The notes under the pieces: generated by a model | The model's input: only the letters and a program-made list of their open reading frames with translations | The model's database searches: none | Told to the model about the DNA's origin: nothing | Shown here: positions 1 to 64,000 of the stretch, piece after piece | How positions within the stretch are numbered: the first letter of the stretch is position 1 | Layout of the letters: each line of letters starts with the position of its first letter | Translations under genes and position numbers: made by a program | Source of the DNA: Bryobacterales bacterium | GTDB taxonomy: Bacteria > Acidobacteriota > Terriglobia > Bryobacterales > UBA6623 | DNA: 64,000 bases | Assembly: GCA_965242705.1 (NCBI GenBank) | Contig: OZ251486.1 | Location: 64,580-128,579 of the forward strand | Direction: 5' to 3'

Positions 1-840
1 CGCCGCATAAGTCAAATCAATGCGGCCGAACTCCCCGATCAAAAATGCTTCAACACGCCGCCCTATGCCGATTCCGAGATGCTGCGTTACATCGAGGCGC
101 TCCCCTCCGCAGACCCCCTCAGCGGCCCCCTGAGCGGTGTTGTGTACAGCAACGAAGCCCTTGCGCTGTCCTTCCGCGCAAGAGCCTCATGCCGATACTT
201 GCCGGGATTTCGAGACCCGCCGGCCGACGCCCGCCTCGACGCCGGGCAGAAGCGGGTGGCGGCGATGCTTGCCGACGCCCCGCACGGCGCTTGGGTGGTC
301 TGGCTCGAAAGCGAGTACCGCGATAATCTTACCGGCTATGGCGCAGCTTGGCTGAGCACGCTCCCCAACCTGGAACCGGCGGCGCAAACGGCCGACGGCG
401 CCGTGTTCAAGGTCAGCACGGACGCCGCGCCCCGCCCGAATCCGTATCGAGCCGCGCTGCGCGCGGCAACCGCAAATCCAGGGGTCGCAAATCAACGAGC
501 CGCAAACCCGGGCGCGCAAACCGCAAGCCAAGCCGGTTTCAACGTGTATTGGCGGGGCAAGGAGTTGGTTTACATCAAGCAAGAGTGCTTGGAGCAGGAC
601 GCGCGGACGCGCTTTTTCCTGCACGTTTGGCCGCAAGACGAGGCCGTGCTTGCCGCCGATCGCAAGCCGTACGGGATGGACAATCTGGACTTCCACTTCC
701 GCAAATACGGTGTGGCGCTCGACGGCGCCTGCGTGGCTGTCCGCCCCCTGCCCGACTATGCCGCCGCCCGCATCCGCACGGGACAGTTCACGCAAAAAGA
801 AGGCGCGGCGTGGCAAACCGAACTCACCCCCAACCCCTGA
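1..840 (+). CDS. hypothetical protein; 5' end probably lies outside the window
   Basis: ORF track 79..840. The same frame stays open back to base 1 with no stop. No recognisable catalytic motif. Confidence 0.45.
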   Translation, partial: RRISQINAAELPDQKCFNTPPYADSEMLRYIEALPSADPLSGPLSGVVYSNEALALSFRARASCRYLPGFRDPPADARLDAGQKRVAAMLADAPHGAWVVWLESEYRDNLTGYGAAWLSTLPNLEPAAQTADGAVFKVSTDAAPRPNPYRAALRAATANPGVANQRAANPGAQTASQAGFNVYWRGKELVYIKQECLEQDARTRFFLHVWPQDEAVLAADRKPYGMDNLDFHFRKYGVALDGACVAVRPLPDYAAARIRTGQFTQKEGAAWQTELTPNP

Positions 841-900
841 CCCGCCGACCGGCGGCGCGGGCTCCGCTCGCCTCTTGTGCAGACCTTCCTTAATGAAACT

Positions 901-1102
901 CTGCGCAGCCGTCAAGCATGACGGGGTTCATGCAGGTAAAAGAAGGGCTTCATGCAAAGTTTGCTCACTTTGCGCGCCTATGCGCGCCTATGCGCACTTA
1001 TTTTCGAAGTCGCGCCGCCGAAAATCGACCGGATGCCTTCAGATCTCTCTTCACTGAAGCCGTGCGGTTCCCCCTAACCCCTGCCGCGCGAAGCGCGGCC
1101 CG
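901..1102 (+). repeat. copy 1 of a ~200-bp structured intergenic repeat family (MITE/REP-like)
   Basis: Shares these blocks with copies at 2643-2856, 27298-27503 and 56486-56660: ctgcgcagccgtcaag..tgacggggttcatgc, cacttattttcga, gaaatcgaccgg, cactgaagccgtgcggttcccc and the terminal hairpin ccgcgcgaagcgcgg. Confidence 0.85.
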
Positions 1103-1118
1103 GCCGCCATCTGCTTGT

Positions 1119-1499
1119 TCAGGGCTTTTCTGAGCGGGGAAACCCGCCGAGCTTGGCCTGCAAGGCGCGCGCGGCATCCTCGGCCAGCAGGGCGGCATGC
1201 TTCGATTCATTGGGCAGGCCGTCAAGAGCCGCCTCGACGGCGGCGCCGCCGACCGCCGGCAGCGCATCGACCGCGGTGCCCTCGAGCAGCTCGGTCAGCG
1301 CCGAGCCGGCGGCGATGGAGGCCGTGCAGCCCCGCGCCTTGTAACGGACGGCAACGATTCGCCCATCCTCGACCCGCGCGGCAAGCTCGAGAATATCGCC
1401 GCACACCGGGTTTTCCACGCGAACCTCGACCGCGGGCGCGGGCAAGCCGCCGACGTTGCGCGGGTTCTGAAAGTGATCGAGCAGCCGCGCGCTGTACAT
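1119..1499 (-). CDS. iscU: IscU/NifU-like Fe-S cluster scaffold protein
   Basis: 126 aa with DHFQNPRNVG, PVCGD, ARGCTASIA and LLAEDA blocks typical of U-type scaffolds. The usual HC near the C-terminus reads HA here. Confidence 0.8.
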   Translation of the reverse strand: MYSARLLDHFQNPRNVGGLPAPAVEVRVENPVCGDILELAARVEDGRIVAVRYKARGCTASIAAGSALTELLEGTAVDALPAVGGAAVEAALDGLPNESKHAALLAEDAARALQAKLGGFPRSEKP

Positions 1500-1501
1500 G
1501 G

Positions 1502-1993
1502 CTATTCGCTGACCTGCCGCAGCGTCGTCTTGCGGCCGCGGTAATCGACCGTGTGGAAAATCAGTTCCCTGCGCATGTCGAGCTCGTGCTTGGGAATGGC
1601 GAAACGGGCGGCGGCAAGGGCGCGAACGCTCTCGCCGGGCGGGATTTCCTGCCTGTCGACCATCGGTTCGTCTTTCATGCCGCCGAGCGCCGGATAGTAG
1701 CGAAACAACTGCCGGATGTCGAAAACGCTGATGATTTTCCCCATCAGGCGGTTTCCCTGCGCATCGACGACCTCCATCTCCCGGCGGCCGACCGAGACGT
1801 CGTAGTTCGAGCTGTTGACCGCGCGGATGTTGACGATTGCGACGGAGTTGGCCTTGTCCATGCCCAGCGTCCTGACCGCGGTGATTTCGCCGCTCAGCGC
1901 GGGCGTGGCGCCGGAGTTGTAAACGATGATGCCGCCCGCAACGACCGTTGCGCCGAGCAGTCCGCCGAATACTTTTGGCCGGTTCAGGTTCAT
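1502..1993 (-). CDS. hypothetical membrane-anchored protein
   Basis: 163-aa ORF with an N-terminal hydrophobic helix (FGGLLGATVVAGGIIV). It lies 2 nt upstream of iscU on the same strand. Confidence 0.55.
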   Translation of the reverse strand: MNLNRPKVFGGLLGATVVAGGIIVYNSGATPALSGEITAVRTLGMDKANSVAIVNIRAVNSSNYDVSVGRREMEVVDAQGNRLMGKIISVFDIRQLFRYYPALGGMKDEPMVDRQEIPPGESVRALAAARFAIPKHELDMRRELIFHTVDYRGRKTTLRQVSE

Positions 1994-2033
1994 GGAAAGC
2001 GCGCGGCTGCCTACATTTTACAGCGGCGGAAAA

Positions 2034-2444
2034 TCAGGGCGCTGCAAAGAGAGCCGTTTTCCATCCCGAATGCACCTGGAAGCCGAGGCGCTCGAAGAAC
2101 TCGGGTTCGCTCGAAACGGCCAGAAGCTGCCGGACGCCGCGCTCGCGGGCGCGTTCCCGGCACTTTTCCACCAAACCGACGGCGATCCCGCGGCCGCGGT
2201 GCTCGCGGCTGACGGCAAGGCTGCGCACTTCCGCCAGTCTTGGGGAATAGACCTGCAACGCGCAGCAGCCTACGATTTCGCCGTCACGCGTGGCCACGAA
2301 AAACGAAGGCAGGCGGGGCAGGCTCTCTTGGTCGAGTTCGCCCGGAAAGGCGGCGATGAGGCGGCGGATTGCAGGCATGTCGCCGCGCTTCGCCGGGCGA
2401 ATCGTCAGCCCGCCGCTTGCGCCGGAAGACCGGCTCTCAAACAT
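2034..2444 (-). CDS. GNAT family N-acetyltransferase
   Basis: Internal ATG (residue 164) of ORF 2034..2933. Acetyl-CoA binding block RGRGIAVGLVEKCRERARERG. The longer ORF reads through the repeat copy and was not used. Confidence 0.75.
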   Translation of the reverse strand: MFESRSSGASGGLTIRPAKRGDMPAIRRLIAAFPGELDQESLPRLPSFFVATRDGEIVGCCALQVYSPRLAEVRSLAVSREHRGRGIAVGLVEKCRERARERGVRQLLAVSSEPEFFERLGFQVHSGWKTALFAAP

Positions 2445-2642
2445 GCTTTCATTATGTCGGGGGCGCGCCCCGCGACCGCCGCGCAAAGCGCGGCCCGACC
2501 CGCGGCCCGTGGAATAGCGGAGAAAGCCAAGGCCAGCGCGGCGAGGCAACAGGCCGCCGGCACTTTCGCGCGATCCAAGCCGCCGCCAAGCCGCCGCCGT
2601 CTTGCGCTGCGCATCCCTTCCGGTAAAGTAGCACGCGAAAAC

Positions 2643-2856
2643 GGGGCCGCGCTTCGCGCGGCAGGGATTAGGGGTTGGGGGTTGGGGGGAACCGCACGGC
2701 TTCAGGGAAGCGAGGGCTGAAGGCATCCGGTCGATTTCGGCGGGGCGGCGTCGAAAATAAGTGATCATTGGTGAACATTGGCGAGCAAGGTGAACAATCC
2801 GTGCATGAAGCGCTTCTTTTCGTTCCATGAACCCCTTCGTACTTGACGGCGGCGCC
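2643..2856 (-). repeat. copy 2 of the ~200-bp repeat family (inverted relative to copy 1)
   Basis: Reverse-complement match to copy 1 blocks. Starts with hairpin ggccgcgcttcgcgcggc, followed by four G-runs at 2664-2689. Sits 29 nt past the stop of the DGQHR gene. Confidence 0.85.
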
Positions 2857-2884
2857 CGGCTGTGATTGGGGCCGCGGGTTGCGC

Positions 2885-4363
2885 TCAGCCGCCGGCCATG
2901 ACGCGCGCGCGCATGTTCACGGCCTCTTGCCACATTTCATCGAGATATTCGCCGTCCGCCGGTCCGTCATGATGCAGGAGGAGTTCCTGCCATTTCTTGC
3001 GAAGTTCAGTCGTTTGTTCCTCGTCGAGCGAATCGAGATTCAGCATCCAGCGAAGGATATTTTCGGCAACCTGGGCGGCGCTTTTGCGGTCTTCGCTGCG
3101 CATGCGCCAGTGATCGCCGCGCGATACGAGCAGGAGATGGCGCCAAGGGGCATCGTGCAGTTCCCATGAAACCCGAGAGAGCGGCTCCAGAGCCGACTTC
3201 ATCCGTTCGACATCCGCGCGTCCGCCTTGCGGGAAGCCGTCATCGAGCAAGGCGCGCACGAGCTTGGCGAAAAGTTCCTGGCCGATGGGCCAGAACACAA
3301 GGTGGTCGTGAAGGTGATCGTGAAGATCGCCCTCCCAACCTTCCTCGGCATGGCAGATCAGATGCACACCGACGCTCTCGATCCGTTGGTAGGGGGCAAG
3401 TCCCTTGTAATCTTCCCTGTCATGGCATCTCATAAGCAAAGGATTCCGTTTCAGATCTGGGAGCGTTTCCAGGATTGCGTCCCAGTACGCCGACAATTCC
3501 GCGTAGGCATCGTCAATGAAATCTTCTTCCGGGCGAATCTGCTTGTCCATGCTTCCGCCGTCTGAAAACCACCCTCGATTTATGCGTTCCCGCGTCGTGA
3601 GAAGAGTTTCGTTCATTGCATAGAGCGTTTGCAGCGCGGTGAAATGAGAATCATTGCTTTTCAGGTTTTTCCCCTTCGTCAGAACCTTGAAAGATTCCTT
3701 TTCCCTGCCCGGCGCGCGGAAAAAATCGTGGTCGGTAATCAGGCGGCGGGTCAAAATGGCGAAAAGGTCGTCTTCGTCCATGATGATGTTGGTGTCGCGG
3801 TCGGTCGGCTTGGCGTAGCGGTTCAAACTGGAAAACAGCCTGCGGTACCGCCGCAGCCACTCCCTTTCGGATACGTCGTGATCTTCGCGCAAAACCACGA
3901 TTACGGAAAGAAAATCTTCGTCGAAGCCCGCGGGAGGATTCTCGCGGGTGTTTCCGTTGACAAGCAATTTGACGGCATGTACGCGGTGCTGGCCGTCAAG
4001 CGCGTAATACTTGGGTTCATCGCAGAAAGAAAGAATGCCGAAAGTTTCTCCAAGAGATTTTGCAAGACTCTCGGGCACGGCGGACGGGTCTATTCTTGAA
4101 AGAGGAGTCCACGCCGGCTTTCCATCCATGGCGGCGACCACAATGGATGAGAAAAAGCGATCTTCTCTGCGCACCAGATAGCCGACGATATCTTTCTTGA
4201 CGCGGTTTTCCCCGAGAGTTCTCTGAATGGCGTCGCTCAGGGTCTTGTCTTGGTAAATATCGTGGGCAAGATCGACCTCGTGCGCGATCTCGCGCATCTT
4301 CATGCGCACGATAAAATAGTTCCAGTTTCCCATTTGGGCGCGAATCGCCGGGTAGATTTTCAT
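2885..4363 (-). CDS. DGQHR-domain protein (DndB-like / Pbe-type, ParB-Srx superfamily)
   Basis: 492 aa with the literal motif YALDGQHRVHAV and an N-terminal FPAIR-like start (YPAIRAQMGNWNYFIV). Last gene of the 8-gene operon. Confidence 0.8.
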   Translation of the reverse strand: MKIYPAIRAQMGNWNYFIVRMKMREIAHEVDLAHDIYQDKTLSDAIQRTLGENRVKKDIVGYLVRREDRFFSSIVVAAMDGKPAWTPLSRIDPSAVPESLAKSLGETFGILSFCDEPKYYALDGQHRVHAVKLLVNGNTRENPPAGFDEDFLSVIVVLREDHDVSEREWLRRYRRLFSSLNRYAKPTDRDTNIIMDEDDLFAILTRRLITDHDFFRAPGREKESFKVLTKGKNLKSNDSHFTALQTLYAMNETLLTTRERINRGWFSDGGSMDKQIRPEEDFIDDAYAELSAYWDAILETLPDLKRNPLLMRCHDREDYKGLAPYQRIESVGVHLICHAEEGWEGDLHDHLHDHLVFWPIGQELFAKLVRALLDDGFPQGGRADVERMKSALEPLSRVSWELHDAPWRHLLLVSRGDHWRMRSEDRKSAAQVAENILRWMLNLDSLDEEQTTELRKKWQELLLHHDGPADGEYLDEMWQEAVNMRARVMAGG

Positions 4364-4373
4364 GGCGGCCTCC

Positions 4374-4823
4374 TTACTCGCCTTGGATCATTTCGGCGAC
4401 CTCATCGGAGAGATGATCGAGCGCCGCATCTTCTCCGCATTCTTTCAGAATCGTTATCAATCGAGGCAGGCCGGCAAGGGCATACGCATTGGCGATACGC
4501 AGCATTTCGTTGGGATCCTGAGCCACATCCACATTGCCGGTGTGCGCTATCGCCAGAAGGATGAGCGCATCGGAACGCCAAGGGTCACTGCTCAAGGCGA
4601 CTCCTTCCATGGCCTTGTAGAGCTTGCTTTTGGTTTTGGTTTCCGGCTTAAGCCCTTCCCTGACCGCGAGGCAAACCGCGAAAAACCACATATCCACATT
4701 CCGCGGGAAGGGGCTGTCTTCCGGATTATTTCGCGATCCTTCGGCGCGCGTCAGACAATAGGCATGGAAATATTCCCGATACTTTTCGGGCAGCATAATA
4801 GCGGTTCTGTCAAACGCGTTCAC
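4374..4823 (-). CDS. small acidic protein; possibly the Dnd/Pbe-associated small subunit
   Basis: 149-aa ORF, 10 nt upstream of the DGQHR gene and 9 nt downstream of the DndD-like gene. No motif I can name; the assignment rests on position only. Confidence 0.45.
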   Translation of the reverse strand: MNAFDRTAIMLPEKYREYFHAYCLTRAEGSRNNPEDSPFPRNVDMWFFAVCLAVREGLKPETKTKSKLYKAMEGVALSSDPWRSDALILLAIAHTGNVDVAQDPNEMLRIANAYALAGLPRLITILKECGEDAALDHLSDEVAEMIQGE

Positions 4824-4832
4824 TGATCCCTC

Positions 4833-6947
4833 CTAACTCTTTTCGCCATCCACTTCTTTCGCTGCAATGGTCTCACGACGTTCGCAAATTTTGCAGTACT
4901 GCCGGTGGCCGCAGCCGCAAAGCAAAACCCTGGTGTCTTTCACGCTCGGCTTGTTGATGAGAATTTTTGGGTAATGCGCAGGGTTGGTAAACGTGTAAGA
5001 TTGCCCGGCATAGGTATCGAGGATACCTTCACATCCTTTAATTTCGTCATGCGTCAAAAAAAGGATGAGTTGCGAACTCTGCCGCACCGTATATTGCAGG
5101 ATGGCGGTTTTCACAAAGCCGGCCGCCATACCCAAGGGCGTATCGATCACATTCGGAGCGCTTACTTCGCTCACTTTGGTTAACGCCAAGATGAAAGCAA
5201 TGGTAAGCGCCCTGCGGGATGCGCCGTTCAAATCCTGCGACGGATCGAGAGGTTGTTCGTGTCGGCCGAATACGACAATTTTGAAATCCGATGTAATCTC
5301 CACTCGGATTATTATGGATCTCTGCGATGCATCCGCGCCGATCATGCCCAGGAACAAAGCGTTCATTTTTTCACTGACTTTACGGAGCTCGCTGGTTTTC
5401 ATTGCCTCCAAAGAATTTCCCAGAATGTCTTGCAGGTCTTGGGCAACTTCAAGCTCGGCGGCAAATCTTGCTCCCTGTTTGTCTTTGCTCAAGAGTTTTG
5501 CGCGTTCAGCTTCCAGTGACTGGCTTTCCCGCCGCTTCGATTCGAGCCGGGAGCTGAGGCGTATCTCTTGATCGCGAGCATCTCTGGATTGGTTGCGGTA
5601 GCGGTCTCTTGTAGTCCTTAGCTGCTGGGTGTCACTATCGGGAATCTGTGCGATTTTTGCCTCCACCGCCCGCTCGGCTTGCCCATAATGCTTGCGTCTT
5701 TTTTCAGCGTCTTGACGCCGTGCGAATGCTTCTGCGTGTTTATCGGCCCATGTCCGATCTCCGACCGGCGACAAAAGTTCTTGCGCGCTGAAGAAGAGCG
5801 CCGTAACTTTCTCTTGAATTGCGTCCGAGTTCCGGCTTTTTTCGATCAGGAGTTGGATGTTCTCCCTGCGTTTCTTCCCATCGGCATTGTGCGTATCGAG
5901 ACTCTCGCCGCAAATGCAATCGGGTTGGTTCAGGCGTTCCTCAAGAACAGGAATTGTCTGACTGGGAATCTTGCCTTGGGCGCGCAGCCGCTCCAGAATC
6001 CCTTTGGCCTTGGCAAACGGCTCGGACAACAGATGCTTGCCGAGCAGTTTACTTTGGAACAAATTCGTATGATCATGGGCAGCCCGCTCGGAATCTTTTT
6101 CGGCCAGTTTTCGCCCTCGAACAGCTTCTTCTCTCCGTTTTTCGAGGTCTTCCCTGTTGCCCTTGCGCAAGGCTTCTGAAAGCTCGTCATCGGCTTTCGA
6201 TGCAAGGCCGTCAAGGTTCATACGGATTTCTTTGGCCTTTTTGATATCTTCCTCAAGCTCTGGAATTTCCTCCTGGAGTTGCGCCAAGCGTTTCGTCACT
6301 TCGTCAAGCTGCTTGCCGCCGCCAACACCTTTCGGAATTTTCTGGTTGATGACTCTGCGAACTGTGCGCAGGTGGTCGCGGGCGTCTTCGATCACTCCAA
6401 CACCCAAAAGCTGGAGAATTGCGTTTTGGACCCGCTTCGTTTGATCTCCCCCCTCAATGAAGCTCAAAGCTCGGTCGCCGTCAGTGAAGAACACCTCGCG
6501 CAAGTCCATTGGGAGATGGGATTGGATGTGCGCTTCGGCATGGTCAAGCGGCTCCGCGCCTCTTGATTCCATGTTGTACAAACTGATATTGTCGTTCTGC
6601 CTATCCCATTTCCCGCCGGCAACTTTTTCGGTAACCTGCCGAATCAACCGATACTTTCTCTCTCGGCCATGCTTGTCCAGCGTCACGTAATCGACTTCAA
6701 CAGAAATGGCAGGAGAAGCTTCTTCACCGCTAGAGGCATCCAACGGACTCAAGCGAAAATCCCTTCCCGGATCCGGCAATCCTTGGTCTCCGAAAAGCCC
6801 CCATTGCAGAGCATGCAGCAGCGTCGTCTTGCCGCTCTCGTTGGCGGCGCGGATTACCGTGAGATTGCGGTCAGTTTTGGTTGAAAAATCAATCTCGACA
6901 TCTTTCAGAAGTCGAAAATTTTCAATGTGCGCACGCAACAGTTTCAT
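4833..6947 (-). CDS. DndD-like SMC/ABC-type ATPase
   Basis: 704 aa. N-terminal IENFRLLKDVEIDF...ANESGKTTLLHALQWGLFG (Walker A). Long coiled-coil middle rich in E/K/R/L. C-terminal Walker B LILFLTHDE. Cys cluster CGCGHRQYCKICERRE at the tail. Confidence 0.8.
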   Translation of the reverse strand: MKLLRAHIENFRLLKDVEIDFSTKTDRNLTVIRAANESGKTTLLHALQWGLFGDQGLPDPGRDFRLSPLDASSGEEASPAISVEVDYVTLDKHGRERKYRLIRQVTEKVAGGKWDRQNDNISLYNMESRGAEPLDHAEAHIQSHLPMDLREVFFTDGDRALSFIEGGDQTKRVQNAILQLLGVGVIEDARDHLRTVRRVINQKIPKGVGGGKQLDEVTKRLAQLQEEIPELEEDIKKAKEIRMNLDGLASKADDELSEALRKGNREDLEKRREEAVRGRKLAEKDSERAAHDHTNLFQSKLLGKHLLSEPFAKAKGILERLRAQGKIPSQTIPVLEERLNQPDCICGESLDTHNADGKKRRENIQLLIEKSRNSDAIQEKVTALFFSAQELLSPVGDRTWADKHAEAFARRQDAEKRRKHYGQAERAVEAKIAQIPDSDTQQLRTTRDRYRNQSRDARDQEIRLSSRLESKRRESQSLEAERAKLLSKDKQGARFAAELEVAQDLQDILGNSLEAMKTSELRKVSEKMNALFLGMIGADASQRSIIIRVEITSDFKIVVFGRHEQPLDPSQDLNGASRRALTIAFILALTKVSEVSAPNVIDTPLGMAAGFVKTAILQYTVRQSSQLILFLTHDEIKGCEGILDTYAGQSYTFTNPAHYPKILINKPSVKDTRVLLCGCGHRQYCKICERRETIAAKEVDGEKS

Positions 6948-7189
6948 GAATTTTTCCTTTTGGTCGTCTGGGGTTTGTGACGAGAGCGGTAGAGAAACAT
7001 GCCGACCGTATTCACTTTGTCGGTGATCTGCTTGACTACCGTGGTGCGAGTTATTCTATGCCCGCGTTCCGCTTGCAGGACTTCTCCGAGCAGATGGACA
7101 AATTCTTTTTTGTATCCAGGACACCGTTCCGGAACCTTCTTGAGTTCCTCAAGCAAAACCTTGATAACCTTTTTGTCGTTGTAGGCCAT
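6944..7189 (-). CDS. small basic hypothetical protein (81 aa), translationally coupled on both sides
   Basis: Internal ATG of ORF 6944..7456. Its start overlaps the helicase stop by 1 nt, and its stop overlaps the DndD-like start by 4 nt (ATGA). Confidence 0.55.
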   Translation of the reverse strand: MAYNDKKVIKVLLEELKKVPERCPGYKKEFVHLLGEVLQAERGHRITRTTVVKQITDKVNTVGMFLYRSRHKPQTTKRKNS

Positions 7190-9384
7190 CAGTTCATTAC
7201 CCTTTCGTTGGCGAGGTTTTGCAGATGCCGCACGGCCTCGTAGGGGCCGCCGTTGAGCGGGCCGTTTCTGCTCAGGCGGGCGAACTCCCATACTCTTTCG
7301 AGTTCGGAGCGCACCAGCTTTCTTGCGTCGGCGTCGAGGGTTTCGACCGTTCGCGAGGACGTTCCCGGCGGCAGCACCACGAAATCGTGGATTACGGCAT
7401 GGGTTTTGCCGATCTCCTTGCAGGTGCGCAGCAGGCGTCCGCGCCGCTGTATCCATTGGCGCCGCACGGTCGTACTGGCCAGGACGTAGGCCGTTTCGAT
7501 CTGGGGGATGTTCACGCCTTCGTCGAGAACCCGCTTGGCGGTCAGGATGCGCAGGCCGCCTTCCTGGAAGGCCGCAAGTATCTTTCGGGTTTGTTCGCGG
7601 CTGCTCGTTTCCTCGGCCGTCAGTTGGTGGAAAAGGATGCGTCTTTCCTGCAGGAGAGCGTTGACCCGCGCAAGCTGCTCGGGCTGCTTGTCGGTCGCGT
7701 AGATCAGCGTGTGCTTGAAGGCGCGGGGGCCGCGGTCGTCAAGCAGGCTCGCCAGGATATCGAGTTTCTGTTGCGCGGTTTCCAGAATCAGCCGCCGCTT
7801 GCGCAGGAGATTGTCCAGATACGGATCCCTTTCGCCGTCTTCGGTTTTCCATGAGAGGGCGGAAATCTTTTCCGTCAATTCCTGCCATGCGTCCATCTCA
7901 CCGCGGCTCAGTTCGGCGAAATGGACGTGGTAATCGTATTCGGTGAGGCATTTGCCGACGGCCTGCTCGAGGGTAAAAGAGAAACAGATATCGCCGAAAT
8001 AGGCGATCAGGGCATCGGTTCCTTGCTCATCGTACTGGCGGACGGGCGTTGCCGAGAGGCCGAGCCGGAAGTCGAAGATTTCCGGCGGGTCGGCGGTGAA
8101 GGACGCGGCGCCCAGGTTGTGGCACTCGTCGGCGATGAGCAGCTTGGGGGCTTTCGCCGCGGCAACGTCGGCGATGAATTTGGGGGTGCGGAGCGTATCG
8201 TTGCTGACGACCAGCGCTTCGGCGCGGGAGTTGCCCATGCGCAGCCGCCGTCCGGCCTGTTTGATTTCGCGCTCCCGCTTGCCCGGCCCGCCGGCCTCCG
8301 CGAGGTTGATCGGGCGGACGCCGAATTCTTCGATTTCGCCGCACCATTGTTCGATCAACGGCCTGTAGGGAGCGGAAACGACTACGAGCAGCTTGCCGAC
8401 TTCGTCTTGCAGGCGGGCGGCGCAGATCATGGAGGTAATCGTTTTGCCCGAACCGGTGGCCATTTCGAGGATGCCCTTGCGGCCGCTTTTCTCCCAAGCG
8501 GCGACGGCCTGCCCCTGATGGGCGAAGTCTCCGCTTTCGTAGATCAGCCAATCGGGGATATGGAGTTCGGCTTTGCCGATAACCGGATCGGGGGGCGGGG
8601 ATTGCCCAAGGGAAGCCGCGCTGCGCTCGCCGGGCAGCGCCTCGGTCTTGTATTTCCGCACGAGCCGGCGCTCGACGGCTTCGGGAAGGCGCAGGACGCG
8701 GCAATTTTCATCGCCGCCGGCCCAGAGGGCATCGAACTCCTGCCGGAGCCGCTCGACGTGGAAAACGGCCTCGGCGCCTTTCCAGTCGCGGGAGAGGGTC
8801 AGTTGCTCCTTGTTTCTGGACAGCCCGCCCTGGGTGAGATTGGTCGAGCCGTGCAGCGCGGCGCGGTTGGCGCCGTCCGCGAAAAGCCAGACCTTCGGAT
8901 GAAACAGGGCATCGCGCATGACGGCGACCTGGATCAGCAGCCGGTTTTGGGTAATCAGCCAGGCAAGGCACTCGAGGGTATGCCGGGCCAGCGCGTCCTC
9001 GTCGGGCACGTCGTTGATCAGGATGCGTTCGGCAAGGCGGGTCAGGGCTTCGCGGTCTTGCGTCAGGACGTCGAAATCTTCAGCGGTGAGAAAGGGGCTG
9101 ACGATCATGCGCATGGGCGCCGCGGAGTTGCGCAGGAAGGTTGCGAGTCCGGGGCCGATTTCGGCCAACGAGGCGCTCGAAAAATACCCGGTCATGACGT
9201 CGAGGGCCGCGCTCGCCCGCAGCGCGGGGATGAGCACTTCTTCAGCGATGGAGTCGCCCGGAAGCACGTACAGGGGATGCGCAGCGGATACCGCCAACTG
9301 CAGATCGGCCGGCGGCAAGCTGAAGCCGCCGGCCATTTGCCGCAAGGTTTCCGCGGGCGGCTGTTCGAGGTTCACTTGTGGCAT
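7189..9384 (-). CDS. PLD-family (single HKD) nuclease fused to an SF2 DEAD/DEAH (ResIII-type) helicase
   Basis: 731 aa. HKD motif HPKVWLFAD...HGSTNLT. Helicase motifs MATGSGKT (I), LLIADECHNLG (II), LGLSATP (III) and QRRGRLLR (VI). Confidence 0.85.
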   Translation of the reverse strand: MPQVNLEQPPAETLRQMAGGFSLPPADLQLAVSAAHPLYVLPGDSIAEEVLIPALRASAALDVMTGYFSSASLAEIGPGLATFLRNSAAPMRMIVSPFLTAEDFDVLTQDREALTRLAERILINDVPDEDALARHTLECLAWLITQNRLLIQVAVMRDALFHPKVWLFADGANRAALHGSTNLTQGGLSRNKEQLTLSRDWKGAEAVFHVERLRQEFDALWAGGDENCRVLRLPEAVERRLVRKYKTEALPGERSAASLGQSPPPDPVIGKAELHIPDWLIYESGDFAHQGQAVAAWEKSGRKGILEMATGSGKTITSMICAARLQDEVGKLLVVVSAPYRPLIEQWCGEIEEFGVRPINLAEAGGPGKREREIKQAGRRLRMGNSRAEALVVSNDTLRTPKFIADVAAAKAPKLLIADECHNLGAASFTADPPEIFDFRLGLSATPVRQYDEQGTDALIAYFGDICFSFTLEQAVGKCLTEYDYHVHFAELSRGEMDAWQELTEKISALSWKTEDGERDPYLDNLLRKRRLILETAQQKLDILASLLDDRGPRAFKHTLIYATDKQPEQLARVNALLQERRILFHQLTAEETSSREQTRKILAAFQEGGLRILTAKRVLDEGVNIPQIETAYVLASTTVRRQWIQRRGRLLRTCKEIGKTHAVIHDFVVLPPGTSSRTVETLDADARKLVRSELERVWEFARLSRNGPLNGGPYEAVRHLQNLANERVMN

Positions 9385-10214
9385 GCGAGGCAGACCTTGG
9401 CTTTTCCGTAGAGGTCATCGATATCGACGGGTTCGGCGTCGGGGCGGAGCGGGTTGCGCTGGAAGGCGGCGCGCATGCGCTTGAGGCGGCGCTCGTGTTC
9501 TTGCTTGATTTGGGCGACGCGCTCGGGTTTGGCGATGTCGATCAGCGATTCGCCCTGGCTCCAGGTGAAGGGCGAGCCGTGGTCGCCGGCGTGTTTTTCG
9601 TAGCGCTTGGCTTCTTCGAAGTATTCCGGGTGCCGCTCCATCAGCCGCACCCATTCGATTTTTTGCTGGAAGAAGCAGAAGGTGCAGCCGCTGCGGGTGC
9701 GCCATTCGTAGTATTGGGGCAGCCCCAGTCCCGCGCCTTCCAGGATTTCAAGGACGCCGGCCTTGTCGATGCCGGCGTCCTTGAAGGGCAGGCGGACGAC
9801 GAGATCGTCGTGCTTGGAGGCGTAGCCTTCGCGGTATTCCTCATCGGCGCGGATGGCGACGTAGCTGAACACTCTGGCTCCGTTGTCGAGCGCGGGCTTG
9901 ATCCACTGCTCGAAAGGGCGCAGCTTCAATTGCCGCGTACACCAGCGGGACTGCGGCGAGGGCAGGAAGTTGCCGTATTGCTTGAGCCAGAAATCGAAAT
10001 CGCGGTCGGGATTCAGGCGCAGGATGGGCTTGCCCAGGAACCCTTCGAGCTTGACCAGGAATTCATAGACTTCGGGCAGTTCCTTGCCGGTATCGGTGAA
10101 GAAGTAGTCGATATCGAGCTCGGGGCGGGTCTGGCGCATATGGACGGCCAGCGCCGCGCTGTCGCGTCCGCCCGACAGGCCGAGGACGTGCCGTTCCGGT
10201 TGCGTCTTGCTCAT
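9372..10214 (-). CDS. sspD: PAPS-reductase / ATP-pyrophosphatase family protein, SspD-like
   Basis: 280 aa with PP-loop LGLSGGRDS. Cys cluster CTFC and a C-terminal CLAC. Start overlaps the sspC-like stop by 4 nt. Confidence 0.75.
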   Translation of the reverse strand: MSKTQPERHVLGLSGGRDSAALAVHMRQTRPELDIDYFFTDTGKELPEVYEFLVKLEGFLGKPILRLNPDRDFDFWLKQYGNFLPSPQSRWCTRQLKLRPFEQWIKPALDNGARVFSYVAIRADEEYREGYASKHDDLVVRLPFKDAGIDKAGVLEILEGAGLGLPQYYEWRTRSGCTFCFFQQKIEWVRLMERHPEYFEEAKRYEKHAGDHGSPFTWSQGESLIDIAKPERVAQIKQEHERRLKRMRAAFQRNPLRPDAEPVDIDDLYGKAKVCLACHK

Positions 10215-13200
10215 GGGGCGGCTCCCTCTCGGTCCGCCGGCTCCGCGGCGTCCGTCAGATAGCGGGCGCTCAACTCGGCCAGGGCGGCCAGAACGACGTT
10301 TCGCGGCGCTTCGCCGGCTCCGCGCAGCGCCGCGTCGATGCGGTCGCGCAGCGCCCGCACTTTGGGGCGGTCACGGTCGGCGAGGTCGAATTCGCCGCTG
10401 AGCGGCGTCGGGCGTCCGTCGATGCCGACGACCACGGCCAGGGCATGGCGCTTGTCGGGGCGGCCCTTGACGCGGGCGAAGGTTTCGGCGCGCAGGAACC
10501 GTTGGGCCATGGCGGCGAGCTCGATCGCGGCGCGGTCGATATCGGCATCGACCCAGGCCGCGGGGGGCTTGTTGACGGCCATGCTCGCCAAGCCTTGCAG
10601 GTCTTCGCCGCTGCCTTTGAATTGGGCGAGGCGGACGACAAAGGCTTCGAGGCGGTTGTCGCCGGCAAGCCCGCGGACGTTGGCGGCGCGGCCGCGCAGC
10701 TCGGCCAGCATCGCCGGCGAGCCGTTGGGCACTTGCAGTTCGGCCAGCAGCATTTCTTTCATGCGGGCGAGCATCCGCGGATAGGCTTGCTGCAATTCCT
10801 CCAGGCCTTCGCGGACCCGGGTTACGATGCGCCGCGCGGTTTCCTTTTCGCCGCCCGGCGCGCTGCCGTCCGGCGTTTCGCCGTCGAGAACCGAGGGCAG
10901 GTCGTCGAAGATCAAGCGGTTCGGGTCGTTGGCTTGCTTGAAGAGCCGGCGGATACGCTTGGCGGCGCCCGAGAGTCGCTGGGTGCGGCCCGTCCAGGGC
11001 GGCAAGCGGTCGTGGATAGCCACGAGGCCTCTGGCCACGTCGATGGGTTCGAGGTTGCGGAGCGCGTTCGTCTCGTCGAGGGCGCGCACCGCGGAGGCCA
11101 GCCCGGAGAGCAGCCGCCGCGCCTCGTCGTCGAGATTCATCCAGCGCAACTGCACGTCGGCGGGGTCGTTGACCAGATAATCGATATCGAGATCGGCGAC
11201 GCCCGCCTGGAAGACGCCTTGGCGGTAGAAGGCCAGATTTTCACGCTGCGAGAGCAGGAACGCTACGGCCAAGACGGGCAGCAGGCCGTCTTTGACGCCG
11301 TAGGGCGGCCGCCGCCAGACGTCGTAAATTTCGGCTATCGGGAGCGCCCGATTGGCGTTGTCTTGCAGGTATTTTTCGGCGGCCCGCCAAGCGGGCGACA
11401 GGTTGCGGTTATGCGGGGGGGGGGGGGGGGGGGGGGCAAAGCGCAGCCCGGCCGGCGTTTCGCGGTACAGGCCGGCGGCGTCGAGCAGGGAGTCGAACAG
11501 GCCGCCTTCGGCGGGGAAGCCTTCGATGCCGAGCCGCGGCTCGCCTTCGTTGCCGACCATGCGCCGCAGGAGGGCGTTGCGCGCGGCGGCGGCGCTGCTC
11601 GACGGCTTCACGCGGCAGAGGAGCTCGTTGGGCAGCCGCGGCGCCTGCGAGAAGCGGGCGTCGGCAAGGTCGGAAGCGATGGCGTTGCGCGCGGCGGGGG
11701 ACAGCGGCTTGGCGTCGGGCGCAAGGCTGCTGCGCCAGAGCGCGCCGTCGAACGCGCGGGTCAACTCGCTTTCGAGCTTGGCTTGCGCGTCGGCAACGCG
11801 GGCGCGGACCTGCTCGCGCGCCACCCGGTCGCCTTGCAACTCGGGCGTTTCGTCGCGTACGCGTTCGAATGCCGCCAACTCCGCCGTCAATTCGGGAATG
11901 CTCCTGCCGTGCCGCGAGGTTCCAACCATTATGTCCCATTCGCGGTTTCGCCGCACGACCGCCCGGCAAATTGCCTCTGCTTCCGCCTGCGTTTCGCCCT
12001 GCGCGGGGACGGCGAGGAAGAAGCTGCCGAGCGCGCCGCGGCTCGGCTCGCGGGCGGCGGCGTCTTCGAGGCCGCTGAGGGGAACTATGCCGACGTCGAA
12101 CCAGCGCAAGGCGCCCGTTTCGTGGTAGTGGCGCTTGGCCACGACGGGCTGCAGGCCGGCGAGCGCGTTGAGCGAGGCGAAATCGGTTTCGTCCGTTTCC
12201 GCCCGCGCCTGCTCCACCGCCCGGTCGATATCGAAGTCGCTGCCCTCGAAGACCGCCCAGGCGCCCTCGTATTTGCGGAATTCGATCAGACGCCACTGTT
12301 GCAGGCGCTCGAGGGTCTTTTCGATTTGCGGGGGGCTGCAATCGGGCAGGGCGAGTCGCAGCAGGCGGGGGCTTGCGGGCAGGCCGGAGCGGTCTTTGAG
12401 CATATCGGCCAGGGCGACCGTCTTGAGCAGGCGGAGATGCAGGGCGCCGCCGCCCTTGTCTTGGCAGCGTCTCAGGGCGTCCGCGGCAAGCGCCCAGCGG
12501 TATCCGTCGGGCGAAGCCAGGATTGAGGGTTCGAGATTGACGCGCAGGTAGTCCCAGAGGCGCTCGGGGCCGTAGAGATCGCCGCCGTCGGCGCCGCGCA
12601 GAAAATCCTGGAAGCCTTGAGGCTCGGCCGAGTTGAGGAAGCCGAAGATGCTGCGTTGATTCTGTCCGAAGCGCCGCCGCGAAACGGGGCCGAGCAGGCA
12701 GGAGACGAGGGGATGCAGCGGGCGGCATTCCTGCAGATAGTCGGCGAGTACGGAGTCGGGCTGCCCCGAGGCGAGCTCGGCTGCGCCGGCGGCCAGCTTT
12801 TCGAGGCGTTTCGTCCGGCGGACGTTTTGGTTTTCGACGGCGCGGCTGAGGATGTCGATCTGCTCGTCCGGGGCGGCGTTGACGACAAGATCGACGAAGC
12901 GGCCCTGAATTTTCGACCATTCGCCGCGCATCTCGCGCGAGAGGCGGTGGGCGTATTCGGCGAACGCCTGATGGAGGATGCCGACGACGATCAGCCTGCG
13001 GTTGCTGCGCGAGGCCAGCTCGGCCATCTGCTGGAACAGATGGATATCGGCCTCGCCGCGGGCCGCGGCTTCGAGAAACTTGCCCATTTCGTCGAGGAAG
13101 ACGACCAGGCCGCCGCAGTTGCGGGGGTTGCGCGCGGCGATGCGGGAGAGGGCGTCGAGGACGCCTTGTTCGGTCCAGCGCCGCGGTATTCGGCCGCGCA

Positions 13201-13609
13201 AGAGGCGAGACTTGACGAGGGCTTCGCCGATGACCTGCTCGGGGCGGCCGCGCCGGCCGACCACGGGCAGGGTGCGCCAGCCGCTTTTTCGCGGCGGCAG
13301 CGCCTCGGCGAGCAGGGCTGCGGTTTCGTTGCCCAAGGCTTCCGCCGCGCGGCCGCGGACGGCCTCGTTTCCGTTGAGCGCCGCGCTCAGGGCAACGACG
13401 AGGCTCGACTTGCCGCCGCCGTAGGGGCCGGTCCAGGTGAACGCGCCCTGGCCGTTTTCGGCCGCGTGGCGGGCCATGTTTTCGAGCACGTCGGCGGACG
13501 ACTGGGGGCAGAGGAAGCCCTCGAGCGCGGCCGGATCGCGGAGATCGGCGTCGATGCGCACCGCGCGCCGGAAGCGCCGGGACACGCGCACCCGATCGGC
13601 AAGCGGCAT
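10211..13609 (-). CDS. sspC: large P-loop ATPase, SspC-like (DUF499/BrxC-type)
   Basis: 1132 aa. Walker A GPYGGGKSS and Walker B-like VVFLDEMGKF. Start overlaps the sspB-like stop by 1 nt. Contains an in-frame C22 run encoding Pro7. Confidence 0.7.
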   Translation of the reverse strand: MPLADRVRVSRRFRRAVRIDADLRDPAALEGFLCPQSSADVLENMARHAAENGQGAFTWTGPYGGGKSSLVVALSAALNGNEAVRGRAAEALGNETAALLAEALPPRKSGWRTLPVVGRRGRPEQVIGEALVKSRLLRGRIPRRWTEQGVLDALSRIAARNPRNCGGLVVFLDEMGKFLEAAARGEADIHLFQQMAELASRSNRRLIVVGILHQAFAEYAHRLSREMRGEWSKIQGRFVDLVVNAAPDEQIDILSRAVENQNVRRTKRLEKLAAGAAELASGQPDSVLADYLQECRPLHPLVSCLLGPVSRRRFGQNQRSIFGFLNSAEPQGFQDFLRGADGGDLYGPERLWDYLRVNLEPSILASPDGYRWALAADALRRCQDKGGGALHLRLLKTVALADMLKDRSGLPASPRLLRLALPDCSPPQIEKTLERLQQWRLIEFRKYEGAWAVFEGSDFDIDRAVEQARAETDETDFASLNALAGLQPVVAKRHYHETGALRWFDVGIVPLSGLEDAAAREPSRGALGSFFLAVPAQGETQAEAEAICRAVVRRNREWDIMVGTSRHGRSIPELTAELAAFERVRDETPELQGDRVAREQVRARVADAQAKLESELTRAFDGALWRSSLAPDAKPLSPAARNAIASDLADARFSQAPRLPNELLCRVKPSSSAAAARNALLRRMVGNEGEPRLGIEGFPAEGGLFDSLLDAAGLYRETPAGLRFAPPPPPPPHNRNLSPAWRAAEKYLQDNANRALPIAEIYDVWRRPPYGVKDGLLPVLAVAFLLSQRENLAFYRQGVFQAGVADLDIDYLVNDPADVQLRWMNLDDEARRLLSGLASAVRALDETNALRNLEPIDVARGLVAIHDRLPPWTGRTQRLSGAAKRIRRLFKQANDPNRLIFDDLPSVLDGETPDGSAPGGEKETARRIVTRVREGLEELQQAYPRMLARMKEMLLAELQVPNGSPAMLAELRGRAANVRGLAGDNRLEAFVVRLAQFKGSGEDLQGLASMAVNKPPAAWVDADIDRAAIELAAMAQRFLRAETFARVKGRPDKRHALAVVVGIDGRPTPLSGEFDLADRDRPKVRALRDRIDAALRGAGEAPRNVVLAALAELSARYLTDAAEPADREGAAP
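11415..11436. repeat. perfect 22-nt G homopolymer (C22 on the coding strand) inside the sspC-like gene
   Basis: Read directly: atgc + 22 g + caaagc. It encodes APPPPPPPH in the intact 1132-aa frame. Confidence 0.9.
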
Positions 13610-14556
13610 CAGGCGGCGCCCTTTCCGTTGCGCGCCGGATAGTCCGCGGCGAGGAAGTCGAGCGTTTCAGCGCCGGTTGCCTTGCGCTTGCGGGTCAATT
13701 GCTTCAATCCTGCGGCTTCCGACCAGTCGTAGAGGTCGCCGCTGACTTTCTGGAGATCGGCGAGCCGATCGGCCAGGTCGTTTTCTTCGAGCAGGAAGAC
13801 GCGGCCCGGAGAACCCGGCTCGTGGGCAAGGGCTTCGAAGGAAAGGGTATTGCGGGCGTCGGGGAAACGCGACCAGAAATCGGTCACCGCGTAGCAGAAT
13901 ACCCCGGCGCCGAGCGAAGGCTTGCCGCCGCGCATGAAGCGGAAACCGTCGCGCCGGCCGAGCGGACGGATCAAGCCGAGCTCGGTCAGCGGCGACTCGA
14001 GGGTATCTTCGCGGCTCGCCTTGCCCGAGGGCGTTTGGGCCGCGTAGGTGCGCACGAAGCAGGCCACGTCGTTTTTGAGGGTGGCGATTGAGAAACGCCA
14101 GCCGCGCTCCAGGGCGAGTTTTTCCAGTGTTGCGGTCAGCAGAGCGCGTTCGAAGAACAGGGCCGGGAAGTGGCTGAATGCCCAGAACCAAGTGGTTTTG
14201 CGCGGATTGCCGCAGAGGCGCCAATGGATCGTCCAGGCGGCGGCGGGGTTTTCCATCCAGGGGTCGAGGCCGCCGGGGGCGAACAGCCGCCGTCCGAGCG
14301 GGGTGGGCGCGGACGCCGCGGCGTCGATCACTCCGGCGGTCTCGGCCCAATGGCGTATCGAGGCGACCATGTTCTTGCCGACGCCGAAGCGGGCTATGGC
14401 GTCTTCGGCGGAGAAGACCGACTCGCCGAGGCCGGCGTCTTGCGCGGCCGCGGCGGCATCGACGGCTTTTTTGAGCCAGCCGTAGCGCAGGGGAAAGGTC
14501 TCGTGCCCGGAAAACCGGGGCTGGTAGCCGTTTTCGTAGAGGGGACCCCGCGGCAT
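13609..14556 (-). CDS. sspB: DUF4007-type protein, SspB-like
   Basis: 315 aa with N-terminal YQPRFSGHETFPLRYGWLKKAVD, which I recognise as the DUF4007 signature. First gene of the operon. Confidence 0.7.
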   Translation of the reverse strand: MPRGPLYENGYQPRFSGHETFPLRYGWLKKAVDAAAAAQDAGLGESVFSAEDAIARFGVGKNMVASIRHWAETAGVIDAAASAPTPLGRRLFAPGGLDPWMENPAAAWTIHWRLCGNPRKTTWFWAFSHFPALFFERALLTATLEKLALERGWRFSIATLKNDVACFVRTYAAQTPSGKASREDTLESPLTELGLIRPLGRRDGFRFMRGGKPSLGAGVFCYAVTDFWSRFPDARNTLSFEALAHEPGSPGRVFLLEENDLADRLADLQKVSGDLYDWSEAAGLKQLTRKRKATGAETLDFLAADYPARNGKGAA

Positions 14557-14682
14557 GGAATGGTCAATCTCGGCCGATCAGCCGGCTCGACTCAGCCGGT
14601 TCGACATGGGCGGTTCGACATGGGCGGCGCTTCGCGCTATGGTCAATGCTTGGTCGGCGGCAGGCTTCAGGCATCGGGAACC
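14557..14682. promoter_or_regulatory. divergent sspB/sspA intergenic region with direct repeats (candidate operator/promoter)
   Basis: Perfect tandem ggttcgacatgggc at 14598-14611 and 14612-14625. atggtcaat occurs at 14560-14568 and 14639-14647. Near-repeat gccgg(c/t)tcgac at 14581 and 14595. Confidence 0.45.
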
Positions 14683-15858
14683 ATGCGCGGCGCAACGACG
14701 GTCTATGCGGACTATCAGGCGACAACGCCGGTTGACCCGCGTATTATCGCAAAGATGGCCCCGTGTTGGGGCGAGGCGTTCGGCAATCCGCATTCGAGCG
14801 ATCACGCGGTCGGCAGGCTGGCGGAGGCGAAGGTGCGCGAGGCGGCCGCGTCCGTTGCGGCGCTGATCGGCGCCGATGACGACGAGGTGGTTTTCACTTC
14901 CGGCGCTACTGAAGCCAACAATCTGGCGCTGCTGGGATTGGCGCGGAGGGCGCCGGCGGGGCGGCGGCGCATCCTGACCAGCGCCGTCGAGCACAAGTGC
15001 GTATTGGCCGCGGCGCGGGCGCTGCAGGAGCGCGAAGGCTTCACGGTGGAGACGATTCCCGCGGACGGCGAGGGGTTCGTCGATCTCGAGGCGCTGGAGC
15101 GGCTGCTGGGCGACGACGTTCTGCTTGTTTCGGCGATGGCGGTGAACAACGAGGTGGGAACGATTCAGGACATCCCGCGGATTGCGGCGGCGGCGGCGGC
15201 GCGCGGGGTCGTCTTCCATTGCGACGCGGCGCAAGCGCCCTGCGCAATGGACATCGGCAGCCTTGCCGACCATGCCGGCCTGGCGAGTCTTTCGGGGCAC
15301 AAGATGTACGGCCCGCAAGGCATCGGCGCGCTGTACATTCGCCGGGATTTGCAGGAGCGCATCGAACCGCTGATTTACGGCGGGGGGCAGCAGAACGGCC
15401 TGCGTTCGGGCACCATGCCCATGCCGCTTTGCGTAGGCATGGGCGCGGCGGCGGCGCTGGCGGCGGGGGGCGAAGCGGCCGAGGAGCGCGAGCGGGTCGG
15501 GCGGCAGCGCGACCGGTTCGCGGGTCTGCTGGAAGCAGGGGCGTTCCCGGTTGCGGTGAACGGACCGGCTGCGGGGCGGCGGCACCCGGGCAACGCCAAC
15601 ATCCGTTTCGACGGGTTCGATGCGCACGACGTTCTGGGGGCGCTGCAGCCGCGGCTGGCGGCGTCCACCGGCTCGGCCTGCGCGTCGGGCATACCCGAGC
15701 CGTCGCACGTGCTGCGCGCGCTCGGCCTGACGGCGGCGCAGAGCGAAGCCTCGATCCGTTTCAGTTTCGGCAGGTTCACCAGCGACGACGAGATCGAAAC
15801 AGCGGCTCGGCTGGCGCTCGAGGCTCTGGAGTCGGCGTCGGCGGGGCGCGGCGGGTAA
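14683..15858 (+). CDS. sspA: class V PLP-dependent cysteine desulfurase, SspA-like
   Basis: Internal ATG of ORF 14170..15858. VYADYQATTPVD start, FTSGATEANN, SLSGHKMYGP (PLP lysine) and STGSACASG (active Cys). Confidence 0.8.
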   Translation: MRGATTVYADYQATTPVDPRIIAKMAPCWGEAFGNPHSSDHAVGRLAEAKVREAAASVAALIGADDDEVVFTSGATEANNLALLGLARRAPAGRRRILTSAVEHKCVLAAARALQEREGFTVETIPADGEGFVDLEALERLLGDDVLLVSAMAVNNEVGTIQDIPRIAAAAAARGVVFHCDAAQAPCAMDIGSLADHAGLASLSGHKMYGPQGIGALYIRRDLQERIEPLIYGGGQQNGLRSGTMPMPLCVGMGAAAALAAGGEAAEERERVGRQRDRFAGLLEAGAFPVAVNGPAAGRRHPGNANIRFDGFDAHDVLGALQPRLAASTGSACASGIPEPSHVLRALGLTAAQSEASIRFSFGRFTSDDEIETAARLALEALESASAGRGG

Positions 15859-15875
15859 GGCGCGGCGGCGGGCGG

Positions 15876-18770
15876 TCAGGGGTCGAGGCGGGCGCAGATT
15901 TCGCGGACGGCGGCGGCTGCGTCGGCCATGCGCGCCTGGAACGCCTCGAACGAATCGGCGTCCGCGGCGTTTTGGAAGAGCAGGTGCAGCTTTTCGGCAA
16001 CGGCGCCGTCCGCCGCTTCGCCGCCGATGAGGGTTTGCAGCGCGTCGATGCGCGTCCAGAGCCGCCAGGCGCCGCGGAGGCGCTCGGCGTCTTCGGCGGA
16101 GAGCGCGCCTTGCGCGGCCAGCGCCTGGAGCGCTTCGCCGTTGGCTCCGCCGGCGGGAACGTCGGCGGGTTCGCGCAGCAGCAGGTATTGGATGAGCGTT
16201 TCGACGGCGTCGAGTCCGGCGCGGCAGAGCGCCGGCGGCCCTTCGGCCGCGGCTTCGTCGAGGCGCGCGCTTGCCGCTTCGAGCGGGCGGCGGAGTTCCC
16301 GGGGGTCGAGATTTTCGGTCGAGGCGCCGCGGACGAGCGCTTCGAGGCGCGCGGCTATGCCGCTGTCTCCGGCTACGGTCCGCGCGCGGGTCAGGGCCAT
16401 GCGCCCGCGGGGGCCGGCGCTTTGGCGAAAGAAGCGATCGAAGGAGGCCAAATCGGCCGCTGCGGGTTCGCCGGTTTCGTTGCCGAGGGCGGCGGCGTCC
16501 GCCTGGTAGATGCCGCGCCGTCCGCCGAGGGCGGAGAGCACATGGGCCAGGAAGCGGTCGAACCAGTCCGCCGCGGCGAGCGGCTGGGGGCCGTCGGAGC
16601 GGGCGTCGGCGGGGGCGTCGTAGATGAGCGCGAGATCGAGGCCGGAGGCGGCGGTCAGCGCCCGGCTTGCCAGGGGGCCGACGGCGGCGAGCGCGGCGGA
16701 CGCGCCCGGAACGCGGCCGAAACGCTCGGCGAGGTCGGTTTCGGCGAGGTCGTAGAGCGCTTCGAGGGCGCAATCGGCGATGCCGCTCAGCAGGCGCGGC
16801 TCGTCCAACGGGTCGAGGCTGTGGAAGAGGAGCTGAGCGCAGACGCGAAAGCGGGCGCGGTCAACCCATTCGGCGAGGCGGTCGAGGGCGGCTTCGGAGT
16901 CGGCCGCGGCTTCGAGATGGGCGGCGAGATCGGCGGCCAGCGCGGCGCGGTCGGGCGGCGCGGCGTCGGTTTCGGGATCGACGAGGGTTTCGAGCAGGAG
17001 AGGCCGCGCCGCGAGCAGGCTGTTGACGGCGGGCGCCGAGACCATGATTTCGGCGACGCTTTCAAGCGCCTGGAGATTGGCCTGGAAGAGGGAGAGGACG
17101 GGCAGCAGGCCGTCTTGCAGTCCGTCGAAGAGGCGGTCGAAACGGGCGATGGCGCGGTCGGGGTCGGTTGTGCCGCAGACGGCGATCAGCAGGGGGGAGG
17201 TGAGCGTTTGCAGGATTTCGCGGGATGTATCGTCTTGCGCGGAGGGGCATTGCCCGTTTTGCCATTTTTCGACGATGCGCGCGGCGGCTTGCGGGTCGGC
17301 GAAGCCCATGCGCTGCAGGTGGCTCCCTTCGGCGGCGGCGGGCGATTCGTCCGCGGCGGCCGTTTTGCCCGGGAAGGGGAACTCGAAGAAGGTTTCGTAC
17401 TGCAACTCGACGCGCCGGAGGCAGGCGATGAGTTCGCGGGTGAAGGCGCCGCCGTCGGGGTAACCGAGGAAGCGCGAAAGGGTTTCGAACTCGGCGGGGT
17501 CTTTGGGCAGGGAGTGCGTTTGTTTGTCGGCCACCATCTGGACGCGGTGTTCGGCGCGGCGCAGGAAGCGGTAGGCGTCGATGAGGTCTTCGGTGGTTTC
17601 GGCGGCGACGTGGCCGGCCTTGGTGAGGGCGCGCAGCGAATCGCAGGTGGGGATGGTGCGCAGGCGGCGGTTTTTGCCGCCCCAGATCAACTGATGGACC
17701 TGGGCGAAGAATTCGATTTCGCGGATGCCGCCGCGGCCGAGCTTGAGGTTGTGGCCGGGGGCGCCGATGGTTCCGCTGCCGTGCTGGGCGTCGATGCGTT
17801 TCTTGATGTCGTGCAGGTCGCGCATGGCCGGGAAGTCGAGGTTGCGCCGCCAGACGAAGGGGGCGAGCCGCTTGAGGAAGGCTTCGGCGGCGCGGCGGTC
17901 GCCGGCGACGGGTCTGGCCTTGATCAGGGCGACGCGCTCCCAGGTTTGTCCGCGCTCGGGGTAGTAGCGCTCGGCGAACGGGGCGGCGATGACCAGGGGA
18001 GTTGAAACCGGGTCGGGGCGGAGGCGCAGATCGACGCGGAAGGCCATGCCGTCGATGGTGCGTTCGGAGAGGAAGGCGATGAACCAGCGGGCCAGGCGGA
18101 GAAAGTGTTCCTGCGCCTCACAGGATTTGCGCGCCGGGACGCGGTCGGGGTCGTAGAGGAAGATGAGGTCGATATCGGAGGAATAATTGAGTTCGCGGCC
18201 GCCGAGCTTGCCGAGGCCGAGGACGATCAGCCCCGAGCCTTCTTCCGGGTTTTCGGGGTTGGGCGGGTCGATGGCGCCGCGGTCGGCGAGCCGTTTGAGC
18301 AGCACGCGGAGGGCGGCCGAGCAGGAGGCGTCGGCGAGGCGGGAGAGCGCGCCGGTGACGGCTTCGAGCGTCCAGACTTCGGCGATATCGGCGAGGGCGA
18401 CGGCGAGCGCGGCGCGGCGGCGGGCGCGGCGCAGGGCGCGGCGGGCGGCCTCTTCGCCGGCGTCGGCGGGCAGCCCTTCGATCTCGGCGCAGATTGCTTC
18501 GATGCAGCGGTCGGGGCCTTCGGTCCAGAGCCGGCGCAGGAAGGCGGGCTCGCGGACGAGGCAGTTGCTGAGGAAAGGACTCGCGCCGAAAATGCAGGAG
18601 AGCATGGCGCGGCCGGCGGGCGATTGGGGGAGCGCTTCGGCGAAGGCGCGGTCTTCGCCGCCGTCGAGGCGCCGGGCGGCGTCGTTCCACTTGCGGAATT
18701 CGATTTCCCGCCGGTTGGCGTTGCCCGTATCGGGCCAGGCTTGCGGGTTGTCGAATGCGGCGGGATCCAT
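15876..18770 (-). CDS. glnE: bifunctional glutamine synthetase adenylyltransferase/deadenylase
   Basis: 964 aa with two nucleotidyltransferase halves. GLGKLGGRELNYSSDIDLIFLYD motif. Confidence 0.85.
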   Translation of the reverse strand: MDPAAFDNPQAWPDTGNANRREIEFRKWNDAARRLDGGEDRAFAEALPQSPAGRAMLSCIFGASPFLSNCLVREPAFLRRLWTEGPDRCIEAICAEIEGLPADAGEEAARRALRRARRRAALAVALADIAEVWTLEAVTGALSRLADASCSAALRVLLKRLADRGAIDPPNPENPEEGSGLIVLGLGKLGGRELNYSSDIDLIFLYDPDRVPARKSCEAQEHFLRLARWFIAFLSERTIDGMAFRVDLRLRPDPVSTPLVIAAPFAERYYPERGQTWERVALIKARPVAGDRRAAEAFLKRLAPFVWRRNLDFPAMRDLHDIKKRIDAQHGSGTIGAPGHNLKLGRGGIREIEFFAQVHQLIWGGKNRRLRTIPTCDSLRALTKAGHVAAETTEDLIDAYRFLRRAEHRVQMVADKQTHSLPKDPAEFETLSRFLGYPDGGAFTRELIACLRRVELQYETFFEFPFPGKTAAADESPAAAEGSHLQRMGFADPQAAARIVEKWQNGQCPSAQDDTSREILQTLTSPLLIAVCGTTDPDRAIARFDRLFDGLQDGLLPVLSLFQANLQALESVAEIMVSAPAVNSLLAARPLLLETLVDPETDAAPPDRAALAADLAAHLEAAADSEAALDRLAEWVDRARFRVCAQLLFHSLDPLDEPRLLSGIADCALEALYDLAETDLAERFGRVPGASAALAAVGPLASRALTAASGLDLALIYDAPADARSDGPQPLAAADWFDRFLAHVLSALGGRRGIYQADAAALGNETGEPAAADLASFDRFFRQSAGPRGRMALTRARTVAGDSGIAARLEALVRGASTENLDPRELRRPLEAASARLDEAAAEGPPALCRAGLDAVETLIQYLLLREPADVPAGGANGEALQALAAQGALSAEDAERLRGAWRLWTRIDALQTLIGGEAADGAVAEKLHLLFQNAADADSFEAFQARMADAAAAVREICARLDP

Positions 18771-18850
18771 CGCGGTTGCAGGCTGAGCGTCTATAACCTT
18801 AGCAGACGCGCCGCGGCAAGCCTACGCCGCGCCAAAGGCGCGGAGCGCGA

Positions 18851-19375
18851 TCAATCCTCGCCGCGTCCCGGCCTGGGCTTCAAGTTGGCTGCCTGCAGAA
18901 AAGCCAGAAGGCTCGCTACAAGGACATAGCCGCCCAATTGCGATTCGTTGTCCGTTACGGAAAGATACAATCCCAGGATGAGTCCCAAAACGGAGACCGT
19001 GATAACGATTCCGTCTTTGACGCTCTGGTGTCTCAAAATCCTGAGTCGGAATTCATGGTCGCGTTGATTCTGTTTGTCACGGTTAGCAAGATGCTGCTTG
19101 AAGCCTTCGAGCTTGACATTCTCGTTGTGTTTTTCGACTTCGGCCATGATTCCGGCCGTTTCCGGATCCGGGCCGATGGTTGTGCGTGAAAAATGGCCGG
19201 CGATTTCGAGCCGAGCTTTGTCGTTTTCCTCTGCTGCAAGTTTCTTCAGGGCATCCGCCCTGTCTTCGCGAGATGAATTTCCAGATTCGGAACCGCCTGC
19301 TTCGCCCGCAGCCTTGACCGCTCCATCACCGGTTGTTGCATCTTTTTCGGCAGGCTCGATCTCGTCTCCGGTCAT
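18851..19375 (-). CDS. hypothetical membrane protein (two C-terminal TM helices)
   Basis: 174 aa. Acidic/charged N-terminal half, then IVITVSVLGLILGLYLSV and YVLVASLLAFLQAA. AT-richer than its flanks. Confidence 0.5.
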   Translation of the reverse strand: MTGDEIEPAEKDATTGDGAVKAAGEAGGSESGNSSREDRADALKKLAAEENDKARLEIAGHFSRTTIGPDPETAGIMAEVEKHNENVKLEGFKQHLANRDKQNQRDHEFRLRILRHQSVKDGIVITVSVLGLILGLYLSVTDNESQLGGYVLVASLLAFLQAANLKPRPGRGED

Positions 19376-19376
19376 G

Positions 19377-19646
19377 TCAACGACTCCACAGCCTGTTTCT
19401 CAGGAGCATCCCGACCCAGCGGGCATTGAATCTCGCCAGCATCTCGGCTTGAGCGGTTGGGCGGTCGAGTTTTTGCACATGGAACCTGTCGGCGCCGGCG
19501 TTGACCGGAACCACTCTGGGCACACTGTCCGGGTCGGCTGCCCTCATCGCGTCCGCGGCTCGGATTGCCTCGTCGAGGGAGACCGGCGTTTGGCCGCAGC
19601 GGCCGATATCGAAGGAATCGTATTCAAGCAGGTCGAAATCATGCAT
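19377..19646 (-). CDS. hypothetical small protein
   Basis: 89-aa ORF ending 1 nt before the start of the 174-aa gene. Confidence 0.4.
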   Translation of the reverse strand: MHDFDLLEYDSFDIGRCGQTPVSLDEAIRAADAMRAADPDSVPRVVPVNAGADRFHVQKLDRPTAQAEMLARFNARWVGMLLRNRLWSR

Positions 19647-19777
19647 GGCAGTACAAATGTTACAACACTCGGCAAGCGGGATCGCGGGGCGTCCGCGGCG
19701 GCGTCCCTTTGCCGTCCCGCCCGGCTATCCCCCGGTTCAGCGAAAGCCCTGTCGGGGCGGTTCGGGGAATTGGGGGG

Positions 19778-20101
19778 TCAGGCGCTGAACGAGCTGCCAC
19801 AGCCGCAGGTGGAGGTCACGTTGGGGTTGTCGAACTTGAAGCCCGCGCCTTCCATCGTCTCGACGTAGTCCACGCGGCAGTTGTCGAGGTAGAGCAGGCT
19901 GGCCTGATCGACATAGACTTTCAGCCCCTCGTAGTCGTAAATCTTGTCGAGGGGCAGGCGGTTGTTCTCGAAGGCCATCGAGTACTGGAAGCCCGAGCAG
20001 CCGCCGCCGACGACGGACAGGCGCAGCCCCTGGGGGCGCGGGGTTTGCTGGGACATAATCTCGTTCACTTTGGAGACGGCGGTTTCGGTCAACTGAATCA
20101 T
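19778..20101 (-). CDS. erpA: HesB/IscA/ErpA-type Fe-S cluster insertion protein
   Basis: 107 aa from the internal ATG of ORF 19778..20335. GGGCSGFQY and a C-terminal CGCGSSF signature. Confidence 0.85.
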   Translation of the reverse strand: MIQLTETAVSKVNEIMSQQTPRPQGLRLSVVGGGCSGFQYSMAFENNRLPLDKIYDYEGLKVYVDQASLLYLDNCRVDYVETMEGAGFKFDNPNVTSTCGCGSSFSA

Positions 20102-20186
20102 TGGATACGCTCCTGACGGAAGTTCGGACTTTTCCATTATACACGGTCTGCCACAATGGAAGGGCTGATTTTTCGGGGAGGCGGCC

Positions 20187-21275
20187 ATGGAACGTTCGCT
20201 GCGCGCGGGATTGTTGCTTTCGACTGTTGCGTTTTCAATTGTTGCGGGGGCGGCTCCGTTGGCCGCCGGGACGCGGATCGGCTTCGTCGGCCTGCGGCAT
20301 GGGCATTGCTGGCGGCAGTTGCAAAACGCGGGCAACGCGGCCGAGGCCGAGTTCGTAGGCGTTGCCGAGTCCGAGCCGGAGCTCTTGGCGGAAGCGAAGA
20401 AGATCCGGCCGGAGGCTTATTACACGGACGACTACCGCGAGTTGGTCGAGCGGCGGGAGCCGGAGATCGTCTGGGCGTTCGTGGAAAACAACCGCCACCG
20501 CGAGATTCTCGAGTACATGGCGCCGCGCGGCGTCCACGTGATTTTCGAGAAGCCTTTGGCGGCGTCGCATGAGGACGCGGTTGCCATGCAGCAACTCTCG
20601 CGCCGGCACAAGGTCAAGGTGATGACCAACTATCAGATGGCCTGGTGGCCGACGAATCACGAGATGCGGCGGCAGGCGGCGGCGGGCAAGGTGGGCGACG
20701 TGTGGCGGCTGCACGGCATTGTGGGGCACGGCGGGCCGGGCGGCAGGGGCCGCGGGAAATTCTTCTTTTCGTGGCTGACCGATCCGATCCAGAACGGCGC
20801 GGGCGCGCTGGTCGATTTCGGCTGCTACAACGCGGTCTGGGCGGCGTGGTTCAAGGGGCTGCCCGATACGGTTTACGCCGCGGTGAACCGCTTGCAGCGG
20901 GAGCGCTTTCCCAAGGTGGAGGACAACTCGGTGATGGTGCTGACTTATCCCGACGGCGTGGGCCTTTTCGAGGGCAGTTGGGATTTGCCGCGCGGCTTCC
21001 AGGAGCTCGAGGCGTTCGGGCGGACGGGCAGCCTGGCGATGAACCGCGACGAGGTGGAGTACCGCGATGGGCGCAAGCCGCCGGAACGCATCGAGGCGGC
21101 GCCGCTGACGCCGGAAACGGACGATCCGATTCGCTACATGATCGATCGCGTGGTCAACGACAAGCCGCTGGGGCACATTGTGGCGCTGGACATCAACGTG
21201 CAGGCGGTGGAGATACTGGAAGCGGCCAAGCAATCGATTCGCGAGGGGCGCGCCGTGCGGTTGCCGCTCAGGTAA
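20187..21275 (+). CDS. Gfo/Idh/MocA family oxidoreductase with N-terminal signal peptide
   Basis: 362 aa. Signal-like N-terminus followed by the Rossmann start RIGFVGLRHGH. Confidence 0.7.
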   Translation: MERSLRAGLLLSTVAFSIVAGAAPLAAGTRIGFVGLRHGHCWRQLQNAGNAAEAEFVGVAESEPELLAEAKKIRPEAYYTDDYRELVERREPEIVWAFVENNRHREILEYMAPRGVHVIFEKPLAASHEDAVAMQQLSRRHKVKVMTNYQMAWWPTNHEMRRQAAAGKVGDVWRLHGIVGHGGPGGRGRGKFFFSWLTDPIQNGAGALVDFGCYNAVWAAWFKGLPDTVYAAVNRLQRERFPKVEDNSVMVLTYPDGVGLFEGSWDLPRGFQELEAFGRTGSLAMNRDEVEYRDGRKPPERIEAAPLTPETDDPIRYMIDRVVNDKPLGHIVALDINVQAVEILEAAKQSIREGRAVRLPLR

Positions 21276-21277
21276 GG

Positions 21278-21385
21278 CGGGCCGCGCTTCGCGCGGCAGT
21301 CGCGGGGCGGCTTCGCCGCCGGTCACGGGTCGGGCCGCGCTTCGCGCGGCAGTCACGGGTCGGCGGGTCGCGAGTCGCGGGGGTC
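21278..21385. repeat. two tandem GC-rich REP-like hairpin units between convergent genes; possible bidirectional terminator
   Basis: gggccgcgcttcgcgcggcagtc(g/a)cggg occurs twice, with stems ccgcgc-ttcg-gcgcgg at about 21282-21296 and 21335-21349. The same hairpin caps repeat copies 1-3. Confidence 0.7.
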
Positions 21386-21393
21386 TGGGGGGC

Positions 21394-22965
21394 TTACCAG
21401 TGCCGCTTGCGGACGGACATGAGCTCGGGGTATTTTTCGTCGGCGTCGCCGATTTCGGCCTTGAGGCGCAGCAACTCGGCCTTGAGGTTTTCCGCGGCGC
21501 TTGCGTATTCGGGGCGGCCGTACACGTTGGTCAGTTCGCGGGGGTCGTTGCGCAGGTCGTAGAGTTCCCAGCCGGGCGGGGTGGGGCCGGCGGCGGCGCC
21601 GGGCGCGTCGAGCGGCAGTCCGTAAAAGAAGATCAGCTTGAAATCCGCGGTGCGGACGCCGTAATGGGCGGGGTTGTCGTGGTGGGCCATGTGCATCCAG
21701 TAGCGGTAGTAGGTTGACTTGCGCCAATCGGCGGGCGTTTCGCCGCGCAGCAGGGGCAGCAGGCTGCGTCCCTGCATGAAGTCGGGGGTTTGGAGGCCGG
21801 CGAAGGCCAGCAGGGTGGGCGCGAGGTCGGTGTTGTTGACCAGCGCCCGAGCGCGCGAGCCGGCGGCGGCGGTCGGCGGGTGGCGCACGAGCAGGGGGAT
21901 GCGCAGGGATTCCTCGTACATCCAGCGCTTGTCGATATAGTCGTGCTCGCCGAGCATGAAGCCCTGGTCGGATGTATAGACGATGACGGTATTATCGAGT
22001 TCGCCTTCGTCGTCGAGGTACTCGAGCAGGCGGGCGACGCCGTCATCGACGCCGCGCACGGTGCGCAGGTATTTCTTCAGATAGCGCTGGTAGGCCGCGC
22101 GCTTGTAGGCGCGGGCGCTGAGCGCGGGGCTGACGAACATGTGATGCCCCATGTTGCGGCGGGCGTTGCGCTTGCCGATCGAAGTGCCCATGCCTTTGGT
22201 GGCCGCGGAGCCGTGGTTGGGGGTTTTCCACAGACTGGGCGGCTCGGGGACGTCCGCGTCGGCGTAGAGGAAATCGTAGCGCTCGGCGTTTTCGAAATTG
22301 TCGTGGGGCGCCTTGAAGTGGTGCATGAGGAAAAACGGCTTTGCGCGGTCGCGGCGCTTGAGCCAGTCGAGCGAGAGGCGGGTAATGACGTCGGACGAGT
22401 GGGAGGAATCGTAGGCGGAGAAGCGGCGCGTATTGCGCGGCCACGTCCCGCCGGATTCGCGCATGACGGGGTTGAAGTACGACCCCTGTCCGGGCAGGAC
22501 GCAGTAGTAATCGAAGGCGGCGGGCTCGCGCTTGAGGTGCCATTTGCCGACCATCGCCGTTTGATAGCCGGCTTGGCCGATCAGCCGGGGCAGGTGCTGG
22601 CGGGCGGGCTCGAGGTGTCCGCTGAGCGTCGTGACGCGGTTGACGTGGCTGTATTGGCCGGTGAGCAGCGTGGCCCGGCTGGGCGTGCAGATCGAGTTGG
22701 CGCAGAAGGCGTTTTCGAAGAGCATGCTTTCGGCGGCGAGGCGGTCGAGGGCGGGGGTGGGGTCGAGGGCGGCCAGGCGTCCGCCGTAGGCGCCGAGCGC
22801 GTGGGCGGCGTGGTCGTCGGACATGATGAAGAGGATGTTCGGCTTGTCGGCGGCGGGCAGGCGGAAGCCCGCGGCGAGGAAACAGAGCGAAAGGAAGATA
22901 CGCGAAAGCAAGATACGCGAGAGGAAGATCGGGTGTTTCATCGGGGGTTGCGTTTCAGGCGGCAA
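21394..22965 (-). CDS. sulfatase family protein (secreted)
   Basis: 523 aa. Signal peptide, FIMSDDH, and sulfatase signature CTPSRATLLTG. Confidence 0.85.
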   Translation of the reverse strand: MPPETQPPMKHPIFLSRILLSRIFLSLCFLAAGFRLPAADKPNILFIMSDDHAAHALGAYGGRLAALDPTPALDRLAAESMLFENAFCANSICTPSRATLLTGQYSHVNRVTTLSGHLEPARQHLPRLIGQAGYQTAMVGKWHLKREPAAFDYYCVLPGQGSYFNPVMRESGGTWPRNTRRFSAYDSSHSSDVITRLSLDWLKRRDRAKPFFLMHHFKAPHDNFENAERYDFLYADADVPEPPSLWKTPNHGSAATKGMGTSIGKRNARRNMGHHMFVSPALSARAYKRAAYQRYLKKYLRTVRGVDDGVARLLEYLDDEGELDNTVIVYTSDQGFMLGEHDYIDKRWMYEESLRIPLLVRHPPTAAAGSRARALVNNTDLAPTLLAFAGLQTPDFMQGRSLLPLLRGETPADWRKSTYYRYWMHMAHHDNPAHYGVRTADFKLIFFYGLPLDAPGAAAGPTPPGWELYDLRNDPRELTNVYGRPEYASAAENLKAELLRLKAEIGDADEKYPELMSVRKRHW

Positions 22966-23009
22966 GGGCGGGAGCGGGCGGCGGCGCTGAGAGATGGAGC
23001 AATGGGAAC

Positions 23010-24491
23010 ATGGAACAGGGTAGAATCGAAGCGATGCTTGCCGTAACCCTTGCCGCCCTGACGGTTGCCGCGCTTCCGGCGGCCGCGGCGCCGAACGTGC
23101 TTTTTCTGTTCGCCGACGACCAGCGGCCGGATGCGATCGGCGCTTACGGCAACCGTTACATCCGCACGCCCAATCTCGACCGGCTTGTTGCCGGCGGCTA
23201 CAGTTTCCGCAGCAACTATTGTCTTGGCGCGCAGGGCGGCGCGGTTTGCGTGCCGAGCCGGGCCATGCTCAACACGGGCAAGAGTTTTTTCAAGATTCCC
23301 ATGGACATGGAGGGGCACACGACGCTGCCGCAGTTGCTGGGGCAAAACGGTTATACGACGTTTGCGACGGGCAAATGGCACAATCAGCGCCCTTCGTGGC
23401 TGAAAAGTTTTCAGCGGGGCAAGCATATCATGTTCGGCGGCATGTCGGATCACCGCAAGGTTCCGATTGTCGATCTGGGCGCGGACGGCAAGCTGACCGG
23501 CGAGCGCGAGAGCGTGCGTTTTTCGAGCCGTTTGTTCGCCGACGCGGCGATCGAGTTCCTGCACAACTACAAGGAGGAGAAGCCGTTTTACGCCTATGTG
23601 GCGTTTACCGCGCCGCACGACCCGCGCAATCCGCCGCCGCGCTATCGGCGGATGTATTACCGCAGCCGTCCGCCGCTGCCGCCGAATTTCGCGCCGCAGC
23701 ATCCCTTCGACAACGGCCACATGAGGGGGCGGGACGAGAGTTTGGCGCCGTGGCCGCGCACGCCCGAGGTAGTCGGCGATCAGCTTGCCGAGTATTACGG
23801 GCTGATTACGCATCTCGACCGGCAGATCGGGCGCATCTTGCGCAAGCTGGAAGCGACGGGGCGCGCGCGCAACACGATTGTCGTTTACGCCGCCGACCAC
23901 GGTCTCGCCGTAGGCAGCCACGGCCTGTTGGGCAAGCAGAACCTGTACGAGCACTCGATGGGCGCGCCGTTGATTTTCTCGGGGCCGGGCATTCCGAAAA
24001 ACAGGCAGACGCGCGCTTTGAGCTATTTGCTGGACGTTTTCCCCACGCTGTGCGCGCTGCTGGGCGTGGAGGCGCCGGGCGATCTCGACGGCCGCGACCT
24101 GTCGCCGATCTGGAGGGGCGAAAAGGAGAAGGTGCGCGAGGCGGCGTTTACTTCGTTCCGCGACCTGATGAAGGCGGTGCGCGATGAGCGCTGGAAGCTG
24201 ATCCGCTATCCGAAGATCGACCATACGCAGTTGTTCGATCTGGAGAACGACCCGTACGAGCGGAAGAATCTGGCGGGCGAGCCGGCGCAGAAACAGCGGG
24301 TGGAGCAGTTGACGGCGCTGATGCGCAAGCTGCAGAAGGAGGCGGGGGACGACCATCCGCTGACCGCGGCGGAACTCGCGCCCAGGCGGATCGAGTTGAA
24401 GAACAGCGAGCGCGTGCGCGACCGTTGGCAGCCGGCGTGGATTTTCGACAAGTATTTCGAGGAGCCTTACGGCAAGCTGTCGGCGCGTTGA
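23010..24491 (+). CDS. sulfatase family protein (secreted)
   Basis: 493 aa. LFLFADDQR and CVPSRAMLNTG. An alternative start at 23034 gives a cleaner signal peptide. Confidence 0.8.
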   Translation: MEQGRIEAMLAVTLAALTVAALPAAAAPNVLFLFADDQRPDAIGAYGNRYIRTPNLDRLVAGGYSFRSNYCLGAQGGAVCVPSRAMLNTGKSFFKIPMDMEGHTTLPQLLGQNGYTTFATGKWHNQRPSWLKSFQRGKHIMFGGMSDHRKVPIVDLGADGKLTGERESVRFSSRLFADAAIEFLHNYKEEKPFYAYVAFTAPHDPRNPPPRYRRMYYRSRPPLPPNFAPQHPFDNGHMRGRDESLAPWPRTPEVVGDQLAEYYGLITHLDRQIGRILRKLEATGRARNTIVVYAADHGLAVGSHGLLGKQNLYEHSMGAPLIFSGPGIPKNRQTRALSYLLDVFPTLCALLGVEAPGDLDGRDLSPIWRGEKEKVREAAFTSFRDLMKAVRDERWKLIRYPKIDHTQLFDLENDPYERKNLAGEPAQKQRVEQLTALMRKLQKEAGDDHPLTAAELAPRRIELKNSERVRDRWQPAWIFDKYFEEPYGKLSAR

Positions 24492-24516
24492 GGCCGGCGG
24501 GGGGCGGCGCGCGGGG

Positions 24517-25803
24517 TCAGCAGGCCAGGGCGGCGCGGGCGCCGGCCCAGTCTTGCAGGTTGCCCAGCACGGCCAGAGCCAAGCGTTCCTGCCGGAACCA
24601 TTCGTTGGCCAGATCGCGGATTTGGCGGCGCGTGACGCTCTCGACGGCGTCGTTGATTTCGTCGAACGAGAAGCAGCGGCCGTGGCAGGCTTCCTGGCGG
24701 GCCAGGTTGCTCATGCGGCTGCCGGTGGATTCCAGGCTGAGCATCAGGCTGCCCTTGAGTTGGTCTTTGGCGCGGCGGATTTCGGTTTCGGGGACGAGGT
24801 TTTCTTTCAGATCGCGGAACTCGCGCAGGGCGTATTCGATGACGCGGTCGAGCGAGTCGAGCGAGGTTCCGGCGTGGACCGAGAGGCAGCCGGTGTCGGA
24901 GTAGAGGCCGAGGTCGGCATAGACGGCGTAGGCCAGGCCGGCTTCCTCGCGGATTTTCTGGAACAGCCGGGAGCTGAAGCCGCCGCCGAGCAGGGTGTTG
25001 AGCACGAAACCGGCGTAGCGCCGCGCGTCTTTGACGGAAAACGTCTCGGCGCCCAGGGTCAGGTGGACCTGTTCGAGGGAGGGTTTGTCGCGGAGGACGA
25101 TTTCCGGGGTCGGCGCGGGCGGTTGCGGCGGCTCGGCGGCCGGGGCGGAATCGGGGCCGGCGAAACGTTGGCGCGCTTGCTCGACCAGCGCTTCGTGGGC
25201 GACGTTGCCCGCCGCGGTCAGCAGCAGGTTGGCCGGGGTGAAGGCGCGCTCGAAAAAGCCGCGGAGTTGGGCTTTGGAAAAACTTTCGATCGATCGCCGG
25301 TTGCCGATGATCGGGCGGCCCATGCCGTGGTCTTTCCAGAAGCTGCCGGCGAAGAGGTCGCCGATGAGGTAGTCGGGGTTGTCTTCGTCCATCTTGAGTT
25401 CTTCGAGGACGACGCCTTTTTCGCGCTCGATGTCGTCGTCGGCAAACGTCGGGCGCTGCGCCATGTCGGCGAGGATGTCGAGCGCGCGGGGCAGGTGTTC
25501 GTCGAGGACCTTGGCGGTGAAGGCGGTGGTTTCTTTCGAGGTGAAGGCGTCGAGATGTCCGCCGAGGGAGTCGATGGAGACGGCGATTTCCTTGGCGGAG
25601 TAGTTTTCGGTGCCCTTGAACACCATGTGTTCGACGAAGTGGGTGATGCCGGTTTCGGCGGCGGTTTCGTGGCGCGAGCCGGCGTTGAGCCAGACGCCTA
25701 CGGAGACCGAGCGCACGGCGGGCATGGATTCGCTGATGATGCGCAGCCCGTTGGGCAAGACGGTTTTGCGGACATCGCGGGCGCTGCTCGGCATCAAGGC
25801 CAT
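24517..25803 (-). CDS. M16 (pitrilysin/insulinase) family zinc peptidase
   Basis: Internal ATG (residue 160) of ORF 24517..26280. Inverted zinc motif HFVEHMVFKG. Confidence 0.85.
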   Translation of the reverse strand: MALMPSSARDVRKTVLPNGLRIISESMPAVRSVSVGVWLNAGSRHETAAETGITHFVEHMVFKGTENYSAKEIAVSIDSLGGHLDAFTSKETTAFTAKVLDEHLPRALDILADMAQRPTFADDDIEREKGVVLEELKMDEDNPDYLIGDLFAGSFWKDHGMGRPIIGNRRSIESFSKAQLRGFFERAFTPANLLLTAAGNVAHEALVEQARQRFAGPDSAPAAEPPQPPAPTPEIVLRDKPSLEQVHLTLGAETFSVKDARRYAGFVLNTLLGGGFSSRLFQKIREEAGLAYAVYADLGLYSDTGCLSVHAGTSLDSLDRVIEYALREFRDLKENLVPETEIRRAKDQLKGSLMLSLESTGSRMSNLARQEACHGRCFSFDEINDAVESVTRRQIRDLANEWFRQERLALAVLGNLQDWAGARAALAC

Positions 25804-25807
25804 CGTA

Positions 25808-27277
25808 TCAGGCGGGCGGGCGCGGTTCAGGCGGGCGGGCGGGTTTGCGCCGGAACAGGCGGTGGCCGCGGACTTCGAGGCCGGCCTGGAGCAGGAGCCT
25901 TTCCCAGTCTTTTTTGCGTCCGATGTCGGAGCGCGAGAGCAGGGCGCGCTTTTCTTCCTGGCGGGTGAGGGCGGCGAATTTCCGGTGCAGCGGATAGGTT
26001 TCGTCCACCAGGGCGTCTTTGCGGTGGAGGATGGGCGGGTTTTGGGAAAGGGAGAAATCGCGGAAGCTGTAATCGGCGTTGGGCAGCCAGACCGCGAGGG
26101 ATGAATGCAAGGCGGGGTGGGCGTCGGCGTCGAAGCGGGGATAGCGCAGGAAACTGACTTTTTTGCCGTCGGCGGAGAGTTTGAGCACGTCGTATTCGGC
26201 ATCGCCGACGATTTGGCGGGCGGCGAAGAGTTGCAGCCGGTTGAGGGCGGGAAGCTGCTCTTCGGCGGAGCCGTGGGCATAGAGAGAGCCGGCGACGAGT
26301 TTGCCCACGGGGGCGGCCTGCGCGGCGGCGGCGGCCTGCCGCGGGTCTCCGAGCGAGAACAGGAAGCGTTCGCCGTCGGCGCGGGCGGCGCGGTACGACG
26401 GCCAAAGGGCGCGGATATCGGCCTGGGTTTCGGCGGGCAGCAGCGAGGCGCGCGCGGCGGGCAGTCCGCGCAGGCGCACGGCGGCGTAATAGACCAGGAA
26501 ATTTTCGCGTTTTTGGCAGCGCAGGTTTTCGAGTTCGGCGGGGTCGAGGGCGGCGGCGGCGAGTTTGCGGATGCGCTGCGAGGAGCCGAAGCGCTCGGCG
26601 AGCGCCGCGAATTGGGGGAATTCGCCGGGGCGAGGCAAGCGGGTCAGCTTGCGGGCGAGGTCGAGGTAGGCGGCGCCGACGTCGGACGACTGGAATTCGG
26701 CGATGGTGAAGCGCCGTCCGAGAGCGGAGCGGCCGAGCGAAGCGCGGGCCAGGTATTCCCTTTCGAGCGCGGCGTCTTTGAAGACGTAGGCGATGCCGAG
26801 TCCGGCGGGCGCCGGCTTGCGTCCGCATACGGCTTCGAGGAAGGCCTGAAACTCGGCTTGGGTATAGACCTTCTGGAAGCCGCCTCCGGCGGTAACCCGG
26901 CCGTCTTCGAAGGCTTCGCCCGCGAGCGGGCCGCGGTCCACGCGCACCGCGGCCACGAGAACGCGGCGGGCGAGCGAGAACGCCTTGCGCAAGACCTGCC
27001 CGCGCTCGGCCGGGTTTTCGATGACGTTGAGGACATAGCCGAGGTTGACGACGTCGGCCTCGCGGATGGAGTCTTGCGGCCGGTAGTGCGGGTCCCAGCC
27101 GGAGGCCGCGACGCCGTTGTCGCGGAGGTAGCGGATATCGTCGCCGCGTCCGCAGCCGTAATCGAACACGCTCGCGCCCGGGCGGATCAGGCCGTGTTCC
27201 CAGGCGAGGGCGATGGGCCGCGACAGCCGGAACCGGCGCATCGCCGTGCGGAAGCGTCGAATGGTCGTCTCGGCCAT
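25808..27277 (-). CDS. SAM-dependent methyltransferase-like protein; resembles the DNA phosphorothioation-associated putative methyltransferase family
   Basis: 489 aa. Motif I VFDYGCGRGDD and VVNLGYVLNVIE, followed by a long C-terminal extension. Transcribed divergently from the dndA/dndC-like operon. Confidence 0.55.
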   Translation of the reverse strand: MAETTIRRFRTAMRRFRLSRPIALAWEHGLIRPGASVFDYGCGRGDDIRYLRDNGVAASGWDPHYRPQDSIREADVVNLGYVLNVIENPAERGQVLRKAFSLARRVLVAAVRVDRGPLAGEAFEDGRVTAGGGFQKVYTQAEFQAFLEAVCGRKPAPAGLGIAYVFKDAALEREYLARASLGRSALGRRFTIAEFQSSDVGAAYLDLARKLTRLPRPGEFPQFAALAERFGSSQRIRKLAAAALDPAELENLRCQKRENFLVYYAAVRLRGLPAARASLLPAETQADIRALWPSYRAARADGERFLFSLGDPRQAAAAAQAAPVGKLVAGSLYAHGSAEEQLPALNRLQLFAARQIVGDAEYDVLKLSADGKKVSFLRYPRFDADAHPALHSSLAVWLPNADYSFRDFSLSQNPPILHRKDALVDETYPLHRKFAALTRQEEKRALLSRSDIGRKKDWERLLLQAGLEVRGHRLFRRKPARPPEPRPPA

Positions 27278-27297
27278 CGACCCATAGAATAGTGCGC

Positions 27298-27503
27298 GGG
27301 CCGCGCTTCGCGCGGCAGGGGTTAGGGGTTAGGGGGAACCGCACGGCTTCAGTGAAAAGAGAGCTGAAGCCACCCGGTCGATTTCGGCGTCGCCGCGTCG
27401 AAAATAAGTGATCATTGCCGATCATTGGCGATCATTGCTGAACATTTGCGCATGAAGCGCTTCTTTTCGGCGCATGAACCCCGTCAGACTTGACGGCGGC
27501 GCA
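27298..27503 (-). repeat. copy 3 of the ~200-bp repeat family, in the divergent promoter region of island 2
   Basis: Same blocks as copy 2. Internal 10-bp tandem gatcattgcc/gatcattggc/gatcattgct at 27410-27439. Confidence 0.85.
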
Positions 27504-27647
27504 GGGACTGTGAGTCGGGGCGCGCTTTGCGAGGCAGTCGCGGGCCGCGGGTCGGGCGGCTGCGTCCGCCGTTGTTGCCTGCTTGTCGGGTTTTTTGCCG
27601 GGGATTTCTCCCGCTGCGCCGGCGGGTATCGGCTCTCGGAAACTGCT

Positions 27648-28937
27648 ATGCTGTCGGACAAGCGGGACCGCCTCAAAGTGAGCAGCCGCAACGGCATTCG
27701 AATCGAGCGCGAAGCGGGCAATGCCGTTTACCTGGACTATGCGGCGACGACGCCCGTTGACCGCCGGGTGATCGCGGCGATGAGCCGCTGTTTGGGGATT
27801 GACGGCGTGTTCGGCAACGCGGCGTCGCGGCCGCATCGGTTCGGACAGGAAGCCCGCGAGGCTGTGGAGAAAGCGCGGGAACAGGTGGCCGCGCTGCTCA
27901 ACGCCGACCCCGCCGAGATCGTCTGGACATCGGGCGCCACTGAGTCGATCAATCTGGCGATCAAGGGCGCGGCGCATGCCCGCGCCGGGCGGGGCAGGCA
28001 TATCGTCACTTCGGGACTGGAGCACAAGGCGGTTCTGGACTCGTGCGGCCAGTTAGCCCGCGAGGGGTTCGAGGTTACCCATCTGCGCCCCGGCGCGGAC
28101 GGGCTGATTTCGCCGGAGAGCGTTGAGGAAGCCCTGCGCGACGACACGATTCTCGTTTCGCTGCTGCATGTGAATAACGAAACCGGCGCCGTTACCGACA
28201 TCGAGGCGGTCGGGGAAGTTACGCGCTCCCGCGGAATTGCCTTTCACGTGGACGCCGCCCAGAGCGCGGCGCGTTTGCCGCTCGATATGCGTTCGGTTCA
28301 GGCCGACCTGGTTTCCCTCAGCGCGCACAAGATGTACGGGCCGAAGGGCGCCGGCGCGTTGTATGCGCGGCGCAGGCCGCGCGTCCGGCTGGAGCCGCTG
28401 ATCCACGGCGGCGGCCATGAGCAGGGGCTGCGCTCGGGGACATTGGCGACCCATCAGATCGTCGGCATGGGCGAGGCCGCAAGGCTGGCGCGCGAGCGCC
28501 GCGCCCGCGACGCGGTGGCGGCCGCCGCGCTCGACCGGCGCTTGCTCGATTCGCTGCTGGGCATGGAGCGCGTTTCCCTGAACGGCAGCGCAACGCGCCG
28601 CGCGCCGGGCATCGTCAATGCCGCCTTCGCCTGCGTCAAGAGCGAATCGCTGATGATGGTGTTGAAGGATGTTGCCGTTTCCTCCGGCTCGGCCTGCACA
28701 TCGTCGCGCATCGAGCCGTCGCACGTCTTGCAGGCGCTGGGCGTCCCCGGCGATCTTGCGGCTTGTTCGATCCGTTTCAGCCTGGGGCGCTTCACGACCG
28801 CACAGGAAATCGACTTCGCCGCGCGGCGCGTGCGGGAATCCGTCGAAGCCCTGCGCGAATTGTCGCCGCAATGGCAGGCGCCGGCGGGGCGCGGCGCGGA
28901 AACGGGTTTTCGGCATGAACAGGCGGTGACGGCATGA
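27648..28937 (+). CDS. dndA: class V cysteine desulfurase, DndA/IscS-like
   Basis: Internal ATG of ORF 27474..28937. [32 protein letters not shown] and SSGSACTS. Stop overlaps the dndC-like start (ATGA). Confidence 0.75.
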
Positions 28938-30124
28938 GCGAAGGCCTCGTTTCAATAGGCGTTGCGGGCGGGGCCGCGCGCGCCGCCAAGCGCATCCGCG
29001 ACACGGTGGATGTTCTGCGCACGGAATACCTGCGCGAAAATTTCGAGCCGTGGGTGTTGGCCTATTCGGGCGGCAAGGATTCGACGCTGCTGCTGCAACT
29101 GACTTGGGAGATGCTGCTCGATCTGCCCGACCCCGAACGCCGCCGCGAGATCTTTGTGGTCGGCAACGATACGCTCGTCGAATCGCCGCTGGTAATCCGC
29201 CATCTCAAAACCACGCTGAAGGCGATCGACGAGGCCGCCGCGTTGGACCGGCTGCCCATCGAGACGCGAATCACCAAGCCGCATATCGATCAGACTTTCT
29301 GGGTCAACGTGATCGGGCGCGGCTACATCCCGCCGACACGCAATTTCCGCTGGTGTACCGACCGGATGAAAATCATCCCCACGGGCGGGCTGCTGAAAAC
29401 GCTGGTGCGCCGGCACAAGAGCGCCGTGCTGCTGGTCGGGACGCGCAAGAGCGAGTCGCAGAACCGGCGCCGCAACATGGCCAAACACGGCGCTTCGGCA
29501 ACCGCGATGAACCCGCACGGCTCCATCGAAGGATGCCGCATGTTCGCGCCTCTGGCCGAGTTCGAAGACGATGACGTCTGGTTGACCCTGATGCAGCGCG
29601 ACCCGCCTTGGGGCGGCTCGCACGACGCCTTGATTACGCTGTACCGCAACGCCGGCGGCGGCGAATGTCCGCTGGTGCTGACCAAAGACGACGCGCCTTC
29701 GTGCGGGACGACCTCGCCCCGTTTCGGCTGCTGGACGTGTACCGTGATCAACAAAGACCGCAGCTTGCGCGGGTTGATCGACTCCGGGCACGAGGACGCG
29801 GAAATGTTCGAGCGGCTTTTCGATTTCCGCGAGTGGCTGATCGAGTTGCGCGAAAACGACGCCAACCGCAGCCGCGTCCGGCGCGACGGCAACACGTGGT
29901 ATCGAGCCGACGGCAGCTTGGTTATGGGGCCGTTCACGCTCGACGTGCGGCAACGGATACTCGACCGCCTGCATGCGCTGGAAAAAGAACTGGGGGAGAA
30001 GCTGATTTCCGCCTCAGAGTTGGAAGTGATCGATGACATCTGGTATAGGGATCGGATTCAGGAAGATTGCCGCATGGCCTTTCAGAATTCATATGCACTA
30101 GCAGATGAAGGAGCACTGACTTGA
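28934..30124 (+). CDS. dndC: DndC-like PAPS-reductase-fold sulfurtransferase
   Basis: 396 aa. [20 protein letters not shown]-loop, [10 protein letters not shown], and the DndC-type cysteine block [10 protein letters not shown]. Confidence 0.75.
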
Positions 30125-30126
30125 AA

Positions 30127-31911
30127 ATGCCCCGTCGTACCGTCATTGAGGCCAAGGCAACATTGTTCTCAGACCTGTTCCATCAGGGAAGGTTCTCTGT
30201 TCCCTGGCATCAGCGTTACTATGATTGGAAAGCAGAGGATGTCCAGGCGTTACTCTACGATATCGACGAAGCGGTTAAAGAAGACCGTGATTGCTATTTT
30301 CTGGGTGCGATCATGTTAGTGGAGGCCGGTAATGGATTGTGGGAAATCAACGACGGTCAACAGCGAATGGTGACGATATCGTTGATTTGCGCATCACTAT
30401 GCCGACGATTTGCACATAGCGCAGGCGGTTCGCAACGCGAAGGCCTTGCGCTGCGCATGTTATTCGATCTGGATGACAAAGAGACATGGATACTGGATAA
30501 TGCTGAAAATTATCCTCCCCGGATTTCTCCCCCGAGAAACGACGGAACACGGTATCGACAAATGATTCGAGGCAACACAATTGGAACCAATGGAATGCTC
30601 AATTCAGCGTGGGAAGAAATTGAAAAATTCTTTTCCCCGATGAGTATGGAAATGTTGGAAGAATATTTTGATTTTATTCTCGGAAAACTCGAAGTTGCGT
30701 GTTTGTATGTGCCGCGTCGAATTGATCCGAACGCGGTTTATGAAACAATCAATTCCCGGGGAAAGCAACTCGACGACTTGGATCGGATTCGCAATTTTCT
30801 ATACTCCTACTTCAATGCGGCCGAAGACTCCGAGAAGAGAATTTCGCTGCATGAAGACCTAGAGAGAATTCGTTTCCTGATTCGGAATACAGAGAAGGCG
30901 TCCGAATACATGCGCTGCCACTTGCAATGCAGGTACGGCTTTCTCCGCAAGGATAATTTCTATCGCGACGTGAGGGATGCTGTCCGCATCCAGAGAGATA
31001 AAAAATACGATTCAAATGATTCCCCAGCAGATTACGCATTCATACTGACCAAACAAATTGCACAGCCCGAGTCTCTGGATCTCTTCCGCACAATGACGGC
31101 AACAAATCCGAATCCGGAGTTCATCCGGGCATTCGAGACTGCTTCAGGAACAAGTAAATCACCGAGAAGTTTGGCGGTTTTTATTAGGGAGTTGCAAAGA
31201 TACAAAGTCACTCAACCTTTGGTTTTTGCCATCTTGACTCGATACATCCGCGAGCCGGATAAACGTAGAAAAAAAGCGGTTGCGAGACTGGCTAACAAAA
31301 ACTTGAATCGCTTGGCGACATTTGTTCTCAGAACAGCATTTGTTGCACCAAAGTTCGAGCCGTCGCACTTCGAGACCGAGTTTTCCAATTACGCCAAAAA
31401 TATCATGAGCGCCACCGAATTTCCCGATGATGAATTCGCCACCTTCTTGAGGGAGTGCGACCGGTCGGAGTATGGGATATTGGATGATTCCAGATTCCAA
31501 GATGCCATGATCGAAGCAAGAATGACAGGAGATAGAAAGATAAAGCAGTTCTTGCTCGGCATCAACAGCATCCGGCAACGCGACGTACGGTTATTGAACC
31601 AGCGCTTTTGTACTATCGAGCATATCCTTCCGAAATCCCCACAACATTGGGGCGGCTGGATCGGATTCAAAGATGTTGACGGGACCGATTGGTTTCAGAG
31701 AATTGGAAACCTGACACTCATGGGGCCGGAAGACAATAAACCGGGTGATAAGTACAACGCTTCTTTTGCGAAGAAACGCGCGAGCTATGGGGAGAGCAGT
31801 CTTGCTATTACGCGGGAGTTGAAAGATTATGATGATTGGACTCCAGCCCGCATTGAATCAAGGCAACGGGATATGGTGAAACGAGCAACGATTGTCTGGA
31901 AGTTCGTTTGA
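30127..31911 (+). CDS. DUF262-DUF1524 (GmrSD/SspE-family) protein: ParB-like NTPase N-domain plus His-Me nuclease C-domain
   Basis: About 594 aa. N-terminal WHQRYYDW and INDGQQRMVT (DGQQR). C-terminal IEHILPKSP...IGNLTLMGPEDNKPGDK. The ATG lies 2 nt after the dndC-like stop; the ORF track starts at TTG 30121. Confidence 0.8.
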   Translation: MPRRTVIEAKATLFSDLFHQGRFSVPWHQRYYDWKAEDVQALLYDIDEAVKEDRDCYFLGAIMLVEAGNGLWEINDGQQRMVTISLICASLCRRFAHSAGGSQREGLALRMLFDLDDKETWILDNAENYPPRISPPRNDGTRYRQMIRGNTIGTNGMLNSAWEEIEKFFSPMSMEMLEEYFDFILGKLEVACLYVPRRIDPNAVYETINSRGKQLDDLDRIRNFLYSYFNAAEDSEKRISLHEDLERIRFLIRNTEKASEYMRCHLQCRYGFLRKDNFYRDVRDAVRIQRDKKYDSNDSPADYAFILTKQIAQPESLDLFRTMTATNPNPEFIRAFETASGTSKSPRSLAVFIRELQRYKVTQPLVFAILTRYIREPDKRRKKAVARLANKNLNRLATFVLRTAFVAPKFEPSHFETEFSNYAKNIMSATEFPDDEFATFLRECDRSEYGILDDSRFQDAMIEARMTGDRKIKQFLLGINSIRQRDVRLLNQRFCTIEHILPKSPQHWGGWIGFKDVDGTDWFQRIGNLTLMGPEDNKPGDKYNASFAKKRASYGESSLAITRELKDYDDWTPARIESRQRDMVKRATIVWKFV

Positions 31912-33329
31912 TACCTGATGCAGCAGAACTGCGGCGTCTCGCCGAAGAACAGCTTGGCGTTCCGGCGACGCTCCACGACTATCAATGGGAAGGGGTTGCA
32001 TTCCTGTATCGATCCCCGGCTGCTCTGCTTGCCGATGAGATGGGCTTGGGGAAAACCGTCCAGACTGCGACCGCGCTGGCGCTTCTTTTGAACGGGCGGA
32101 ATGAAATACGCCGGGTTTTGATCGTCGCCCCGGCGTCTCTGACGACAAACTGGATGGCGGAGCTTGAAACCTGGGCGCCGTCGCTGACTGTGCGGCGCGT
32201 TCAGGGAACCGTACGCGATCGGGAAGCGTTTTATCTGCTGCCGATTCCGGTTCTCGTGAGCTCCTACGAGCAGATTCGGCAAGACGGCCTGGACCGTATC
32301 CCGTCGGGCGCCTTCGATCTCGTCGTGCTCGATGAAGCTCAGCGAATCAAAAACAGAGACTCCACTACCGCGTTGGCCTGCCGGCTGCTGCCGCGGAAGC
32401 GCGCTTGGGCGCTATCGGCTACGCCCCTGGAAAACGACGAGGCCGATGCCGCATCGATTCTCGGATTCCTCGACCCATCGATCCGACGAGAGCTTTCCGG
32501 GACGCACCTAGTCAGGAAGTTGGAGTCGATGATGCTTCGGCGGCGGAAGGCCGATGTTCGAGCCGAACTGCCGCCAGTTATCCTTCAGGACATGAAACTC
32601 GACCTCTCGAAGCCGCAGAGGGAGAAATACGATGAGTTGTGGTTGAACCGGGCGGCGACCGTCCGGGCAAACGCAGGTGACGGAGACGCCAGCACCGCCT
32701 TGCTCGGGATGATCACGCGGCTGAAGATCATTTGCAATCTCGATGCGTCCGCGAACGCCTCGTCGAAATTGGCCGCCCTCAGGACAGTCAGCGAGAGTGC
32801 GGGGAAATTTGCTCGAATTCTTGTTTTTTCGCAGTTTGTTGAAACGCTGCGGTGGATTTCTGCTAGAATTGGTCTGGCGCACGATCTCGTGACAGGGTCG
32901 ATGCCGCTTGCCGAACGGCAGGCGTCCATGGACCGGTTCAAGAGCGGGCGGGCTCCGCGGTTGTTGCTGGTGTCCCTTCGGGCTGGCGGCGTGGGGTTGA
33001 ATCTGGGAGAGGCGACGCATATCGTGATGTTCGATAGATGGTGGAACCCCGCCGTTGAGATCCAGGCAATCTATCGAGCCCACCGCTTTGAACGCGATGA
33101 GCCGTTGCACGTCGTTCGTTTTCTGGTGACCGATTCGATTGAGGAACATATCGCGGAGATACTGGAACGGAAGGAGTATCTTTTCGATAAAGTCATTGAG
33201 TCCGCTCAGACGACTGCCCCCCGGTTCACAAAGAACGAGTTGATGCGGGTTCTGAATCTCTCGGTAGGAGACATCCTTCCGATCCCAAACGAAGTTAAGG
33301 AGACCCAAAACCATGGCAAAGATTGTTGA
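31908..33329 (+). CDS. minimal SNF2-family helicase/translocase
   Basis: 473 aa. LADEMGLGKTVQ (I), LVVLDEAQRIKN (II), ALSATPLEN (III) and GGVGLNLGEATHIVMFDRWWNPAVEIQAIYRAHR (V-VI). TTG start overlaps the upstream stop. Confidence 0.85.
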   Translation: MIPDAAELRRLAEEQLGVPATLHDYQWEGVAFLYRSPAALLADEMGLGKTVQTATALALLLNGRNEIRRVLIVAPASLTTNWMAELETWAPSLTVRRVQGTVRDREAFYLLPIPVLVSSYEQIRQDGLDRIPSGAFDLVVLDEAQRIKNRDSTTALACRLLPRKRAWALSATPLENDEADAASILGFLDPSIRRELSGTHLVRKLESMMLRRRKADVRAELPPVILQDMKLDLSKPQREKYDELWLNRAATVRANAGDGDASTALLGMITRLKIICNLDASANASSKLAALRTVSESAGKFARILVFSQFVETLRWISARIGLAHDLVTGSMPLAERQASMDRFKSGRAPRLLLVSLRAGGVGLNLGEATHIVMFDRWWNPAVEIQAIYRAHRFERDEPLHVVRFLVTDSIEEHIAEILERKEYLFDKVIESAQTTAPRFTKNELMRVLNLSVGDILPIPNEVKETQNHGKDC

Positions 33330-34158
33330 ATACAAGGATATTCCGCTTGATGATTTGACGATCGGCAAGGGGCAAGTGCGCACTCAGGATGCCAGCAAAG
33401 GTATTGATGATCTGGCCAGAAGCATTGAGGCGCAAGGCTTGCTTCAACCGATTGTCGTCTGCCCTGCAAGCGAAACCGGAAAATGGGAAATTCTCACGGG
33501 TCAGCGACGGTTTTTGGCGCATAAGATGCTGAACAAAGAAAGCATCGCAGCAGCCGTTCTCGATGAGCGCGCTGAGGAAGCCGAGGCCAAGGCTATCTCG
33601 ATTACCGAAAATCTGATTCGACGCAAACTCTCCGGGAAAGACCTTACGGACGCAATCGTGTTCCTGTACAACATTTATGGGACCATTAAGGGTGTGACTG
33701 AAGCCACGGGATTGCCTTATCGGGAAGTACGGCATCACGTAAGATATCCGCGACTGTTGCCCGAATTGAAAGAAATGGTCAATGACGGCAGGCTCGATGT
33801 CAATGTTGCGGTAAAGGCGCAGGATGCCGCTACCGCAGGGGATTATGGGGATCCCGATCCCGAGGTCGCAATTAACGCAATTAAATTTGCCGAAGAAATG
33901 ACTTCAATGACGGGGCCTCAACGCAAGAAGCTTGCCGAAGAACGCAAAAAGGACCCTGAAAAACCGGTGGATGATGCGATCGAAGCTGCGAAATCCGGGG
34001 GGAAGATAACCCAGATAGTCGCGACAGTGACTCAGGACACGCACACTGCCGTCCGACGTTTTGCAAAGCAGGAAGGGGCCACCCAGGACGAGGCAGCGGT
34101 TATGCTCATTGAAGAAGCGCTGGTCAATCACGGTTTGCTGAATTCCGAGATACCATAG
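33313..34158 (+). CDS. ParB/Srx N-terminal domain protein
   Basis: 281 aa. QGLLQPIVV (box II), ILTGQRRFLA (GxxRxxA-type box) and ITENLIRR. Overlaps the SNF2 gene by 17 nt. Confidence 0.8.
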   Translation: MAKIVEYKDIPLDDLTIGKGQVRTQDASKGIDDLARSIEAQGLLQPIVVCPASETGKWEILTGQRRFLAHKMLNKESIAAAVLDERAEEAEAKAISITENLIRRKLSGKDLTDAIVFLYNIYGTIKGVTEATGLPYREVRHHVRYPRLLPELKEMVNDGRLDVNVAVKAQDAATAGDYGDPDPEVAINAIKFAEEMTSMTGPQRKKLAEERKKDPEKPVDDAIEAAKSGGKITQIVATVTQDTHTAVRRFAKQEGATQDEAAVMLIEEALVNHGLLNSEIP

Positions 34159-34884
34159 ATGCTGGCTGGTTTGAACCCTCTGGAACTTGGACGTCTGCGG
34201 ATGTCCGTGGGCTATGGGAGGCACAAGAGAGGCCGTCCGCTTTCTCCTATTGAGGTCGGTTTGCTGTTCGATCAAGCCCGCAGGGCCGGCGACTCGCTCA
34301 GGGATTGCGCACAGGCGGTTCAGCTTGACGGAACAAGACAAATCGCTCGGTTTTTGCGAATTGTCGAATTACCCCAAGACATTCAGCATTTGATTGGTTG
34401 GGGAACCCCCAAGGGTGCCATCGGCTTTTCGGCGGCGTTCGAGTTGGCGCGCCTCCAAGATGAGAAAGATCAGCGCACTACTGCCGAAGCGGTGCTGAAA
34501 AATGGTTTGGACAGCAAAGAAGTCCGACAAGTCGTGCAGCTTCGGGCACGGTCGGGGCAGGCTATTGATGCGTGCGTTCAGGAAGTCTTGGGCATGCGTC
34601 CGGTGATCGAGAAACGCTATGTCTTTATTGGGTCAATCGTTGATGGGAACATCGGGGAAATACTCGGCAAACTCAGACAAGCAGAGAGAGATTCGATTCT
34701 GAAGTCGTGTATCGAAAGCCTTGAACTTCGAGGAGCATCGGGACGGCTGGGCGAACGGTTTTTCACGCTGGTAGGAGACGAACGTTTTAACTCATCAATG
34801 AACAGTATCGGCAAAGAGAATATCGAGAACCAGCTTCGAGATCATATTGAGAAGGTTATTGCGAATGTCGGATATCGTTGTTGA
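34159..34884 (+). CDS. hypothetical protein resembling the HTH/central region of ParB without the N-terminal ParB box
   Basis: 241 aa. LSPIEVGLLF...LRIVELPQDIQHLI...GFSAAFELARL follows the ParB HTH-region spacing. ATG immediately follows the upstream TAG. Confidence 0.4.
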   Translation: MLAGLNPLELGRLRMSVGYGRHKRGRPLSPIEVGLLFDQARRAGDSLRDCAQAVQLDGTRQIARFLRIVELPQDIQHLIGWGTPKGAIGFSAAFELARLQDEKDQRTTAEAVLKNGLDSKEVRQVVQLRARSGQAIDACVQEVLGMRPVIEKRYVFIGSIVDGNIGEILGKLRQAERDSILKSCIESLELRGASGRLGERFFTLVGDERFNSSMNSIGKENIENQLRDHIEKVIANVGYRC

Positions 34885-35893
34885 TGTTTTTGCAAGCGGC
34901 GCCGTCCGCCTCGGTTCGCAAGTCGTGTGCGATGGTTTTGCCGATGGATATCCTCTCCGTGTCCAGACGCATATCCACGCCGACCACATGGCCGATTTCG
35001 ACAGAAGCAAGGGTTTTCAAGATATCCTGATGAGTCCGGAAACCCATGAACTTCTGATTGCGGAACGCAATGCGGACCTTGAGTACCGCGACAACCTCCT
35101 GCGGGTCGGGCGCGGCGACGAGCGAATGCTTGAAGACGGCTCAAAGCTCTTCTTCCTGCCGTCCAATCACATGCTTGGCTCGCGCCAAGTTGCGCTGGAA
35201 TTACCTGACGGCCGGCGAATCGGCTATTCGAGCGACTTCGGATGGCCTCTTGATGAGGTCATCAAGGTCGATCAGCTTGTCGTGGACAGCACTTACGGCA
35301 GCCCCCGAAGCGTCCGCCGCTACACTCAGGCCGAGGCGGAAGAATGCCTGTTCGATCTCGTATGCGAGCGATTGCGGCATGGCCCCGTGCATGTCTGCGC
35401 TTACAGGGGAACGATTGAGCGAGTTTTGCAAGTACTCGGGGACAATGTAGGGGTTCCGATTCTGGCTACCGAGCGGCTCATGCGCGAAGTAGGGGTTTAT
35501 CAAAAGTACGGGTTCGCCGCCGGGAGCCTGGATAAAATCGATTCGGACAAAGGCTTGGCGGCCATGAAGGAGAGGTCGTATGTTCGGCTGTATTCGAAGG
35601 GTGACGGGTTTGGCAACGAACCGATCGGCGGAACCCGCATTACTTGCAGCGCGTTCATGGTGGATGCGGATCATCCATTGAAGACCTATTCGGACCGAAC
35701 ATACAGCGTGGCGTTATCCAATCACGCGGACTTCGATGAAACGCTGGCGTATGTTCAGGCCACCGGCGCCAAACGGGTGGTTACAGACAACACACGGACC
35801 TACGGCGTAGAGTTGGCCATCGCCATCAACAACCGTTTTGCGGGCGTTCAGGCCGAGCCTTCCACAAACAAACCCGGCCCGCGCTGGAATTAG
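34865..35893 (+). CDS. metallo-beta-lactamase-fold hydrolase (possible nuclease)
   Basis: About 342 aa from ATG 34865 (the ORF track starts at TTG 34847). HxHxDH motif VQTHIHADHM and a later SNHAD. Overlaps the upstream gene by 20 nt. Confidence 0.7.
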   Translation: MSDIVVDVFASGAVRLGSQVVCDGFADGYPLRVQTHIHADHMADFDRSKGFQDILMSPETHELLIAERNADLEYRDNLLRVGRGDERMLEDGSKLFFLPSNHMLGSRQVALELPDGRRIGYSSDFGWPLDEVIKVDQLVVDSTYGSPRSVRRYTQAEAEECLFDLVCERLRHGPVHVCAYRGTIERVLQVLGDNVGVPILATERLMREVGVYQKYGFAAGSLDKIDSDKGLAAMKERSYVRLYSKGDGFGNEPIGGTRITCSAFMVDADHPLKTYSDRTYSVALSNHADFDETLAYVQATGAKRVVTDNTRTYGVELAIAINNRFAGVQAEPSTNKPGPRWN

Positions 35894-36058
35894 GCGGTAC
35901 GCTCCCGATTCGGCGCGGTGCTGGGCGCGGCGGTCGAGGGGCGGCGCGTTGAAGGCGGGCTGCGGGGGCGGTTTCCATGCGGCGGCGGGATTTTTGCGAG
36001 TTTTTGGGGCGGCGGGCGCTTTTTTGCGCGCCGGCGGAATTGGTACAATTGCGGCGGC

Positions 36059-38887
36059 ATGAGAGTTACGGCTTGGGTTCGTTTCTTTTTCGGTTCGGCT
36101 GCGGTCTTTTTCGGTTCGGCTGCGGCGGCTTGGGCGCAGACGCCGTTGACTGCGGAGGGCGTGGTTTCGTTCCGCGTGCGCTTCGGGCTTACCGATAGCG
36201 CGCAGACGTCATGGGACGGCGCGGTTACCGTTTCCAACGGCGAGCTGCTCGGGCTGCGCGATTGGCGTCCGCGTCCCGAGAACGCCGTCGAGGCGCCGAA
36301 CAAGTGGCGGTTTTCGACGCTCAAGGGCGTGAATTACCGGTATCCGGCGTACTACATCATTCCCAACACGGGGGTTGTGGAGTACTACTGGACTCCCGGG
36401 GTGATCGTCGACGTGAAGGCGGAGGCCGGGACGCGGGTCAACGTGCGCACCGACCAGGGGCGGTTTTCGTTCAACGCGAGGGACATTCCTCTGGCCGCGC
36501 CGAAGACGTTTCTGGACGGCGGCGCCGTCGTGGAGCGGGTTGCGCCGGCGGAGAAGCTGACAGGAGAGGAGTACGAGGACGATTTCGCGGCGATTCTGGG
36601 CGGCGAAGACGGCGAGATATGGGTTGCCTGGATTGCCTACAAGGCGGGGGCGAACCACGTGCTGGCGCGGCGGTTCGACGGCGCCGAGTGGGGCGGGGCG
36701 ATGGAAATCACCGAGGGGCCGAGCGACGCCTATCTGGTGAAGATGGGGCGGGACAAGGGCGGCGACCCGTGGTTCGTCTGGGCGAACCAGACGGGCGGCA
36801 ATTTCGATCTCTACGGGCGGGCGCTGAAGGGCGGCTCGCTGACGCCCGTTGTGCGCCTGAGCGACAGTCCCCAGCCCGACGCCTTTCACAACTTGGCGAC
36901 GGACTCGAACGGCGGCCTGTGGCTTGTCTGGCAGGGGTTCCGCGGCGGCAAGTCGGACATTTTCGCGCGGCGTTACGACGGCGGGCGCTGGGGGGACGCG
37001 CAGAAGGTTTCGACTTCGCCGGCGAACGATTGGGAGCCGGTCATCGCCGCCGGGCGCAGGGGAGAGATTCATGTCGCCTGGGACAGTTACGACAAGGGCG
37101 ATTACGACGTGCTGCTGCGCACCTGGGACGGGGCGAAGTGGGGCGAGGTCGAGGCGATCGCCGGCACGAGGCTTTACGAAGCCCACGTTTCGCTGCAGGT
37201 GGATGGGGAGAACCGGTTGTGGGCGGCGTGGAACGAGAGCGGCATGAACTGGGGCAAGGACACGGGGGCGCTGCTCAGCGTGGAAGGCACGCGGCTCTAC
37301 CATTACCGGCGCATGCGGGTCGCGGCGCGGGACGGCCGCGGGGGCTGGCGGGTTCCGGTTGCGGACATCAACGATTCGCTGCCGGCGCATATGGACGACC
37401 GGCACAACGATTTTCCGCAGCTTGCGCTGGACGGGCGGGGGAGGGTGTGGCTTTTCGGGCGCTACCGCACGATTCGGCAGCGCGACATGCCCGACGAGAC
37501 GCCGCTGCACCGCGCCTGTTGGGAGATTTGGGGTTCGACGCTGGACGGCGATCGCTGGACGGTTCCGCTGGAGTTGCCGTTCAGCCAGAGCCGCCAGGAC
37601 GTGCGCTGGGGCGTCGCGCCGGACGGCAAGGGCAATCTGTTTGCCGCGTGGGCGATGGACAACCGCGATTTCGAGGATTTTCTGTACACGCATGAGGACG
37701 TGTACGCGGCGAAGCTGCCCAATCTGGAGCGGAAGACCGCGGCGCCGGTGCTGAGGGCGCGCGCGGAGCCAACGCTGTACTACCACGACCTGGCGCCCAC
37801 CGAGACCGCCGATCTGGAGCGGCTGCGGACGTATGAGATTCGTTCCGGCGGCAAGGTTTACAAGATTTACCGCGGCGACACGCACCGGCACACCGAGTTT
37901 TCGATGGACGGCAACAACGACGGCTCGCTGCTGCAAACCTACCGCTATGCGATCGACGCGGCAGGCCTCGACTATTTGCTGGCCAGCGAGCACAACCACT
38001 TGGGCGGCCCGGACAACGAATACGTCAACTGGCTGCTGCAGCAGACGGTGGACGTGTTTTCGGTGTCGGGGGCGTTCCAGCCGTATTACGGGTACGAGCG
38101 CTCGATCAGCTTTCCCGACGGGCACAGGAATATCCTGTTCGCCAAGCGGGGCAACCCGACGCTGCCCATGGCGCCGGAAGAGCGCAACCACGAGAAGGGC
38201 GCGGGGCGGCTTTACGATTACCTGAAGAAGCACAAGGGCATCGCCATTTCGCACACGCCGGCGACGCGCATGGGCACGGACTGGCGGGACAACGACCCGG
38301 ACGTGGAGCCGCTGGTGGAGATTTTTCAGGGCGATCGCGTTTCCGCCGAATACGAAGGCGCGCCGCTGGCGGCGAACAGCGAGAATCCGGCGTCGCAGGT
38401 GGGCGGCTTCCAGCCGGCGGGCTACGTGTGGAACGCTTGGGCGAAGGGATACAAGCTGGGCGTGCAGGCGGCTTCGGATCACCTTTCGACGCACTATTCT
38501 TACGCCTGCACGATAGCGGAGGAGTTTACCCGCGAAGGCATGATCGAGGCCATGAAGCGCCGCCACAGTTACGGCGCGACGGACAACATCATCCTCGATT
38601 ACCGGCTGCGCACCGCCGACGGGAAGGAGTATCTGCAGGGCGATATCGTCACGGTCGAGGGCGGGTTCACGCTGGCGGTCAAGGTGATCGGCACGACGCA
38701 TCTGCGCCAGATCGACATCATCAAGAACCAGGAGTTTTTGCACAACCGGCAGAATCTCGCGCAGGAGACGAGTTTCGATTTCACTGACAACGACAAGCAG
38801 CCGGGCGAGGATTTCTATTACGTGCGCGTGGTGCAGGACGACAACAACGTAGCTTGGTCGTCGCCGATCTGGGTCACGACGCGGTGA
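36059..38887 (+). CDS. large secreted protein with a C-terminal PHP/CehA-McbA-type metallohydrolase-like domain
   Basis: Internal ATG of ORF 35918..38887 gives the signal peptide MRVTAWVRFFFGSAAVFFGSAAAAWAQ. W/G-rich repeats in the N-terminal half. GDTHRHTEFS and LASEHNH metal motifs. Confidence 0.55.
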   Translation: MRVTAWVRFFFGSAAVFFGSAAAAWAQTPLTAEGVVSFRVRFGLTDSAQTSWDGAVTVSNGELLGLRDWRPRPENAVEAPNKWRFSTLKGVNYRYPAYYIIPNTGVVEYYWTPGVIVDVKAEAGTRVNVRTDQGRFSFNARDIPLAAPKTFLDGGAVVERVAPAEKLTGEEYEDDFAAILGGEDGEIWVAWIAYKAGANHVLARRFDGAEWGGAMEITEGPSDAYLVKMGRDKGGDPWFVWANQTGGNFDLYGRALKGGSLTPVVRLSDSPQPDAFHNLATDSNGGLWLVWQGFRGGKSDIFARRYDGGRWGDAQKVSTSPANDWEPVIAAGRRGEIHVAWDSYDKGDYDVLLRTWDGAKWGEVEAIAGTRLYEAHVSLQVDGENRLWAAWNESGMNWGKDTGALLSVEGTRLYHYRRMRVAARDGRGGWRVPVADINDSLPAHMDDRHNDFPQLALDGRGRVWLFGRYRTIRQRDMPDETPLHRACWEIWGSTLDGDRWTVPLELPFSQSRQDVRWGVAPDGKGNLFAAWAMDNRDFEDFLYTHEDVYAAKLPNLERKTAAPVLRARAEPTLYYHDLAPTETADLERLRTYEIRSGGKVYKIYRGDTHRHTEFSMDGNNDGSLLQTYRYAIDAAGLDYLLASEHNHLGGPDNEYVNWLLQQTVDVFSVSGAFQPYYGYERSISFPDGHRNILFAKRGNPTLPMAPEERNHEKGAGRLYDYLKKHKGIAISHTPATRMGTDWRDNDPDVEPLVEIFQGDRVSAEYEGAPLAANSENPASQVGGFQPAGYVWNAWAKGYKLGVQAASDHLSTHYSYACTIAEEFTREGMIEAMKRRHSYGATDNIILDYRLRTADGKEYLQGDIVTVEGGFTLAVKVIGTTHLRQIDIIKNQEFLHNRQNLAQETSFDFTDNDKQPGEDFYYVRVVQDDNNVAWSSPIWVTTR

Positions 38888-38921
38888 GGGCGCGCGGGGC
38901 GCGAACGGCGGGGGGCGGCGC

Positions 38922-39491
38922 ATGGCTGCGCAACGGATTCGCTGCGCCTGGGCGGGGCATCCGCTGTTGGCCGAGTACCACGATCGCGAATGGGGCGTTC
39001 CGGTTCATGACGACCGGAGGCTTTTCGAGTTGCTGATTCTGGAGGGCGCGCAGGCCGGGTTGAGTTGGCTGACGGTGCTGCGCAAGCGCGAGGCGTACCG
39101 CGAGGCTTTCGCCGGGTTCGACCCCGCGCGGGTGGCGCGGTTTTCGGCGGAAAAGCGGGCGAAGCTGCTCGAAAACCCCGGAATCGTGCGCAACCGCCTG
39201 AAGGTTGCCGCGGCGGTGAGCAACGCCAGGGCGGCGCTGGCCGCACAGGAGGAGTTCGGCAGCCTGGACGCTTATTTGTGGGGGTTCGTCGAGGGCAAGC
39301 CGATGCGCAATGCGTGGAAGGACGCGGGCGAGATTCCGGCGACGAGCAAGGAGTCCGACCGCATGAGCCGGGAACTGAAGCGGCGCGGGTTCCTTTTTGC
39401 GGGATCGACGATCTGCTATGCGTTCATGCAGGCCGCGGGCATGGTCAACGACCATGAGACGGGCTGTTTCCGCTACGGCGCCTGCGGTTAA
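38922..39491 (+). CDS. tag: DNA-3-methyladenine glycosylase I
   Basis: 189 aa. [23 protein letters not shown] and a C-terminal DHxxxC zinc-snap motif. Confidence 0.9.
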
Positions 39492-39724
39492 AACTTGACG
39501 CCGCGCTTGGCCAGATCGTCGAGGACGCGGTCGATGCCGCGGCGGTTGATGATCTTGATGCCCTTGGCGCTGACGCGCAGTTTGACCCAGCGCCTGCGGG
39601 ACGGCGACCAGAAGCGCTTGTCGTGAACGTTGGGATGGAATACCCGGCGCGTTTTGTTGTGCGCGTGGGAAACGTTGTTTCCGGTCATCGGGCCCTTGCC
39701 GGTAACGATGCAAACCTGTGCCAT
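39488..39724 (-). CDS. rpmB: 50S ribosomal protein L28
   Basis: 78 aa from the internal ATG of ORF 39488..41206. [27 protein letters not shown]. Confidence 0.9.
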
Positions 39725-39799
39725 TGGGTTCAGCATAGCACGGCCGGCCGCGGGGCGGCATGGGGGCGGGGATATACTTGAAGGCAGCGGCGTCTTGCG

Positions 39800-40963
39800 A
39801 TGCGGCGGTACTATTTCGATCACAACGCGACGACTCCGGTCGCGCCGGAAGTGCTGGAAGCGATGCTGCCCTATTTGCGGGGCGCACACGGCAACGCGTC
39901 GAGCATTCACAGTTTCGGACAGGAAGCGCGGCTGGGCGTGGATCGCGCGCGGAGGCAGGTCGCTTCGCTGCTGGGCTGCGCGGCGCGGGACATCGTGTTC
40001 ACCAGCGGCGGCACGGAGGCCGACAATCTGGCGGTTTTCGGCACGTTGCGGGCGGCGGGCGGCGGCGCGCGCCATGCGATTACGAGCTGCGTCGAGCATC
40101 CGGCGGTCTTGCAGGCGTTCGAGAAGCTGGAGAGCGAAGGCGTTGCGGTGGATTATCTTCCGGTGAACGCGGACGGGCTGGTTTCCGTCGATGACGCGCG
40201 GGCGGCGCTGCGTCCCGACACGGCGTTGATTTCGGTGATGCACGCCAACAATGAGTTGGGCGCGATTGAGCCCGTAGCCGAGATCGGCCGGACGGCTCAT
40301 GAAGCCGGGGTGCGCTTCCACACGGACGGCGTGCAGAGTTGCGGCAAGATTCCGACCCGCGTCGGCGAGCTCGGCGTCGATTTCTTCAGTTTGAGCGCGC
40401 ACAAGTTTTACGGACCCAAAGGCGTCGGGGCGCTTTACGTGCGCCGGGGCGTACAGCTCGAGAACGTGCAGTACGGCGGGCGTCATGAGCGCGGGCGGCG
40501 GCCGGGCACCGAGAACGTGCCGGGCATCGTCGGGCTGGGCGCGGCGGCGGAATTGGCTGAAAGGAATCTCGCGGCGGAGGGCGCGCGGCTGGCGGCGCTG
40601 CGCGATCGCCTGGAGGAGGAGGTCTTGCGGAACATCGAACAGTGCCGGGTCAACGGCCGAGGGGCGCCGCGCGTGCCCAATACGACCAGCATTCAGTTCG
40701 ACCGCATCGAGGGCGAGGCGCTGCTGATTGCGCTCGACCTGCGCGGCTGCGCGGTTTCGAGCGGCGCGGCGTGTTCGAGCGGCGCGGTGGAGCCGTCTCA
40801 CGTGTTGATCGCGGCCGGCCTCGACCGCAACCGGGCGAAATCGACGCTGCGGTTTTCGTTGGGCAGAGAGACCGACGACGAGCACATCGACGCGCTGACG
40901 GGGGCCTTGACGGAAGCGGTAACGCACTTGCGGGCGCTTTCTCCGGCGCATGCGGAGGCGTGA
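39800..40963 (+). CDS. cysteine desulfurase (NifS/IscS-type), likely housekeeping
   Basis: 387 aa. [32 protein letters not shown] and SSGAACSSG. Confidence 0.85.
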
Positions 40964-40997
40964 GCGGATGCCGGGGAAACAGGCGGGAGGGAAAGGA

Positions 40998-41945
40998 ATG
41001 CGGATCGGGGTTTGTTTCTCGGCGCTCGCCTTGGCGGGCGTTGCTTTGCGGGCGCAGGGGCCGCCGACCGACCGCCTGCGCGAGTTGGCTTTCGCCAAGC
41101 AGCCGGCCGCGGCGCGCGATCTTTTCGAGTCGAGCCGGGCGGGGCGGGAAGCGCTCACGCCGGAGTGGCTGGAGGCGATGTCGTGGGTCGGGCGGGCGGG
41201 CGCCATCGGCGGCGATTGGGAGATCGCCGAGACCTACGCGCGGGCGACCGTCGAAGGCTGCGAAAAGCTGCTGCGGAGCCGCGAACTGGACGCCGACGGC
41301 GAGGCGCCGCTGCCCATCGCCCTGGGGGCGGCGATCGAAACCCTGGGCAAGTTCTACGATGCCGCCGGCGGCCGCGGCCGCGCGGCCGCCTATTTGCGGG
41401 AGCAGAGCCGCAAGTACGCGGGCGCCTCGATCGAGACGCGCATCAACAAGAACCTGAACCTGCTCGACCTGGTCGGCAAGTCCATGCCCGAACTGGAAGC
41501 GGCGCAGTATTTGCGCGCGCAGCCGAAACCGCCGACGCTGGAGCAGTTGCGGGGCGGCGTGACGCTGTTTTTCTTCTGGGCGCATTGGTGCAGCGACTGC
41601 AAGAAGCAGAAACCGATATTGGAGCGGCTGCACGAGCGTTACGCCGGGCGCGGCCTGCGCATCGTCGGCCCTACGCGCCTGTACGGCTACGTCGGCAGCG
41701 GCGATGACGCGGCTCCCGATGAGGAACTGGCCTATATCGAGGGGGCGTACAGCCGGCGTTATCCGCTGCCGGCGTGGATGCCGGTTCCGCTCAGCGAAGC
41801 GAACTTCGTGCGCTTCGGCGTCAGTTCGACGCCTACGCTGGTGCTGACCGACCGTTCGGGAATCGTGCGCCTCTACCACCCGGGGCGCATGGGCGAGGCG
41901 GAATTGGCGCGGGAGATCGAGGCGCTGGCGGCAGCGGAGGATTGA
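40998..41945 (+). CDS. TlpA-like thiol:disulfide oxidoreductase with N-terminal helical domain
   Basis: Internal ATG preceded by ggagggaaagga. Signal peptide, then thioredoxin motif [13 protein letters not shown]. Confidence 0.7.
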
Positions 41946-41975
41946 CGGGCCGGCGCCGGACGGAGCGTGCGCGGC

Positions 41976-42269
41976 TTAGCGCCGGTTGTTTTGAACCAAG
42001 ACGCCCGCCAAGGCGCCGATTGCCGCCGAACCCAACGCCGTCAAGATTTGCGGCGGTTCCTGGCCGTTCCAGGCCAAGGCTGCTCCGCCGCCCGCTGCAA
42101 TCAGGATCGTCGCTGCGAGCGCACAGGCGACGATGCGGTAAAACAGCCTGTCGGTCTCGAACGCCGGCCTTGCCCTCTGCGGTTCAATAGAGCCTCGGCC
42201 TTTGGGTCTTCCTTCACCGCTCCAATCTTGACCGCCAAGCCGGTCTTGCTCTGCGTCGTTCGGCATCAT
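41976..42269 (-). CDS. small hypothetical membrane protein
   Basis: 97 aa from the internal ATG of ORF 41976..42572. Two hydrophobic helices. Confidence 0.4.
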   Translation of the reverse strand: MMPNDAEQDRLGGQDWSGEGRPKGRGSIEPQRARPAFETDRLFYRIVACALAATILIAAGGGAALAWNGQEPPQILTALGSAAIGALAGVLVQNNRR

Positions 42270-42280
42270 CTGCGCAACTT

Positions 42281-42529
42281 TCAGTTTTTGCCCACTCCGG
42301 GCAGAATCAACTGTTCGATCGAGCCGTTCTTGTTTCTGATGAGCAATTGGCCGTCGTTTTCGATTACGTCCACGAACTCGCGCATCAGATTCAACGCCGT
42401 GCTGACGGTGGCCGCTTTGTTTCTCATGTTCAGTGTTTCCGTCAAACGTTCCGCATTCGCCGCGTCTTTGTCTGACAACTCCATCCTTACTTGTACGGAC
42501 ATCGCATCTCCTCGTAATTTTCGAACCAA
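42281..42529 (-). CDS. small hypothetical protein
   Basis: 82-aa ORF ending 11 nt upstream of the 97-aa gene. AT-richer than its flanks. Confidence 0.4.
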   Translation of the reverse strand: MVRKLRGDAMSVQVRMELSDKDAANAERLTETLNMRNKAATVSTALNLMREFVDVIENDGQLLIRNKNGSIEQLILPGVGKN

Positions 42530-42575
42530 AGTTAGAAGGACATAAAGATATCGTCGAGATACGCTTGTGCATGAA

Positions 42576-43544
42576 TTATCGCATAGGCGCCGGCTTGACT
42601 TCGTGCAGCAGGGGCTCGCCGCGCAGGCCGCGCAGCAGGTTTTCGACGGAAAGCTCGGCCATTTTCGCGCGCGTTTCGACCGTGGCGCTGCCCAAGTGGG
42701 GAGTGATGGTGACGTTGTCGAGCGCCAGCAGCGGGTGGCCGCGCGGCAGCGGCTCGGGTTCGGTAACGTCCAGGCCGGCGCCGGCGATGCGTTTCTCGCG
42801 GAGCGCCTCGTAGAGGGCTTGCGTATCGACGATCGCGCCGCGGGCGACGTTGATCAGGAACGCGGAGGGCTTCATGCGGGACAGGGCCGGCGCGTCGATG
42901 AGGTTGCGCGTTTCGTCGGTCAGCGGGCAGGCCAGAACAACGTAGTCGGCGCGGCGGAGCAGGTCATCGAAGGAAACCCAGGCTGCGCCGAAATCGGCCT
43001 CGTCCGCTCGGCGCCGGCGGTTGTGGTAGAGGACGCGCATGCCGAAGCCGCGGGTGCGCTTGGCGATTTCGCAGCCGATGCTGCCCAGGCCGACAATGCC
43101 CAGCGCGGCGGAGTGGACTTCGCGGCCGTGCATGAAGCCCGGGTCGTAGCGCAGGAACGCGGGGGAGCGGGCGTAGCGGTCGCCTTCGGCGGCGCGGCGC
43201 GCCGCGGCGAGCAGCAGGGTGAAGGCCATGTCGGCCGTTGCGCCGTCGAGGATGCCGGGCGTGTTGCCCACGGGGACGCCGCGCGCGGCGGCAGCGGCGA
43301 GATCGATGTGATCGACGCCGACGCCGTAGTTGCTGATGACGCGTACGCCGCGGAGCCGGTCGAGCATGGCGCCGTCAACGGGGACGTGTCCGTAGGTATA
43401 GATGCCGTCCACGGGTTCCGCGCGGCCGGCGAGGGCGACTTGCCAAGGGAGCCATTCGATTTTGCCGCCGCCCAACCGCAGGATGACGTCGTCGAGCGGG
43501 CCGTCGGCGATGACCTGGGCAAGAGACATGGGAGCAAGGGGCAT
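42576..43544 (-). CDS. D-isomer-specific 2-hydroxyacid dehydrogenase (glyoxylate/hydroxypyruvate reductase-like)
   Basis: 322 aa. GIVGLGSIGCEIA NAD-binding motif and TPHLGSAT. Confidence 0.85.
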   Translation of the reverse strand: MPLAPMSLAQVIADGPLDDVILRLGGGKIEWLPWQVALAGRAEPVDGIYTYGHVPVDGAMLDRLRGVRVISNYGVGVDHIDLAAAAARGVPVGNTPGILDGATADMAFTLLLAAARRAAEGDRYARSPAFLRYDPGFMHGREVHSAALGIVGLGSIGCEIAKRTRGFGMRVLYHNRRRRADEADFGAAWVSFDDLLRRADYVVLACPLTDETRNLIDAPALSRMKPSAFLINVARGAIVDTQALYEALREKRIAGAGLDVTEPEPLPRGHPLLALDNVTITPHLGSATVETRAKMAELSVENLLRGLRGEPLLHEVKPAPMR

Positions 43545-43578
43545 GGGGTTCGACCATTGTATCCGCCGCGGCGGAGTT

Positions 43579-44559
43579 TCAGGCGCCGGCGGCGGGGTCG
43601 GCCGCTTTCCACAGCGTGACGCTGTTTTGCGTTTGCTGCTCGACGCGGCCCTCGCGGGACATGTATTCGAGATGGGCGAGCGCCTCGGCCATGGCGAAGC
43701 GCCGCGAGGCGGCCGGGCGCTCTTGGCCCCAGACGACGCCGGCGATATCGTAGGCGTGCAAGGGCCGGCCCCGTACGGCGTCCAGTATCTGATCGCAGCG
43801 CTTGCGGTGGTGGCTGCGGACGCCGGCGATCCACTCGCGATGCCCCGTGAACGGGCGGCCGTGGGAGGGCAGTACCTTGTCGATGTCGAGCAATTCGAGC
43901 ACGCGCAGGGAATTGAAATACTCGCCCAGAGGGTTGCCTTGATAGAACCAATGCACGCCGATATTGGGGGTTGTGCGCTCGAGGATGGCGTCCGTGGAGA
44001 ACAGCAGGCGCTGCTCGGGGCAGTGGAAGCAGAGCATCGCGGGCGAGTGACCGGGGGCCATGACGGCGCGCAGCGTACCGCCGGAGAAGGCGATCGTGTC
44101 GCCGTCTTCGATGGGTTCGTCCGCCAGGAAGCGCTCCATGCTCTCGGAGACGCCGCTTGCTTCCTCGCGCATGGCGTCGATATCGGCTTGGGGTACGCCG
44201 TGGGCGCGCATGTAGGGTTCGGCGCGATCGAAGAAGCGGCGGCCGGGGCCGCGCGGCTTGACCATTTCGGCTTCGACGGGATGCATGCGGATGGGCGCCC
44301 CCGATCGCCTGCGGATTTCGGCCGCCGCGCCGACGTGGTCGGGGTGCATGTGGCTGATCAGAATCCGCGCGATGACGCGCCAATCGAGATTGAGGCTTGC
44401 CAGAGAGGCTTCCAGCGCCAGCAGCGATTCCTCGGTTTTCAGTCCGGCATCGAGCAGGAGATAGCCGTCGGGTTGGCGGAAAAGAAACACATTGACGCTG
44501 CTCAACGCCCAAGGCAGGGGCAGCCGGATTTGCCAGGCTCCTTCCCCGGCAGGCCACAC
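43579..44559 (-). CDS. MBL-fold metallo-hydrolase
   Basis: ISHMHPDHVG motif. The start is taken as a GTG (V of KVWPAGEG) because the 681-aa ORF runs antisense through the next gene. The start is approximate. Confidence 0.65.
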   Translation of the reverse strand: MWPAGEGAWQIRLPLPWALSSVNVFLFRQPDGYLLLDAGLKTEESLLALEASLASLNLDWRVIARILISHMHPDHVGAAAEIRRRSGAPIRMHPVEAEMVKPRGPGRRFFDRAEPYMRAHGVPQADIDAMREEASGVSESMERFLADEPIEDGDTIAFSGGTLRAVMAPGHSPAMLCFHCPEQRLLFSTDAILERTTPNIGVHWFYQGNPLGEYFNSLRVLELLDIDKVLPSHGRPFTGHREWIAGVRSHHRKRCDQILDAVRGRPLHAYDIAGVVWGQERPAASRRFAMAEALAHLEYMSREGRVEQQTQNSVTLWKAADPAAGA

Positions 44560-44700
44560 TTTGGGAGTTGGATGCGGGGGCGGCAAGGCTTTCGGAGGGG
44601 GAGCGGGGAAGCTGCGCCCGGGACTCTCGATTGTAGCAACGCGGTTGTCGCCTATGCTGATAGCGATGGCCCTGGATTGCCTTGAGGAGGCCGGCCGGCG

Positions 44701-45834
44701 ATGCGCCTGCCCGGGAAGATAACCTGCGGGGCGCTGCCGGCCGCGGCGGCGCTGCTGTTCGCGGCGGCCGGCGCCGCACGGGCGTACGAGCCGGCAGCCG
44801 TGCTGAAGTGCGGCGTGGAAACGTACGGACCGTTTCTGGATTTCGAGTTCCGCTTTTTCGCGGGATTGCAGATCGCTCTGCCGGTCAAGCATTACCGCGG
44901 ACAGAAGCCGTCGCTGGGGCTGCTGGTTACGGTGACGCCGGTCGAGGAGACGCCGGGCCGGCCGGTCGAGTTGTTCGACCGCTTCGGCGCCAAGCAGGAG
45001 GTGCCCGACGACGCCAAGGGCATGCTGATCGTCAATCCGTCGTTTTCGATAGGCGCGGGGCGCTACCGCGTGGATTGGCGGCTCGACGACGACAGCGGCG
45101 GCGCGTGCGCGGGGTCGTGGAAGCTGAAGGCCGCCTTGTCGCGCGACCAGAGAAGCGTCAATCTGGCGCTGGGGCCGGGTGAAATCGTCGAGTCCGCGGT
45201 TTCCCTGTTTCGGCCGGAACCGCCCATCGCCCGCCCGTTGCCGGCGGCGGCGCCGCGGAGATTGAAAATCTTCGTCAGCATGGACATCCGCCGGCGCCGC
45301 GGGCAGGTTGCGCGGCCGAGCCTGTTCCGACTGCATCCGCATTTCTCGACGGTCAGGCAACTTGCGCGGAGCCGGGCTTTCAATGAATTCTCGGTTGTGC
45401 TGTTCAGTTTCGAAGATCAGGAGATCGTTTACCGCCAGGATTATGCGCCGGCGATCGACTTTCAGCCGATGCGCGGGGCGATCGACAAGCTGGACCCGCA
45501 GACGGTGGACGTTGCGCAGCTTGGCAAAGGCCGCGAGATGGACTACTTCGAGAGCATGCTTTCCGTAGAGCTGCTGGCCGGGGAACCGCCGGACGCCGTT
45601 GTTTTCGTGGGACAGGAGACGCACTTCGGGCGGCAGGTTTCCGAGTTCATGCGCGGGCGGCTGCGGCGGACCGAGGCGGAGTTCGCCTTTCTCGACACGT
45701 CGCGCCTGGCGTGGAAGGGGGCCATGGGCAACGTGGTGCGGGCGGTGAAGGGGAAGGAGTATCGGCTGCGCAAGCCTTCCGACCTGTCGAAGGCGCTGCA
45801 GGCGATCGAGCGCAACCTGGACGGGGGCGGGTGA
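44701..45834 (+). CDS. secreted hypothetical protein
   Basis: 377 aa with a signal peptide ending AARAYE. No motif I can name. Confidence 0.5.
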   Translation: MRLPGKITCGALPAAAALLFAAAGAARAYEPAAVLKCGVETYGPFLDFEFRFFAGLQIALPVKHYRGQKPSLGLLVTVTPVEETPGRPVELFDRFGAKQEVPDDAKGMLIVNPSFSIGAGRYRVDWRLDDDSGGACAGSWKLKAALSRDQRSVNLALGPGEIVESAVSLFRPEPPIARPLPAAAPRRLKIFVSMDIRRRRGQVARPSLFRLHPHFSTVRQLARSRAFNEFSVVLFSFEDQEIVYRQDYAPAIDFQPMRGAIDKLDPQTVDVAQLGKGREMDYFESMLSVELLAGEPPDAVVFVGQETHFGRQVSEFMRGRLRRTEAEFAFLDTSRLAWKGAMGNVVRAVKGKEYRLRKPSDLSKALQAIERNLDGGG

Positions 45835-45867
45835 CGCGCCGGCCTATGCCGTTACCATGAAGTACCG

Positions 45868-46431
45868 GTGTCCGAGCCGATTTGCAGCCTTGCGCAGGGA
45901 GGGGTGAGCGCCAATTCTCCGCTTGCCGGAACCGAGTTCGAGGTTGCTCCGCGGGCGCGCTTGCAGATTCTCAGGCGGTACCGCCGCATTGCCATGGTGG
46001 GGCTGTCGGCGAACCCGATGCGTCCCAGTTATTTCGCCGCGGTGTATCTGCGGAATCGGGGCTACGAGGTGATTCCCGTGAACCCGCGGGCGGGGTCGAT
46101 ATTGGGGCGGCGCTGCTACGCCTCGCTGAAAGACGCGCCGGCGCCGGTCGAGGTCGTCGATATTTTCCGGCCCGCGCGTTTCGTTCCCGCGATCGTCGAA
46201 GAGGCGATCGCCGTTGGGGCGAAGGTAGTATGGATGCAGTTCGGCGTAATCCACCTGGAGGCGGCGCAGCGGGCGCGGGACGCGGGCCTGGAGGTGGTGA
46301 TGGATCAGTGCATGAAGGTCGAGCATGCGCGGTTTTTCGGCGGGTTGAACACGATGGGCTTGAACAGCGGCGTGTTGTCGGCGCGCAGCCGCGAGGCGCA
46401 CGACGGCCGCCGGGGGGCGGCGTCCCGATAG
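45868..46431 (+). CDS. CoA-binding domain protein
   Basis: 187 aa. IAMVGLSANPMRPSYF...GYEVIPVNP pattern of YccU-type CoA-binding proteins. Confidence 0.7.
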   Translation: MSEPICSLAQGGVSANSPLAGTEFEVAPRARLQILRRYRRIAMVGLSANPMRPSYFAAVYLRNRGYEVIPVNPRAGSILGRRCYASLKDAPAPVEVVDIFRPARFVPAIVEEAIAVGAKVVWMQFGVIHLEAAQRARDAGLEVVMDQCMKVEHARFFGGLNTMGLNSGVLSARSREAHDGRRGAASR

Positions 46432-46521
46432 CGCGCGGCGGCGGCTCCTTGCAAGCGGGAGAGGGTACAATGATTTGCTCGTCATTGCCGGAGAAAATAC
46501 CACTCTCCGCCCCCTGCCCCG

Positions 46522-49500
46522 ATGCTTGAAGAGTTGCAGCAGGCGTTGGCGCGGCTCGTCGATGGGCCGCTGCGCGGCGGAGCCGCGGGGCTGCTCGAAA
46601 CGCTCGGCTACCGCAGCGAGCGCACCTCGCACTTGAGCGGCGTCGCCGAATTCCTCGACGATTTCCGCGCCGAAAGATTGCCCGCCAAGCAGCGCGCCCT
46701 GTTCGATTCCTGGCGCGCCGTCGATATCGTCTTTCAGGTCACCGACGACGAGATCGCCGAGCAGACGGGGCAGGCCGCGGCGTTTTTCGACCGCGGCCGC
46801 ATCCAGTCGTTCCTGTTCCTGGCGGTCGAACTCGCCGCAGACGCCTACAACCGCACGCACTTGGCCGAGACGACCCGCGCCGTCAACCGCCTGTTGCCCA
46901 TGCCCGCCCTGGTCTTCTACCGGCACGGCGCAACGCTGACCCTGGCCGTCGTCCACCGCCGCGTTCACAAGCGCGACGCCGAGCGGGACGTGCTCGAGCG
47001 GATCACGCTGATCAAGGACATCCGTCTCGCCGACCCGCACCGCGCGCACCTCGAAATCCTCGCCGGCCTCGCCCTGCCGCGCATGCGGGAGGCGGGCGTG
47101 GGCAGCTTCGACCGGCTGCATATCGAATGGGAGCGGGCGCTCGACGTCGAGCAACTGAACCGGCGCTTCTACGGCGAGTTGTTCCGCTGGTTCGAGCGGG
47201 CGGTCAAGCAGTGCCGCTTCCCCGACGACGGCGGCGGGCAGGGCTGCAACGAGCGGCACGTCATCCGCTTGATTACCCGCCTGCTGTTCATCTGGTTTCT
47301 CAAGGAGAAAGGCTTGGTTCCCGCCGATCTTTTCGAGGAGGATTTCGCCGGCGGCGCGCTGAAGCGCTGCGAACCGGCGGAGAGCGGCTACTACCGCGCC
47401 GTGCTGCAGAACCTGTTCTTCGCCACGCTGAACACGGCGATCGACCGCCGCGCCTTCAGTACGCGGGACAAGCGCGTCCACCGCGACTTCAACAAATACC
47501 GCTGCCGCGCTCTTTTGGCCGACCCCGAGGGCTTCCTGGCCAAGCTGCGCGCCGTGCCCTTCGTCAACGGCGGCCTGTTCGAGTGCCTCGACGACTTCGA
47601 GGGGCAAGGCGCCGGCGGGCGGCGCATCGACGCCTTCACCGACAACCCGGCGCAGCACAGGGATCTGAGCGTGCCGGCAAGCCTGTTCTTCGACGCCGAA
47701 GGCCTGTTCCCCTTGCTGCGCCGCTACAAGTTCACCGTGGAGGAAAACACGCCGCTCGACCGCGAGATCGCGCTCGACCCGGAGTTGCTGGGGCGCGTCT
47801 TCGAGAACTTGCTGGCCGCCTACAACCCCGAGACGCAGCAAACGGCGCGCAAGGCCACCGGCTCGTACTACACGCCGCGGCATATCGTTGACTACATGGT
47901 CGATGAGGCGCTGACCGCGGCGCTGGCGGCGAAAGCCCGCCCCGCCGATCACGGGCAGGAGGGCTCGGCTGCGTTCTGGCGCGAGCGGCTGCGCTACCTG
48001 CTCGATTACGAGGACGCTTTCGACGACGCCGCGGAACTGTTCGACGCGGGGGAAACCGAGTCCGTGGTGCGCGCCGTGGCCGAGTTGCGCATACTCGATC
48101 CGGCGGTCGGATCGGGCGCCTTTCCCATGGGCGTACTGCACAAGCTGACCCTGACGCTGCGCCGCCTCGACCCGCACAACGCGCTCTGGGAAAGAATCCA
48201 GAAGGAACAGGCGGGGCGCAAGGCGGGCGAGGCGTTCGAGGCGGCGAACATCCGCGCGCGGGACGAGGAACTGCTCGACATCAGCCGCATCTTCGAGATT
48301 TACCGGGATTCGGATTTCGGGCGCAAGCTGTATCTGATGCAGAACGGCATCTTCGGCGTGGACATCCAGCCGGTGGCCTGCCAGATCGCCAAGCTGCGTT
48401 TCTTCATCTCGCTGGTCGTTGAGCAGCGGACGAACGACGACGCGCAAGACAATTACGGCATACGTCCGCTGCCCAATCTGGAGACGCGCTTCGTGGCCGC
48501 CGACGCGCTGATCGGGCTGGGATCGCGGAAGCGGGAGAACGGAGTCCTGGGCAGCGGCGACGTCGAACGGTTGGAAGACCACCTGCGGCGGGTGCGCGAA
48601 CGCTACTTCAACGCGCGCACGCGGGCAACGAAGCTGAAGCTGCGCAAGCAGGACGCGGAGTTGCGCGCCGCGTTGGCGGAGGCGCTGCAAGACTTGTGGC
48701 GGCGCGGCCCGGAGACGACCCGCGCCGTGGCCGACTGGGACCCCTACGACCAGAACGCCCGCGCCGCCTGGTTCGATGCCGAATGGATGTTCGGCGTCAC
48801 CAAGGGTTTCGACGTGGTCATCGGCAACCCGCCCTACGTGCGCGGCGAGAAGATTGAAGGCAAGGCGAAGCTGCGCGCCGCGTTCGGGGATTTCTACCGC
48901 GGGACGGCCGACATCTACACCTACTTTTTCAGGAGAGGCGTGGAGTTGCTGGCCGGGGACGGGCTGCTCTGCTTCATTACCTCGAACAAGTTCATGAGGG
49001 CGGGCTACGGGGAGCCGCTGCGGGCTTTTCTGAAGCGGGAGGCGCCGCCGATTTCCCTGCTCGACTTGGGGCATACCGGGGCTTTCGACGCCACGGTTCG
49101 CCCGGCGGTCATGCTGACGGCCAGGAACGGCGGCCGGGAAACTTTGCGCGCCGCCGCCGTACGGGACAGGGGCAGAGTGACGGACTTGGGCGGCTTCATG
49201 GAGAAGAACGGCTTTGCGCTGCCGGTCGCCGCCCTGCCGGACAAGGGCTGGTCATTGGTGGAGCCGGCGCTGCTGCGCCTGCGGGACAAGATCGAGGCCG
49301 CCGGGGAGCCGCTCGGCGAGTATGCGGAGCATGGGCTTTACCGCGGCATCATTACGGGCTTGAACGATGCTTTCGTCATCGACGAAGAGACGCGCGAGCG
49401 GCTGATCGCCGAAGACCCGAAAAGCGAAGAGCTCATCAAACCGTGGCTGCGCGGTCGGGACGTTCGCCGCTGGCTCGTGAATTGGGCGGGCCTGCATGTG

Positions 49501-50100
49501 ATTTTCACGCGCCAAGGTACGAACATCGAACGCTACCCCGCCATCAAGCGGCATCTGCAGCAATTTCGCGCCGATTTGGAGCCGAAAACCGGTCGCGGCG
49601 CCAAGCAGGGGCGGGCTCCGGGCAGTTACAAGTGGTTCGAGATTCAGGCCGCCATTGCCTATCACGAGGCATTCAATCGACCGCGGATCGTCTATCCCGA
49701 CATCGGAACGGAAATGCGGGCGGCGCTCGACCGAAAAAGCAGGTTGATGGGCAACACGTGTTACATGATTCCCGGCGATGACGGTTACCTTCTCGCTCTG
49801 TTGAACTCAAAGCTCATGGACGTCTATTTCCGCCTTGTCATGCCCTGCCTGGACGATCCGTTCAGCGGCGGAGACATGAGATTTTTTCGCGCCGACATGG
49901 AGCGCGCGCCCATCGCCTTGGCGAAATCGAAAACGAAACGGCGCTTGGCCGGTCTCGCCAACCGAATCCAGGATGCGCAGCAAGCCGACCCCGGCGCCGA
50001 CACAACCGCCGACGAGCGCGAACTCAACCGCATCGTGTACGACCTCTACAACCTCGACGCAACCGACGCCGCCCTGATCGAGCGGAACGCCCGGCACTGA
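46522..50100 (+). CDS. large Eco57I/PglX-like gamma-class N6-adenine DNA methyltransferase (type IIG/IIL-like), solitary
   Basis: 1192 aa. TGSYYTPRHIVDYMVDE, ILDPAVGSGAF (motif I) and VIGNPPYVRGEK (motif IV NPPY). Long N- and C-terminal extensions. Confidence 0.8.
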   Translation: MLEELQQALARLVDGPLRGGAAGLLETLGYRSERTSHLSGVAEFLDDFRAERLPAKQRALFDSWRAVDIVFQVTDDEIAEQTGQAAAFFDRGRIQSFLFLAVELAADAYNRTHLAETTRAVNRLLPMPALVFYRHGATLTLAVVHRRVHKRDAERDVLERITLIKDIRLADPHRAHLEILAGLALPRMREAGVGSFDRLHIEWERALDVEQLNRRFYGELFRWFERAVKQCRFPDDGGGQGCNERHVIRLITRLLFIWFLKEKGLVPADLFEEDFAGGALKRCEPAESGYYRAVLQNLFFATLNTAIDRRAFSTRDKRVHRDFNKYRCRALLADPEGFLAKLRAVPFVNGGLFECLDDFEGQGAGGRRIDAFTDNPAQHRDLSVPASLFFDAEGLFPLLRRYKFTVEENTPLDREIALDPELLGRVFENLLAAYNPETQQTARKATGSYYTPRHIVDYMVDEALTAALAAKARPADHGQEGSAAFWRERLRYLLDYEDAFDDAAELFDAGETESVVRAVAELRILDPAVGSGAFPMGVLHKLTLTLRRLDPHNALWERIQKEQAGRKAGEAFEAANIRARDEELLDISRIFEIYRDSDFGRKLYLMQNGIFGVDIQPVACQIAKLRFFISLVVEQRTNDDAQDNYGIRPLPNLETRFVAADALIGLGSRKRENGVLGSGDVERLEDHLRRVRERYFNARTRATKLKLRKQDAELRAALAEALQDLWRRGPETTRAVADWDPYDQNARAAWFDAEWMFGVTKGFDVVIGNPPYVRGEKIEGKAKLRAAFGDFYRGTADIYTYFFRRGVELLAGDGLLCFITSNKFMRAGYGEPLRAFLKREAPPISLLDLGHTGAFDATVRPAVMLTARNGGRETLRAAAVRDRGRVTDLGGFMEKNGFALPVAALPDKGWSLVEPALLRLRDKIEAAGEPLGEYAEHGLYRGIITGLNDAFVIDEETRERLIAEDPKSEELIKPWLRGRDVRRWLVNWAGLHVIFTRQGTNIERYPAIKRHLQQFRADLEPKTGRGAKQGRAPGSYKWFEIQAAIAYHEAFNRPRIVYPDIGTEMRAALDRKSRLMGNTCYMIPGDDGYLLALLNSKLMDVYFRLVMPCLDDPFSGGDMRFFRADMERAPIALAKSKTKRRLAGLANRIQDAQQADPGADTTADERELNRIVYDLYNLDATDAALIERNARH

Positions 50101-50255
50101 GCGGCGAGGCGGGCGGCAAGCAATTGGAATTCCGGCTGTTCGCTTCCGCGAATTGATGAGCAGGCGCATGTCGCAGTGGCGCAGGCGCCGCGACGCGCTC
50201 AACCGGGCGCCGCTCGCGCATGCCGACTGGCGCTATGGAAGCGCAGCGGGCGCGG

Positions 50256-51674
50256 TCAGACGCGGAAGGCGCGCAACAAGCGGCGGCCGGCGAAGAAGGT
50301 CAGGAAAAACATGGCGAAGCCGGGCAGGCTGGCGGCGGCGTAGTCGCCGAGGCCCAGCTTGTCCCAGGCGACCACGGTAAGGAAGCCGACCGCGGAGGTC
50401 GCGATCGCGCCGGTTTCCGAAATGTTCGCGTTGACGATGCGCAGGATAATCAATCCGCCGATGGAAACGCCCAGGCCGGTATAGGCGAAGATCACCAGCG
50501 TGAAGATGTTGTCGCCGGCGAACAGGGCCAGCAGAGCGGCCGCGGCGGTCACGCTCAGGGTGCCGATTTTGGCGCCCCACAGCGAATCGCTGGGCGGCTC
50601 GGGCATATCGCGCATCAACGAGGCCGAGCAGCTCAGGATTTGCGAATCGGCCGTGGAGAGCGCAGCCGAGAACACGCCGGCCAGAACGAAACCGGTGGCG
50701 ACGGCGGGCAGCATTTCGCGGGACGACAGCAACAAGGCCAACTCCGGGTCGAACTCGTCGACGTCTTGCAGGATGACCCGCGTACACAAACCCGCCAGAG
50801 TGAACAGGATGGAAAAGAAGGCCTCGAAGCCGTAGCAAGCGCGCACGAACTTCTTGATGTCGCCGCCTTCCTTGACGGCCATGGCGCGGATCAGAATATG
50901 CGGCTGCCCGATCACGCAGCAGCCCACGGTGCAATAGCCCAGCAGAAACAGCGCCAAGCCGGAAAACCCGCCGATGGACATGTTTTGCGGGAACCAGGCC
51001 GTCTGATTGGCGTCGGTCGCCGTTTGCGCGAAGCGCTCGACAAGGTTGGCCGCGCCGCCCGATTCCACGACGGTCATCGCCAGGATGACCACCACGCTCA
51101 GGATCATCAGCAGGCTTTGCACCACGTCGGTCCACATCGAAGCCCGGATGCCGCCCGACCAGCAATAGAAAGCGATGGCCGCCACGCTCAGGCCCACGCC
51201 GACCAACGGCGAGTAGCCCAGAGCCACTTCCAGAGACTTGCCGCAGGTCTTCAGTTGCGCCGCGGCGTAGAAACAGAGGAAGAAAAGCGTAATGAAGCCG
51301 ATGAAGCGCCGCAGCCAGAAGCGGTTTTCGCCGTGCCAAAACGTAATCAGTTCGGCGATGCTCAGCGCCCATCCGCCTATGTTCATGGCCTGCAGGCGCG
51401 TGGTAATCAGGGCGTAAACGGAAAAATACCCGCTGAGCAGGCCGATGGAATACCAGATCACGCCCAGTCCCTGGGTATAGGCCACCCCCATGAACGCCGT
51501 GAACATGAACCCGCTGTACCCCGAGGCCGCGCTCGACAGCGCCAGAACGTAGGGGGAAATGGTCTGATTGGCCAGGAAGTAGTCCGTCTCGGAGCCGCGG
51601 CTCTTGCGCGACGCCCAAATGCCGATGGGCACGGTAACGCCCACGAAAAAGAGCAGAAAACTGGCTTCAATCAT
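50256..51674 (-). CDS. sodium:solute symporter family transporter
   Basis: 472 aa, polytopic, with SGGIRASMWTDVVQ typical of the SSF family. Confidence 0.8.
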   Translation of the reverse strand: MIEASFLLFFVGVTVPIGIWASRKSRGSETDYFLANQTISPYVLALSSAASGYSGFMFTAFMGVAYTQGLGVIWYSIGLLSGYFSVYALITTRLQAMNIGGWALSIAELITFWHGENRFWLRRFIGFITLFFLCFYAAAQLKTCGKSLEVALGYSPLVGVGLSVAAIAFYCWSGGIRASMWTDVVQSLLMILSVVVILAMTVVESGGAANLVERFAQTATDANQTAWFPQNMSIGGFSGLALFLLGYCTVGCCVIGQPHILIRAMAVKEGGDIKKFVRACYGFEAFFSILFTLAGLCTRVILQDVDEFDPELALLLSSREMLPAVATGFVLAGVFSAALSTADSQILSCSASLMRDMPEPPSDSLWGAKIGTLSVTAAAALLALFAGDNIFTLVIFAYTGLGVSIGGLIILRIVNANISETGAIATSAVGFLTVVAWDKLGLGDYAAASLPGFAMFFLTFFAGRRLLRAFRV

Positions 51675-51765
51675 GCGTTCCCCCGAGAGCTTGCCGCCGC
51701 GCGGAGCGCTGCCCCGACAAGGCGAATATAGCAGAGATCGGGGCTTGCCCCCGGCGCCGCGGGCC

Positions 51766-53109
51766 TCAGCGCCATTCGACGGTCATGCGCAGGCCGCCGC
51801 GCGGACGCAGGGTAATCAGCGCCTCCGGCTCGACCGTTTGACCGGGAACCATTCGCAGCCTGCATTGCCGCGCGGCCGCGGCCAGGATGCAGACCGCTTC
51901 CAGCGCGGCGAACCCGGTGCCGATGCACTTCCGCGGCCCTCCGCCGAAGGGATAGTAGGCGAAAGGCGCCGGCCCGCCGTGGTCGTCGAGGAATCTGCGC
52001 GGGTCGAACTTTTCCGGCTCGGGCCAGCAATCGGGCAGGCGATGGGTGTCGTAAATGGAAATCGACACGATCTCCCGCTTGCTGACGGTGTAGCCGCCGA
52101 TGACGTCTTCCTCGATCGCCGAGCGTGAAACGAGCCAGGCCGGCGGGTACAGGCGCATGGACTCCTGCAGCACGGCGCGGCACCAGTTCAGACGCGCCGC
52201 GGACGCCGCGGTCAGCGCCTCCCCGTCCAACACGCGGTCAACCTCGTCTTCGACTGCGCGCGCGGCTTCGGGGTGCTCGGAGAGCAGGTAGAACGTCCAA
52301 CTCAAAGCGTTCGCGGTCGTCTCGTGGCCGGCGAGCAGCAAGGTGGTTACTTCGTCCTGCAACTGCGTCTCGCTCATGGCGCGGCCGCTTTCTTCGTCCC
52401 GCGCGTCCAGCAGCTTCGACAGCAGATCGTCGCCGGGGGGCCTCTGCCGGCGCTCGGCAATCAGCTTGGCGACAACCGCATGCAGCCGCCGGCGGGCTTC
52501 ATTCACGGGGCGCTTCTCCGGCATGGACAAAAAGCCCAGCCTGGTTGACAACGAGCCGAGGCGCTCCAATGCCCGGCGGCTGAGAACGTGGAAGGCATCG
52601 CCGATTTCAGTTGCCGACTCGCCGGCGTCGACGCCGAACAACGACTGCGCGGCGACCTCGAGCGTCAGCCGCGCCATATCGCGGCATACGTCGCGGGCGC
52701 CGCCGCCCGCCCGGCGCCAGCCTGCGAGCATCGCTTCCGCGCGCGCGGCCATAAGGGGCGCCAGCGCTTCCACGCGCTCCTTTTGGAACGCCGGCTGGAT
52801 GGCCTGCCGCTGCCTGCGCCAGAGATCGCCGTTGCTCGTCAGCAGGCCGTTGCCGACGATCGGCTTCAGAACGCGGTAATGCACGTTGTCTTTGTCGTAG
52901 TTGACATGATTGTCCCGCAGCACGCGCCAGGCATGTTCGGGACGGCGCAGCAAATAGCCCGACGTCGTTCCCAATCGAATCCGCACGACATCGCCGTAGC
53001 GATCATGCAGGACGCGGCGAAAGGCGAGCGGATCGCGCCGCAGTTGCTTCAGCAGCCGCAGCGTCTCGTGCCAAGCCGGCCCCGGAGCCTGCTTTCCGCC
53101 GCGCGGCAC
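51766..53109 (-). CDS. cytochrome P450
   Basis: 447 aa. Heme loop FGGGPRKCIGTGFA, EXXR (ESMR) and AGHETT. Confidence 0.9.
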   Translation of the reverse strand: MPRGGKQAPGPAWHETLRLLKQLRRDPLAFRRVLHDRYGDVVRIRLGTTSGYLLRRPEHAWRVLRDNHVNYDKDNVHYRVLKPIVGNGLLTSNGDLWRRQRQAIQPAFQKERVEALAPLMAARAEAMLAGWRRAGGGARDVCRDMARLTLEVAAQSLFGVDAGESATEIGDAFHVLSRRALERLGSLSTRLGFLSMPEKRPVNEARRRLHAVVAKLIAERRQRPPGDDLLSKLLDARDEESGRAMSETQLQDEVTTLLLAGHETTANALSWTFYLLSEHPEAARAVEDEVDRVLDGEALTAASAARLNWCRAVLQESMRLYPPAWLVSRSAIEEDVIGGYTVSKREIVSISIYDTHRLPDCWPEPEKFDPRRFLDDHGGPAPFAYYPFGGGPRKCIGTGFAALEAVCILAAAARQCRLRMVPGQTVEPEALITLRPRGGLRMTVEWR

Positions 53110-53110
53110 G

Positions 53111-55024
53111 TTACGAGCCGCTCTTGAGAAACTCCAGGAACTCGGCGGTGTCGCGCGTTTGCCCGGAGAAGGTTCCCGCCGGCGTCCCGTCGGGGCGCAG
53201 CACGGCGTAGAAAGGAATCGTCGAGGAGTTGAAGCGGGAAATTTGCAGTTCCTGATGCGCCTCGCTGCCGGCGTCCAGACCGTCGGTATAGAGTTCCGCC
53301 AACACCAGGTCTTCCAGCGCCGCCGCGATCTCGGGCCGGGTGAACATGTTGGCCTTCATCCATTTGCAGTTCGTGCAGGCGTATCCGGTGAAGTTCACCA
53401 GCAGCGGTTTCCCGCTCGCCGCCGACTCGGCGAGCGCGCCCTCGAAATCGTCCTTGATCCACTTGGCGGCCGGATTCCCGCCGCCGGAGGCGAAGAATCC
53501 CGACTGCGCGGCCTCGGGCACATAGGCGTCGATCTCGCCGAGCCTGCCGCCGAACATGCCGGGAATCAGGCTCAGGGCGAAGACCGCGAACGCGGCGCCG
53601 GAGCCCAGCCGGACCAGGCCGACGCCCTCGGTCGGGCCGTCTTCGCTGAGCCGCACCACGCCCCACAGATACAGTGCGGCCAAGATGAACAGCGCAATCC
53701 AGGCCGACAGGAAACGCTCCCGGGTGAGCAGGTTCCAGCCGAACGCCTGATCGGCCGTACTGAGGTACTTCAAGCCGACGGCCAGGATGACCAGCCCCAT
53801 CGTGCGCTTGGTGACGGCAAGCCAGCCGCCGCTGCGCGGCAGTTTGCCCATCATCGCCGGAAACAGGGCAATGGCGAAAAACGGCGCCGCCAAGCCGACG
53901 GAAAACAGGAACATGCCGAACACGGGATAAACGATGCTGCCGCTCGACAGCGACCCGGCCAGCAGCGAACCCACGAACGGCCCCGTACAGGCGAACGAAG
54001 CCAGCGTAAACACCAGGCTCAACATCAGAGTGGAGGCCGCTCCCGCCCCCGCCGCGCGCCGGTTGGCGGCGGTCATGACGCCGCTGGGCACGACGATTTC
54101 GAACGCCCCCAACATACTCGCCGCGAAGGCGAAAAACACCAGGGCGATCAGCAAATTGACCCAGACGTTGGCGCCGAGTTGACTCATGCCGAAAGGCCCG
54201 GCGACCGCCGAAACCGCCGCGCCGAGCGCGGTGAAAAAGAAGACCACGCCGAGACAAAACAACCCCGCTTGGCGCATCGCCGCGCCGTGCGAAGTTTCTT
54301 CGCCGCCCAGAAACGAGCCCATGTAGATCGGAATCATGGGGAAAACGCACGGGGTCAGAATGGCCAGCAGGCCGAAGCTCAGCGCCACCAGGGCGAAGCC
54401 GAACAACCCTTGTTCGGCGCCGGCCGTCCGGCCGTACGCTGCGCCGTAGGCCGCGGCGGGCGGCGGCTGCGCCGCGGGCGCCGACGCGGCGAAAAGCTTC
54501 ATCGGCTGGTAGTTTTCGGGGACGGCCGCCGCCCGCCCGCCCGCGCCGGGCGCAACCGTGACGACCGCCGCCGCCGTCTTGCGCTTCGGCGGCAGGCATT
54601 GCCGGTCGTCGCATGCGCCGTAACGCACCCGGGCTTCGATGCGCTGTTCGCCCGCCGCGCCCTCGGCCAACTCGATTTCGACGAAAAACTCGACCGAGTG
54701 CTCGTACCACTCGCTGTTCATCTGGAAGTTCGGGTCGAAGACGACCGCCGGCTCGGGCTGGTGCGCCCGCCAGGACGCTACGGCCGGCGAGTCGGCGATC
54801 TGCAAGTCGAGCGCGATCGGTTTCCCCTGCGGCGTCGTCGAGGAATACAGGTGCCAGCCGTCGTCGATGGATGCCGTCAGGCGGGCCGCGGCGCGCCCGC
54901 CAGGCGCGGCTTGCGCGGGGTCGAGCGCGAGCGACCACTGCACGGGGTCGAGCGCCTGCGCGGCCGCCGTCGTCAGAAACGCAAGCGAACACGCAAGCAG
55001 CCGCAAGCTACGCATCGTTGTCAT
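53111..55024 (-). CDS. dsbD: thiol:disulfide interchange protein DsbD-like
   Basis: 637 aa. Signal peptide, central CcdA-type TM core (LTPCVFPMIP) and a C-terminal thioredoxin CTNC. Confidence 0.8.
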   Translation of the reverse strand: MTTMRSLRLLACSLAFLTTAAAQALDPVQWSLALDPAQAAPGGRAAARLTASIDDGWHLYSSTTPQGKPIALDLQIADSPAVASWRAHQPEPAVVFDPNFQMNSEWYEHSVEFFVEIELAEGAAGEQRIEARVRYGACDDRQCLPPKRKTAAAVVTVAPGAGGRAAAVPENYQPMKLFAASAPAAQPPPAAAYGAAYGRTAGAEQGLFGFALVALSFGLLAILTPCVFPMIPIYMGSFLGGEETSHGAAMRQAGLFCLGVVFFFTALGAAVSAVAGPFGMSQLGANVWVNLLIALVFFAFAASMLGAFEIVVPSGVMTAANRRAAGAGAASTLMLSLVFTLASFACTGPFVGSLLAGSLSSGSIVYPVFGMFLFSVGLAAPFFAIALFPAMMGKLPRSGGWLAVTKRTMGLVILAVGLKYLSTADQAFGWNLLTRERFLSAWIALFILAALYLWGVVRLSEDGPTEGVGLVRLGSGAAFAVFALSLIPGMFGGRLGEIDAYVPEAAQSGFFASGGGNPAAKWIKDDFEGALAESAASGKPLLVNFTGYACTNCKWMKANMFTRPEIAAALEDLVLAELYTDGLDAGSEAHQELQISRFNSSTIPFYAVLRPDGTPAGTFSGQTRDTAEFLEFLKSGS

Positions 55025-55050
55025 GCCCTTTCAATTCGACCCGCCGCCGG

Positions 55051-56163
55051 TTATTGCGGAATCAGCGCCGCGGCGCCGATCACGCCGTTCAGATTTTCGT
55101 CGGGCGACGGCTTGTCTCCGGCGCCGAAAAGCACTTTCAGACGCCCCTCTTCGACCAGGATTTCCGGGTCGCAAACGACGGCGCGGCTCCACTCCGCTCC
55201 GCCGGCCAAGCGGGGCGCATTCTCCATCTTTTTCCAGTTTACCCCGTCGGGCGATTCGGCCCAGCCGATCTGCCTGTGCTCGCCTCGGCTGCGTCCGGCG
55301 TAGAGCATGTAAAACGTGTCTCCGGCGCGGAAAACCGCAGGCTCGCCGACGCCGCGCTCGTCGAACGCGCCCGGCCCCCCGCCGGCAAGCAGCGGGTTGC
55401 GGTGCTCTTTCTGCCAATGGACGCCGTCGCGCGAACGGGCCAGCCCCAGACGCTGGCGGCCGTGCCTGTTCTGCCCCAGATAGAAGAGATAAAACCATTC
55501 GCCGCAAGCCAGCGCATAGGGGTCGGCGACGGCCGTTTCGTCCCATGAGCCGCGCGGGCCGGGCCGCAGCACGGGCGCCGGCCGCTTGCGCCAGCGGAAG
55601 CCGTCGTCGGAGTAGGCCAAGGCGATATGCACGGCCTGCCGCGGGCCGGCCTGATACCAGTAAAGCAGCCCGCCTCCGGCAACCGCCGCCGCCCCGTTGG
55701 CGGCGATGTAAGACCCCTCCCAACCCTCGGGCGACAACACGGGGCCGTGCTTTTGCCAATGCGTTCCGTCGGCGGACGAGGCCGTCCCCGTGCGCCAGGT
55801 CTTGCCGTCGAACCCGGAGTAGAGGTTCAGATAGCGCCCCCGGAAACGAACGACCGACGGGTTGAGCGCATCGACCGCGTCCCACTCGCCGGGCGCACCG
55901 CGCTCGATGACGGGCCGCGGCAGGGTTTCCCACGCCATGCGTCCGGGGTCGAATGCGGGCAGAACCGGCGCGCAGCCCTCGACGGCGAACCGCGCCTGCA
56001 AGGGCGGATCGAACATGCGCCCGCAGGAAACCAAGACGGGCAGGCCGCAGGCGAGCAGGACGCAGGCGGCGGAGCGTCCGCGCGGCGCGCGTTGACGGCG
56101 GCGCCGCCCGGCTGCCGAAACCATCATGCGCGCGAGTGGGGCAATCCGCGGAATTGCAGGCAT
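55051..56163 (-). CDS. beta-propeller glycoside-hydrolase-like protein (GH43/GH130-type fold)
   Basis: Internal ATG of ORF 55051..56475 (alternative start at 56127). Repeated W..G....SW D/E blades and a twin-Arg-like RRRRQ signal. Confidence 0.5.
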   Translation of the reverse strand: MPAIPRIAPLARMMVSAAGRRRRQRAPRGRSAACVLLACGLPVLVSCGRMFDPPLQARFAVEGCAPVLPAFDPGRMAWETLPRPVIERGAPGEWDAVDALNPSVVRFRGRYLNLYSGFDGKTWRTGTASSADGTHWQKHGPVLSPEGWEGSYIAANGAAAVAGGGLLYWYQAGPRQAVHIALAYSDDGFRWRKRPAPVLRPGPRGSWDETAVADPYALACGEWFYLFYLGQNRHGRQRLGLARSRDGVHWQKEHRNPLLAGGGPGAFDERGVGEPAVFRAGDTFYMLYAGRSRGEHRQIGWAESPDGVNWKKMENAPRLAGGAEWSRAVVCDPEILVEEGRLKVLFGAGDKPSPDENLNGVIGAAALIPQ

Positions 56164-56485
56164 TCCGCGGGCGCCTCGCCGTATTCGGCCGGTTTTTCGT
56201 CGGGCATGGCGTCGAAATAGGCCCGCAGGTTCACGTCGGTTTCGGCGGGCGGCCGGGCGTAGGGAGCGTCTTCGAAGCGCGGTCGAAGCATGGGCGCGCG
56301 CGGCCGGTCGGCGGCGGCCGGCAGGGTCTATTGTATTCCATCCCGCGGCCGATTTGCCCTTGCGGCAGCCGGACGTTTGGTTTGAGAAAACTCTGCGCAA
56401 GCAGGCAACAACGGAGGGCGCAGCCGCCCGACTCGCACCCCCCCGACTCGCACCCCCCCGACTCAAAAGCCCCAACGCACAATCA

Positions 56486-56660
56486 CTGCGCAGCCGTCAA
56501 GCCTGACGGGGTTCATGCGCCGAAAAGAAGCGCTTCATGCGCAAATGTTCAGCAATGTTCAGCAATGATCACTTATTTTCGACGTTTTGCCGCGGAAATC
56601 GACCGGATGGGTTCATATCTCTTTTTACTGAAGCCGTGCGGTTCCCCCCAACCACTGCCG
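56486..56660 (+). repeat. copy 4 of the ~200-bp repeat family; overlaps the 3' end of the MFS gene
   Basis: ctgcgcagccgtcaagcctgacggggttcatgcgccgaaaagaagcgcttcatgcgc ... cacttattttcgac ... gaaatcgaccgg ... actgaagccgtgcggttcccccc. Internal 10-bp tandem at 56541-56570. Confidence 0.85.
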
Positions 56661-57899
56661 CGGCGCCCGCAGCGGGCGCTCCGGGTCGATGAAAAGCCAG
56701 AGACCGGCGCTCAGCGCGTAGTACGCCGCCGACAACAGCAGCGGAAGCTGCCACGAGCCGGAGCGGTCAACCATCAGCCCGATCAGCCAAGGCGCGAGGG
56801 CGCCGCCGATTTGCCCGAACGAGTTCATCGCGCCGGAGACGACGCCCGCATGAGAGCCGCCGATATCGAGGCAGGCCGCCCAGGTCACGGCCAGGATCGA
56901 CTCCGCGGCGCCGAAACTCATGGCCAGGCAGACGAGCGCCGCGGCGTTGTTTTCGAGCAGCGCGGCGGGCGCGAGAAACGCCGCCGCGCCCAGCAAGCCG
57001 GCCATGGCGGGCAGCCGCCGCGCCGCGCGCAGCCGAACCCGCGCAGCCAGCCGGTCGCTCAGCCAGCCGCCCGCCAGGTTCGCCGCCGCGCCGCACAACA
57101 GCACGGCGGCCGAGACCGGGCCGACGCCGCCCAATTCGACGCCGCGCTCGTTCTGCAGATAGGTCGGCAGCCATTGGATGTAAAAATACAGCCCCCAGGT
57201 ATAGCCGGAGTACATCGCCGAGAGCGCCCAGACGTTGCGCTCGGCCAAGAGCGCCGCCCAAGGCGTGCTATGCCGCCGGGGCGCGGCGGCGCGTCCGCCG
57301 CGGATCGCCGCCAGTTCCGCGGTGCCGACGCCGGGGTGCTCCGCCGGATCGTTGCGGAACCAGCTTCGCCAGGCCGCGGCCCAAACGATGCCCATGACGG
57401 CGAAAATCCAATAAACCGACCGCCAGCCCCAGCGCGTCATCAAGGCGATGGCGAGCCACGAGGTCGCGGCGAAACCGATGCGGCTGCCGAACATGATCAC
57501 GGCTTGGGCGCGCGCCCGCTCACGCGCCGGAAACCAGTGCGAAACCGCTGAGGCGCAGCCCGGAAACGCTCCGGCCTCGCCGCAGCCGAAAAGGAATCGA
57601 ATGGCGATCAGGCTGGTCAGGTTCCAGGCGGCGCCGGTCAACGCCGTGAAGGCCGACCACCAGAGCACGATGCGCGTAAGCAGCGCCCGCGCGCCGAAGC
57701 GGTCGGCCAGGAAGCCTCCGGGAATCTCGAAAAGCACGTAGCCGAGCACGAAAAAAGACCCCGCGCGTCCAAGTTGTTCGTTGGTCAGTCCCAGTTCGTC
57801 GGACATGGCGCCGGCGGTGGTTCCGAAGCAGACGCGGTCCATGTAGGTGATCGTCATCAGGACAAACATGAAGCCCAGAACCCGGTAGCGCGTTGCCAT
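56625..57899 (-). CDS. MFS transporter (anion:cation symporter-like)
   Basis: 424 aa. MDRVCFG...GFLADRFGAR motif and 12-TM pattern. The last ~12 codons and the stop lie inside repeat copy 4. Confidence 0.8.
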   Translation of the reverse strand: MATRYRVLGFMFVLMTITYMDRVCFGTTAGAMSDELGLTNEQLGRAGSFFVLGYVLFEIPGGFLADRFGARALLTRIVLWWSAFTALTGAAWNLTSLIAIRFLFGCGEAGAFPGCASAVSHWFPARERARAQAVIMFGSRIGFAATSWLAIALMTRWGWRSVYWIFAVMGIVWAAAWRSWFRNDPAEHPGVGTAELAAIRGGRAAAPRRHSTPWAALLAERNVWALSAMYSGYTWGLYFYIQWLPTYLQNERGVELGGVGPVSAAVLLCGAAANLAGGWLSDRLAARVRLRAARRLPAMAGLLGAAAFLAPAALLENNAAALVCLAMSFGAAESILAVTWAACLDIGGSHAGVVSGAMNSFGQIGGALAPWLIGLMVDRSGSWQLPLLLSAAYYALSAGLWLFIDPERPLRAPRQWLGGTARLQ

Positions 57900-57920
57900 G
57901 CCTGAATCTCGGCGGCGGCG

Positions 57921-58880
57921 TCAGGGAACGAACGCCCGCACCGCCCGGCCGCGGCCCTCGACCGCAAAGGGCGCCGCTTCCGCGGGAATCAGAAAGCAGT
58001 CGCCCGGCGCGAAAGGCGCGCGGTTGAGCGTTCCCTTGCCCTCGGTCACGAGCAGCGCGTGGACCCTTTCAGCGTCGGGGCGGTAGGCGAACCCGGCGTC
58101 CCAACTCAACCGCTCGCCGGCGAAATAGCGGCATTGCGCGAGGCGCTCGACGCGGCAGCCGCCGTCGGCGATGCATTCGGCGGCGGTCGGCGAAGGGCGC
58201 AGCCGCGCGTCGGCGGCGCCCGCCGCGCGGTCGATATGCAGCGGACGCGGACGGCCGTCGGCGCCGAGCCGTCCGAAATCGTAGAGCCGGTAGGTCACAT
58301 CGGAGTTCTGCTGGATTTCGCAGATCGAGACGCCCGGACCGAGAGCGTGCAACGTGCCCGGCGGCACAAGAACCGTTTGCCCGGCGCAGACCGGAACCCA
58401 ACGCAGATAACGCTCGATTTCGCCGGCGCGGGCCGCGCGGGCCAAGTCGTCGGGCGGCAAATCCTCGACCAGGCCGAGCGCGATGCGGGCGTCAGGCCGC
58501 GCCGCAAGCACGTGCCACATTTCGGTCTTGCCCGGGCCGTTTTCGTGGGCAAGCGCATAAGCGTCGTCCGGGTGGACCTGCACGGACAGGGGCTGCGCGG
58601 GGAACAGCAGCTTGACCAGGATCGGGAAGTACGGGGCGTTCTCGGCGAAGCCGCCGTTCGTTCGGCTGCCGGCGCCCATCAGCCGGCTTCCGTACTCGCT
58701 CAGCAAGCTGCCGATGGCGCGGCCCGCGAGCGGCCCCTCGACGACCGCGTTTTGCTCGTGCGTGTACCAAGCTTCGCCGACGGGTTCGGCGGACTTGCCG
58801 AACAGCGGCGCGAGGTCGGTGGAACCCCATATCTTCCGCCGAAACGACGGACCGAGTTTGAGGGGTTCCAGCCGCGTCAC
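57921..58880 (-). CDS. manA: class I mannose-6-phosphate isomerase
   Basis: GTG start at residue 189 of ORF 57921..59444, overlapping the upstream stop (GTGA). SVQVHPDD, GKTEMWHVL and PPGTLHALGPG...YRLYDFGR. Confidence 0.75.
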   Translation of the reverse strand: MTRLEPLKLGPSFRRKIWGSTDLAPLFGKSAEPVGEAWYTHEQNAVVEGPLAGRAIGSLLSEYGSRLMGAGSRTNGGFAENAPYFPILVKLLFPAQPLSVQVHPDDAYALAHENGPGKTEMWHVLAARPDARIALGLVEDLPPDDLARAARAGEIERYLRWVPVCAGQTVLVPPGTLHALGPGVSICEIQQNSDVTYRLYDFGRLGADGRPRPLHIDRAAGAADARLRPSPTAAECIADGGCRVERLAQCRYFAGERLSWDAGFAYRPDAERVHALLVTEGKGTLNRAPFAPGDCFLIPAEAAPFAVEGRGRAVRAFVP

Positions 58881-60052
58881 GAGAGACCGCGGATGAACCT
58901 GTCGATCCGCGCGATGCCGCGTTTCAGGTCTTCCATCGACGCGGCGTACGAAATCCTGACGTGTTCCTTCGTACCGAACGCTTCGGCGGGAACCACCGCG
59001 ACGCGCGCTTCGGCCAGCAGCTTTTGGGCGAAGTCCATCGGCGCGCCGATGCCGCCCTTGCCGAACGTGCAGGAAATGTTGGGGTAGGCGTAGAACGCGC
59101 CGCCCGGTTCGGGGCACGCGACCCCGGGGATGGCGCGCAGCGCCTCGATCACGTAGGCGCGGCGCTCGCGGTACTGCGCCAGCATCTCGGCGACCGAGTC
59201 TTGCGCGCCGGTCAAGGCCGCCACCGCCGCTTTTTGGGCGATCGAGGTCGGGTTCGAGGTGGAGTGGCTTTGCAGCTTGTTGATGTTGCCGATCAACTCC
59301 GCCGGGCCGAGCGCGTAGCCCAGCCGCCAGCCAGTCATGGCGAACGTCTTCGACAACGAGCCGATGACGATGACGCCGCGCTTCGCGCCGGGCAGCGAGG
59401 CCACCGAAAACGGCTCGGAGCCATAGACGAAATGGCAGTAGCACTCGTCGCTCATCAACAGAATGCCGCGGGCCGAAGTCAATTCATGGATTTTTTCGAA
59501 CTCTCCGCGCTCGACCACGGCGCCCGAAGGGTTGTTCGGGGAGTTGACGATGACGATCTTCGTCTTGTCGCTGACCGCGCCCGCGATGTCCGCGGCGGTC
59601 AGGGAAAAGCCGTTCGCTTCCTGCGTTTCGACCTTGACGGGGACGCCGCCGTGATAGCGGATCACATCGAAAAACGTGACCCAGTAGGGCACGGGCAAAA
59701 CGACCTCGTCGCCGTCTTCGATCAGCGCCGCCATGCAGTTGAAGATGGCGTGCTTGCCGCCCACCGAGGCGATGCATTCGCTCGGCTCGTAGGCCGTGCC
59801 GAAATCGCGCGCGTGCCAAGCTGTAATCGCCTGTTTCAACTCGGGGATGCCGCCCGCCGGCGTGTAGCGGGTGAAGTTTTCTTCGAGAGCCCGGACGGCG
59901 GCGGCCTTGATGTTGTCGGGCGTGGGGAAGTCGGGTTCGCCGGCGCCGAAGGCGACGACATCGACCCCTTCGCGCTTGAGGCGTCCGGCTTCGGCCGTCA
60001 CGGCCATGGTCGCGGATTCGCTGATTCGCGAGATGCGCTGGGTAAACTCCAT
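58877..60052 (-). CDS. class I/II PLP-dependent aminotransferase (aspartate aminotransferase-like)
   Basis: 391 aa. NSPNNPSG, SLSKTFAMTGWRLGY (PLP lysine). Confidence 0.85.
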   Translation of the reverse strand: MEFTQRISRISESATMAVTAEAGRLKREGVDVVAFGAGEPDFPTPDNIKAAAVRALEENFTRYTPAGGIPELKQAITAWHARDFGTAYEPSECIASVGGKHAIFNCMAALIEDGDEVVLPVPYWVTFFDVIRYHGGVPVKVETQEANGFSLTAADIAGAVSDKTKIVIVNSPNNPSGAVVERGEFEKIHELTSARGILLMSDECYCHFVYGSEPFSVASLPGAKRGVIVIGSLSKTFAMTGWRLGYALGPAELIGNINKLQSHSTSNPTSIAQKAAVAALTGAQDSVAEMLAQYRERRAYVIEALRAIPGVACPEPGGAFYAYPNISCTFGKGGIGAPMDFAQKLLAEARVAVVPAEAFGTKEHVRISYAASMEDLKRGIARIDRFIRGLS

Positions 60053-60072
60053 CCCCTAAGATTACAAAGTTT

Positions 60073-60564
60073 TCAGGCGCCTCCGCGCATCGCGCGCAGC
60101 CGCTTGGCGGCGCAGGGAGGCACGAGCGCATCGACGGCGCCGCCGCGGCGGGCGACTTCCTTGACCAGCCGCGAGCTCAGGTAGCTGTAGGCTTCCGAAG
60201 GCAGCATGAAAACGGTTTCCAGTTCCGGCGCGAGCTTGCGGTTCATCAGCGCCATTTGCAGCTCGTATTCGTAATCGGAAACGGCGCGGATGCCGCGCAG
60301 GATGAGATTCGCCCCCTGCTTGCGGGCGAAATCCACCAACAGGCCGTCGAAGCTGTCCACGCTGACGTTGGCGAGCGGGGCAACCGACTCGGCGAGCATC
60401 GCCAGCCGCTCTTCGAGCGTAAACGCGGGCTGCTTGGAATCGTGCCGCAGGGCGGCGACAACCAGCCGGTCGAACTGTCTGGAAGCGCGCTCGATCAGGT
60501 CGAGATGCCCGTTGGTGATCGGGTCGAACGACCCCGGGTAGATGGCGACGCGGCGTTCCGGCAC
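60073..60564 (-). CDS. coaD: phosphopantetheine adenylyltransferase
   Basis: GTG start (residue 29 of ORF 60073..60648) gives about 163 aa beginning PERRVAIYPGSFDPITNGHLD. ISSTLVRE-like SSRLVKEV. Confidence 0.85.
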   Translation of the reverse strand: MPERRVAIYPGSFDPITNGHLDLIERASRQFDRLVVAALRHDSKQPAFTLEERLAMLAESVAPLANVSVDSFDGLLVDFARKQGANLILRGIRAVSDYEYELQMALMNRKLAPELETVFMLPSEAYSYLSSRLVKEVARRGGAVDALVPPCAAKRLRAMRGGA

Positions 60565-60758
60565 GAGGCTATTGTAGCCGCAGGCCGCGGCTTTCTGCCT
60601 GCAAGCGTTTGTCGATCCCGGATCCGCCGGGGCAGGAGAGGCCGGCAAAGGCGGAACATCTTTTCACGCCGGCCGCGGATTGGGCGAGGAGCTATGCCCG
60701 CTTGCGCAGCGGAGGCATGGCATCGACCGCGTAGGCCGCCGGCTGCGCCCGGCCCGTC

Positions 60759-61535
60759 TCAGCGGCCCTGCCAAGCGGGCTCGCGCTTTTCCAGGAAGGC
60801 GCACATGCCTTCCTGCGCGTCGGCGGCCAGCGCGTTCATGCTCATGACTTCCTTGGCGTAAGCGTAGGCCTTGGGTTGATCGAGATCGATCTGGGCGTAG
60901 AAGGCCTGCTTGCCGAGTCCCACGGTCAACGAACTCGCGGCGGCGATTTGCAAGGCCAGCGCGCGCGTCTCCTCAACCAGCTTTTCGCTGGGAACGACGC
61001 GGTTGACGAGCCCCCATTCCGCCGCCGTATGGGCGTCGATGGGCCGCCCGGTCAACAGCATTTCAAGCGCCCGCTTGCGCCCGATCGCGCGGCTGAGCGC
61101 CACCATGGGCGTACTGCAGAAAAGCCCGATCTTGACGCCCGGCGTGGCGAATCGGGCGGACTGCGAGGCGACCGCCAGATCGCAAGCCGCGGCCAATTGG
61201 CAGCCCGCCGCCGTGGCCAAGCCGTCAACTTGGGCGATAACCGGCTGCGGAACTTTCTGCACGGCGGTCATCAAATCGGTGCAGATATCGAAGACCCGGC
61301 GGTAGTGGTTGAGGTCGGCGCCGGTCATTTCGCGCAAGTCGTGCCCGGCGCTGAAGACCGGCCCTTCCGCCGCCAGGATGATCGCGCGGATCTCGCGGTC
61401 GGCGCCCAAGCGCTCGACGGCCGCCTGCAGATCGAGCATCGTATCGATCGACAGCGCGTTGCGGCGCTCCGGGTTGGCCAGCGTGACCGAGGCGATCGGA
61501 GCTTCCCGCACAAGGCGGACGGATGTTTCGATCAT
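60759..61535 (-). CDS. enoyl-CoA hydratase/isomerase family protein
   Basis: 258 aa from the internal ATG of ORF 60759..62246. Crotonase fold blocks FSAGHDL and VDGLATAAGCQLA. Confidence 0.85.
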   Translation of the reverse strand: MIETSVRLVREAPIASVTLANPERRNALSIDTMLDLQAAVERLGADREIRAIILAAEGPVFSAGHDLREMTGADLNHYRRVFDICTDLMTAVQKVPQPVIAQVDGLATAAGCQLAAACDLAVASQSARFATPGVKIGLFCSTPMVALSRAIGRKRALEMLLTGRPIDAHTAAEWGLVNRVVPSEKLVEETRALALQIAAASSLTVGLGKQAFYAQIDLDQPKAYAYAKEVMSMNALAADAQEGMCAFLEKREPAWQGR

Positions 61536-61577
61536 GGTGACCTCAGCATAACAATCGGGGTATGCTGTTCGGAACCC

Positions 61578-62936
61578 ATGCATCCGATACTCATTTTTCT
61601 CATCGCGACGGCTGCGGTTTTCCTGTTGATCGTCCGTTGGAAGATTAATGCGTTCGTTGCGCTGATATGCTCCGCGATCCTGATCGGAGTCCTTTCGCCG
61701 GAAATCCCGCTCGAGAGGGCGATCTCCGAAACGATCGACGCGTTCGGCGGCCTCGCGGGGAGGATCGGCATCGTCATCGCCATGGCCGCGGTCATCGGGC
61801 AATGCCTGATGGAAAGCGGCGCCGCCGAAAAGATCACCCGCCGCTTCGTCGCCTGGCTCGGCGAGAAGTATTCCTCGCTGTCGATGGTCATCAGCGGTTA
61901 CGTGCTGTCGATCCCCGTCTTCTACGACACCGTGTTCTATCTGCTGGTGCCTCTGGCGCGCTCGATGAGCATGCGCGCCAACGGACGCAACTACCTGCTT
62001 TACACGCTGGCCATCGGCGCGGGCGGCGTGACCACGCACGTCTTCGTGCCGCCGACGCCCGGCCCGCTGGCCATGGCCGAGACGCTTCAAATCGACCTCG
62101 GACTGGTGATCCTTGTCGGCGGCCTGGTCGCCGTTCCGGCCGCGTTGTCTTCCTGGGCGTTCTCGATCTGGGTTGACCGCAAGATGAACATTCCGATCCG
62201 CGAAGCGCCCGGGCTGTCTCTGAAAGAGCTCGAGGAGATCGCCCACCGGCCCGAAAGCGAATTGCCGAGCTTTGCGCGGTCGCTGCTGCCGATCGTCCTG
62301 CCGCTGATCCTGATCACGGCGAACACGGTCACCTCCACTTTCTTCCCCGCGAGCCCCGTGCGGCCCATCGCGGCTTTCCTGGGGAACCCCAGCCTTGCGC
62401 TGATCCTCGCCGCGGCGTCGGCGCTATGGGTTCTGGCCGCTCACAAGGGGCTGACGCTGCGGGAAATGGCCAAGCCCACCGAAGAGGCGATCAAGAGCGC
62501 GGGGCTGATTATCCTGATCACCGCCGGCGGCGGCGCCTTCGGGCGCATGCTGGTGAAGGCTGGAGTCGGAGACGCGCTGGGCGGCTGGGCGCAGCAGGCC
62601 GGCCTCTCGCTGATGCTGCTGGGGTTCGGCGCAGCGATGCTCTTCCGCATCGCGCAAGGCTCGGCGACAACCGCGATGATCACCTCTTCGGAAATCCTCG
62701 CGCCGCTCATCGCGGCGTCGCCGCCGGCCTACCACCCGGTCTATATCCTGACGGCGATCGGCTCCGGCTCAATCGTCGGCGGCTGGATGAACGATTCCGG
62801 TTTCTGGGTCTTCAAGACCATGACGGGCTTGACCGAAATGGAAGCGCTGAAGACGAAAACGCCCTCGCTGATCGCCCTGGGCGCCGGCGGGCTGCTGGCC
62901 TCCATGATCGGCTCGGCGCTGTTCCCCATGAACTGA
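61578..62936 (+). CDS. GntP family permease
   Basis: Internal ATG of ORF 60876..62936. Polytopic, with FVPPTPGP and GGGAFG blocks typical of GntP. Confidence 0.8.
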   Translation: MHPILIFLIATAAVFLLIVRWKINAFVALICSAILIGVLSPEIPLERAISETIDAFGGLAGRIGIVIAMAAVIGQCLMESGAAEKITRRFVAWLGEKYSSLSMVISGYVLSIPVFYDTVFYLLVPLARSMSMRANGRNYLLYTLAIGAGGVTTHVFVPPTPGPLAMAETLQIDLGLVILVGGLVAVPAALSSWAFSIWVDRKMNIPIREAPGLSLKELEEIAHRPESELPSFARSLLPIVLPLILITANTVTSTFFPASPVRPIAAFLGNPSLALILAAASALWVLAAHKGLTLREMAKPTEEAIKSAGLIILITAGGGAFGRMLVKAGVGDALGGWAQQAGLSLMLLGFGAAMLFRIAQGSATTAMITSSEILAPLIAASPPAYHPVYILTAIGSGSIVGGWMNDSGFWVFKTMTGLTEMEALKTKTPSLIALGAGGLLASMIGSALFPMN

Positions 62937-62967
62937 CGCGCTCGCGGGGGCGCGCTCGGGCGCGGCG

Positions 62968-63306
62968 TCAATCGAACCATTCGTCGGCCGGGTCGAAGGC
63001 CGGAATCGGCACGTTGACGATCTTCATCCGGCCGACCGCGCGATGACGACAGCCCGGCTTGATCATGACCGACGTCATCGGACGCACCGGCACGCGCTCG
63101 CCGTCCAGTTCCATGTAGCCCGAGCCTTCGAGGATGAAATAAATCTCCGTCATTTTCTTGTGGTAATGCGTCTCGGAGTCGGTCTTGATGTCCACGACGT
63201 GCAGCGTGGCCGTCTTGTTTTCGGGGGAAGCGAAGGCGCGGCGCGCCTGTCCGCAGGGGCACTCGACCGGAGCGATTTCATCCAGTTGTTCGACGAGATA
63301 GTTCAT
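62968..63306 (-). CDS. cupin domain protein
   Basis: 112 aa. HYHKKMTEIYFILEG...G..H cupin motifs. Confidence 0.7.
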   Translation of the reverse strand: MNYLVEQLDEIAPVECPCGQARRAFASPENKTATLHVVDIKTDSETHYHKKMTEIYFILEGSGYMELDGERVPVRPMTSVMIKPGCRHRAVGRMKIVNVPIPAFDPADEWFD

Positions 63307-64000
63307 GCCGTTTCCATTCGCTGCGCCGATTCGAGGCCGCGCAGCTCGATCTCCTTTTGTCGAATAACGAATTTTCGCACCTTGCCGGTGACGGTCATCG
63401 GGAATTCCTCGACGAAGCGAATGAACTCGGGAATCTTGAAATGCGCAATCCGCCCCCGGCAGAAGTCCTTCAATTCATCTTCCGTCAGCGATTCCCCGCC
63501 GCGGGGCCTGACCCAGGCCAGCACCCGCTCGCCGAGGCGCTCGTCCGGCAGCCCCAGAACGTAAACGTCGGCCACTTTGGGATGCGCGTGCAGGAACTCC
63601 TCGATTTCGCGGGGGTAGATGTTCTCGCCGCCGCGGATAATCATTTCCTTGGCGCGGCCGGTGATGCGGAAATTGCCGTCTTCGCGCATGACGGCGAGGT
63701 CGCCGGTATGCAGCCAGCCGTCGGCGTCCACCGCCGCGGCGGTCGCCGCCGGATCGTTGTCGTAGCCTTTCATCACCAGGTAGCCGCGGGTCAGCAACTC
63801 GCCCTGAACGCCGATCTCCGCGGCGCCGCCCGACGGGCCGGCGATTTTCACCTCGGTACAGGGCATGGCCGCGCCGACCGTCGCCACGCGCGCTTCCAGC
63901 GGGTCGTCGGTCGAGCTCTGCGTAATCACCGGCGACGCCTCGGTCTGGCCGTAGGCGATGGTCATTTCCGCGCAGTGCATCTCGGCCGCCACGCGCCGCA
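63303..64000 (-). CDS. AMP-dependent acyl-CoA synthetase/ligase, C-terminal part (5' end beyond the window)
   Basis: YGQTE, GELLTRGYLVMKGY, WLHTGD, GRAKEMIIRGGENIYP and PMTVTGKVRK. The frame stays open to the window edge. Confidence 0.85.
   Translation of the reverse strand, partial: RRVAAEMHCAEMTIAYGQTEASPVITQSSTDDPLEARVATVGAAMPCTEVKIAGPSGGAAEIGVQGELLTRGYLVMKGYDNDPAATAAAVDADGWLHTGDLAVMREDGNFRITGRAKEMIIRGGENIYPREIEEFLHAHPKVADVYVLGLPDERLGERVLAWVRPRGGESLTEDELKDFCRGRIAHFKIPEFIRFVEEFPMTVTGKVRKFVIRQKEIELRGLESAQRMETA

Follow-up and report, generated by a model that had tools for sequence, protein, structure and literature searches.

What are the five genes that follow sspD at this locus, and do they act together with the phosphorothioation (PT) writer encoded in front of them? 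PbeABCD is known with a Dnd writer, and SspABCD with SspE or SspFGH; the new element here is an SspABCD writer joined to PbeABCD. The initial annotation had regarded such a pairing as undescribed, and we likewise found no description of it in the literature searched. The features of the locus, with positions in the window (the whole 64,000-nucleotide stretch of Bryobacterales DNA analysed), are as follows:

2885-4363, minus strand: DGQHR protein gene, 492 aa
4374-4823, minus strand: pbeD (149-aa gene), putative DndE cognate, dnd-associated protein 4 superfamily
4833-6947, minus strand: pbeC, DndD-like CxC zinc-hook ABC ATPase, 704 aa
6944-7189, minus strand: pbeB (81-aa gene), small protein, no family model
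7189-9384, minus strand: pbeA, single N-terminal HKD (PLD-type) nuclease plus SF2 DExH helicase, 731 aa
9372-10214, minus strand: sspD, PAPS-reductase-like sulfur transferase (PADLOC SspD, E = 4e-135)
10211-13609, minus strand: sspC, large ATPase (PADLOC SspC, E = 0, 1244 bits)
13609-14556, minus strand: sspB, DUF4007 (PADLOC SspB, 5e-99; Pfam DUF4007, 8e-80)
14557-14682, no strand: sspB/sspA divergent intergenic region, 126 nt
14683-15858, plus strand: sspA, cysteine desulfurase (PADLOC SspA, 3e-126, and DndA, 5e-123; Pfam Aminotran_5, 8e-74)

All four components of the SspABCD writer were recognized by PADLOC, in one cluster. On the minus strand, sspB-sspC-sspD is followed by pbeA-pbeB-pbeC-pbeD and the DGQHR gene, and each junction from sspB to the DGQHR gene either overlaps or leaves no more than 10 nt. 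The sspB/sspC and sspC/sspD junctions read TGATG and ATGA, respectively. The sspD stop and the pbeA ATG overlap by 13 nt, and an alternative in-frame GTG start three codons downstream would give GTGA, a 4-nt overlap with sspD. The pbeA stop and the pbeB ATG share one nucleotide (TGATG), and pbeB and pbeC meet in an ATGA overlap. Shine-Dalgarno sequences are present in both remaining gaps: GGAGGG in the 9 nt between the pbeC TAG and the GTG start of pbeD, and GGAGG in the 10 nt between the pbeD TAA and the ATG of the DGQHR gene. Between the start of sspB and the stop of the DGQHR gene the row measures 11,672 nt, matching the packed row of about 11.7 kb described initially, and the coordinates and junctions given then were all confirmed when the sequence was re-checked. 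Given that the same gene row is found in many unrelated genomes, this packing is not a matter of chance, and the junctions support translational coupling of the Pbe-type module to sspBCD. A consensus scan detected no terminator-like site at any operon junction and only two on the operon strand, both weak and intragenic; since the total lies below the shuffle expectation, the scan speaks neither for nor against a single transcript from sspB to the DGQHR gene, which we infer from the packing alone.

A detail that the initial annotation did not give is the orientation of sspA, which is encoded on the plus strand and points away from sspB, with the 126-nt spacer between them. This spacer is the likely site of both promoters and contains, at 14615-14643 on the plus strand, a promoter-like match to the consensus.

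According to the published definitions, PbeA carries an HKD endoDNase and an SF2 helicase as one fusion, PbeB is small and evolves rapidly (that of the type system has 66 aa), PbeC is an ABC ATPase of the CxC type and PbeD, at about 150 aa, is a DndE cognate (Xiong 2019, PMC6459918; Rakesh 2024, PMC10853773). By these definitions, 4374-9384 is assigned as a full pbeABCD cassette, belonging to the CxC-ABC-ATPase type. The Pbe-like module that the initial annotation saw in the sspBCD operon, and its coupling, therefore stand, but the composition it gave for PbeABCD (a DGQHR protein, a small protein, a DndD-like ATPase and a helicase) was wrong, the DGQHR protein not being among PbeABCD. That composition has a basis, since RefSeq plasmids carrying dndCDEA-pbeABCD have, either after pbeD or facing it, a gene with the annotation 'DNA phosphorothioation-associated DGQHR protein 1' (TIGR04172). 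Here, the DGQHR protein is placed outside PbeABCD, as the sole gene downstream of sspD beyond the cassette.

For PbeA and PbeC, the relatedness to Pbe and Dnd families proposed earlier is borne out by profile searches. PbeA matches the PADLOC PbeA model PDLC02707 (E = 4e-193) over model positions 14-665 of 672; the HKD part is included in this match and belongs to canonical PbeA, rather than being an addition to the helicase as first thought. Pfam matches are ResIII, DEAD, Helicase_C and PLDc_2. The catalytic motifs are intact: H163, K165 and HGSTN 178-182 (H-x-K ... GSxN), and TGSGKT 310, DECH 419, SATP 444 and QRRGR 646 (helicase motifs I, II, III and VI), do not vary across 13 orthologues. 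Against TIGR04095 (dnd_restrict_1), the NCBIfam model 'DNA phosphorothioation system restriction enzyme', PbeA scored 370.4 bits, under the curated cut-off of 600 bits, and the helicase part alone aligned (residues 288-709). PbeC matches PADLOC PbeC (E = 4e-49) ahead of DndD (1.6e-38). Its Walker A (ESGKTT 37-42), signature (NGASRR 574) and Walker B (VIDTP 600) motifs are invariant in orthologues, as are C344-I-C346 in the middle of the protein and the C-terminal C677xC...C685xxC688 cluster.

The two small proteins are assigned on other grounds. No profile exists for PbeB, and its assignment rests on position, size and conservation: 12 other loci have it at the same place, flanked by pbeA and pbeC, with 33-75% identity, and it agrees in position and size with PbeB of Xiong 2019 and 'SP' of Rakesh 2024. 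Judging from this conservation, the 81-aa ORF is a genuine gene and would be the canonical PbeB, not an added gene as had been suggested. PbeD has the size and position expected for the roughly 150-aa DndE cognate, and many of the 1499 homologues found carry the precomputed family PF27807 (DNA_S_mod_dnd_assoc_4). It scored 13 bits against TIGR04062 (dnd_assoc_4; cut-off 74), and a PDB profile search returned no match. Its AF2 model (pLDDT 81.5) starts with strand-helix-helix, and DndE (4lrv) was the only Foldseek match at a TM of about 0.4-0.57 (0.41/0.57), with a non-significant E-value of 5.6. GC3 is 0.73-0.87 along pbeA but 0.57 in pbeB and 0.48-0.65 in pbeC, a sharp drop that coincides exactly with the pbeA/pbeB junction. 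The cassette is thus compositionally chimeric, and it may have been assembled recently.

For the DGQHR protein, Pfam reported a DndB match (5e-26), and the only NCBIfam cut-off passed was that of the generic DGQHR-domain model TIGR03187 (98.8 bits, cut-off 58.85). Identity with DndB was rejected (TIGR03233, 56.9 bits against a cut-off of 328), as was identity with 'DGQHR protein 1' (TIGR04172, 13.9 bits against 450). The motif D123-G-Q-H-R127 is invariant in 33 homologues, about 200 extra C-terminal residues are highly conserved, and no nuclease domain is recognizable. By sequence, the protein belongs to a family of about 465 aa within the ParB/DndB superfamily, usually found beside sspBCD (22 of the 28 loci that measure 5 kb or more). 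An SNF2 helicase adjoins the family in 24 of 28 informative loci, usually along with a small GIY-YIG-like ORF, a combination that looks like an effector set. These usual neighbours are absent from the window locus, so the DGQHR protein could be a leftover there.

Far from being a one-off, the same architecture is conserved in about 20 other loci, in genomes and plasmids; the Ssp-Pbe pairing is a conserved, recurrent arrangement. All 17 non-redundant loci of PbeA relatives with at least 49% identity have sspBCD within 10 kb. They span three phyla (Alphaproteobacteria, Binatia and Dehalococcoidia), include one plasmid and show two relative orientations. Given that only about 3% of genomes have sspBCD (PMC12914056), this linkage goes far beyond chance. 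On contigs sampled at one genome per species, pbeABCD and sspBCD lie within 10 kb for 11 out of 11 PbeA relatives (49-71% identity), six head-to-tail like the window and five convergent, and four further relatives (63-76% identity) have the same arrangement. The same eight-gene operon, DGQHR included, was found in two metagenome lineages (L016/L017 and L086/L087), and a Sphingomonadaceae plasmid carries sspABCD-pbeABCD. On a plasmid of Rhizobium indigoferae, a distant Pbe lineage (PbeA 32% identical) with its genes in the order pbeBCDA lies convergent to sspABCD. Both the 17/17 linkage and this second lineage count in favour of Ssp and Pbe forming a functional unit.

We consider it probable that 2885-15858 is one PT-based defence locus, in which SspABCD writes PT and PbeABCD restricts unmarked DNA. 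It is unlikely, in our judgement, that the defence island simply houses two systems that are each self-sufficient, an orphan SspABCD writer next to a PT-independent PbeABCD, for instance an abortive-infection or suicide device released via PbeB, as proposed by Rakesh 2024. Pbe cassettes do occur elsewhere with methyltransferases or without a nearby writer, the GC3 step indicates different origins for parts of the gene row, and true SspE lies beside Pbe in three Dehalococcoidia loci (L008, L010 and L011), so Ssp already has another effector there. Rakesh 2024 also doubts that Pbe is a simple restriction partner of PT (PMC10853773). Such a reading has to contend with overlapping start and stop codons at sspD/pbeA and with the linkage at all 17 loci, shared by a second Pbe lineage. 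It could also draw on the 320 of 553 PbeAC pairs called solitary (PMC6459918), but that 2019 count predates the discovery of Ssp and cannot be used against the linkage. As for writers, 83.9% of 2678 sspBCD clusters lack sspE and sspFGH, and the authors anticipated other partners (PMC8092258). In the window, no operon protein matched a PADLOC SspE model or, for SspFGH, further PADLOC families (family profiles only), and a true SspE used as tblastn query gave no match; a gene for a DUF262-DUF1524 protein lies at 30121-31911, and its matches are to HEC-06/Orf5 models and, at the N-terminus only, to SspE.

A pairing of the cassette with the DndA-like and DndC-like genes at 27474-30124 instead of Ssp would agree with the published Dnd-Pbe association, and this cluster does offer a cysteine desulfurase and the window's only DndC-like PAPS reductase (28934-30124; PADLOC DndC, 6e-111). 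We regard it as very improbable, as the cluster lies 18 kb away on the opposite strand, has a DUF262-DUF1524 nuclease and an SNF2 helicase of its own, and relatives of the window PbeA always adjoin sspBCD, not dndC. Neither DndD nor DndE is found in the window, and the dndCD(E)A writer of the type Pbe system is not next to pbeABCD. A more serious question concerns the DGQHR protein, which might be solely a DndB-like negative regulator of PT writing, binding the ssp promoter or limiting ATP, with no role in restriction. DndB is its best named relative and, as cited in PMC10853773, an ATP-modulated repressor of dnd, and the family's association with sspBCD would suit such a role. This remains a real but lesser possibility, in view of the wide margin by which the DndB equivalog cut-off is missed, the conserved C-terminal extension, the effector-like neighbours of the family and the many Ssp-Pbe loci that have no DGQHR gene (L001, L002 and L088-L090).

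If SspABCD and PbeABCD do form one defence system, SspABCD would place PT on host DNA, and PbeC-PbeD would load onto DNA and scan it, with PbeD as a DndE-like DNA-binding partner. PbeA would translocate, and DNA without the mark would suffer a block of replication, cutting at the HKD site or both. PbeB could act as restraint or trigger of the complex. The DGQHR protein (NTPase-like) might be a nucleotide-dependent sensor or regulator that makes the effector, or else the extent of PT writing, depend on modification status. We infer the reading of Ssp-made PT by Pbe, and these individual roles, from the Dnd-Pbe system of Xiong 2019, in which protection requires PT and not the Dnd proteins (PMC6459918), the domain logic of Rakesh 2024, and work on the ParB-like fold of DndB and SspE. 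More tentatively, Ssp-Pbe could be a distinct, widespread and unnamed type of PT defence, with DGQHR as a portable adaptor of PT status that connects Ssp either to GIY-YIG plus SNF2 or to PbeABCD. If true, this type would explain part of the 84% 'orphan' sspBCD clusters and of the 58% 'solitary' pbeAC pairs in the literature.

Among the closest known systems is DndCDEA-PbeABCD, from Haloterrigena jeotgali A29 (Xiong et al. 2019, PMC6459918), the CxC-ABC-ATPase-centred system of Rakesh, Aravind and Krishnan 2024 (PMC10853773). As there, the window cassette has four genes in the order A-B-C-D directly downstream of a PT-writing operon, encoding an HKD plus SF2 helicase PbeA, a small PbeB, a CxC ABC ATPase PbeC and a PbeD of about 150 aa; a DGQHR gene after or facing pbeD is shared with dndCDEA-pbeABCD on Ruegeria and Pontibrevibacter plasmids (RefSeq). 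However, the window writer is SspABCD, the ORF of about 175 aa ahead of the DGQHR gene is missing, and the window proteins fall short of the equivalog thresholds that NCBIfam sets for dnd_restrict_1, dnd_assoc_4 and DGQHR_dnd_1. The window PbeA is only about 33% identical to those adjacent to dndCDE-A on plasmids, and the plasmid collection holds no PbeA with identity to it between 57% and 34%. SspABCD-SspE and SspABCD-SspFGH (Xiong 2020; Wang 2021, PMC8092258) have the same writer genes, with the effector directly after sspD, and SspE (DUF262-DUF1524) has at its start a ParB-like NTPase domain (DUF262), a loose analogue of the window DGQHR protein, but the window effector is a helicase-nuclease and ABC-ATPase machine. 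Other genomes contain sspBCD with a GIY-YIG-like small ORF, DGQHR and an SNF2 helicase, an arrangement for which we found no description; its DGQHR protein, downstream of sspD, is of the same family (35-69% identity), whereas in the window the GIY-YIG-like ORF and SNF2 are absent and pbeABCD stands between sspD and DGQHR. With DndB of dndBCDE, finally, the window protein has in common the DGQHR motif, the ParB-like fold family and the association with a PT writer, although it is about 130 aa longer and is encoded after the effector genes, at their 3' end, and not as the 5'-most gene of the writer operon.

On the minus strand, eight reading frames run from 14556 to 2885 with every gap at most 10 nt, and sspA diverges from sspB across a 126-nt spacer.

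14683-15858, divergent from sspB: sspA, cysteine desulfurase (PADLOC SspA, 3e-126)
13609-14556, minus: sspB (PADLOC SspB, 5e-99)
10211-13609, minus: sspC (PADLOC SspC, E = 0)
9372-10214, minus: sspD (PADLOC SspD, 4e-135)
7189-9384, minus: pbeA, 731-aa helicase (PADLOC PbeA, 4e-193)
6944-7189, minus: pbeB, 81-aa ORF (canonical position; conserved between orthologous loci)
4833-6947, minus: pbeC, 704-aa ATPase (PADLOC PbeC, 4e-49)
4374-4823, minus: pbeD, 149-aa ORF (canonical order; PF27807 in close homologues)
2885-4363, minus: DGQHR protein, 492 aa (TIGR03187, 98.8 bits)

Every junction was read directly from the DNA, and the gene positions and packing described in the initial annotation proved exact. 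The stop and start codons meet as TGATG at sspB/sspC and pbeA/pbeB and as ATGA at sspC/sspD and pbeB/pbeC; sspD and pbeA overlap by 13 nt, an alternative in-frame GTG giving GTGA, and GGAGGG and GGAGG lie within the 9-nt gap before pbeD and the 10-nt gap before the DGQHR gene, respectively. The operon is flanked by a GNAT acetyltransferase gene (around 2034-2600) and glnE (15876-18770). A promoter and terminator consensus scan of the operon was uninformative, searches of the entire window for tRNAs and for Rfam families at the gathering threshold returned nothing, and no island boundary marked by an integrase or tRNA was seen in the window.

Just 3' of the operon, the window has undergone a deletion or rearrangement: the first 34 codons of a 644-aa beta-propeller-like gene remain at 2513-2614 (minus), and the gene is intact after DGQHR in L086, a contig sharing 98.7% nucleotide identity with window 2512-11412 (about 85% for the related locus L016). 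This 640-644-aa gene, present after DGQHR in L016 and L086, was rejected as a sixth component, given its host-like GC3 (0.85), its weak matches to beta-propellers only, its absence from other loci and its truncation to 34 codons in the window. An intergenic repeat of ~210-250 bp occurs in four copies in the window (2644-2897, 27298-27546, and in reverse 903-1101 and 56488-56653; 78-81% identity), containing short internal TGATCATTGG-like repeats and a TTGACG box and having no match in Rfam. One copy adjoins the DGQHR stop codon and another lies directly upstream of a second phosphorothioate (PT)-like cluster.

The five genes after sspD include a complete pbeA-B-C-D cassette in canonical order, as follows from the gene matches and the published composition of Pbe. 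PbeB (66 aa) and PbeD (152 aa) were both reported as essential (Xiong et al. 2019, PMC6459918). According to Rakesh, Aravind and Krishnan (2024, PMC10853773), PbeA joins an HKD endoDNase to an SF2 helicase, PbeB is small and evolves rapidly, PbeC is an ABC ATPase with a CxC zinc hook and PbeD is a cognate of DndE. The 81-aa gene and the HKD domain, which had been taken for additions to Pbe, are therefore canonical parts. PADLOC already labels the two large proteins PbeA and PbeC: the helicase aligns with positions 14-665 of the 672 in the PbeA model, including the N-terminal PLD/HKD part, and the ATPase matches PbeC models better than DndD (1.6e-38). For the 81-aa, 149-aa and 170-aa ORFs, PADLOC gave no model up to E = 10. 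Because orthologues align from the ATG at 7189, the 170-aa ORF (6944-7456) was discarded as a candidate frame for PbeB; PbeB keeps its position in 12 loci, with 33-75% identity.

Judged over 13 orthologues, the invariant motifs of PbeA are H163, K165, HGSTN (178-182), TGSGKT (310), DECH (419), SATP (444) and QRRGR (646), and those of PbeC are ESGKTT (37-42), C344-I-C346, NGASRR (574), VIDTP (600) and a C-terminal CxC...CxxC (677-688). This last cluster, CxC-x5-CxxC, is invariant in the 12 of 12 orthologues aligned there and may form a second zinc site apart from the mid-protein CxC hook. The relationship of PbeD to DndE is only weakly supported: close homologues are assigned to the newer Pfam family PF27807 ('DNA_S_mod_dnd_assoc_4'), TIGR04062 scores only 13 bits against a cut-off of 74, a sequence-profile search of the PDB found nothing, and in Foldseek DndE (4lrv) was the sole target with a TM near 0.4-0.57, an insignificant match.

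The pairing with Ssp recurs across distant genomes. A PbeA scan of one genome per species gave 11 strong relatives at 49-71% identity (a Binatia MAG, Hasllibacter, Mesorhizobium, Qipengyuania, Sphingopyxis, Sphingobium, a Rhodospirillales MAG and four Dehalococcoidia MAGs), the best match among these species representatives being 71%. pbeABCD and sspBCD lie less than 10 kb apart in all 11, six head-to-tail as in the window and five convergent; since sspBCD is present in just about 3% of genomes, this linkage is not due to chance. Four further relatives (63-76% identity) have the window's arrangement, and the Sphingomonadaceae plasmid CP099618.1 carries sspABCD-pbeABCD adjoining an integrase, with generic product names only. 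The next-best PbeA matches in the plasmid collection fall to 34% identity or less and are Dnd-linked in Ruegeria and Pontibrevibacter, methylase-linked in Halobaculum and without a writer nearby in Pseudanabaena. A Rhizobium indigoferae plasmid (NZ_CP140639.1, 6330-17389) carries pbeB-C-D-A convergent with sspA-B-C-D; its PbeA is 32% identical to that of the window and its PbeD bears the annotation 'DNA phosphorothioation-associated protein 4'. Being independent of the others, this case places Ssp linkage in at least two Pbe lineages.

The slot after pbeD varies between loci, listed here by locus number.

Nothing: L001, L002, L088-L090
AAA_16 ATPase: L003-L006 and plasmid CP099618.1
GmrSD_N-type protein: L007, L091
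True SspE (about 15080-17410; PADLOC 7e-240): L008, L010, L011 (Dehalococcoidia MAGs)
DndB-like gene, sited after sspD: L009
DGQHR protein: the window lineage

In the three loci with SspE, this gene sits between pbeD and the convergent sspBCD, and thus some genomes join SspE and Pbe around one Ssp writer. Many Ssp-Pbe loci lack DGQHR, which is therefore inessential to the pairing. Base composition is also uneven: GC3 is 0.81-0.85 in the ssp genes, 0.86 in glnE and 0.79 in pbeA, and 0.57, 0.57, 0.61 and 0.66 in pbeB, pbeC, pbeD and DGQHR. In a sliding analysis, the step falls exactly at the pbeA/pbeB junction (7189), from 0.73-0.87 across pbeA to 0.57 in pbeB and 0.48-0.65 in pbeC. It recurs in L016 and not in L001 or L004, where the entire pbe cassette, pbeA included, has a GC3 below that of ssp. 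This pattern was read as evidence of modular exchange and hints that pbeBCD, together with DGQHR, was swapped as one block behind a pbeA already in place; genes exchangeable in this way would be specificity-type modules.

The DGQHR protein passes the generic domain model TIGR03187 and misses both the DndB model (56.9 of 328 bits) and TIGR04172, 'DNA phosphorothioation-associated DGQHR protein 1' (13.9 of 450 bits); its structure model (pLDDT 80) gave no meaningful Foldseek match in the PDB. Its family is large and well conserved, with members of ~465 aa (1318 matches, more than 120 of them full length at 53-69% identity) and an invariant DGQHR motif. Among 66 metagenome neighbourhoods of this family, 28 had at least 5 kb of sequence, and these contained Ssp genes in 22, a ~540-aa SNF2 helicase in 24, both in 19 and Pbe genes in one. 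Three genomes (L015, L018 and L019) show divergent sspA, sspBCD, a gap and then DGQHR and SNF2; within the gap lies a conserved ORF of 137-182 aa whose residues follow a GIY-YIG-like pattern (GVY ... YxG ... R ... H ... E ... N); its best match to Pfam GIY-YIG is 1.4e-5, and most matches are below threshold. The normal company of the family is therefore sspBCD, a small putative nuclease and an SNF2 helicase. DGQHR instead follows pbeD in the window, L016/L017 and L086/L087, where the small ORF and SNF2 gene are missing. The trio of GIY-YIG-like ORF, DGQHR and SNF2 recurs beside sspBCD in other genomes (L015 9442-13085, L018 9488-13074, L022, L023, L036, L037, L043, L062, L066 and others) and has the appearance of another candidate effector module for Ssp; no published description was found in the literature searched.

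In Dnd-Pbe, PT is required for protection and the Dnd proteins are not (PMC6459918). By analogy, SspABCD would mark self DNA and unmarked DNA would be the target of the Pbe machine, with PbeC and PbeD scanning DNA, PbeB as a regulator and PbeA as the translocase and, because its HKD site is intact, probably a nuclease too. One possible role for DGQHR is that of a nucleotide-dependent sensor or adaptor, comparable to the ParB-like domain at the N-terminus of SspE. It could instead be a DndB-like brake on PT writing, but the nuclease-like ORF and the helicase that usually accompany it favour the sensor or adaptor.

A second, tightly packed PT-like cluster occupies 27474-38887 (plus). It encodes a cysteine desulfurase (PADLOC SspA 4e-154, DndA 1e-151), a 396-aa DndC-like PAPS reductase (DndC 6e-111), a DUF262-DUF1524 GmrSD-type nuclease (HEC-06 1e-63, 'Orf5'), a 473-aa SNF2 helicase 33-37% identical to those accompanying DGQHR elsewhere, and ParB_N, HTH_ParB, MBL-fold and 989-aa proteins. 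DndD and DndE are absent from it, it could be assigned to no named system, and a literature search for TdpABC returned unrelated papers only.

In the usual teaching, the partners in PT defence are fixed: Dnd goes with DndFGH or Pbe, and Ssp goes with SspE or SspFGH. The restriction branches named in reviews are limited to dndFGH/sspFGH, sspE and pbeABCD, and Pbe is assigned to Dnd. The literature searched contained no paper on Ssp-Pbe or Ssp-DGQHR-SNF2; an earlier mention may exist in Xiong 2020 (Nat Microbiol) or in Krishnan 2020 (NAR, PMC7544218), both outside the texts compared, and with these two excepted the initial annotation's view of the pairing as undescribed stands. A conserved, translationally coupled Ssp-Pbe operon would free Pbe from Dnd chemistry and from double-stranded GAAC/GATC-type marks; either Pbe would then sense the PT linkage itself, or PbeC/PbeD would co-adapt to each writer. 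In Wang 2021, neither sspE nor sspFGH accompanied 84% of the sspBCD clusters, and further partners were explicitly expected; Ssp-Pbe provides candidates for the partners missing from most clusters. Xiong 2019 counted 320 of 553 PbeAC pairs as 'solitary' before Ssp was known (PMC6459918), and our data suggest that many have a partner after all. Its Supplementary Data (file 6) include alphaproteobacterial PbeAC entries without dndC, dndD or a methylase, such as Sphingopyxis indica DS15 and Mesorhizobium sp. LC103, which may be Ssp-linked cassettes.

The canonical Dnd-linked clusters offer a parallel to the window. In the plasmids from Ruegeria and Pontibrevibacter, two intervening genes separate dndCDE-A from the pbeABCD that follows it. 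Beyond pbeD lie a ~175-aa ORF and 'DGQHR protein 1'; in Ruegeria these two point the same way as pbeABCD, and in Pontibrevibacter they are convergent with it. Such plasmids explain why the initial annotation counted a DGQHR protein in Pbe. DGQHR is not among PbeABCD; a DGQHR gene beyond pbeD is shared by these Dnd-linked clusters and the Ssp-linked operon of the window.

Follow-up and report, generated by a model that had tools for sequence, protein, structure and literature searches.

A perfect run of 22 C residues is located on the coding strand of sspC, the gene for the predicted ATPase of a DNA phosphorothioate (PT) modification system, in the window of 64,000 nucleotides from a Bryobacterales bacterium analysed here. 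This run is probably a contingency locus, at which replication slippage would toggle PT writing through the reading frame of sspC; as judged from the sequences compared, the probability of this reading was estimated to be roughly two in three. A slippage tract had been proposed from the letters of the window, and the proposal was strengthened by the different tract lengths found in close relatives, by purifying selection on the codons downstream of the tract, and by an independent tract in sspC of a second lineage.

The sspC gene (10211..13609, minus strand) encodes an Orc/Cdc6-type AAA+ ATPase of 1132 aa belonging to the PT-modification module. Its product matched the PADLOC model PDLC02780 with E = 0 (1244 bits; residues 3-1062 aligned to model positions 1-1044 of 1045), which confirms over nearly the whole model the SspC-like ATPase identity originally assigned to it. 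A total of 12 other PADLOC SspC models also matched, together with a weak match to Pfam AAA_16. The Walker A (GPYGGGKS, residues 61-68) and Walker B (VVFLDEMG, residues 169-176) motifs are both located in invariant columns of a 19-sequence alignment. A search by sequence for relatives of SspC in PDB found none. Upstream of sspC lies sspB (13609..14556, minus strand; 315 aa, DUF4007; Pfam DUF4007, 8e-80; PADLOC SspB, 5e-99), of which the stop codon overlaps the sspC start (TGATG), while the sspC stop overlaps the start (ATGA) of sspD (9372..10214, minus strand; 280 aa, PAPS-reductase-like; PADLOC SspD, 4e-135). The cysteine desulfurase gene sspA (14683..15858, plus strand; 391 aa; PADLOC SspA, 2.7e-126) is transcribed divergently from sspB. 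Based on the family match and this operon context, the window SspC is the ATPase of an SspABCD PT writer. Within the sspA/sspB divergent intergenic region, TRF identified two overlapping 14-nt tandem repeats (14578..14627), the copy number of which varies by strain, with indels of 14 nt and 28 nt relative to the conspecific contigs L001, L011, and L010.

Downstream of sspD, and overlapping its end by 13 nt, is a gene for a pbeA-like PLD/HKD nuclease-SF2 helicase fusion (7189..9384, minus strand; 731 aa; PADLOC PbeA, 4e-193; Pfam ResIII, DEAD, Helicase_C, and PLDc_2). It is followed by an 81-aa open reading frame at the position of pbeB (6944..7189, minus strand), of which the start overlaps the pbeA stop, a gene for a pbeC-like ABC ATPase (4833..6947, minus strand; 704 aa; PADLOC PbeC, 4e-49, and DndD, 2e-38; Pfam AAA_23 and AAA_15), and a 149-aa open reading frame assigned by position only to pbeD (4374..4823, minus strand). 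Neither of the two small frames gave a family match in PADLOC or Pfam; the conspecific contig L010 carries gene calls of 75 aa and 149 aa, respectively, at the same places. The last gene of the cluster (2885..4363, minus strand; 492 aa) encodes a DndB-like protein of DUF262 type (Pfam DndB, 5e-26; PADLOC DndB). Among the PADLOC matches of the window genes downstream of sspBCD, only PbeA, PbeC, and DndB-like were detected, and none of SspE, SspF, SspG, or SspH. As read from the stop-start overlaps, sspBCD is translationally coupled to this PbeABCD-like effector module. An Rfam scan of the 64-kb window detected no rRNA, tRNA, or other RNA, and Neisseria-type DNA uptake sequences were not enriched. 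Among named genomes, a search with GlnE gave matches of 47-48% to Bryobacterales/Acidobacteriia MAGs.

On the plus strand, positions 11415-11436 consist of 22 uninterrupted G residues, exactly the perfect run that had been reported. The coding minus strand at the tract reads TTT GCC (CCC)x6 CCG CAT, encoding F724, A725, P726-P732, and H733. The tract spans codons 725-732, and the seven prolines (six CCC plus CCG) are located within the intact 1132-aa frame, in agreement with the original prediction. No other homopolymer in the window exceeds 7 nt: G/C runs of 6 nt were found 19 times and runs of 7 nt twice, the counts dropping about 4-5 fold with each extra base, and then comes the single run of 22 nt. 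Because of this jump in length from 7 to 22 nt, a chance origin of the run is excluded. The chance that a 22-nt tract stays uninterrupted at 3-4% divergence was estimated to be about 0.46, and therefore its purity alone is no evidence of selection. Elsewhere in sspC the proline codons are mixed, as had been noted (56% CCC and 41% CCG). The tract is intragenic and its length determines the product: a change by any number of bases not divisible by three cuts SspC at 733 or 755 aa. In the +1 allele, the stop comes at residue 733 of 1132 (65%), in line with the predicted truncation about two-thirds of the way along.

Alleles of the same species were obtained as metagenome contigs at 96-97% nucleotide identity to the window. 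The three alleles that span the tract showed three lengths in three frames, as derived from assemblies, in which long G/C runs are subject to error with short and with long reads alike: the window carries G followed by C22 and is ON, an assignment that could be off by one base; L001 carries A followed by C23 and is OFF by a frameshift with an immediate TAA; and L010 carries GT followed by C14 and is OFF in the other wrong frame. Over the 6.6-7 kb compared at this identity, the tract indel was the sole frame-breaking indel in sspB, sspC, or sspD. That a change in length places sspC in or out of frame, as proposed, is thus borne out by the C22, C23, and C14 alleles of close relatives. Four more conspecific short-read contigs stop either at the tract or 52-58 nt short of it (L014 with the terminus ...CTTTGCCCCCCC and L018 with the terminus ...GCGCTTT), one conspecific contig terminating after seven C of the tract. 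These breaks are compatible with frequent, reversible switching within a population, and also with sequencing difficulty. In the JGI metagenomes, a search for same-species alleles by exact flanks with a variable gap gave no matches, and a protein-guided scan detected only orthologues at 43-55% identity and no same-species allele.

An artefact of sequencing or assembly, by which the run or its length differences would be absent from the cells, was considered. Long G/C homopolymers are hard for every platform, four of the six short-read contigs of the species break at the tract, and one base too many or too few could be enough to invert the state deduced for any one assembly. However, independent assemblies that differ in sample and platform place the tract at one and the same codon, and its flanks are unique coding sequence with orthologues. 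The gaps in length, 8-10 nt and up to 17 nt (C14 versus C22 or C23; G12 versus G22 versus G29 in the second lineage described below), far exceed miscalling. Since independent assemblies show C23 and C14 at this site, the artefact that had been named as a possible refutation of the switch was rejected as extremely improbable.

Orthologues of SspC were then compared with respect to the tract site, as the original prediction had recommended. The 19 aligned orthologues at 60-69% identity carry there a variable loop of equal length and mixed non-proline composition, for example PETDADS, and no mixed-codon proline run; the tract is therefore lineage-specific. Among 120 orthologues no proline run of at least 4 residues was found, and at the tract site none of these 120 close protein matches has a proline or glycine run. 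Among 24 distant loci, one contained a homopolymer. This locus, L009, is a Caldilineaceae MAG found by a scan of GTDB species representatives, which do not include the species of the window and in which the best match to the window SspC was 54%. Its own sspC (51% identity) carries G29 in a different loop about 40 residues upstream, encoding a glycine run, and removal of one G restores an intact frame of 1114 aa. Relatives of L009 carry at the DNA level G12 (OFF), G13 (ON, 1113 aa), G14 (OFF), and G22 (ON, 1116 aa), and OFF alleles of G14, G15, and G17 were inferred from proteins. The second lineage contains altogether at least six tract lengths, two of them in frame and the others out of frame. 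The G22 and G12 loci, L036 and L038, are separated by 10 substitutions over 9030 nt and by 10 nt within the tract. Tract-length polymorphism beyond the background divergence, with both ON and OFF frames, was thus observed in both lineages, and no G/C run reaching 12 nt was present in the roughly 420 kb of other sequence that was inspected. On comparison of the two loci, the G/C tract in sspC arose independently in two unrelated lineages. Both bacteria come from the same metagenome samples, which are probably of sponge origin, the samples named "PANK22-1" probably corresponding to BioProject PRJNA555077, a set of Caribbean sponge metagenomes.

The frames of these alleles are distributed as expected without selection: 3 of the 11 alleles over both lineages are in frame, close to the neutral expectation of one-third, and therefore no sign of selection for the ON state was apparent at sampling. 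This distribution, with 8 of 11 alleles OFF against about two-thirds expected, is also what would be seen if the tract were a non-adaptive hotspot, that is, a chance homopolymer in a tolerant loop that repeatedly breaks sspC in a locus being lost, with no evolved switch. A plain nonsense mutation, W451*, is present independently of the tract in one strain of the species; it indicates that sspC can be lost with tolerance or even advantage, in keeping with decay as well as with switching. The exchange of the reader module between strains, together with the fast turnover of defence islands, points in the same direction.

The codons downstream of the tract, however, remain under constraint. Over the 400 codons downstream, dN/dS was 0.09 between the window and L001 and 0.14 between the window and L010. 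Between L001 and L010, both of which are OFF, it was 0.18, and the native frame contained no stops. The same DNA read in a shifted frame as control gave ratios above 2; the values for glnE, used for comparison, were 0.16-0.19, and those for sspC of the second lineage were 0.17-0.36. Because purifying selection on the downstream codons is detected even between two OFF alleles, the OFF alleles must be recent. In addition, the ssp and pbe genes flanking sspC are all intact in the OFF strains, a rare type of run arose twice, each time in sspC and in different loops of unrelated lineages, and the long tract is kept in every allele of both lineages, neither lost nor interrupted. The hotspot is for these reasons regarded as an unlikely explanation, though the leading one among the alternatives to the slippage switch.

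The constraint on the downstream codons of every allele and the near-random distribution of frames would both be explained if the run acted as a dial of expression rather than as a switch. With RNA polymerase (or ribosome) slippage on a run of 12-29 nt, each allele would give in-frame together with out-of-frame mRNAs, and tract length would tune the amount of SspC, with some protein still produced from OFF alleles, and the Pro7 run might add a dependence of translation on EF-P. Transcriptional slippage rescues frameshifts at long poly(A) tracts in insect endosymbionts, and EF-P relieves stalling at poly-proline. Slippage of this kind, however, is best documented on A/T runs, its efficiency on C/G runs being uncertain; the rC:dG hybrid is the most stable. 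The dial is compatible with heritable switching and both could act together. As an explanation that replaces the switch it is considered doubtful, more so than the hotspot.

A role of the run itself in protein or DNA structure is a further alternative, in which a poly-Pro or poly-Gly linker would be selected in the protein, or a G-quadruplex on the template strand would modulate transcription or replication. A quadruplex might in principle be formed by the template-strand G22, and the tract sites of the window and L009 are both predicted as coil between secondary-structure elements in an AlphaFold model of low confidence (pLDDT 60, pTM 0.34). Against this, the two lineages have opposite residues, rigid proline and flexible glycine, in different loops, the in-frame alleles vary from 4 to 7 residues, and most alleles are out of frame. 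A pure homopolymer is not needed for a linker, given the mixture of CCC and CCG elsewhere in sspC. Since the G-run is on the coding strand in L009 and on the template strand in the window, no consistent quadruplex geometry exists. A structural role is accordingly held to be very improbable, nearly as much so as an artefact.

The slippage switch is therefore preferred, and it may operate as follows. During replication, the nascent and template strands would mispair within the run, which would thereby grow or shrink. With a length of 3n+1, for example 13 or 22, the frame would be kept and a variable surface linker would contain a short poly-Pro loop. At any other length, SspC would be 733 or 755 aa long and devoid of about 400 conserved C-terminal residues, and no PT would be written. 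The whole PT defence would then be down without autoimmunity, as the studied example of a PbeABCD reader needs PT, and later slippage would restore the ON state, presumably in a reversible manner within a clone. Populations are predicted to be mixtures of PT-positive, defended cells and PT-negative, undefended cells free of the cost. The OFF state may also lower the expression of sspD-pbeABCD, including the reader, if loss of translational coupling has a polar effect. The loss of PT and of defence in OFF cells, and a selective benefit of switching, would follow from this scheme.

With respect to the reader, the original prediction had suggested that switching off the writer while the reader stays on would be self-toxic or regulatory; of these, self-toxicity is probably wrong here. 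The haloarchaeal DndCDEA-PbeABCD system requires PT for its antiviral action, and deletion of its PT genes is harmless (PMC6459918), in contrast to SspFGH and DndFGH (PMC8092258). Because the PbeABCD reader in that one studied system needs PT and is harmless when the PT genes are deleted, the OFF state with a PT-dependent Pbe-type reader is probably non-toxic, an extrapolation from an archaeal Dnd-Pbe to a bacterial Ssp-Pbe pairing in which the PbeB and PbeD equivalents carry no family match. The window cluster resembles DndCDEA-PbeABCD, since re-annotated as a CxC-ABC ATPase/DndE system (PMC10853773), in having PbeA-like and PbeC-like genes with a small open reading frame between them directly downstream of the PT-writer genes. 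It differs in its Ssp-type writer and in its bacterial host. The SspABCD-SspE and SspABCD-SspFGH systems (Xiong 2020; PMC8092258; PMC9646914) share the same SspA/SspB/SspC/SspD writer module with strong family matches, but the reader here is PbeABCD-like together with a DndB-like protein, and the model systems are described without a homopolymer in sspC.

The closest precedent for such a switch is the phase variation of Streptomyces coelicolor Pgl (BREX type 2), reported by Sumby & Smith (2003) as summarised in PMC4365076, in which a G-tract in pglX drives switching at 1e-2 to 1e-4. Both cases concern a high-GC bacterium with a poly-G/C run in the coding sequence of a modification component of phage defence, and SspC is homologous to BrxC/PglY of the Pgl/BREX family (PMC12839542; match of the window SspC to PADLOC BrxC/PglY, E = 3.5e-112). 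The Pgl tract, however, is located in a methyltransferase gene and the mark is N6-methyladenine, whereas here the gene encodes an AAA+ ATPase of a machinery for sulfur insertion, which marks the backbone with a phosphorothioate. The sspC tracts are far longer (up to 22-29 nt), and switching is deduced from natural alleles. Phasevarions of Haemophilus, Neisseria, Helicobacter, and Campylobacter (Type III mod and Type I R-M genes) are likewise based on an SSR in a modification gene, slipped-strand mispairing leading to an ON/OFF frameshift and a heterogeneous epigenetic mark in the population. They differ in that base methylation is affected, in low- or medium-GC host-adapted pathogens and often by tetra- or pentanucleotide repeats. 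Our literature searches found no report of a repeat-driven switch of PT modification, and a 2018 review of PT stated that no SSRs occur in dnd genes or their promoters (PMC6435447), both in agreement with the original remark that no such tract was known for Ssp or Dnd.

PT modification is partial and heterogeneous in populations, a feature likened to phase variation in the same review (PMC6435447). If the reading of the tract is correct, slippage in the gene of the writer ATPase would explain all-or-none heterogeneity of PT by a concrete genetic mechanism. The wider proposal, based on comparison of the two loci, is that PT epigenomes are phase-variable through SSRs, in which G/C runs of 12-29 nt, convergent in two sspC lineages, would provide a reversible and heritable PT-ON/PT-OFF "PT phasevarion" for bet-hedging in defence; for this the balance of arguments is about even. 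Since short-read assemblies break at such tracts and gene calls are split by them, PT systems carrying them will be under-counted or called pseudogenes in MAG surveys. If the reading of the tract is correct, contingency loci would no longer be confined to base methylation of host-adapted pathogens but would include sulfur modification of the DNA backbone in environmental bacteria of high GC content, and the natural ON and OFF alleles would amount to a natural experiment on what PT costs and what it brings, phage defence being set against oxidant sensitivity or PT-targeting nucleases.

A total of 22 uninterrupted G residues were found at 11415-11436 on the forward strand; like the other tract lengths read from a single assembly, this count may be off by one base. 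On the coding (reverse) strand the sequence across the tract reads TTT GCC (CCC)x6 CCG CAT, encoding F724, A725, P726-P732 and H733 of an open reading frame (ORF) of 1132 amino acids (10211-13609, reverse strand), and the original prediction of a seven-proline run in an otherwise intact frame was borne out. In a scan of the whole 64 kb (64% GC), the tract was the sole homopolymer longer than 7 nt. The number of G/C runs drops about four- to fivefold per extra base (19 runs of 6 nt, two of 7 nt) and is followed by the single 22-nt run, excluding a chance origin. The window's only other G/C runs of 7 nt, both C7, lie at 56430-56462, one in each of two tandem copies of a 15-nt unit (GACTCGCACCCCCCC).

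The ORF was identified as SspC by an end-to-end match to PADLOC PDLC02780 (E=0); it also matches BrxC/PglY (3.5e-112, PADLOC), and carries Walker A (GPYGGGKS) and Walker B (VVFLDEMG) motifs. The gene belongs to a tightly packed reverse-strand operon in the order sspB (DUF4007), sspC, sspD (PAPS-reductase-like), a pbeA-like gene (HKD nuclease and SF2 helicase), an 81-aa ORF, a pbeC-like gene (ABC ATPase), a 149-aa ORF and finally a DndB-like gene, with stop/start overlaps at sspB/sspC (TGATG), sspC/sspD (ATGA), sspD/pbeA (13 nt) and pbeA/81-aa ORF (TGATG). The cysteine desulfurase gene sspA (14683-15858) is divergent, and glnE lies beyond it. Gene matches and operon order together indicate an Ssp-type phosphorothioate (PT) writer linked with a reader resembling PbeABCD; the 81-aa and 149-aa ORFs are placed as putative PbeB and PbeD equivalents by position only. 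The 126-nt intergenic region between sspA and sspB contains two overlapping 14-nt tandem repeats of two copies each (14578-14627), from which 14 nt are absent in L001 and L011 and 28 nt in L010, all contigs of the same species; this is a second length-variable repeat at the ssp locus, in the likely promoter region. The forward strand of the window is G-rich (22129 G vs 19070 C), and thus the operon may be transcribed head-on to replication. No Rfam family of any kind, tRNA, rRNA and riboswitches included, reached its gathering score in positions 1-64000.

Comparison with orthologous sspC genes indicated that the tract is specific to this lineage. In 19 aligned orthologues of 60-69% identity, a loop of equal length but varying sequence (for example PETDADS or PRPNARS) occupies the position of the seven prolines, between conserved flanks (GWRF on one side, NL.P.W on the other), and a proline run of at least four was found in none of 120 orthologues. 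Residues 725-737 fall in predicted coil, with a beta-hairpin on one side and a helix on the other (AlphaFold, low-confidence model). The tract is therefore not ancestral, the homopolymer having been made in the window's lineage within a permissive linker.

Clustering at 90% protein identity places the window's SspC with fragments of 733, 755, 450, 353 and 354 aa, encoded on contigs of ENA metagenome assemblies labelled PANK22-1 with 96-97% DNA identity to the window. L001 carries A+C23, which leads at once to TAA and yields fragments of 733 and 353 aa, truncating the protein about two-thirds along as anticipated for any change not divisible by three; L010 carries GT+C14, is in the other wrong frame and yields 755 and 354 aa. 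In the 6.6-7 kb compared, the tract indel was the sole frame-breaking indel in sspB, sspC and sspD. Four more conspecific contigs stop at the tract or 52-58 nt short of it (L014 ends in ...GCGCTTTGCCCCCCC, L018 in ...GCGCTTT), the expected effect of a long, possibly heterogeneous homopolymer on short-read assembly. A third conspecific strain, L011, has sspC broken by W451* (TGG to TGA, L011:4402-4404); a Logan contig from another run (L012) terminates exactly at this SNP, suggesting that the site is polymorphic within one sample.

The reader downstream of sspD is swapped among conspecifics (window 2885-9384, L001:10439-15635, L010:9041-15556). Both the window and L010 have pbeA-B-C-D-like genes together with a DndB-like gene, the first 560 nt alone of pbeC being aligned between them (dS 0.73). 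L001 instead has an ORF of 161 aa, one DndB-like gene of 469 aa, an SNF2 helicase (556 aa) and a second DndB-like gene of 488 aa. Conspecific contigs were found in PANK22-1 metagenomes only; the name and BioSample range of these samples point to PRJNA555077, a set of Caribbean sponge metagenomes, as their probable source. If so, the reported enrichment of PT and Pgl defence genes in sponge metagenomes (PMC5099237) fits the setting. The closest named matches of GlnE are from metagenome-assembled genomes (MAGs) labelled Bryobacterales and Acidobacteriia (47-48% identity).

Among 24 distant sspC loci scanned for homopolymers, one contained a long G/C run, that of a complete Caldilineaceae MAG chromosome (L009, OZ251482.1; G29, L009:8005-8033), whose SspC is 51% identical to that of the window. 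This run lies on the coding strand and therefore encodes glycine; it takes the place of a loop whose window counterpart is residues 686-691, some 40 residues before the window tract, and is an independent second case in a different loop. The assembled gene falls into two pieces (698 and 418 aa), and removal of one G gives an uninterrupted frame of 1114 aa. Among the 13 members of its 90% cluster are full-length proteins (1113 and 1116 aa) as well as fragments from the N-terminal side (686, 687, 694, 698 and 719 aa). At the DNA level, G13 (L037) and G22 (L036) are in frame (ON), and G12 (L038), G14 (L035, 89% identity) and G29 (L009) are out of frame (OFF), as are three further alleles, G14, G15 and G17, deduced from protein sequence only. 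Over 9030 nt, L036 and L038 are separated by just 10 substitutions and by indels totalling 3 nt outside the tract, yet their tracts differ by 10 G. An assembly artefact was ruled out by independent assemblies and by length differences of 8-17 nt in the two lineages. L038 shares a sample with L001, and L037 shares one with L018, so the two organisms co-occur. The Caldilineaceae reader differs, consisting of a GIY-YIG-like 110-aa protein and a DndB-like 420-aa protein. An AbiEi/AbiEii toxin-antitoxin pair adjoins this ssp locus (L009:12893-13894, L036:7067-8913), making the region a defence island.

The ratio dN/dS (Nei-Gojobori) over the 400 codons that follow the tract was 0.09 for window vs L001, 0.14 for window vs L010 and 0.18 for L001 vs L010, both OFF, and 0.17-0.36 in the Caldilineaceae lineage; the values were 0.16-0.19 for glnE and 0.27-0.39 for the N-terminal part of sspC. 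Reading the same downstream DNA in a shifted frame gave ratios above 2, no stops were found in the native frame downstream of the tract in the window, L001 or L010, and OFF strains keep every neighbouring ssp and pbe gene at full length. Judged from these sequence features, OFF alleles are not old pseudogenes, and the frameshifts are recent relative to the 3-4% divergence, as expected of a tract flipping back and forth. A non-adaptive mutation hotspot in a decaying locus would agree with the W451* allele and with most alleles being OFF, but is opposed by purifying selection on the codons after the tract, by the intact state of the adjacent genes and by the convergent origin of tracts in two lineages. 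Slippage of RNA polymerase on runs of this length could render all alleles leaky, would also account for the downstream constraint, and may coexist with switching at the DNA level. A role of the tract as protein linker or G-quadruplex fits poorly, because the two lineages use proline vs glycine, opposite strands and different loops, and out-of-frame alleles are the majority.

The proposal of a phase-variation switch gains support from length variation across frames among close relatives (C22, C23, C14) and in a second lineage (G12-G29), and the tract remains a candidate switch. Replication slippage within the run would alter its length; frame-keeping lengths would give a short poly-proline or poly-glycine loop and active SspC, and other lengths would cut SspC short before about 400 conserved residues, so that PT writing would stop until a later slippage event reversed it. 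Since the genes overlap stop to start, early termination of translation 1.2 kb ahead of sspD may also reduce expression of sspD and the pbe genes. In-frame alleles number 3 of 11 across both lineages, close to the neutral one-third, and no preference for ON is visible at sampling.

The consequence of OFF would depend on which reader is present. SspE is PT-dependent. PbeABCD of Haloterrigena likewise acts only with PT present, and deletion of the dnd genes is not toxic (PMC6459918); SspFGH and DndFGH, by contrast, cause damage to host DNA that lacks the modification (PMC8092258). Self-toxicity, originally named beside a regulatory effect as an outcome of a silenced writer with an active reader, is thus unlikely here: the reader being Pbe-like, the window's organism when OFF would probably lose its entire defence silently and without toxicity, by analogy with one archaeal Pbe system.

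The nearest precedent is the Pgl/BREX system of Streptomyces coelicolor, which is reported to phase-vary at 1e-2 to 1e-4 through a G-tract in pglX (PMC4365076) and whose PglY/BrxC ATPase is homologous to SspC (PADLOC match; PMC12839542); phase-variable Type I and Type III methyltransferases provide the general model for such switching. A full-text literature search found no report of a phase-variation tract in PT systems, in agreement with the original prediction for Ssp/Dnd modification genes, and a 2018 review of PT modification describes dnd genes and their promoters as free of simple-sequence repeats (PMC6435447). What is new here would be a known switching mechanism at work in a kind of DNA modification believed to lack it, with two independent sspC tracts.

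Follow-up and report, generated by a model that had tools for sequence, protein, structure and literature searches.

We propose, giving the idea about even chances, that seven adjoining genes of a Bryobacterales bacterium form a two-module defence locus that works through phosphorothioate (PT) in the manner of restriction-modification and includes a new motor-nuclease arm as an accessory. The locus consists of a near-constant three-gene core (IscS-DndC-DUF262/HNH) and a swappable SNF2-ParB-HTH-MBL module, a new layout in which the usual DndD/DndE helpers are missing and an unusual motor/ParB/nuclease module is present. In the window, that is, the whole stretch of 64,000 nucleotides of contig OZ251486.1 that was analysed, the operon comprises seven intact forward-strand ORFs at 27648-35893, confirmed from the ORF listing and by direct reading of the junctions. 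A family or fold match was obtained for all seven genes. We refer to G1-G3 as module A and to G4-G7 as module B. The features are:

25808-27277, reverse strand: TIGR04096 putative methyltransferase, DNA phosphorothioation-associated, divergent and upstream of the operon
27648-28937, forward strand: G1, IscS/DndA/SspA-type PLP cysteine desulfurase (Aminotran_5, IscS subfamily model)
28934-30124, forward strand: G2, short DndC of 396 aa (PAPS_reduct, TIGR03183)
30127 (or TTG at 30121)-31911, forward strand: G3, DUF262 + DUF1524 (HNH) protein of the DndI/SspE/GmrSD type (GmrSD_N + GmrSD_C)
31908-33329, forward strand: G4, core-only SNF2 ATPase/translocase of 473 aa with a TTG start (SNF2-rel_dom + Helicase_C)
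33313-34158, forward strand: G5, ParB-family protein (ParB_N)
34159-34884, forward strand: G6, predicted ParB paralogue, HTH only (weak HTH_ParB; Foldseek)
34865-35893, forward strand: G7, predicted compact beta-CASP metallo-beta-lactamase-fold nuclease (weak Lactamase_B_2; TIGR04122; Foldseek)

The genes abut or overlap in a single tightly packed unit, and direct reading gives the same junctions as the initial annotation. G1 and G2 overlap by ATGA, the TGA of G2 is separated by 2 nt from the ATG of G3 (or the two genes share TTGA, should G3 begin at the TTG at 30121), the G3/G4 overlap is TTGA, G4 and G5 overlap by 17 nt, the TAG of G5 is followed directly by the ATG of G6, and G6 and G7 overlap by 20 nt. 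Internal promoter or terminator signals in the operon did not rise above shuffled expectation.

Of 81 surveyed loci with a short DndC, 44 have all seven genes in an identical order; these come from at least nine phyla, and many of the carriers are sponge-associated. Four look-ups starting from relatives of module B (G6 or G7) each recovered the full cassette. The association is thus kept across phyla and not unique to one genome, and the chance juxtaposition against which the initial annotation had proposed such a neighbourhood survey therefore fails as an explanation. The survey does not bear out a single indivisible seven-gene system: the three-gene core is near-constant, the four-gene module is replaced elsewhere, and the two form separate correlation blocks. 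Pairwise distances correlate within G1-G3 (rho 0.69-0.80; 0.77 for G3 with the short DndC) and within G4-G7 (rho 0.65-0.80), with lower values between the blocks (rho 0.27-0.52). In 27 loci GIY-YIG+DndB stand in the place of module B, two ('type 3' loci) have a DndD-like ATPase and DndE-FtsK there, and L060, where the core is IscS-DndC-GmrSD, has Pbe genes; in five of the 81 nothing recognisable lies downstream of the core. In two loci (L055, L075) module B is inverted as a block. It adjoins the core in 44 of 44 occurrences and probably depends on it. About one third of the relatives are without module B, so its role is not essential to the core, and module B could be PT-independent.

The cassette has spread across these phyla by gene transfer. 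Its identity to that of L001 is 74-82%, against 89% for the neighbouring DUF3604 gene, so the cassette has diverged further than the genes that flank it, and its GC content is often below that of the host. It is found in unrelated chromosomal contexts, with ordinary chromosomal genes that differ between genomes on either side, and no relatives of G7 were found in 72,556 plasmids or in IMG/VR. The divergence, GC content and varied contexts may point to defence-like evolution.

G1 matches Aminotran_5 in Pfam (8.9e-82), passes the NCBIfam IscS model NF010611 (555 bits, cut-off 548) and scores in PADLOC as SspA (2.6e-154) and DndA (6.2e-152). In 62 of 81 loci a G1 gene precedes the short DndC, and its product is the presumed sulfur donor of module A. 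The DndC assignment of G2 is sound, as it exceeds the cut-off of the NCBIfam DndC equivalog TIGR03183 (328.9 bits against 290.4, over model positions 10-365 of 447); the PADLOC DndC profile gives 6.3e-111, while matches to CysD, NcsA, BrxP (1.1e-11) and SspD (1.6e-6) are weak. The SGGKDS and RFGCWTC blocks noted earlier are both present and are invariant in all 81 family members, as are Cys141, 201, 245, 257, 266 and 269. There are 6223 homologues at E <= 1e-10, canonical DndC included, and all 120 among the matches listed are 372-432 aa long, which indicates that G2 is not a truncation. Searches of the PDB by phmmer and by family profile returned no solved PP-loop relative. G2 is presumably a PP-loop ATP pyrophosphatase/sulfurtransferase and the PT writer. 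Short DndCs also make up the nearest outgroup (51% and 44% identity), and these do adjoin DndD-like and DndE genes; shortness alone is therefore no proof of independence from DndD/E.

G3, which adjoins the short DndC on its downstream side in 76 of 81 loci, matches GmrSD_N (8.7e-22) and GmrSD_C (1e-21) in Pfam and, over its full length, the PADLOC profiles HEC-06 (9.8e-64) and Orf5 (7.5e-47), the latter of which we take to model the DndI/orf5 family. The nearest PDB sequences are 9JFL (DndI, 1.3e-8) and SspE (4.9e-5). By these PADLOC and PDB matches the DUF262-DUF1524 protein is no unknown reader but belongs with the characterised DndI and SspE, which are PT-sensing NTPase-nickases by experiment, each paired with a PT writer (PMC11662687). 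In the family alignment the DGQQR motif and HNH residues are invariant or nearly so, and G3 is the fastest-evolving cassette protein (mean pairwise distance 0.52). Where DndI (Y25) and SspE (Y30) have their PT-sensing Tyr, 69 of 72 family members have a His that follows an invariant Trp, so G3 is only a putative PT sensor. We presume G3 to be a PT-sensing nickase in which DUF262 is a ParB-superfamily NTPase domain.

Within module B, G4 has SNF2-rel_dom (7.1e-46) and Helicase_C (6.6e-20) with no extra domains, and in PADLOC it is matched best by DpdE (9.6e-60) and ZorD (3e-58), in both cases through their helicase cores; all 44 of 44 sequences share motifs I (GLGKT), II (DEAQ), III and VI without change. 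G5 matches ParB_N (Pfam, 1.1e-14) and TIGR00180 parB_part (68.2 bits, cut-off 58.45); its nucleotide-binding N-domain is intact, with GQRR (box II) and TENLxR (box III) invariant in 45 of 45. In G6 the N-terminal NTPase domain is missing and Pfam gives only a weak HTH_ParB match (3.2e-5). Its AlphaFold2 model (pLDDT 88.9) has a ParB-type HTH and a C-terminal alpha/beta domain, and the top 20 Foldseek matches are all ParB/Noc/Spo0J DNA-binding regions (probability 1.0, target TM-score up to 0.85). The family comprises 531 clusters, with a length of about 240 aa in all those listed, and G6 is probably a ParB paralogue with a DNA-binding fold. G7 matches Lactamase_B_2 weakly, TIGR04122 (ligase-associated exonuclease) at 2.9e-14 and, among PDB sequences, SNM1A at 7e-4; the Foldseek matches of its AlphaFold2 model (pLDDT 86.6) include SNM1A, CPSF73, RNase J, Artemis and Apollo at about 1e-16 to 1e-14. 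HxHxDH, H102, D124, D141 and H287 are invariant in 45 of 45, and the model suggests a beta-CASP nuclease of SNM1/Apollo-like size. Neither G6 nor G7 is covered by a PADLOC model. From their intact motifs the enzymes of module B all look active.

The divergent gene at 25808-27277 matches TIGR04096 at 9.5e-125 (417 bits, NCBIfam cut-off 150). Its homologues adjoin the full cassette in L001, L005, L006, L055, L058, L062, L075 and L091, and in L060 one lies beside the core that carries the Pbe module instead of module B; the gene is a facultative companion of the cassette. The absence of dndB/D/E held within the operon, where PADLOC, NCBIfam and tblastn found no DndD or DndE relatives, but not for the window, which also has DndB-like and DndD-like (PbeC) genes at 2.9-9.4 kb. 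These belong to a separate SspABCD-PbeA/C-DndB-like cluster at 2.9-15.9 kb, a second PT system whose distance from the operon, on the upstream side, ranges from about 12 kb (at the SspA end) to 25 kb, and the absence can therefore not be extended to the genome. Since the window encodes an Ssp system and a DndD-like PbeC, help in trans from either is possible in this host; among 84 other loci searched, Ssp genes were found in none and Pbe genes in L060 only.

We infer the biochemical steps, PT synthesis included, as follows. Module A would be a self-contained writer/reader pair. The IscS-type desulfurase would pass sulfur from cysteine to the short DndC, which would activate the backbone phosphate and replace a non-bridging oxygen by sulfur on host DNA without DndD/DndE. 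TdpC, which alone is enough for PT synthesis according to An et al. 2025 as cited in PMC12914056, may serve as a precedent, by analogy, for a PP-loop writer of this kind. The cassette holds no ATPase or DNA-targeting partners of the DndD/E, SspB/C or BrxC kind, and another cassette protein may therefore be needed for writing. The DndI/SspE-type G3 would scan DNA with its DUF262 NTPase domain, release PT-marked self DNA and use its HNH domain to nick DNA that is unmarked. Module B would be an accessory, ATP-driven restriction arm: the ParB (of the NTP-binding clamp type) and its HTH-only paralogue would bind or load on DNA, the SNF2 motor would translocate along it, and the beta-CASP nuclease would degrade it, probably widening nicks to lethal damage. 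The module may thus be a split analogue of the helicase-nuclease restriction parts of PT systems (PbeA, TIGR04095, DndFGH), and the ParB pair may additionally, or instead, take a DndB-like regulatory role.

Module B may alternatively be part of the writer, an idea that we consider unlikely though worth weighing, with SNF2 and ParB/ParB-HTH replacing DndD (ATPase) and DndE (DNA binder) to bring DndC to DNA, and G3 and/or G7 restricting. The operon is without DndD and DndE, and in the two 'type 3' loci and the outgroup plasmids a DndD-like ATPase with DndE or DndE-FtsK stands downstream of DndC. In PADLOC, G4 is matched best by DpdE, and Dpd systems use a ParB-like ATPase for DNA modification (PMC12839542), the ParB-like DpdB being required for 7-deazaguanine insertion by DpdA, a similar logic; pairs of PP-loop and ParB-family proteins, such as DndC-DndB, are moreover recurrent. 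However, 27 of 81 loci have only the core and GIY-YIG+DndB and five have nothing recognisable downstream, so SNF2 and ParB are evidently not needed for the short DndC to be kept, and the distance correlations give module B a history partly independent of DndC. That same re-assortment, with the invertibility of module B, the occupation of its slot by other modules elsewhere and a defence-rich window with its separate Ssp-Pbe cluster, could also mean two independent neighbours, module A a PT writer/reader and module B a PT-independent SNF2/ParB/nuclease system in defence-island style. We find this somewhat harder still to believe: G3 and G4 overlap by 4 nt with no promoter or terminator signal between them, module B was never found away from the core in 44 of 44 loci and four of four reverse look-ups, and the plasmid and viral collections yielded no copy of it.

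It is improbable, too, that G3 is the DNA-handling partner of the writer, a fused NTPase and nickase standing in for DndD or SspB+SspC, with restriction left to the downstream beta-CASP, GIY-YIG or Pbe/FtsK proteins. Apart from IscS, G3 is the one protein that almost always accompanies the short DndC (76 of 81; rho 0.77), each common downstream module has its own nuclease or motor, and the DndI/SspE PT-sensing Tyr is not conserved. Yet its rapid evolution is typical of an invader-facing component, and G3 is clearly lost with DndC kept in L039, possibly likewise in L077, L051 and L068. Restriction-modification systems usually decay in this way, losing the nuclease and keeping the modifier. The characterised relatives DndI, SspE and GmrSD/BrxU are, moreover, all restriction effectors (PMC11662687; PMC12839542). 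A role outside defence, in sulfur metabolism or RNA thiolation or with ParB, SNF2 and nuclease maintaining an integrated mobile element, is very improbable: PP-loop enzymes thiolate tRNA too, replicon partitioning is the usual job of ParB and L091 has an integrase about 4 kb upstream, but G2 reaches the DndC equivalog threshold and is weak for CysD or NcsA, replication, relaxase and ParA genes are absent, the flanks are ordinary and differ between genomes, the plasmid and viral collections are without the cassette, and its neighbours are nucleases and PT-associated genes.

On the reading we prefer, a PT-based locus with an accessory restriction arm, the cassette resembles several known systems and coincides with none: as had been suspected, PADLOC has no named system with this layout, and full-text literature searches found no description of it. 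BREX type 4 (BrxP/BrxC/PglZ/BrxL) has a PT-writing PAPS-reductase-family enzyme within a non-Dnd defence system; here the BrxP match is weak and PADLOC finds BrxC, PglZ and BrxL absent. Like IscS-DndBCDE-DndI of Salmonella enterica Cerro 87 (PMC11662687), the cassette has a desulfurase, a DndC writer and a DUF262(DGQQR)-DUF1524(HNH) protein, of about 595 aa. In contrast to that system it lacks DndB, DndD and DndE, its DndC stops about 100 residues short of the C-terminal end of the NCBIfam models, Tyr25 of DndI is His in G3, and it carries the SNF2-ParB-HTH-beta-CASP module. SspABCD-SspE shares the logic of a desulfurase and PP-loop enzyme that write PT and a DUF262-DUF1524 protein that reads it; G1 scores as SspA and G3 matches SspE profiles and structures weakly, but G2 is DndC (6e-111) and not SspD, SspB (DUF4007) and SspC are missing, and the genuine SspABCD cluster of the window lies apart. 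In TdpABC, as described in PMC12914056, the single PP-loop TdpC is enough, with no DndD/E-type partners, whereas the restriction parts TdpAB are unlike those of the cassette; the likeness to TdpC is one of description. PbeABCD, TIGR04095 ('DNA phosphorothioation system restriction enzyme') and DndFGH are PT-linked arms that also combine a helicase/translocase, a nuclease and a DNA-binding partner, but in the cassette the motor is a core-only SNF2, the nuclease a separate beta-CASP protein and not a fused PLD or REase domain, and the DNA binders ParB-family and not DndE/RHH with a CxC ABC ATPase. Dpd 7-deazaguanine systems (DpdA/B/C, DpdE and others) are modification-based defences with a ParB-like NTPase and SNF2-type helicases (PMC12839542); the cassette has no tRNA-guanine-transglycosylase or preQ0 genes, and the similarity of G4 to DpdE is that of a generic helicase core. 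Finally, the undescribed DndC neighbourhoods of the Dedon laboratory include a Sulfurimonas sp. DUF262 cluster that likewise has DndC and DUF262 without dndD; its account mentions a P-loop NTPase, apparently DUF3696, and not SNF2, ParB or an MBL nuclease, and flags the cluster as a possible new PT system (PMC12914056).

The cassette consists of seven genes on the forward strand, here called G1 to G7, and the reading frames and boundaries given in the initial annotation were reproduced by ORF calls (ORF listing) together with direct reading of the junctions:

27648-28937, + strand: G1, IscS/DndA-like protein
28934-30124, + strand: G2, short DndC-like protein, sharing ATGA with G1
from 30127 (ATG two bases past the G2 stop; alternative TTG at 30121 overlapping that stop), + strand: G3, DUF262-HNH protein of the DndI/SspE type
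from 31908 (TTG start overlapping the G3 stop), + strand: G4, SNF2 protein
from 33313 (17-nt overlap with G4), + strand: G5, ParB protein
from 34159 (directly after the G5 TAG), + strand: G6, ParB-HTH protein
34865-35893 (20-nt overlap with G6), + strand: G7, beta-CASP MBL protein

We refer to G1-G3 as the core and to G4-G7 as module B. The proposal that all seven form a single transcription unit is still the simplest reading, as promoter-like (4 versus 3.2 expected) and terminator-like (11 versus 10.5 expected) matches inside the cassette are no commoner than in shuffled sequence. No repeats above the shuffled expectation were found inside the cassette. The G+C content of the window is about 66%, that of G1 is 68%, that of G2 62%, and from G3 onward it is 47-58%; GC3 is 0.82, 0.79, 0.52, 0.67, 0.55, 0.54 and 0.66 in G1 to G7, respectively. 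Uneven GC3 within the cassette was also recorded in other genomes (loci L001/L005/L006, L035, L047, L058, L050 and L071).

Divergent from G1 lies a gene (25808-27277, - strand) matching TIGR04096, the 'DNA phosphorothioation-associated putative methyltransferase' (9.5e-125). At eight other loci, from several phyla and variously arranged, a homologue adjoins the cassette, and we count this gene as a facultative eighth part of the cassette locus. A further homologue adjoins a locus in which the core is accompanied by Pbe genes (L060), and a longer, 675-aa form occurs in locus L091 (2154-4181). In the intergenic stretch that separates G1 from the divergent TIGR04096 gene, GATCATTG is repeated three times in tandem with 10-nt spacing (27410-27437), while related Bryobacterales loci have another short tandem repeat, TGTAAACTGTAAACTG, in the same place; these repeats are possible operator sites. 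Downstream of the cassette, the signal-peptide region of a DUF3604 gene contains a perfect 21-nt tandem duplication (36084-36125; FFGSAAV/FFGSAAA in the protein).

The seven proteins were compared with PADLOC, which has no model for G6 or G7, and with profile HMMs, a check that had been put forward at the outset. G1 is, from its profile matches, a predicted cysteine desulfurase of the IscS/DndA/SspA type (Pfam Aminotran_5, 8.9e-82; PADLOC SspA and DndA both about 1e-152, DndA at 6.2e-152). It scores above the cut-off of the IscS model NF010611 and below that of the DndA equivalog TIGR03235 (405.6 versus 480), and so corresponds to the DndA-or-IscS desulfurase of canonical Dnd systems. G2 exceeds the cut-off of the DndC model TIGR03183 (328.9 bits versus 290.4; PADLOC DndC 6.3e-111) and has the PP-loop and conserved cysteines of canonical DndC. 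The SGGKDS and RFGCWTC blocks that had been read in this protein are invariant in 81 sequences, as are all six cysteines, those of RFGCWTC included. G2 covers only positions 10-365 of the 447 in the model, with the C-terminal part missing. The idea that it is a pseudogene truncated after an insertion can be dismissed because all 120 homologues listed, of 6223 at E <= 1e-10 (a total that includes canonical DndC), are 372-432 aa long, at 65-99% identity. An exact-sequence look-up returned no record of the window's own DndC, and PDB searches with G2, as a single sequence and as a family profile, returned no DndC or TdpC relative. G3 has Pfam GmrSD_N and GmrSD_C domains, matches PADLOC HEC-06 over its full length (9.8e-64) and Orf5 (7.5e-47), and its closest solved structures are 9JFL, the Salmonella DndI (1.3e-8), and SspE (4.9e-5). 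Both the DUF262 (DGQQR) and the DUF1524 (HNH) features of DndI/SspE-type proteins are present: DGQQR is found in 71-72 of 72 family members, and the HNH E-H, G-N and N residues are conserved.

In module B, G4 (473 aa) is an SNF2 ATPase with no domain beyond the helicase core and without variation in motifs I, II, III and VI. G5 has an intact ParB N-domain (ParB_N), scores above the TIGR00180 cut-off and has invariant GQRR and TENLxR; box II (GxxRxxA), box III (ENLxR) and the HTH of ParB clamps are all present, G6 supplying, by its fold, only the HTH. On these motifs G5 is a putative member of the ParB/Noc/KorB-type CTP-dependent DNA clamps. A sequence pattern hinting that its C-terminus was a DndE-like ribbon-helix-helix found no support in a PDB family-profile search, and this candidate was dropped. 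G6 has a weak HTH_ParB match, and its AlphaFold2 model (pLDDT 88.9) resembles the DNA-binding regions of Noc, Spo0J and ParB (probability 1.0). It is a ParB paralogue in which the nucleotide-binding domain is missing and an additional alpha/beta domain is present at the C-terminus. G7 matches TIGR04122 (2.9e-14) and, in sequence, SNM1A (7e-4), and structures similar to its AlphaFold2 model (pLDDT 86.6) include SNM1A, CPSF73, RNase J, Artemis and Apollo (about 1e-16 to 1e-14, probability 1.0). MBL motifs 1-4, beta-CASP motifs A-C and the fold of the insert are all found in G7, with no variation among 45 sequences in HxHxDH or in the other metal and beta-CASP residues. The predicted protein is a compact beta-CASP nuclease, with a fold that fits either DNA or RNA as substrate.

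A chance juxtaposition of these genes would be expected to be confined to this genome. In a contig look-up of two DndC homologues, both had the identical seven-gene order, the first in a Bryobacterales MAG where the genes on either side also match those of the window and the second, in unrelated surroundings, in a MAG that its source annotation calls Bacteroidetes (Rhodothermaceae in record L017); each protein of these two cassettes is 54-82% identical to its window counterpart. In this second MAG (L002-L004) a complete MR_MLE gene (5969-7033) flanks the cassette on one side and a short MR_MLE_C fragment (17147-17509) on the other, an arrangement suggestive of an insertion that duplicated part of its target. 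When one genome per species was scanned, up to 567 species-level genomes had a relative of the short DndC, the best 80 being 60-81% identical to the window DndC. The window and these best 80 loci were scored by tblastn for what lies downstream of the core.

Layouts downstream of the core in the window and the best 80 loci (n=81)
44 loci, window included: full SNF2-ParB-HTH-MBL
27 loci: DndB-like (DGQHR) protein, with a small GIY-YIG protein before it in 24
2 loci: DndD-like ATPase and DndE-FtsK fusion
1 locus: Pbe genes
2 loci: partial module B
5 loci: nothing recognisable

The association is therefore real and widespread, the seven genes being complete in 44/81 loci; about half of the best 80 DndC-bearing genomes carry the full version. 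Of the 81 loci, 76 have G3 after DndC and 62 have G1 before it. As named in the genome records, the 44 full cassettes span Acidobacteriota, Latescibacterota, Gammaproteobacteria, Dadabacteria, Thermodesulfobacteriota, Rhodothermales, Chloroflexota, Binatia and Gemmatimonadota. In the reverse direction, the relatives of G6 or G7 in one metagenome match and three contig look-ups were all in complete cassettes, the metagenome scan, made with a single G6 sequence and strict exact patterns, having returned one locus. The second layout, IscS-DndC-DUF262/HNH followed by a GIY-YIG protein of about 100 aa and a 423-aa DndB-like DGQHR protein, is seen in locus L025 (12888-14524) and 26 others, and the third, with the DndD-like ATPase and DndE-FtsK fusion, in L008 and L059.

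Pairwise protein distances among 43 cassettes are correlated within {G1, G2, G3} (rho 0.69-0.80) and within {G4, G5, G6, G7} (0.65-0.80), and less so between the core and module B (0.27-0.52). In loci L055 and L075 the whole of module B lies upstream of the core, in reverse orientation. The locus is therefore a near-constant core with an exchangeable four-gene unit that has been re-assorted during its history. The fastest-evolving proteins are G3 (mean distance 0.52) and G6 (0.48). The step in GC3 falls at the G2/G3 junction, whereas the distance correlations place the module boundary between G3 and G4.

Most of the best 80 loci (L005-L084) are, by their record names, from MAGs whose lineages are characteristic of the microbiomes of marine sponges (and corals). 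Many of the MAGs have sponge-associated names (for example Poriferihabitaceae, Porisulfidus, Azotimanducaceae and Palauibacter), others are labelled as samples from sponge studies, and the taxon names given here are in use in sponge genome notes and sponge microbiome papers. The 60-81% identity of DndC over at least nine phyla suggests recent horizontal spread of the cassette within the marine sponge (and coral) habitat. Horn et al. reported that DNA phosphorothioation (PT) genes are enriched in sponge metagenomes 'even though not functionally complete' (PMC5099237), a remark that a cassette lacking DndD and DndE would fit, and the cassette may explain this enrichment. No G7 relatives were found in 72,556 plasmids (PLSDB) or in IMG/VR, nor were close DndC relatives; the best plasmid DndC in PLSDB is 51% identical and has a DndD/E context. 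Distant DndC-like PP-loop proteins (<60% identity) occur on about 2,500 PLSDB plasmids, mostly conjugative and many from Enterobacteriaceae, and conjugative Streptomyces plasmids (PLSDB; L089) carry a 476-aa DndC without Dnd partners and with an HNH gene nearby. There are no tRNA genes anywhere in the window that could provide a tRNA integration site.

Upstream of the cassette and of the TIGR04096 gene, the window contains a second set of PT-related genes:

2885-4363, - strand: DndB-like DGQHR protein (Pfam DndB 5.4e-26)
4374-4823: 149-aa ORF in the Ssp-Pbe cluster
4833-6947, - strand: PbeC, DndD-like (PADLOC 4.1e-49)
within 6944-7456: small, possible PbeB
7189-9384, - strand: PbeA (PADLOC 4.3e-193)
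9372-10214, - strand: SspD (PADLOC 4.2e-135)
10211-13609, - strand: SspC (PADLOC E = 0)
13609-14556, - strand: SspB (DUF4007; Pfam 8.2e-80)
about 14704-15858, + strand: SspA (PADLOC 9.2e-126)

An SspABCD writer together with Pbe-type restriction and a DndB-like gene is an unusual combination in itself, and G+C falls to 52-55% at 3-8 kb of the window. We treat the cluster as a separate system and reject a general link with the cassette, because none of 84 other loci searched has Ssp genes nearby and one has Pbe genes. The initial annotation had described the operon as lacking dndB, dndD and dndE. This holds for the operon: PADLOC and NCBIfam gave no DndD or DndE match among the seven proteins, and DndD-like and DndE queries from two plasmids had no tblastn match in the cassette. 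It does not hold for the window, which has the DndB-like gene at 2885-4363 and, in PbeC (4833-6947), a single DndD-like gene that is part of the Ssp-Pbe cluster. Elsewhere, an SBD-HNH 'phosphorothioated DNA-binding restriction endonuclease' (NF045808, 1.4e-91) is encoded immediately downstream of the cassette in L091 (12088-12969, - strand) and L092 (7848-8744, - strand). The presence of a PT-dependent nuclease beside a presumed PT writer implies differing sequence specificities or conflict between PT systems.

Gene structure, domain identities, intact active sites, conserved gene linkage and modular history are observed; the functional roles of G1-G7 are proposed by analogy with characterised families. 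In the reading we favour, a PT-based defence resembling restriction-modification, G1 would supply persulfide sulfur, G2 would write PT on host DNA, and G3, like DndI and SspE, would read PT through its NTPase domain and nick unmarked DNA. Module B would be an accessory ATP-driven arm in which ParB and its HTH paralogue bind or load on DNA, the SNF2 protein translocates along it, and the beta-CASP nuclease degrades it, plausibly from nicks made by G3. One main rival is that module B aids the writer, after the manner of DpdB and DpdE. The resemblance to Dpd is confined to the SNF2 core of G4 against DpdE, with no PADLOC or NCBIfam match to DpdA, DpdB or DpdC models in the seven proteins or the DUF3604 neighbour. 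Short DndCs are also found in the nearest outgroups, where they sit beside DndD-like and DndE genes, a weak point for any reading of G2 as a writer free of DndD and DndE. A second rival is that the two modules are neighbours with independent functions; re-assortment of module B stands beside the 44 loci in which all seven genes are together. The third makes G3 the nickase/NTPase partner of the writer and not a restriction enzyme. DndI, a DUF262-HNH protein of 596 aa, nicks unmodified DNA and responds to PT-DNA with raised ATPase activity (PMC11662687). The PT-sensing tyrosine of DndI (Y25) and SspE (Y30) is not matched in G3, where a HMMER alignment places His28 opposite Y25; across the 72-sequence family this position is His in 69 and Tyr in two, with an invariant Trp just before it. 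The difference at this defining residue is a weak point of the PT-reader role within the restriction-modification reading, although G3 may still function.

PT-writing systems established so far number four: Dnd, Ssp, Tdp and BREX type 4. We also entertain, as a speculative and less likely reading, a fifth route in which the short DndC would be brought to DNA not by DndD/E but by an SNF2 translocase and an NTP-gated clamp of the ParB type, a DndI-like reader and a beta-CASP exonuclease would act as effectors, and the whole, a mobile defence cassette, would have swept marine sponge microbiomes across at least nine phyla. If true, this would explain the apparent enrichment of 'incomplete' Dnd systems in sponge metagenomes. 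Each newly found PT system has changed ideas on how the DNA backbone is targeted and read. The cassette is strongly conserved, with all catalytic motifs intact and without the partners thought necessary for DndC, and is currently missed by defence annotation tools. It offers a compact test case for how DndC finds DNA without DndD/E, for the role of a ParB clamp and SNF2 motor in modification-based defence, and for the use of beta-CASP nucleases in immunity.

The initial annotation knew of no named system with this architecture, and we found no description of the layout in the open-access PT and defence literature, although descriptions elsewhere are possible. Among the papers where it would most be expected, a reappraisal of Dnd with a survey anchored on DndD and DndE (PMC10853773) and a survey of BREX (PMC12839542) do not describe it. 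A DndC/SspD neighbourhood analysis comes closest, mentioning only a DndC+DUF262 cluster, left without a name, that includes another P-loop protein, and it also reports that tdpC alone is enough for PT synthesis, a precedent for a writer without DndD/E (PMC12914056). The resemblance to BREX type 4 is limited to a weak BrxP match for G2 (1.1e-11), with no match to BrxC, PglZ or BrxL. Like canonical Dnd, the cassette has DndC and an IscS/DndA desulfurase; unlike it, DndD and DndE are absent. It also has no SspB (DUF4007), SspC or SspD, the true SspB-D of the window being at 9372-14556 on the other strand, and in PADLOC G2 matches SspD at 1.6e-6 against 6.3e-111 for DndC. Because it has neither DndD/E nor SspB/C, the cassette falls outside both canonical Dnd and Ssp. 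By analogy, its core would work like IscS-DndBCDE-DndI and SspABCD-SspE, and module B would parallel the helicase-nuclease restriction components of other PT systems, namely PbeA, TIGR04095 and DndFGH.
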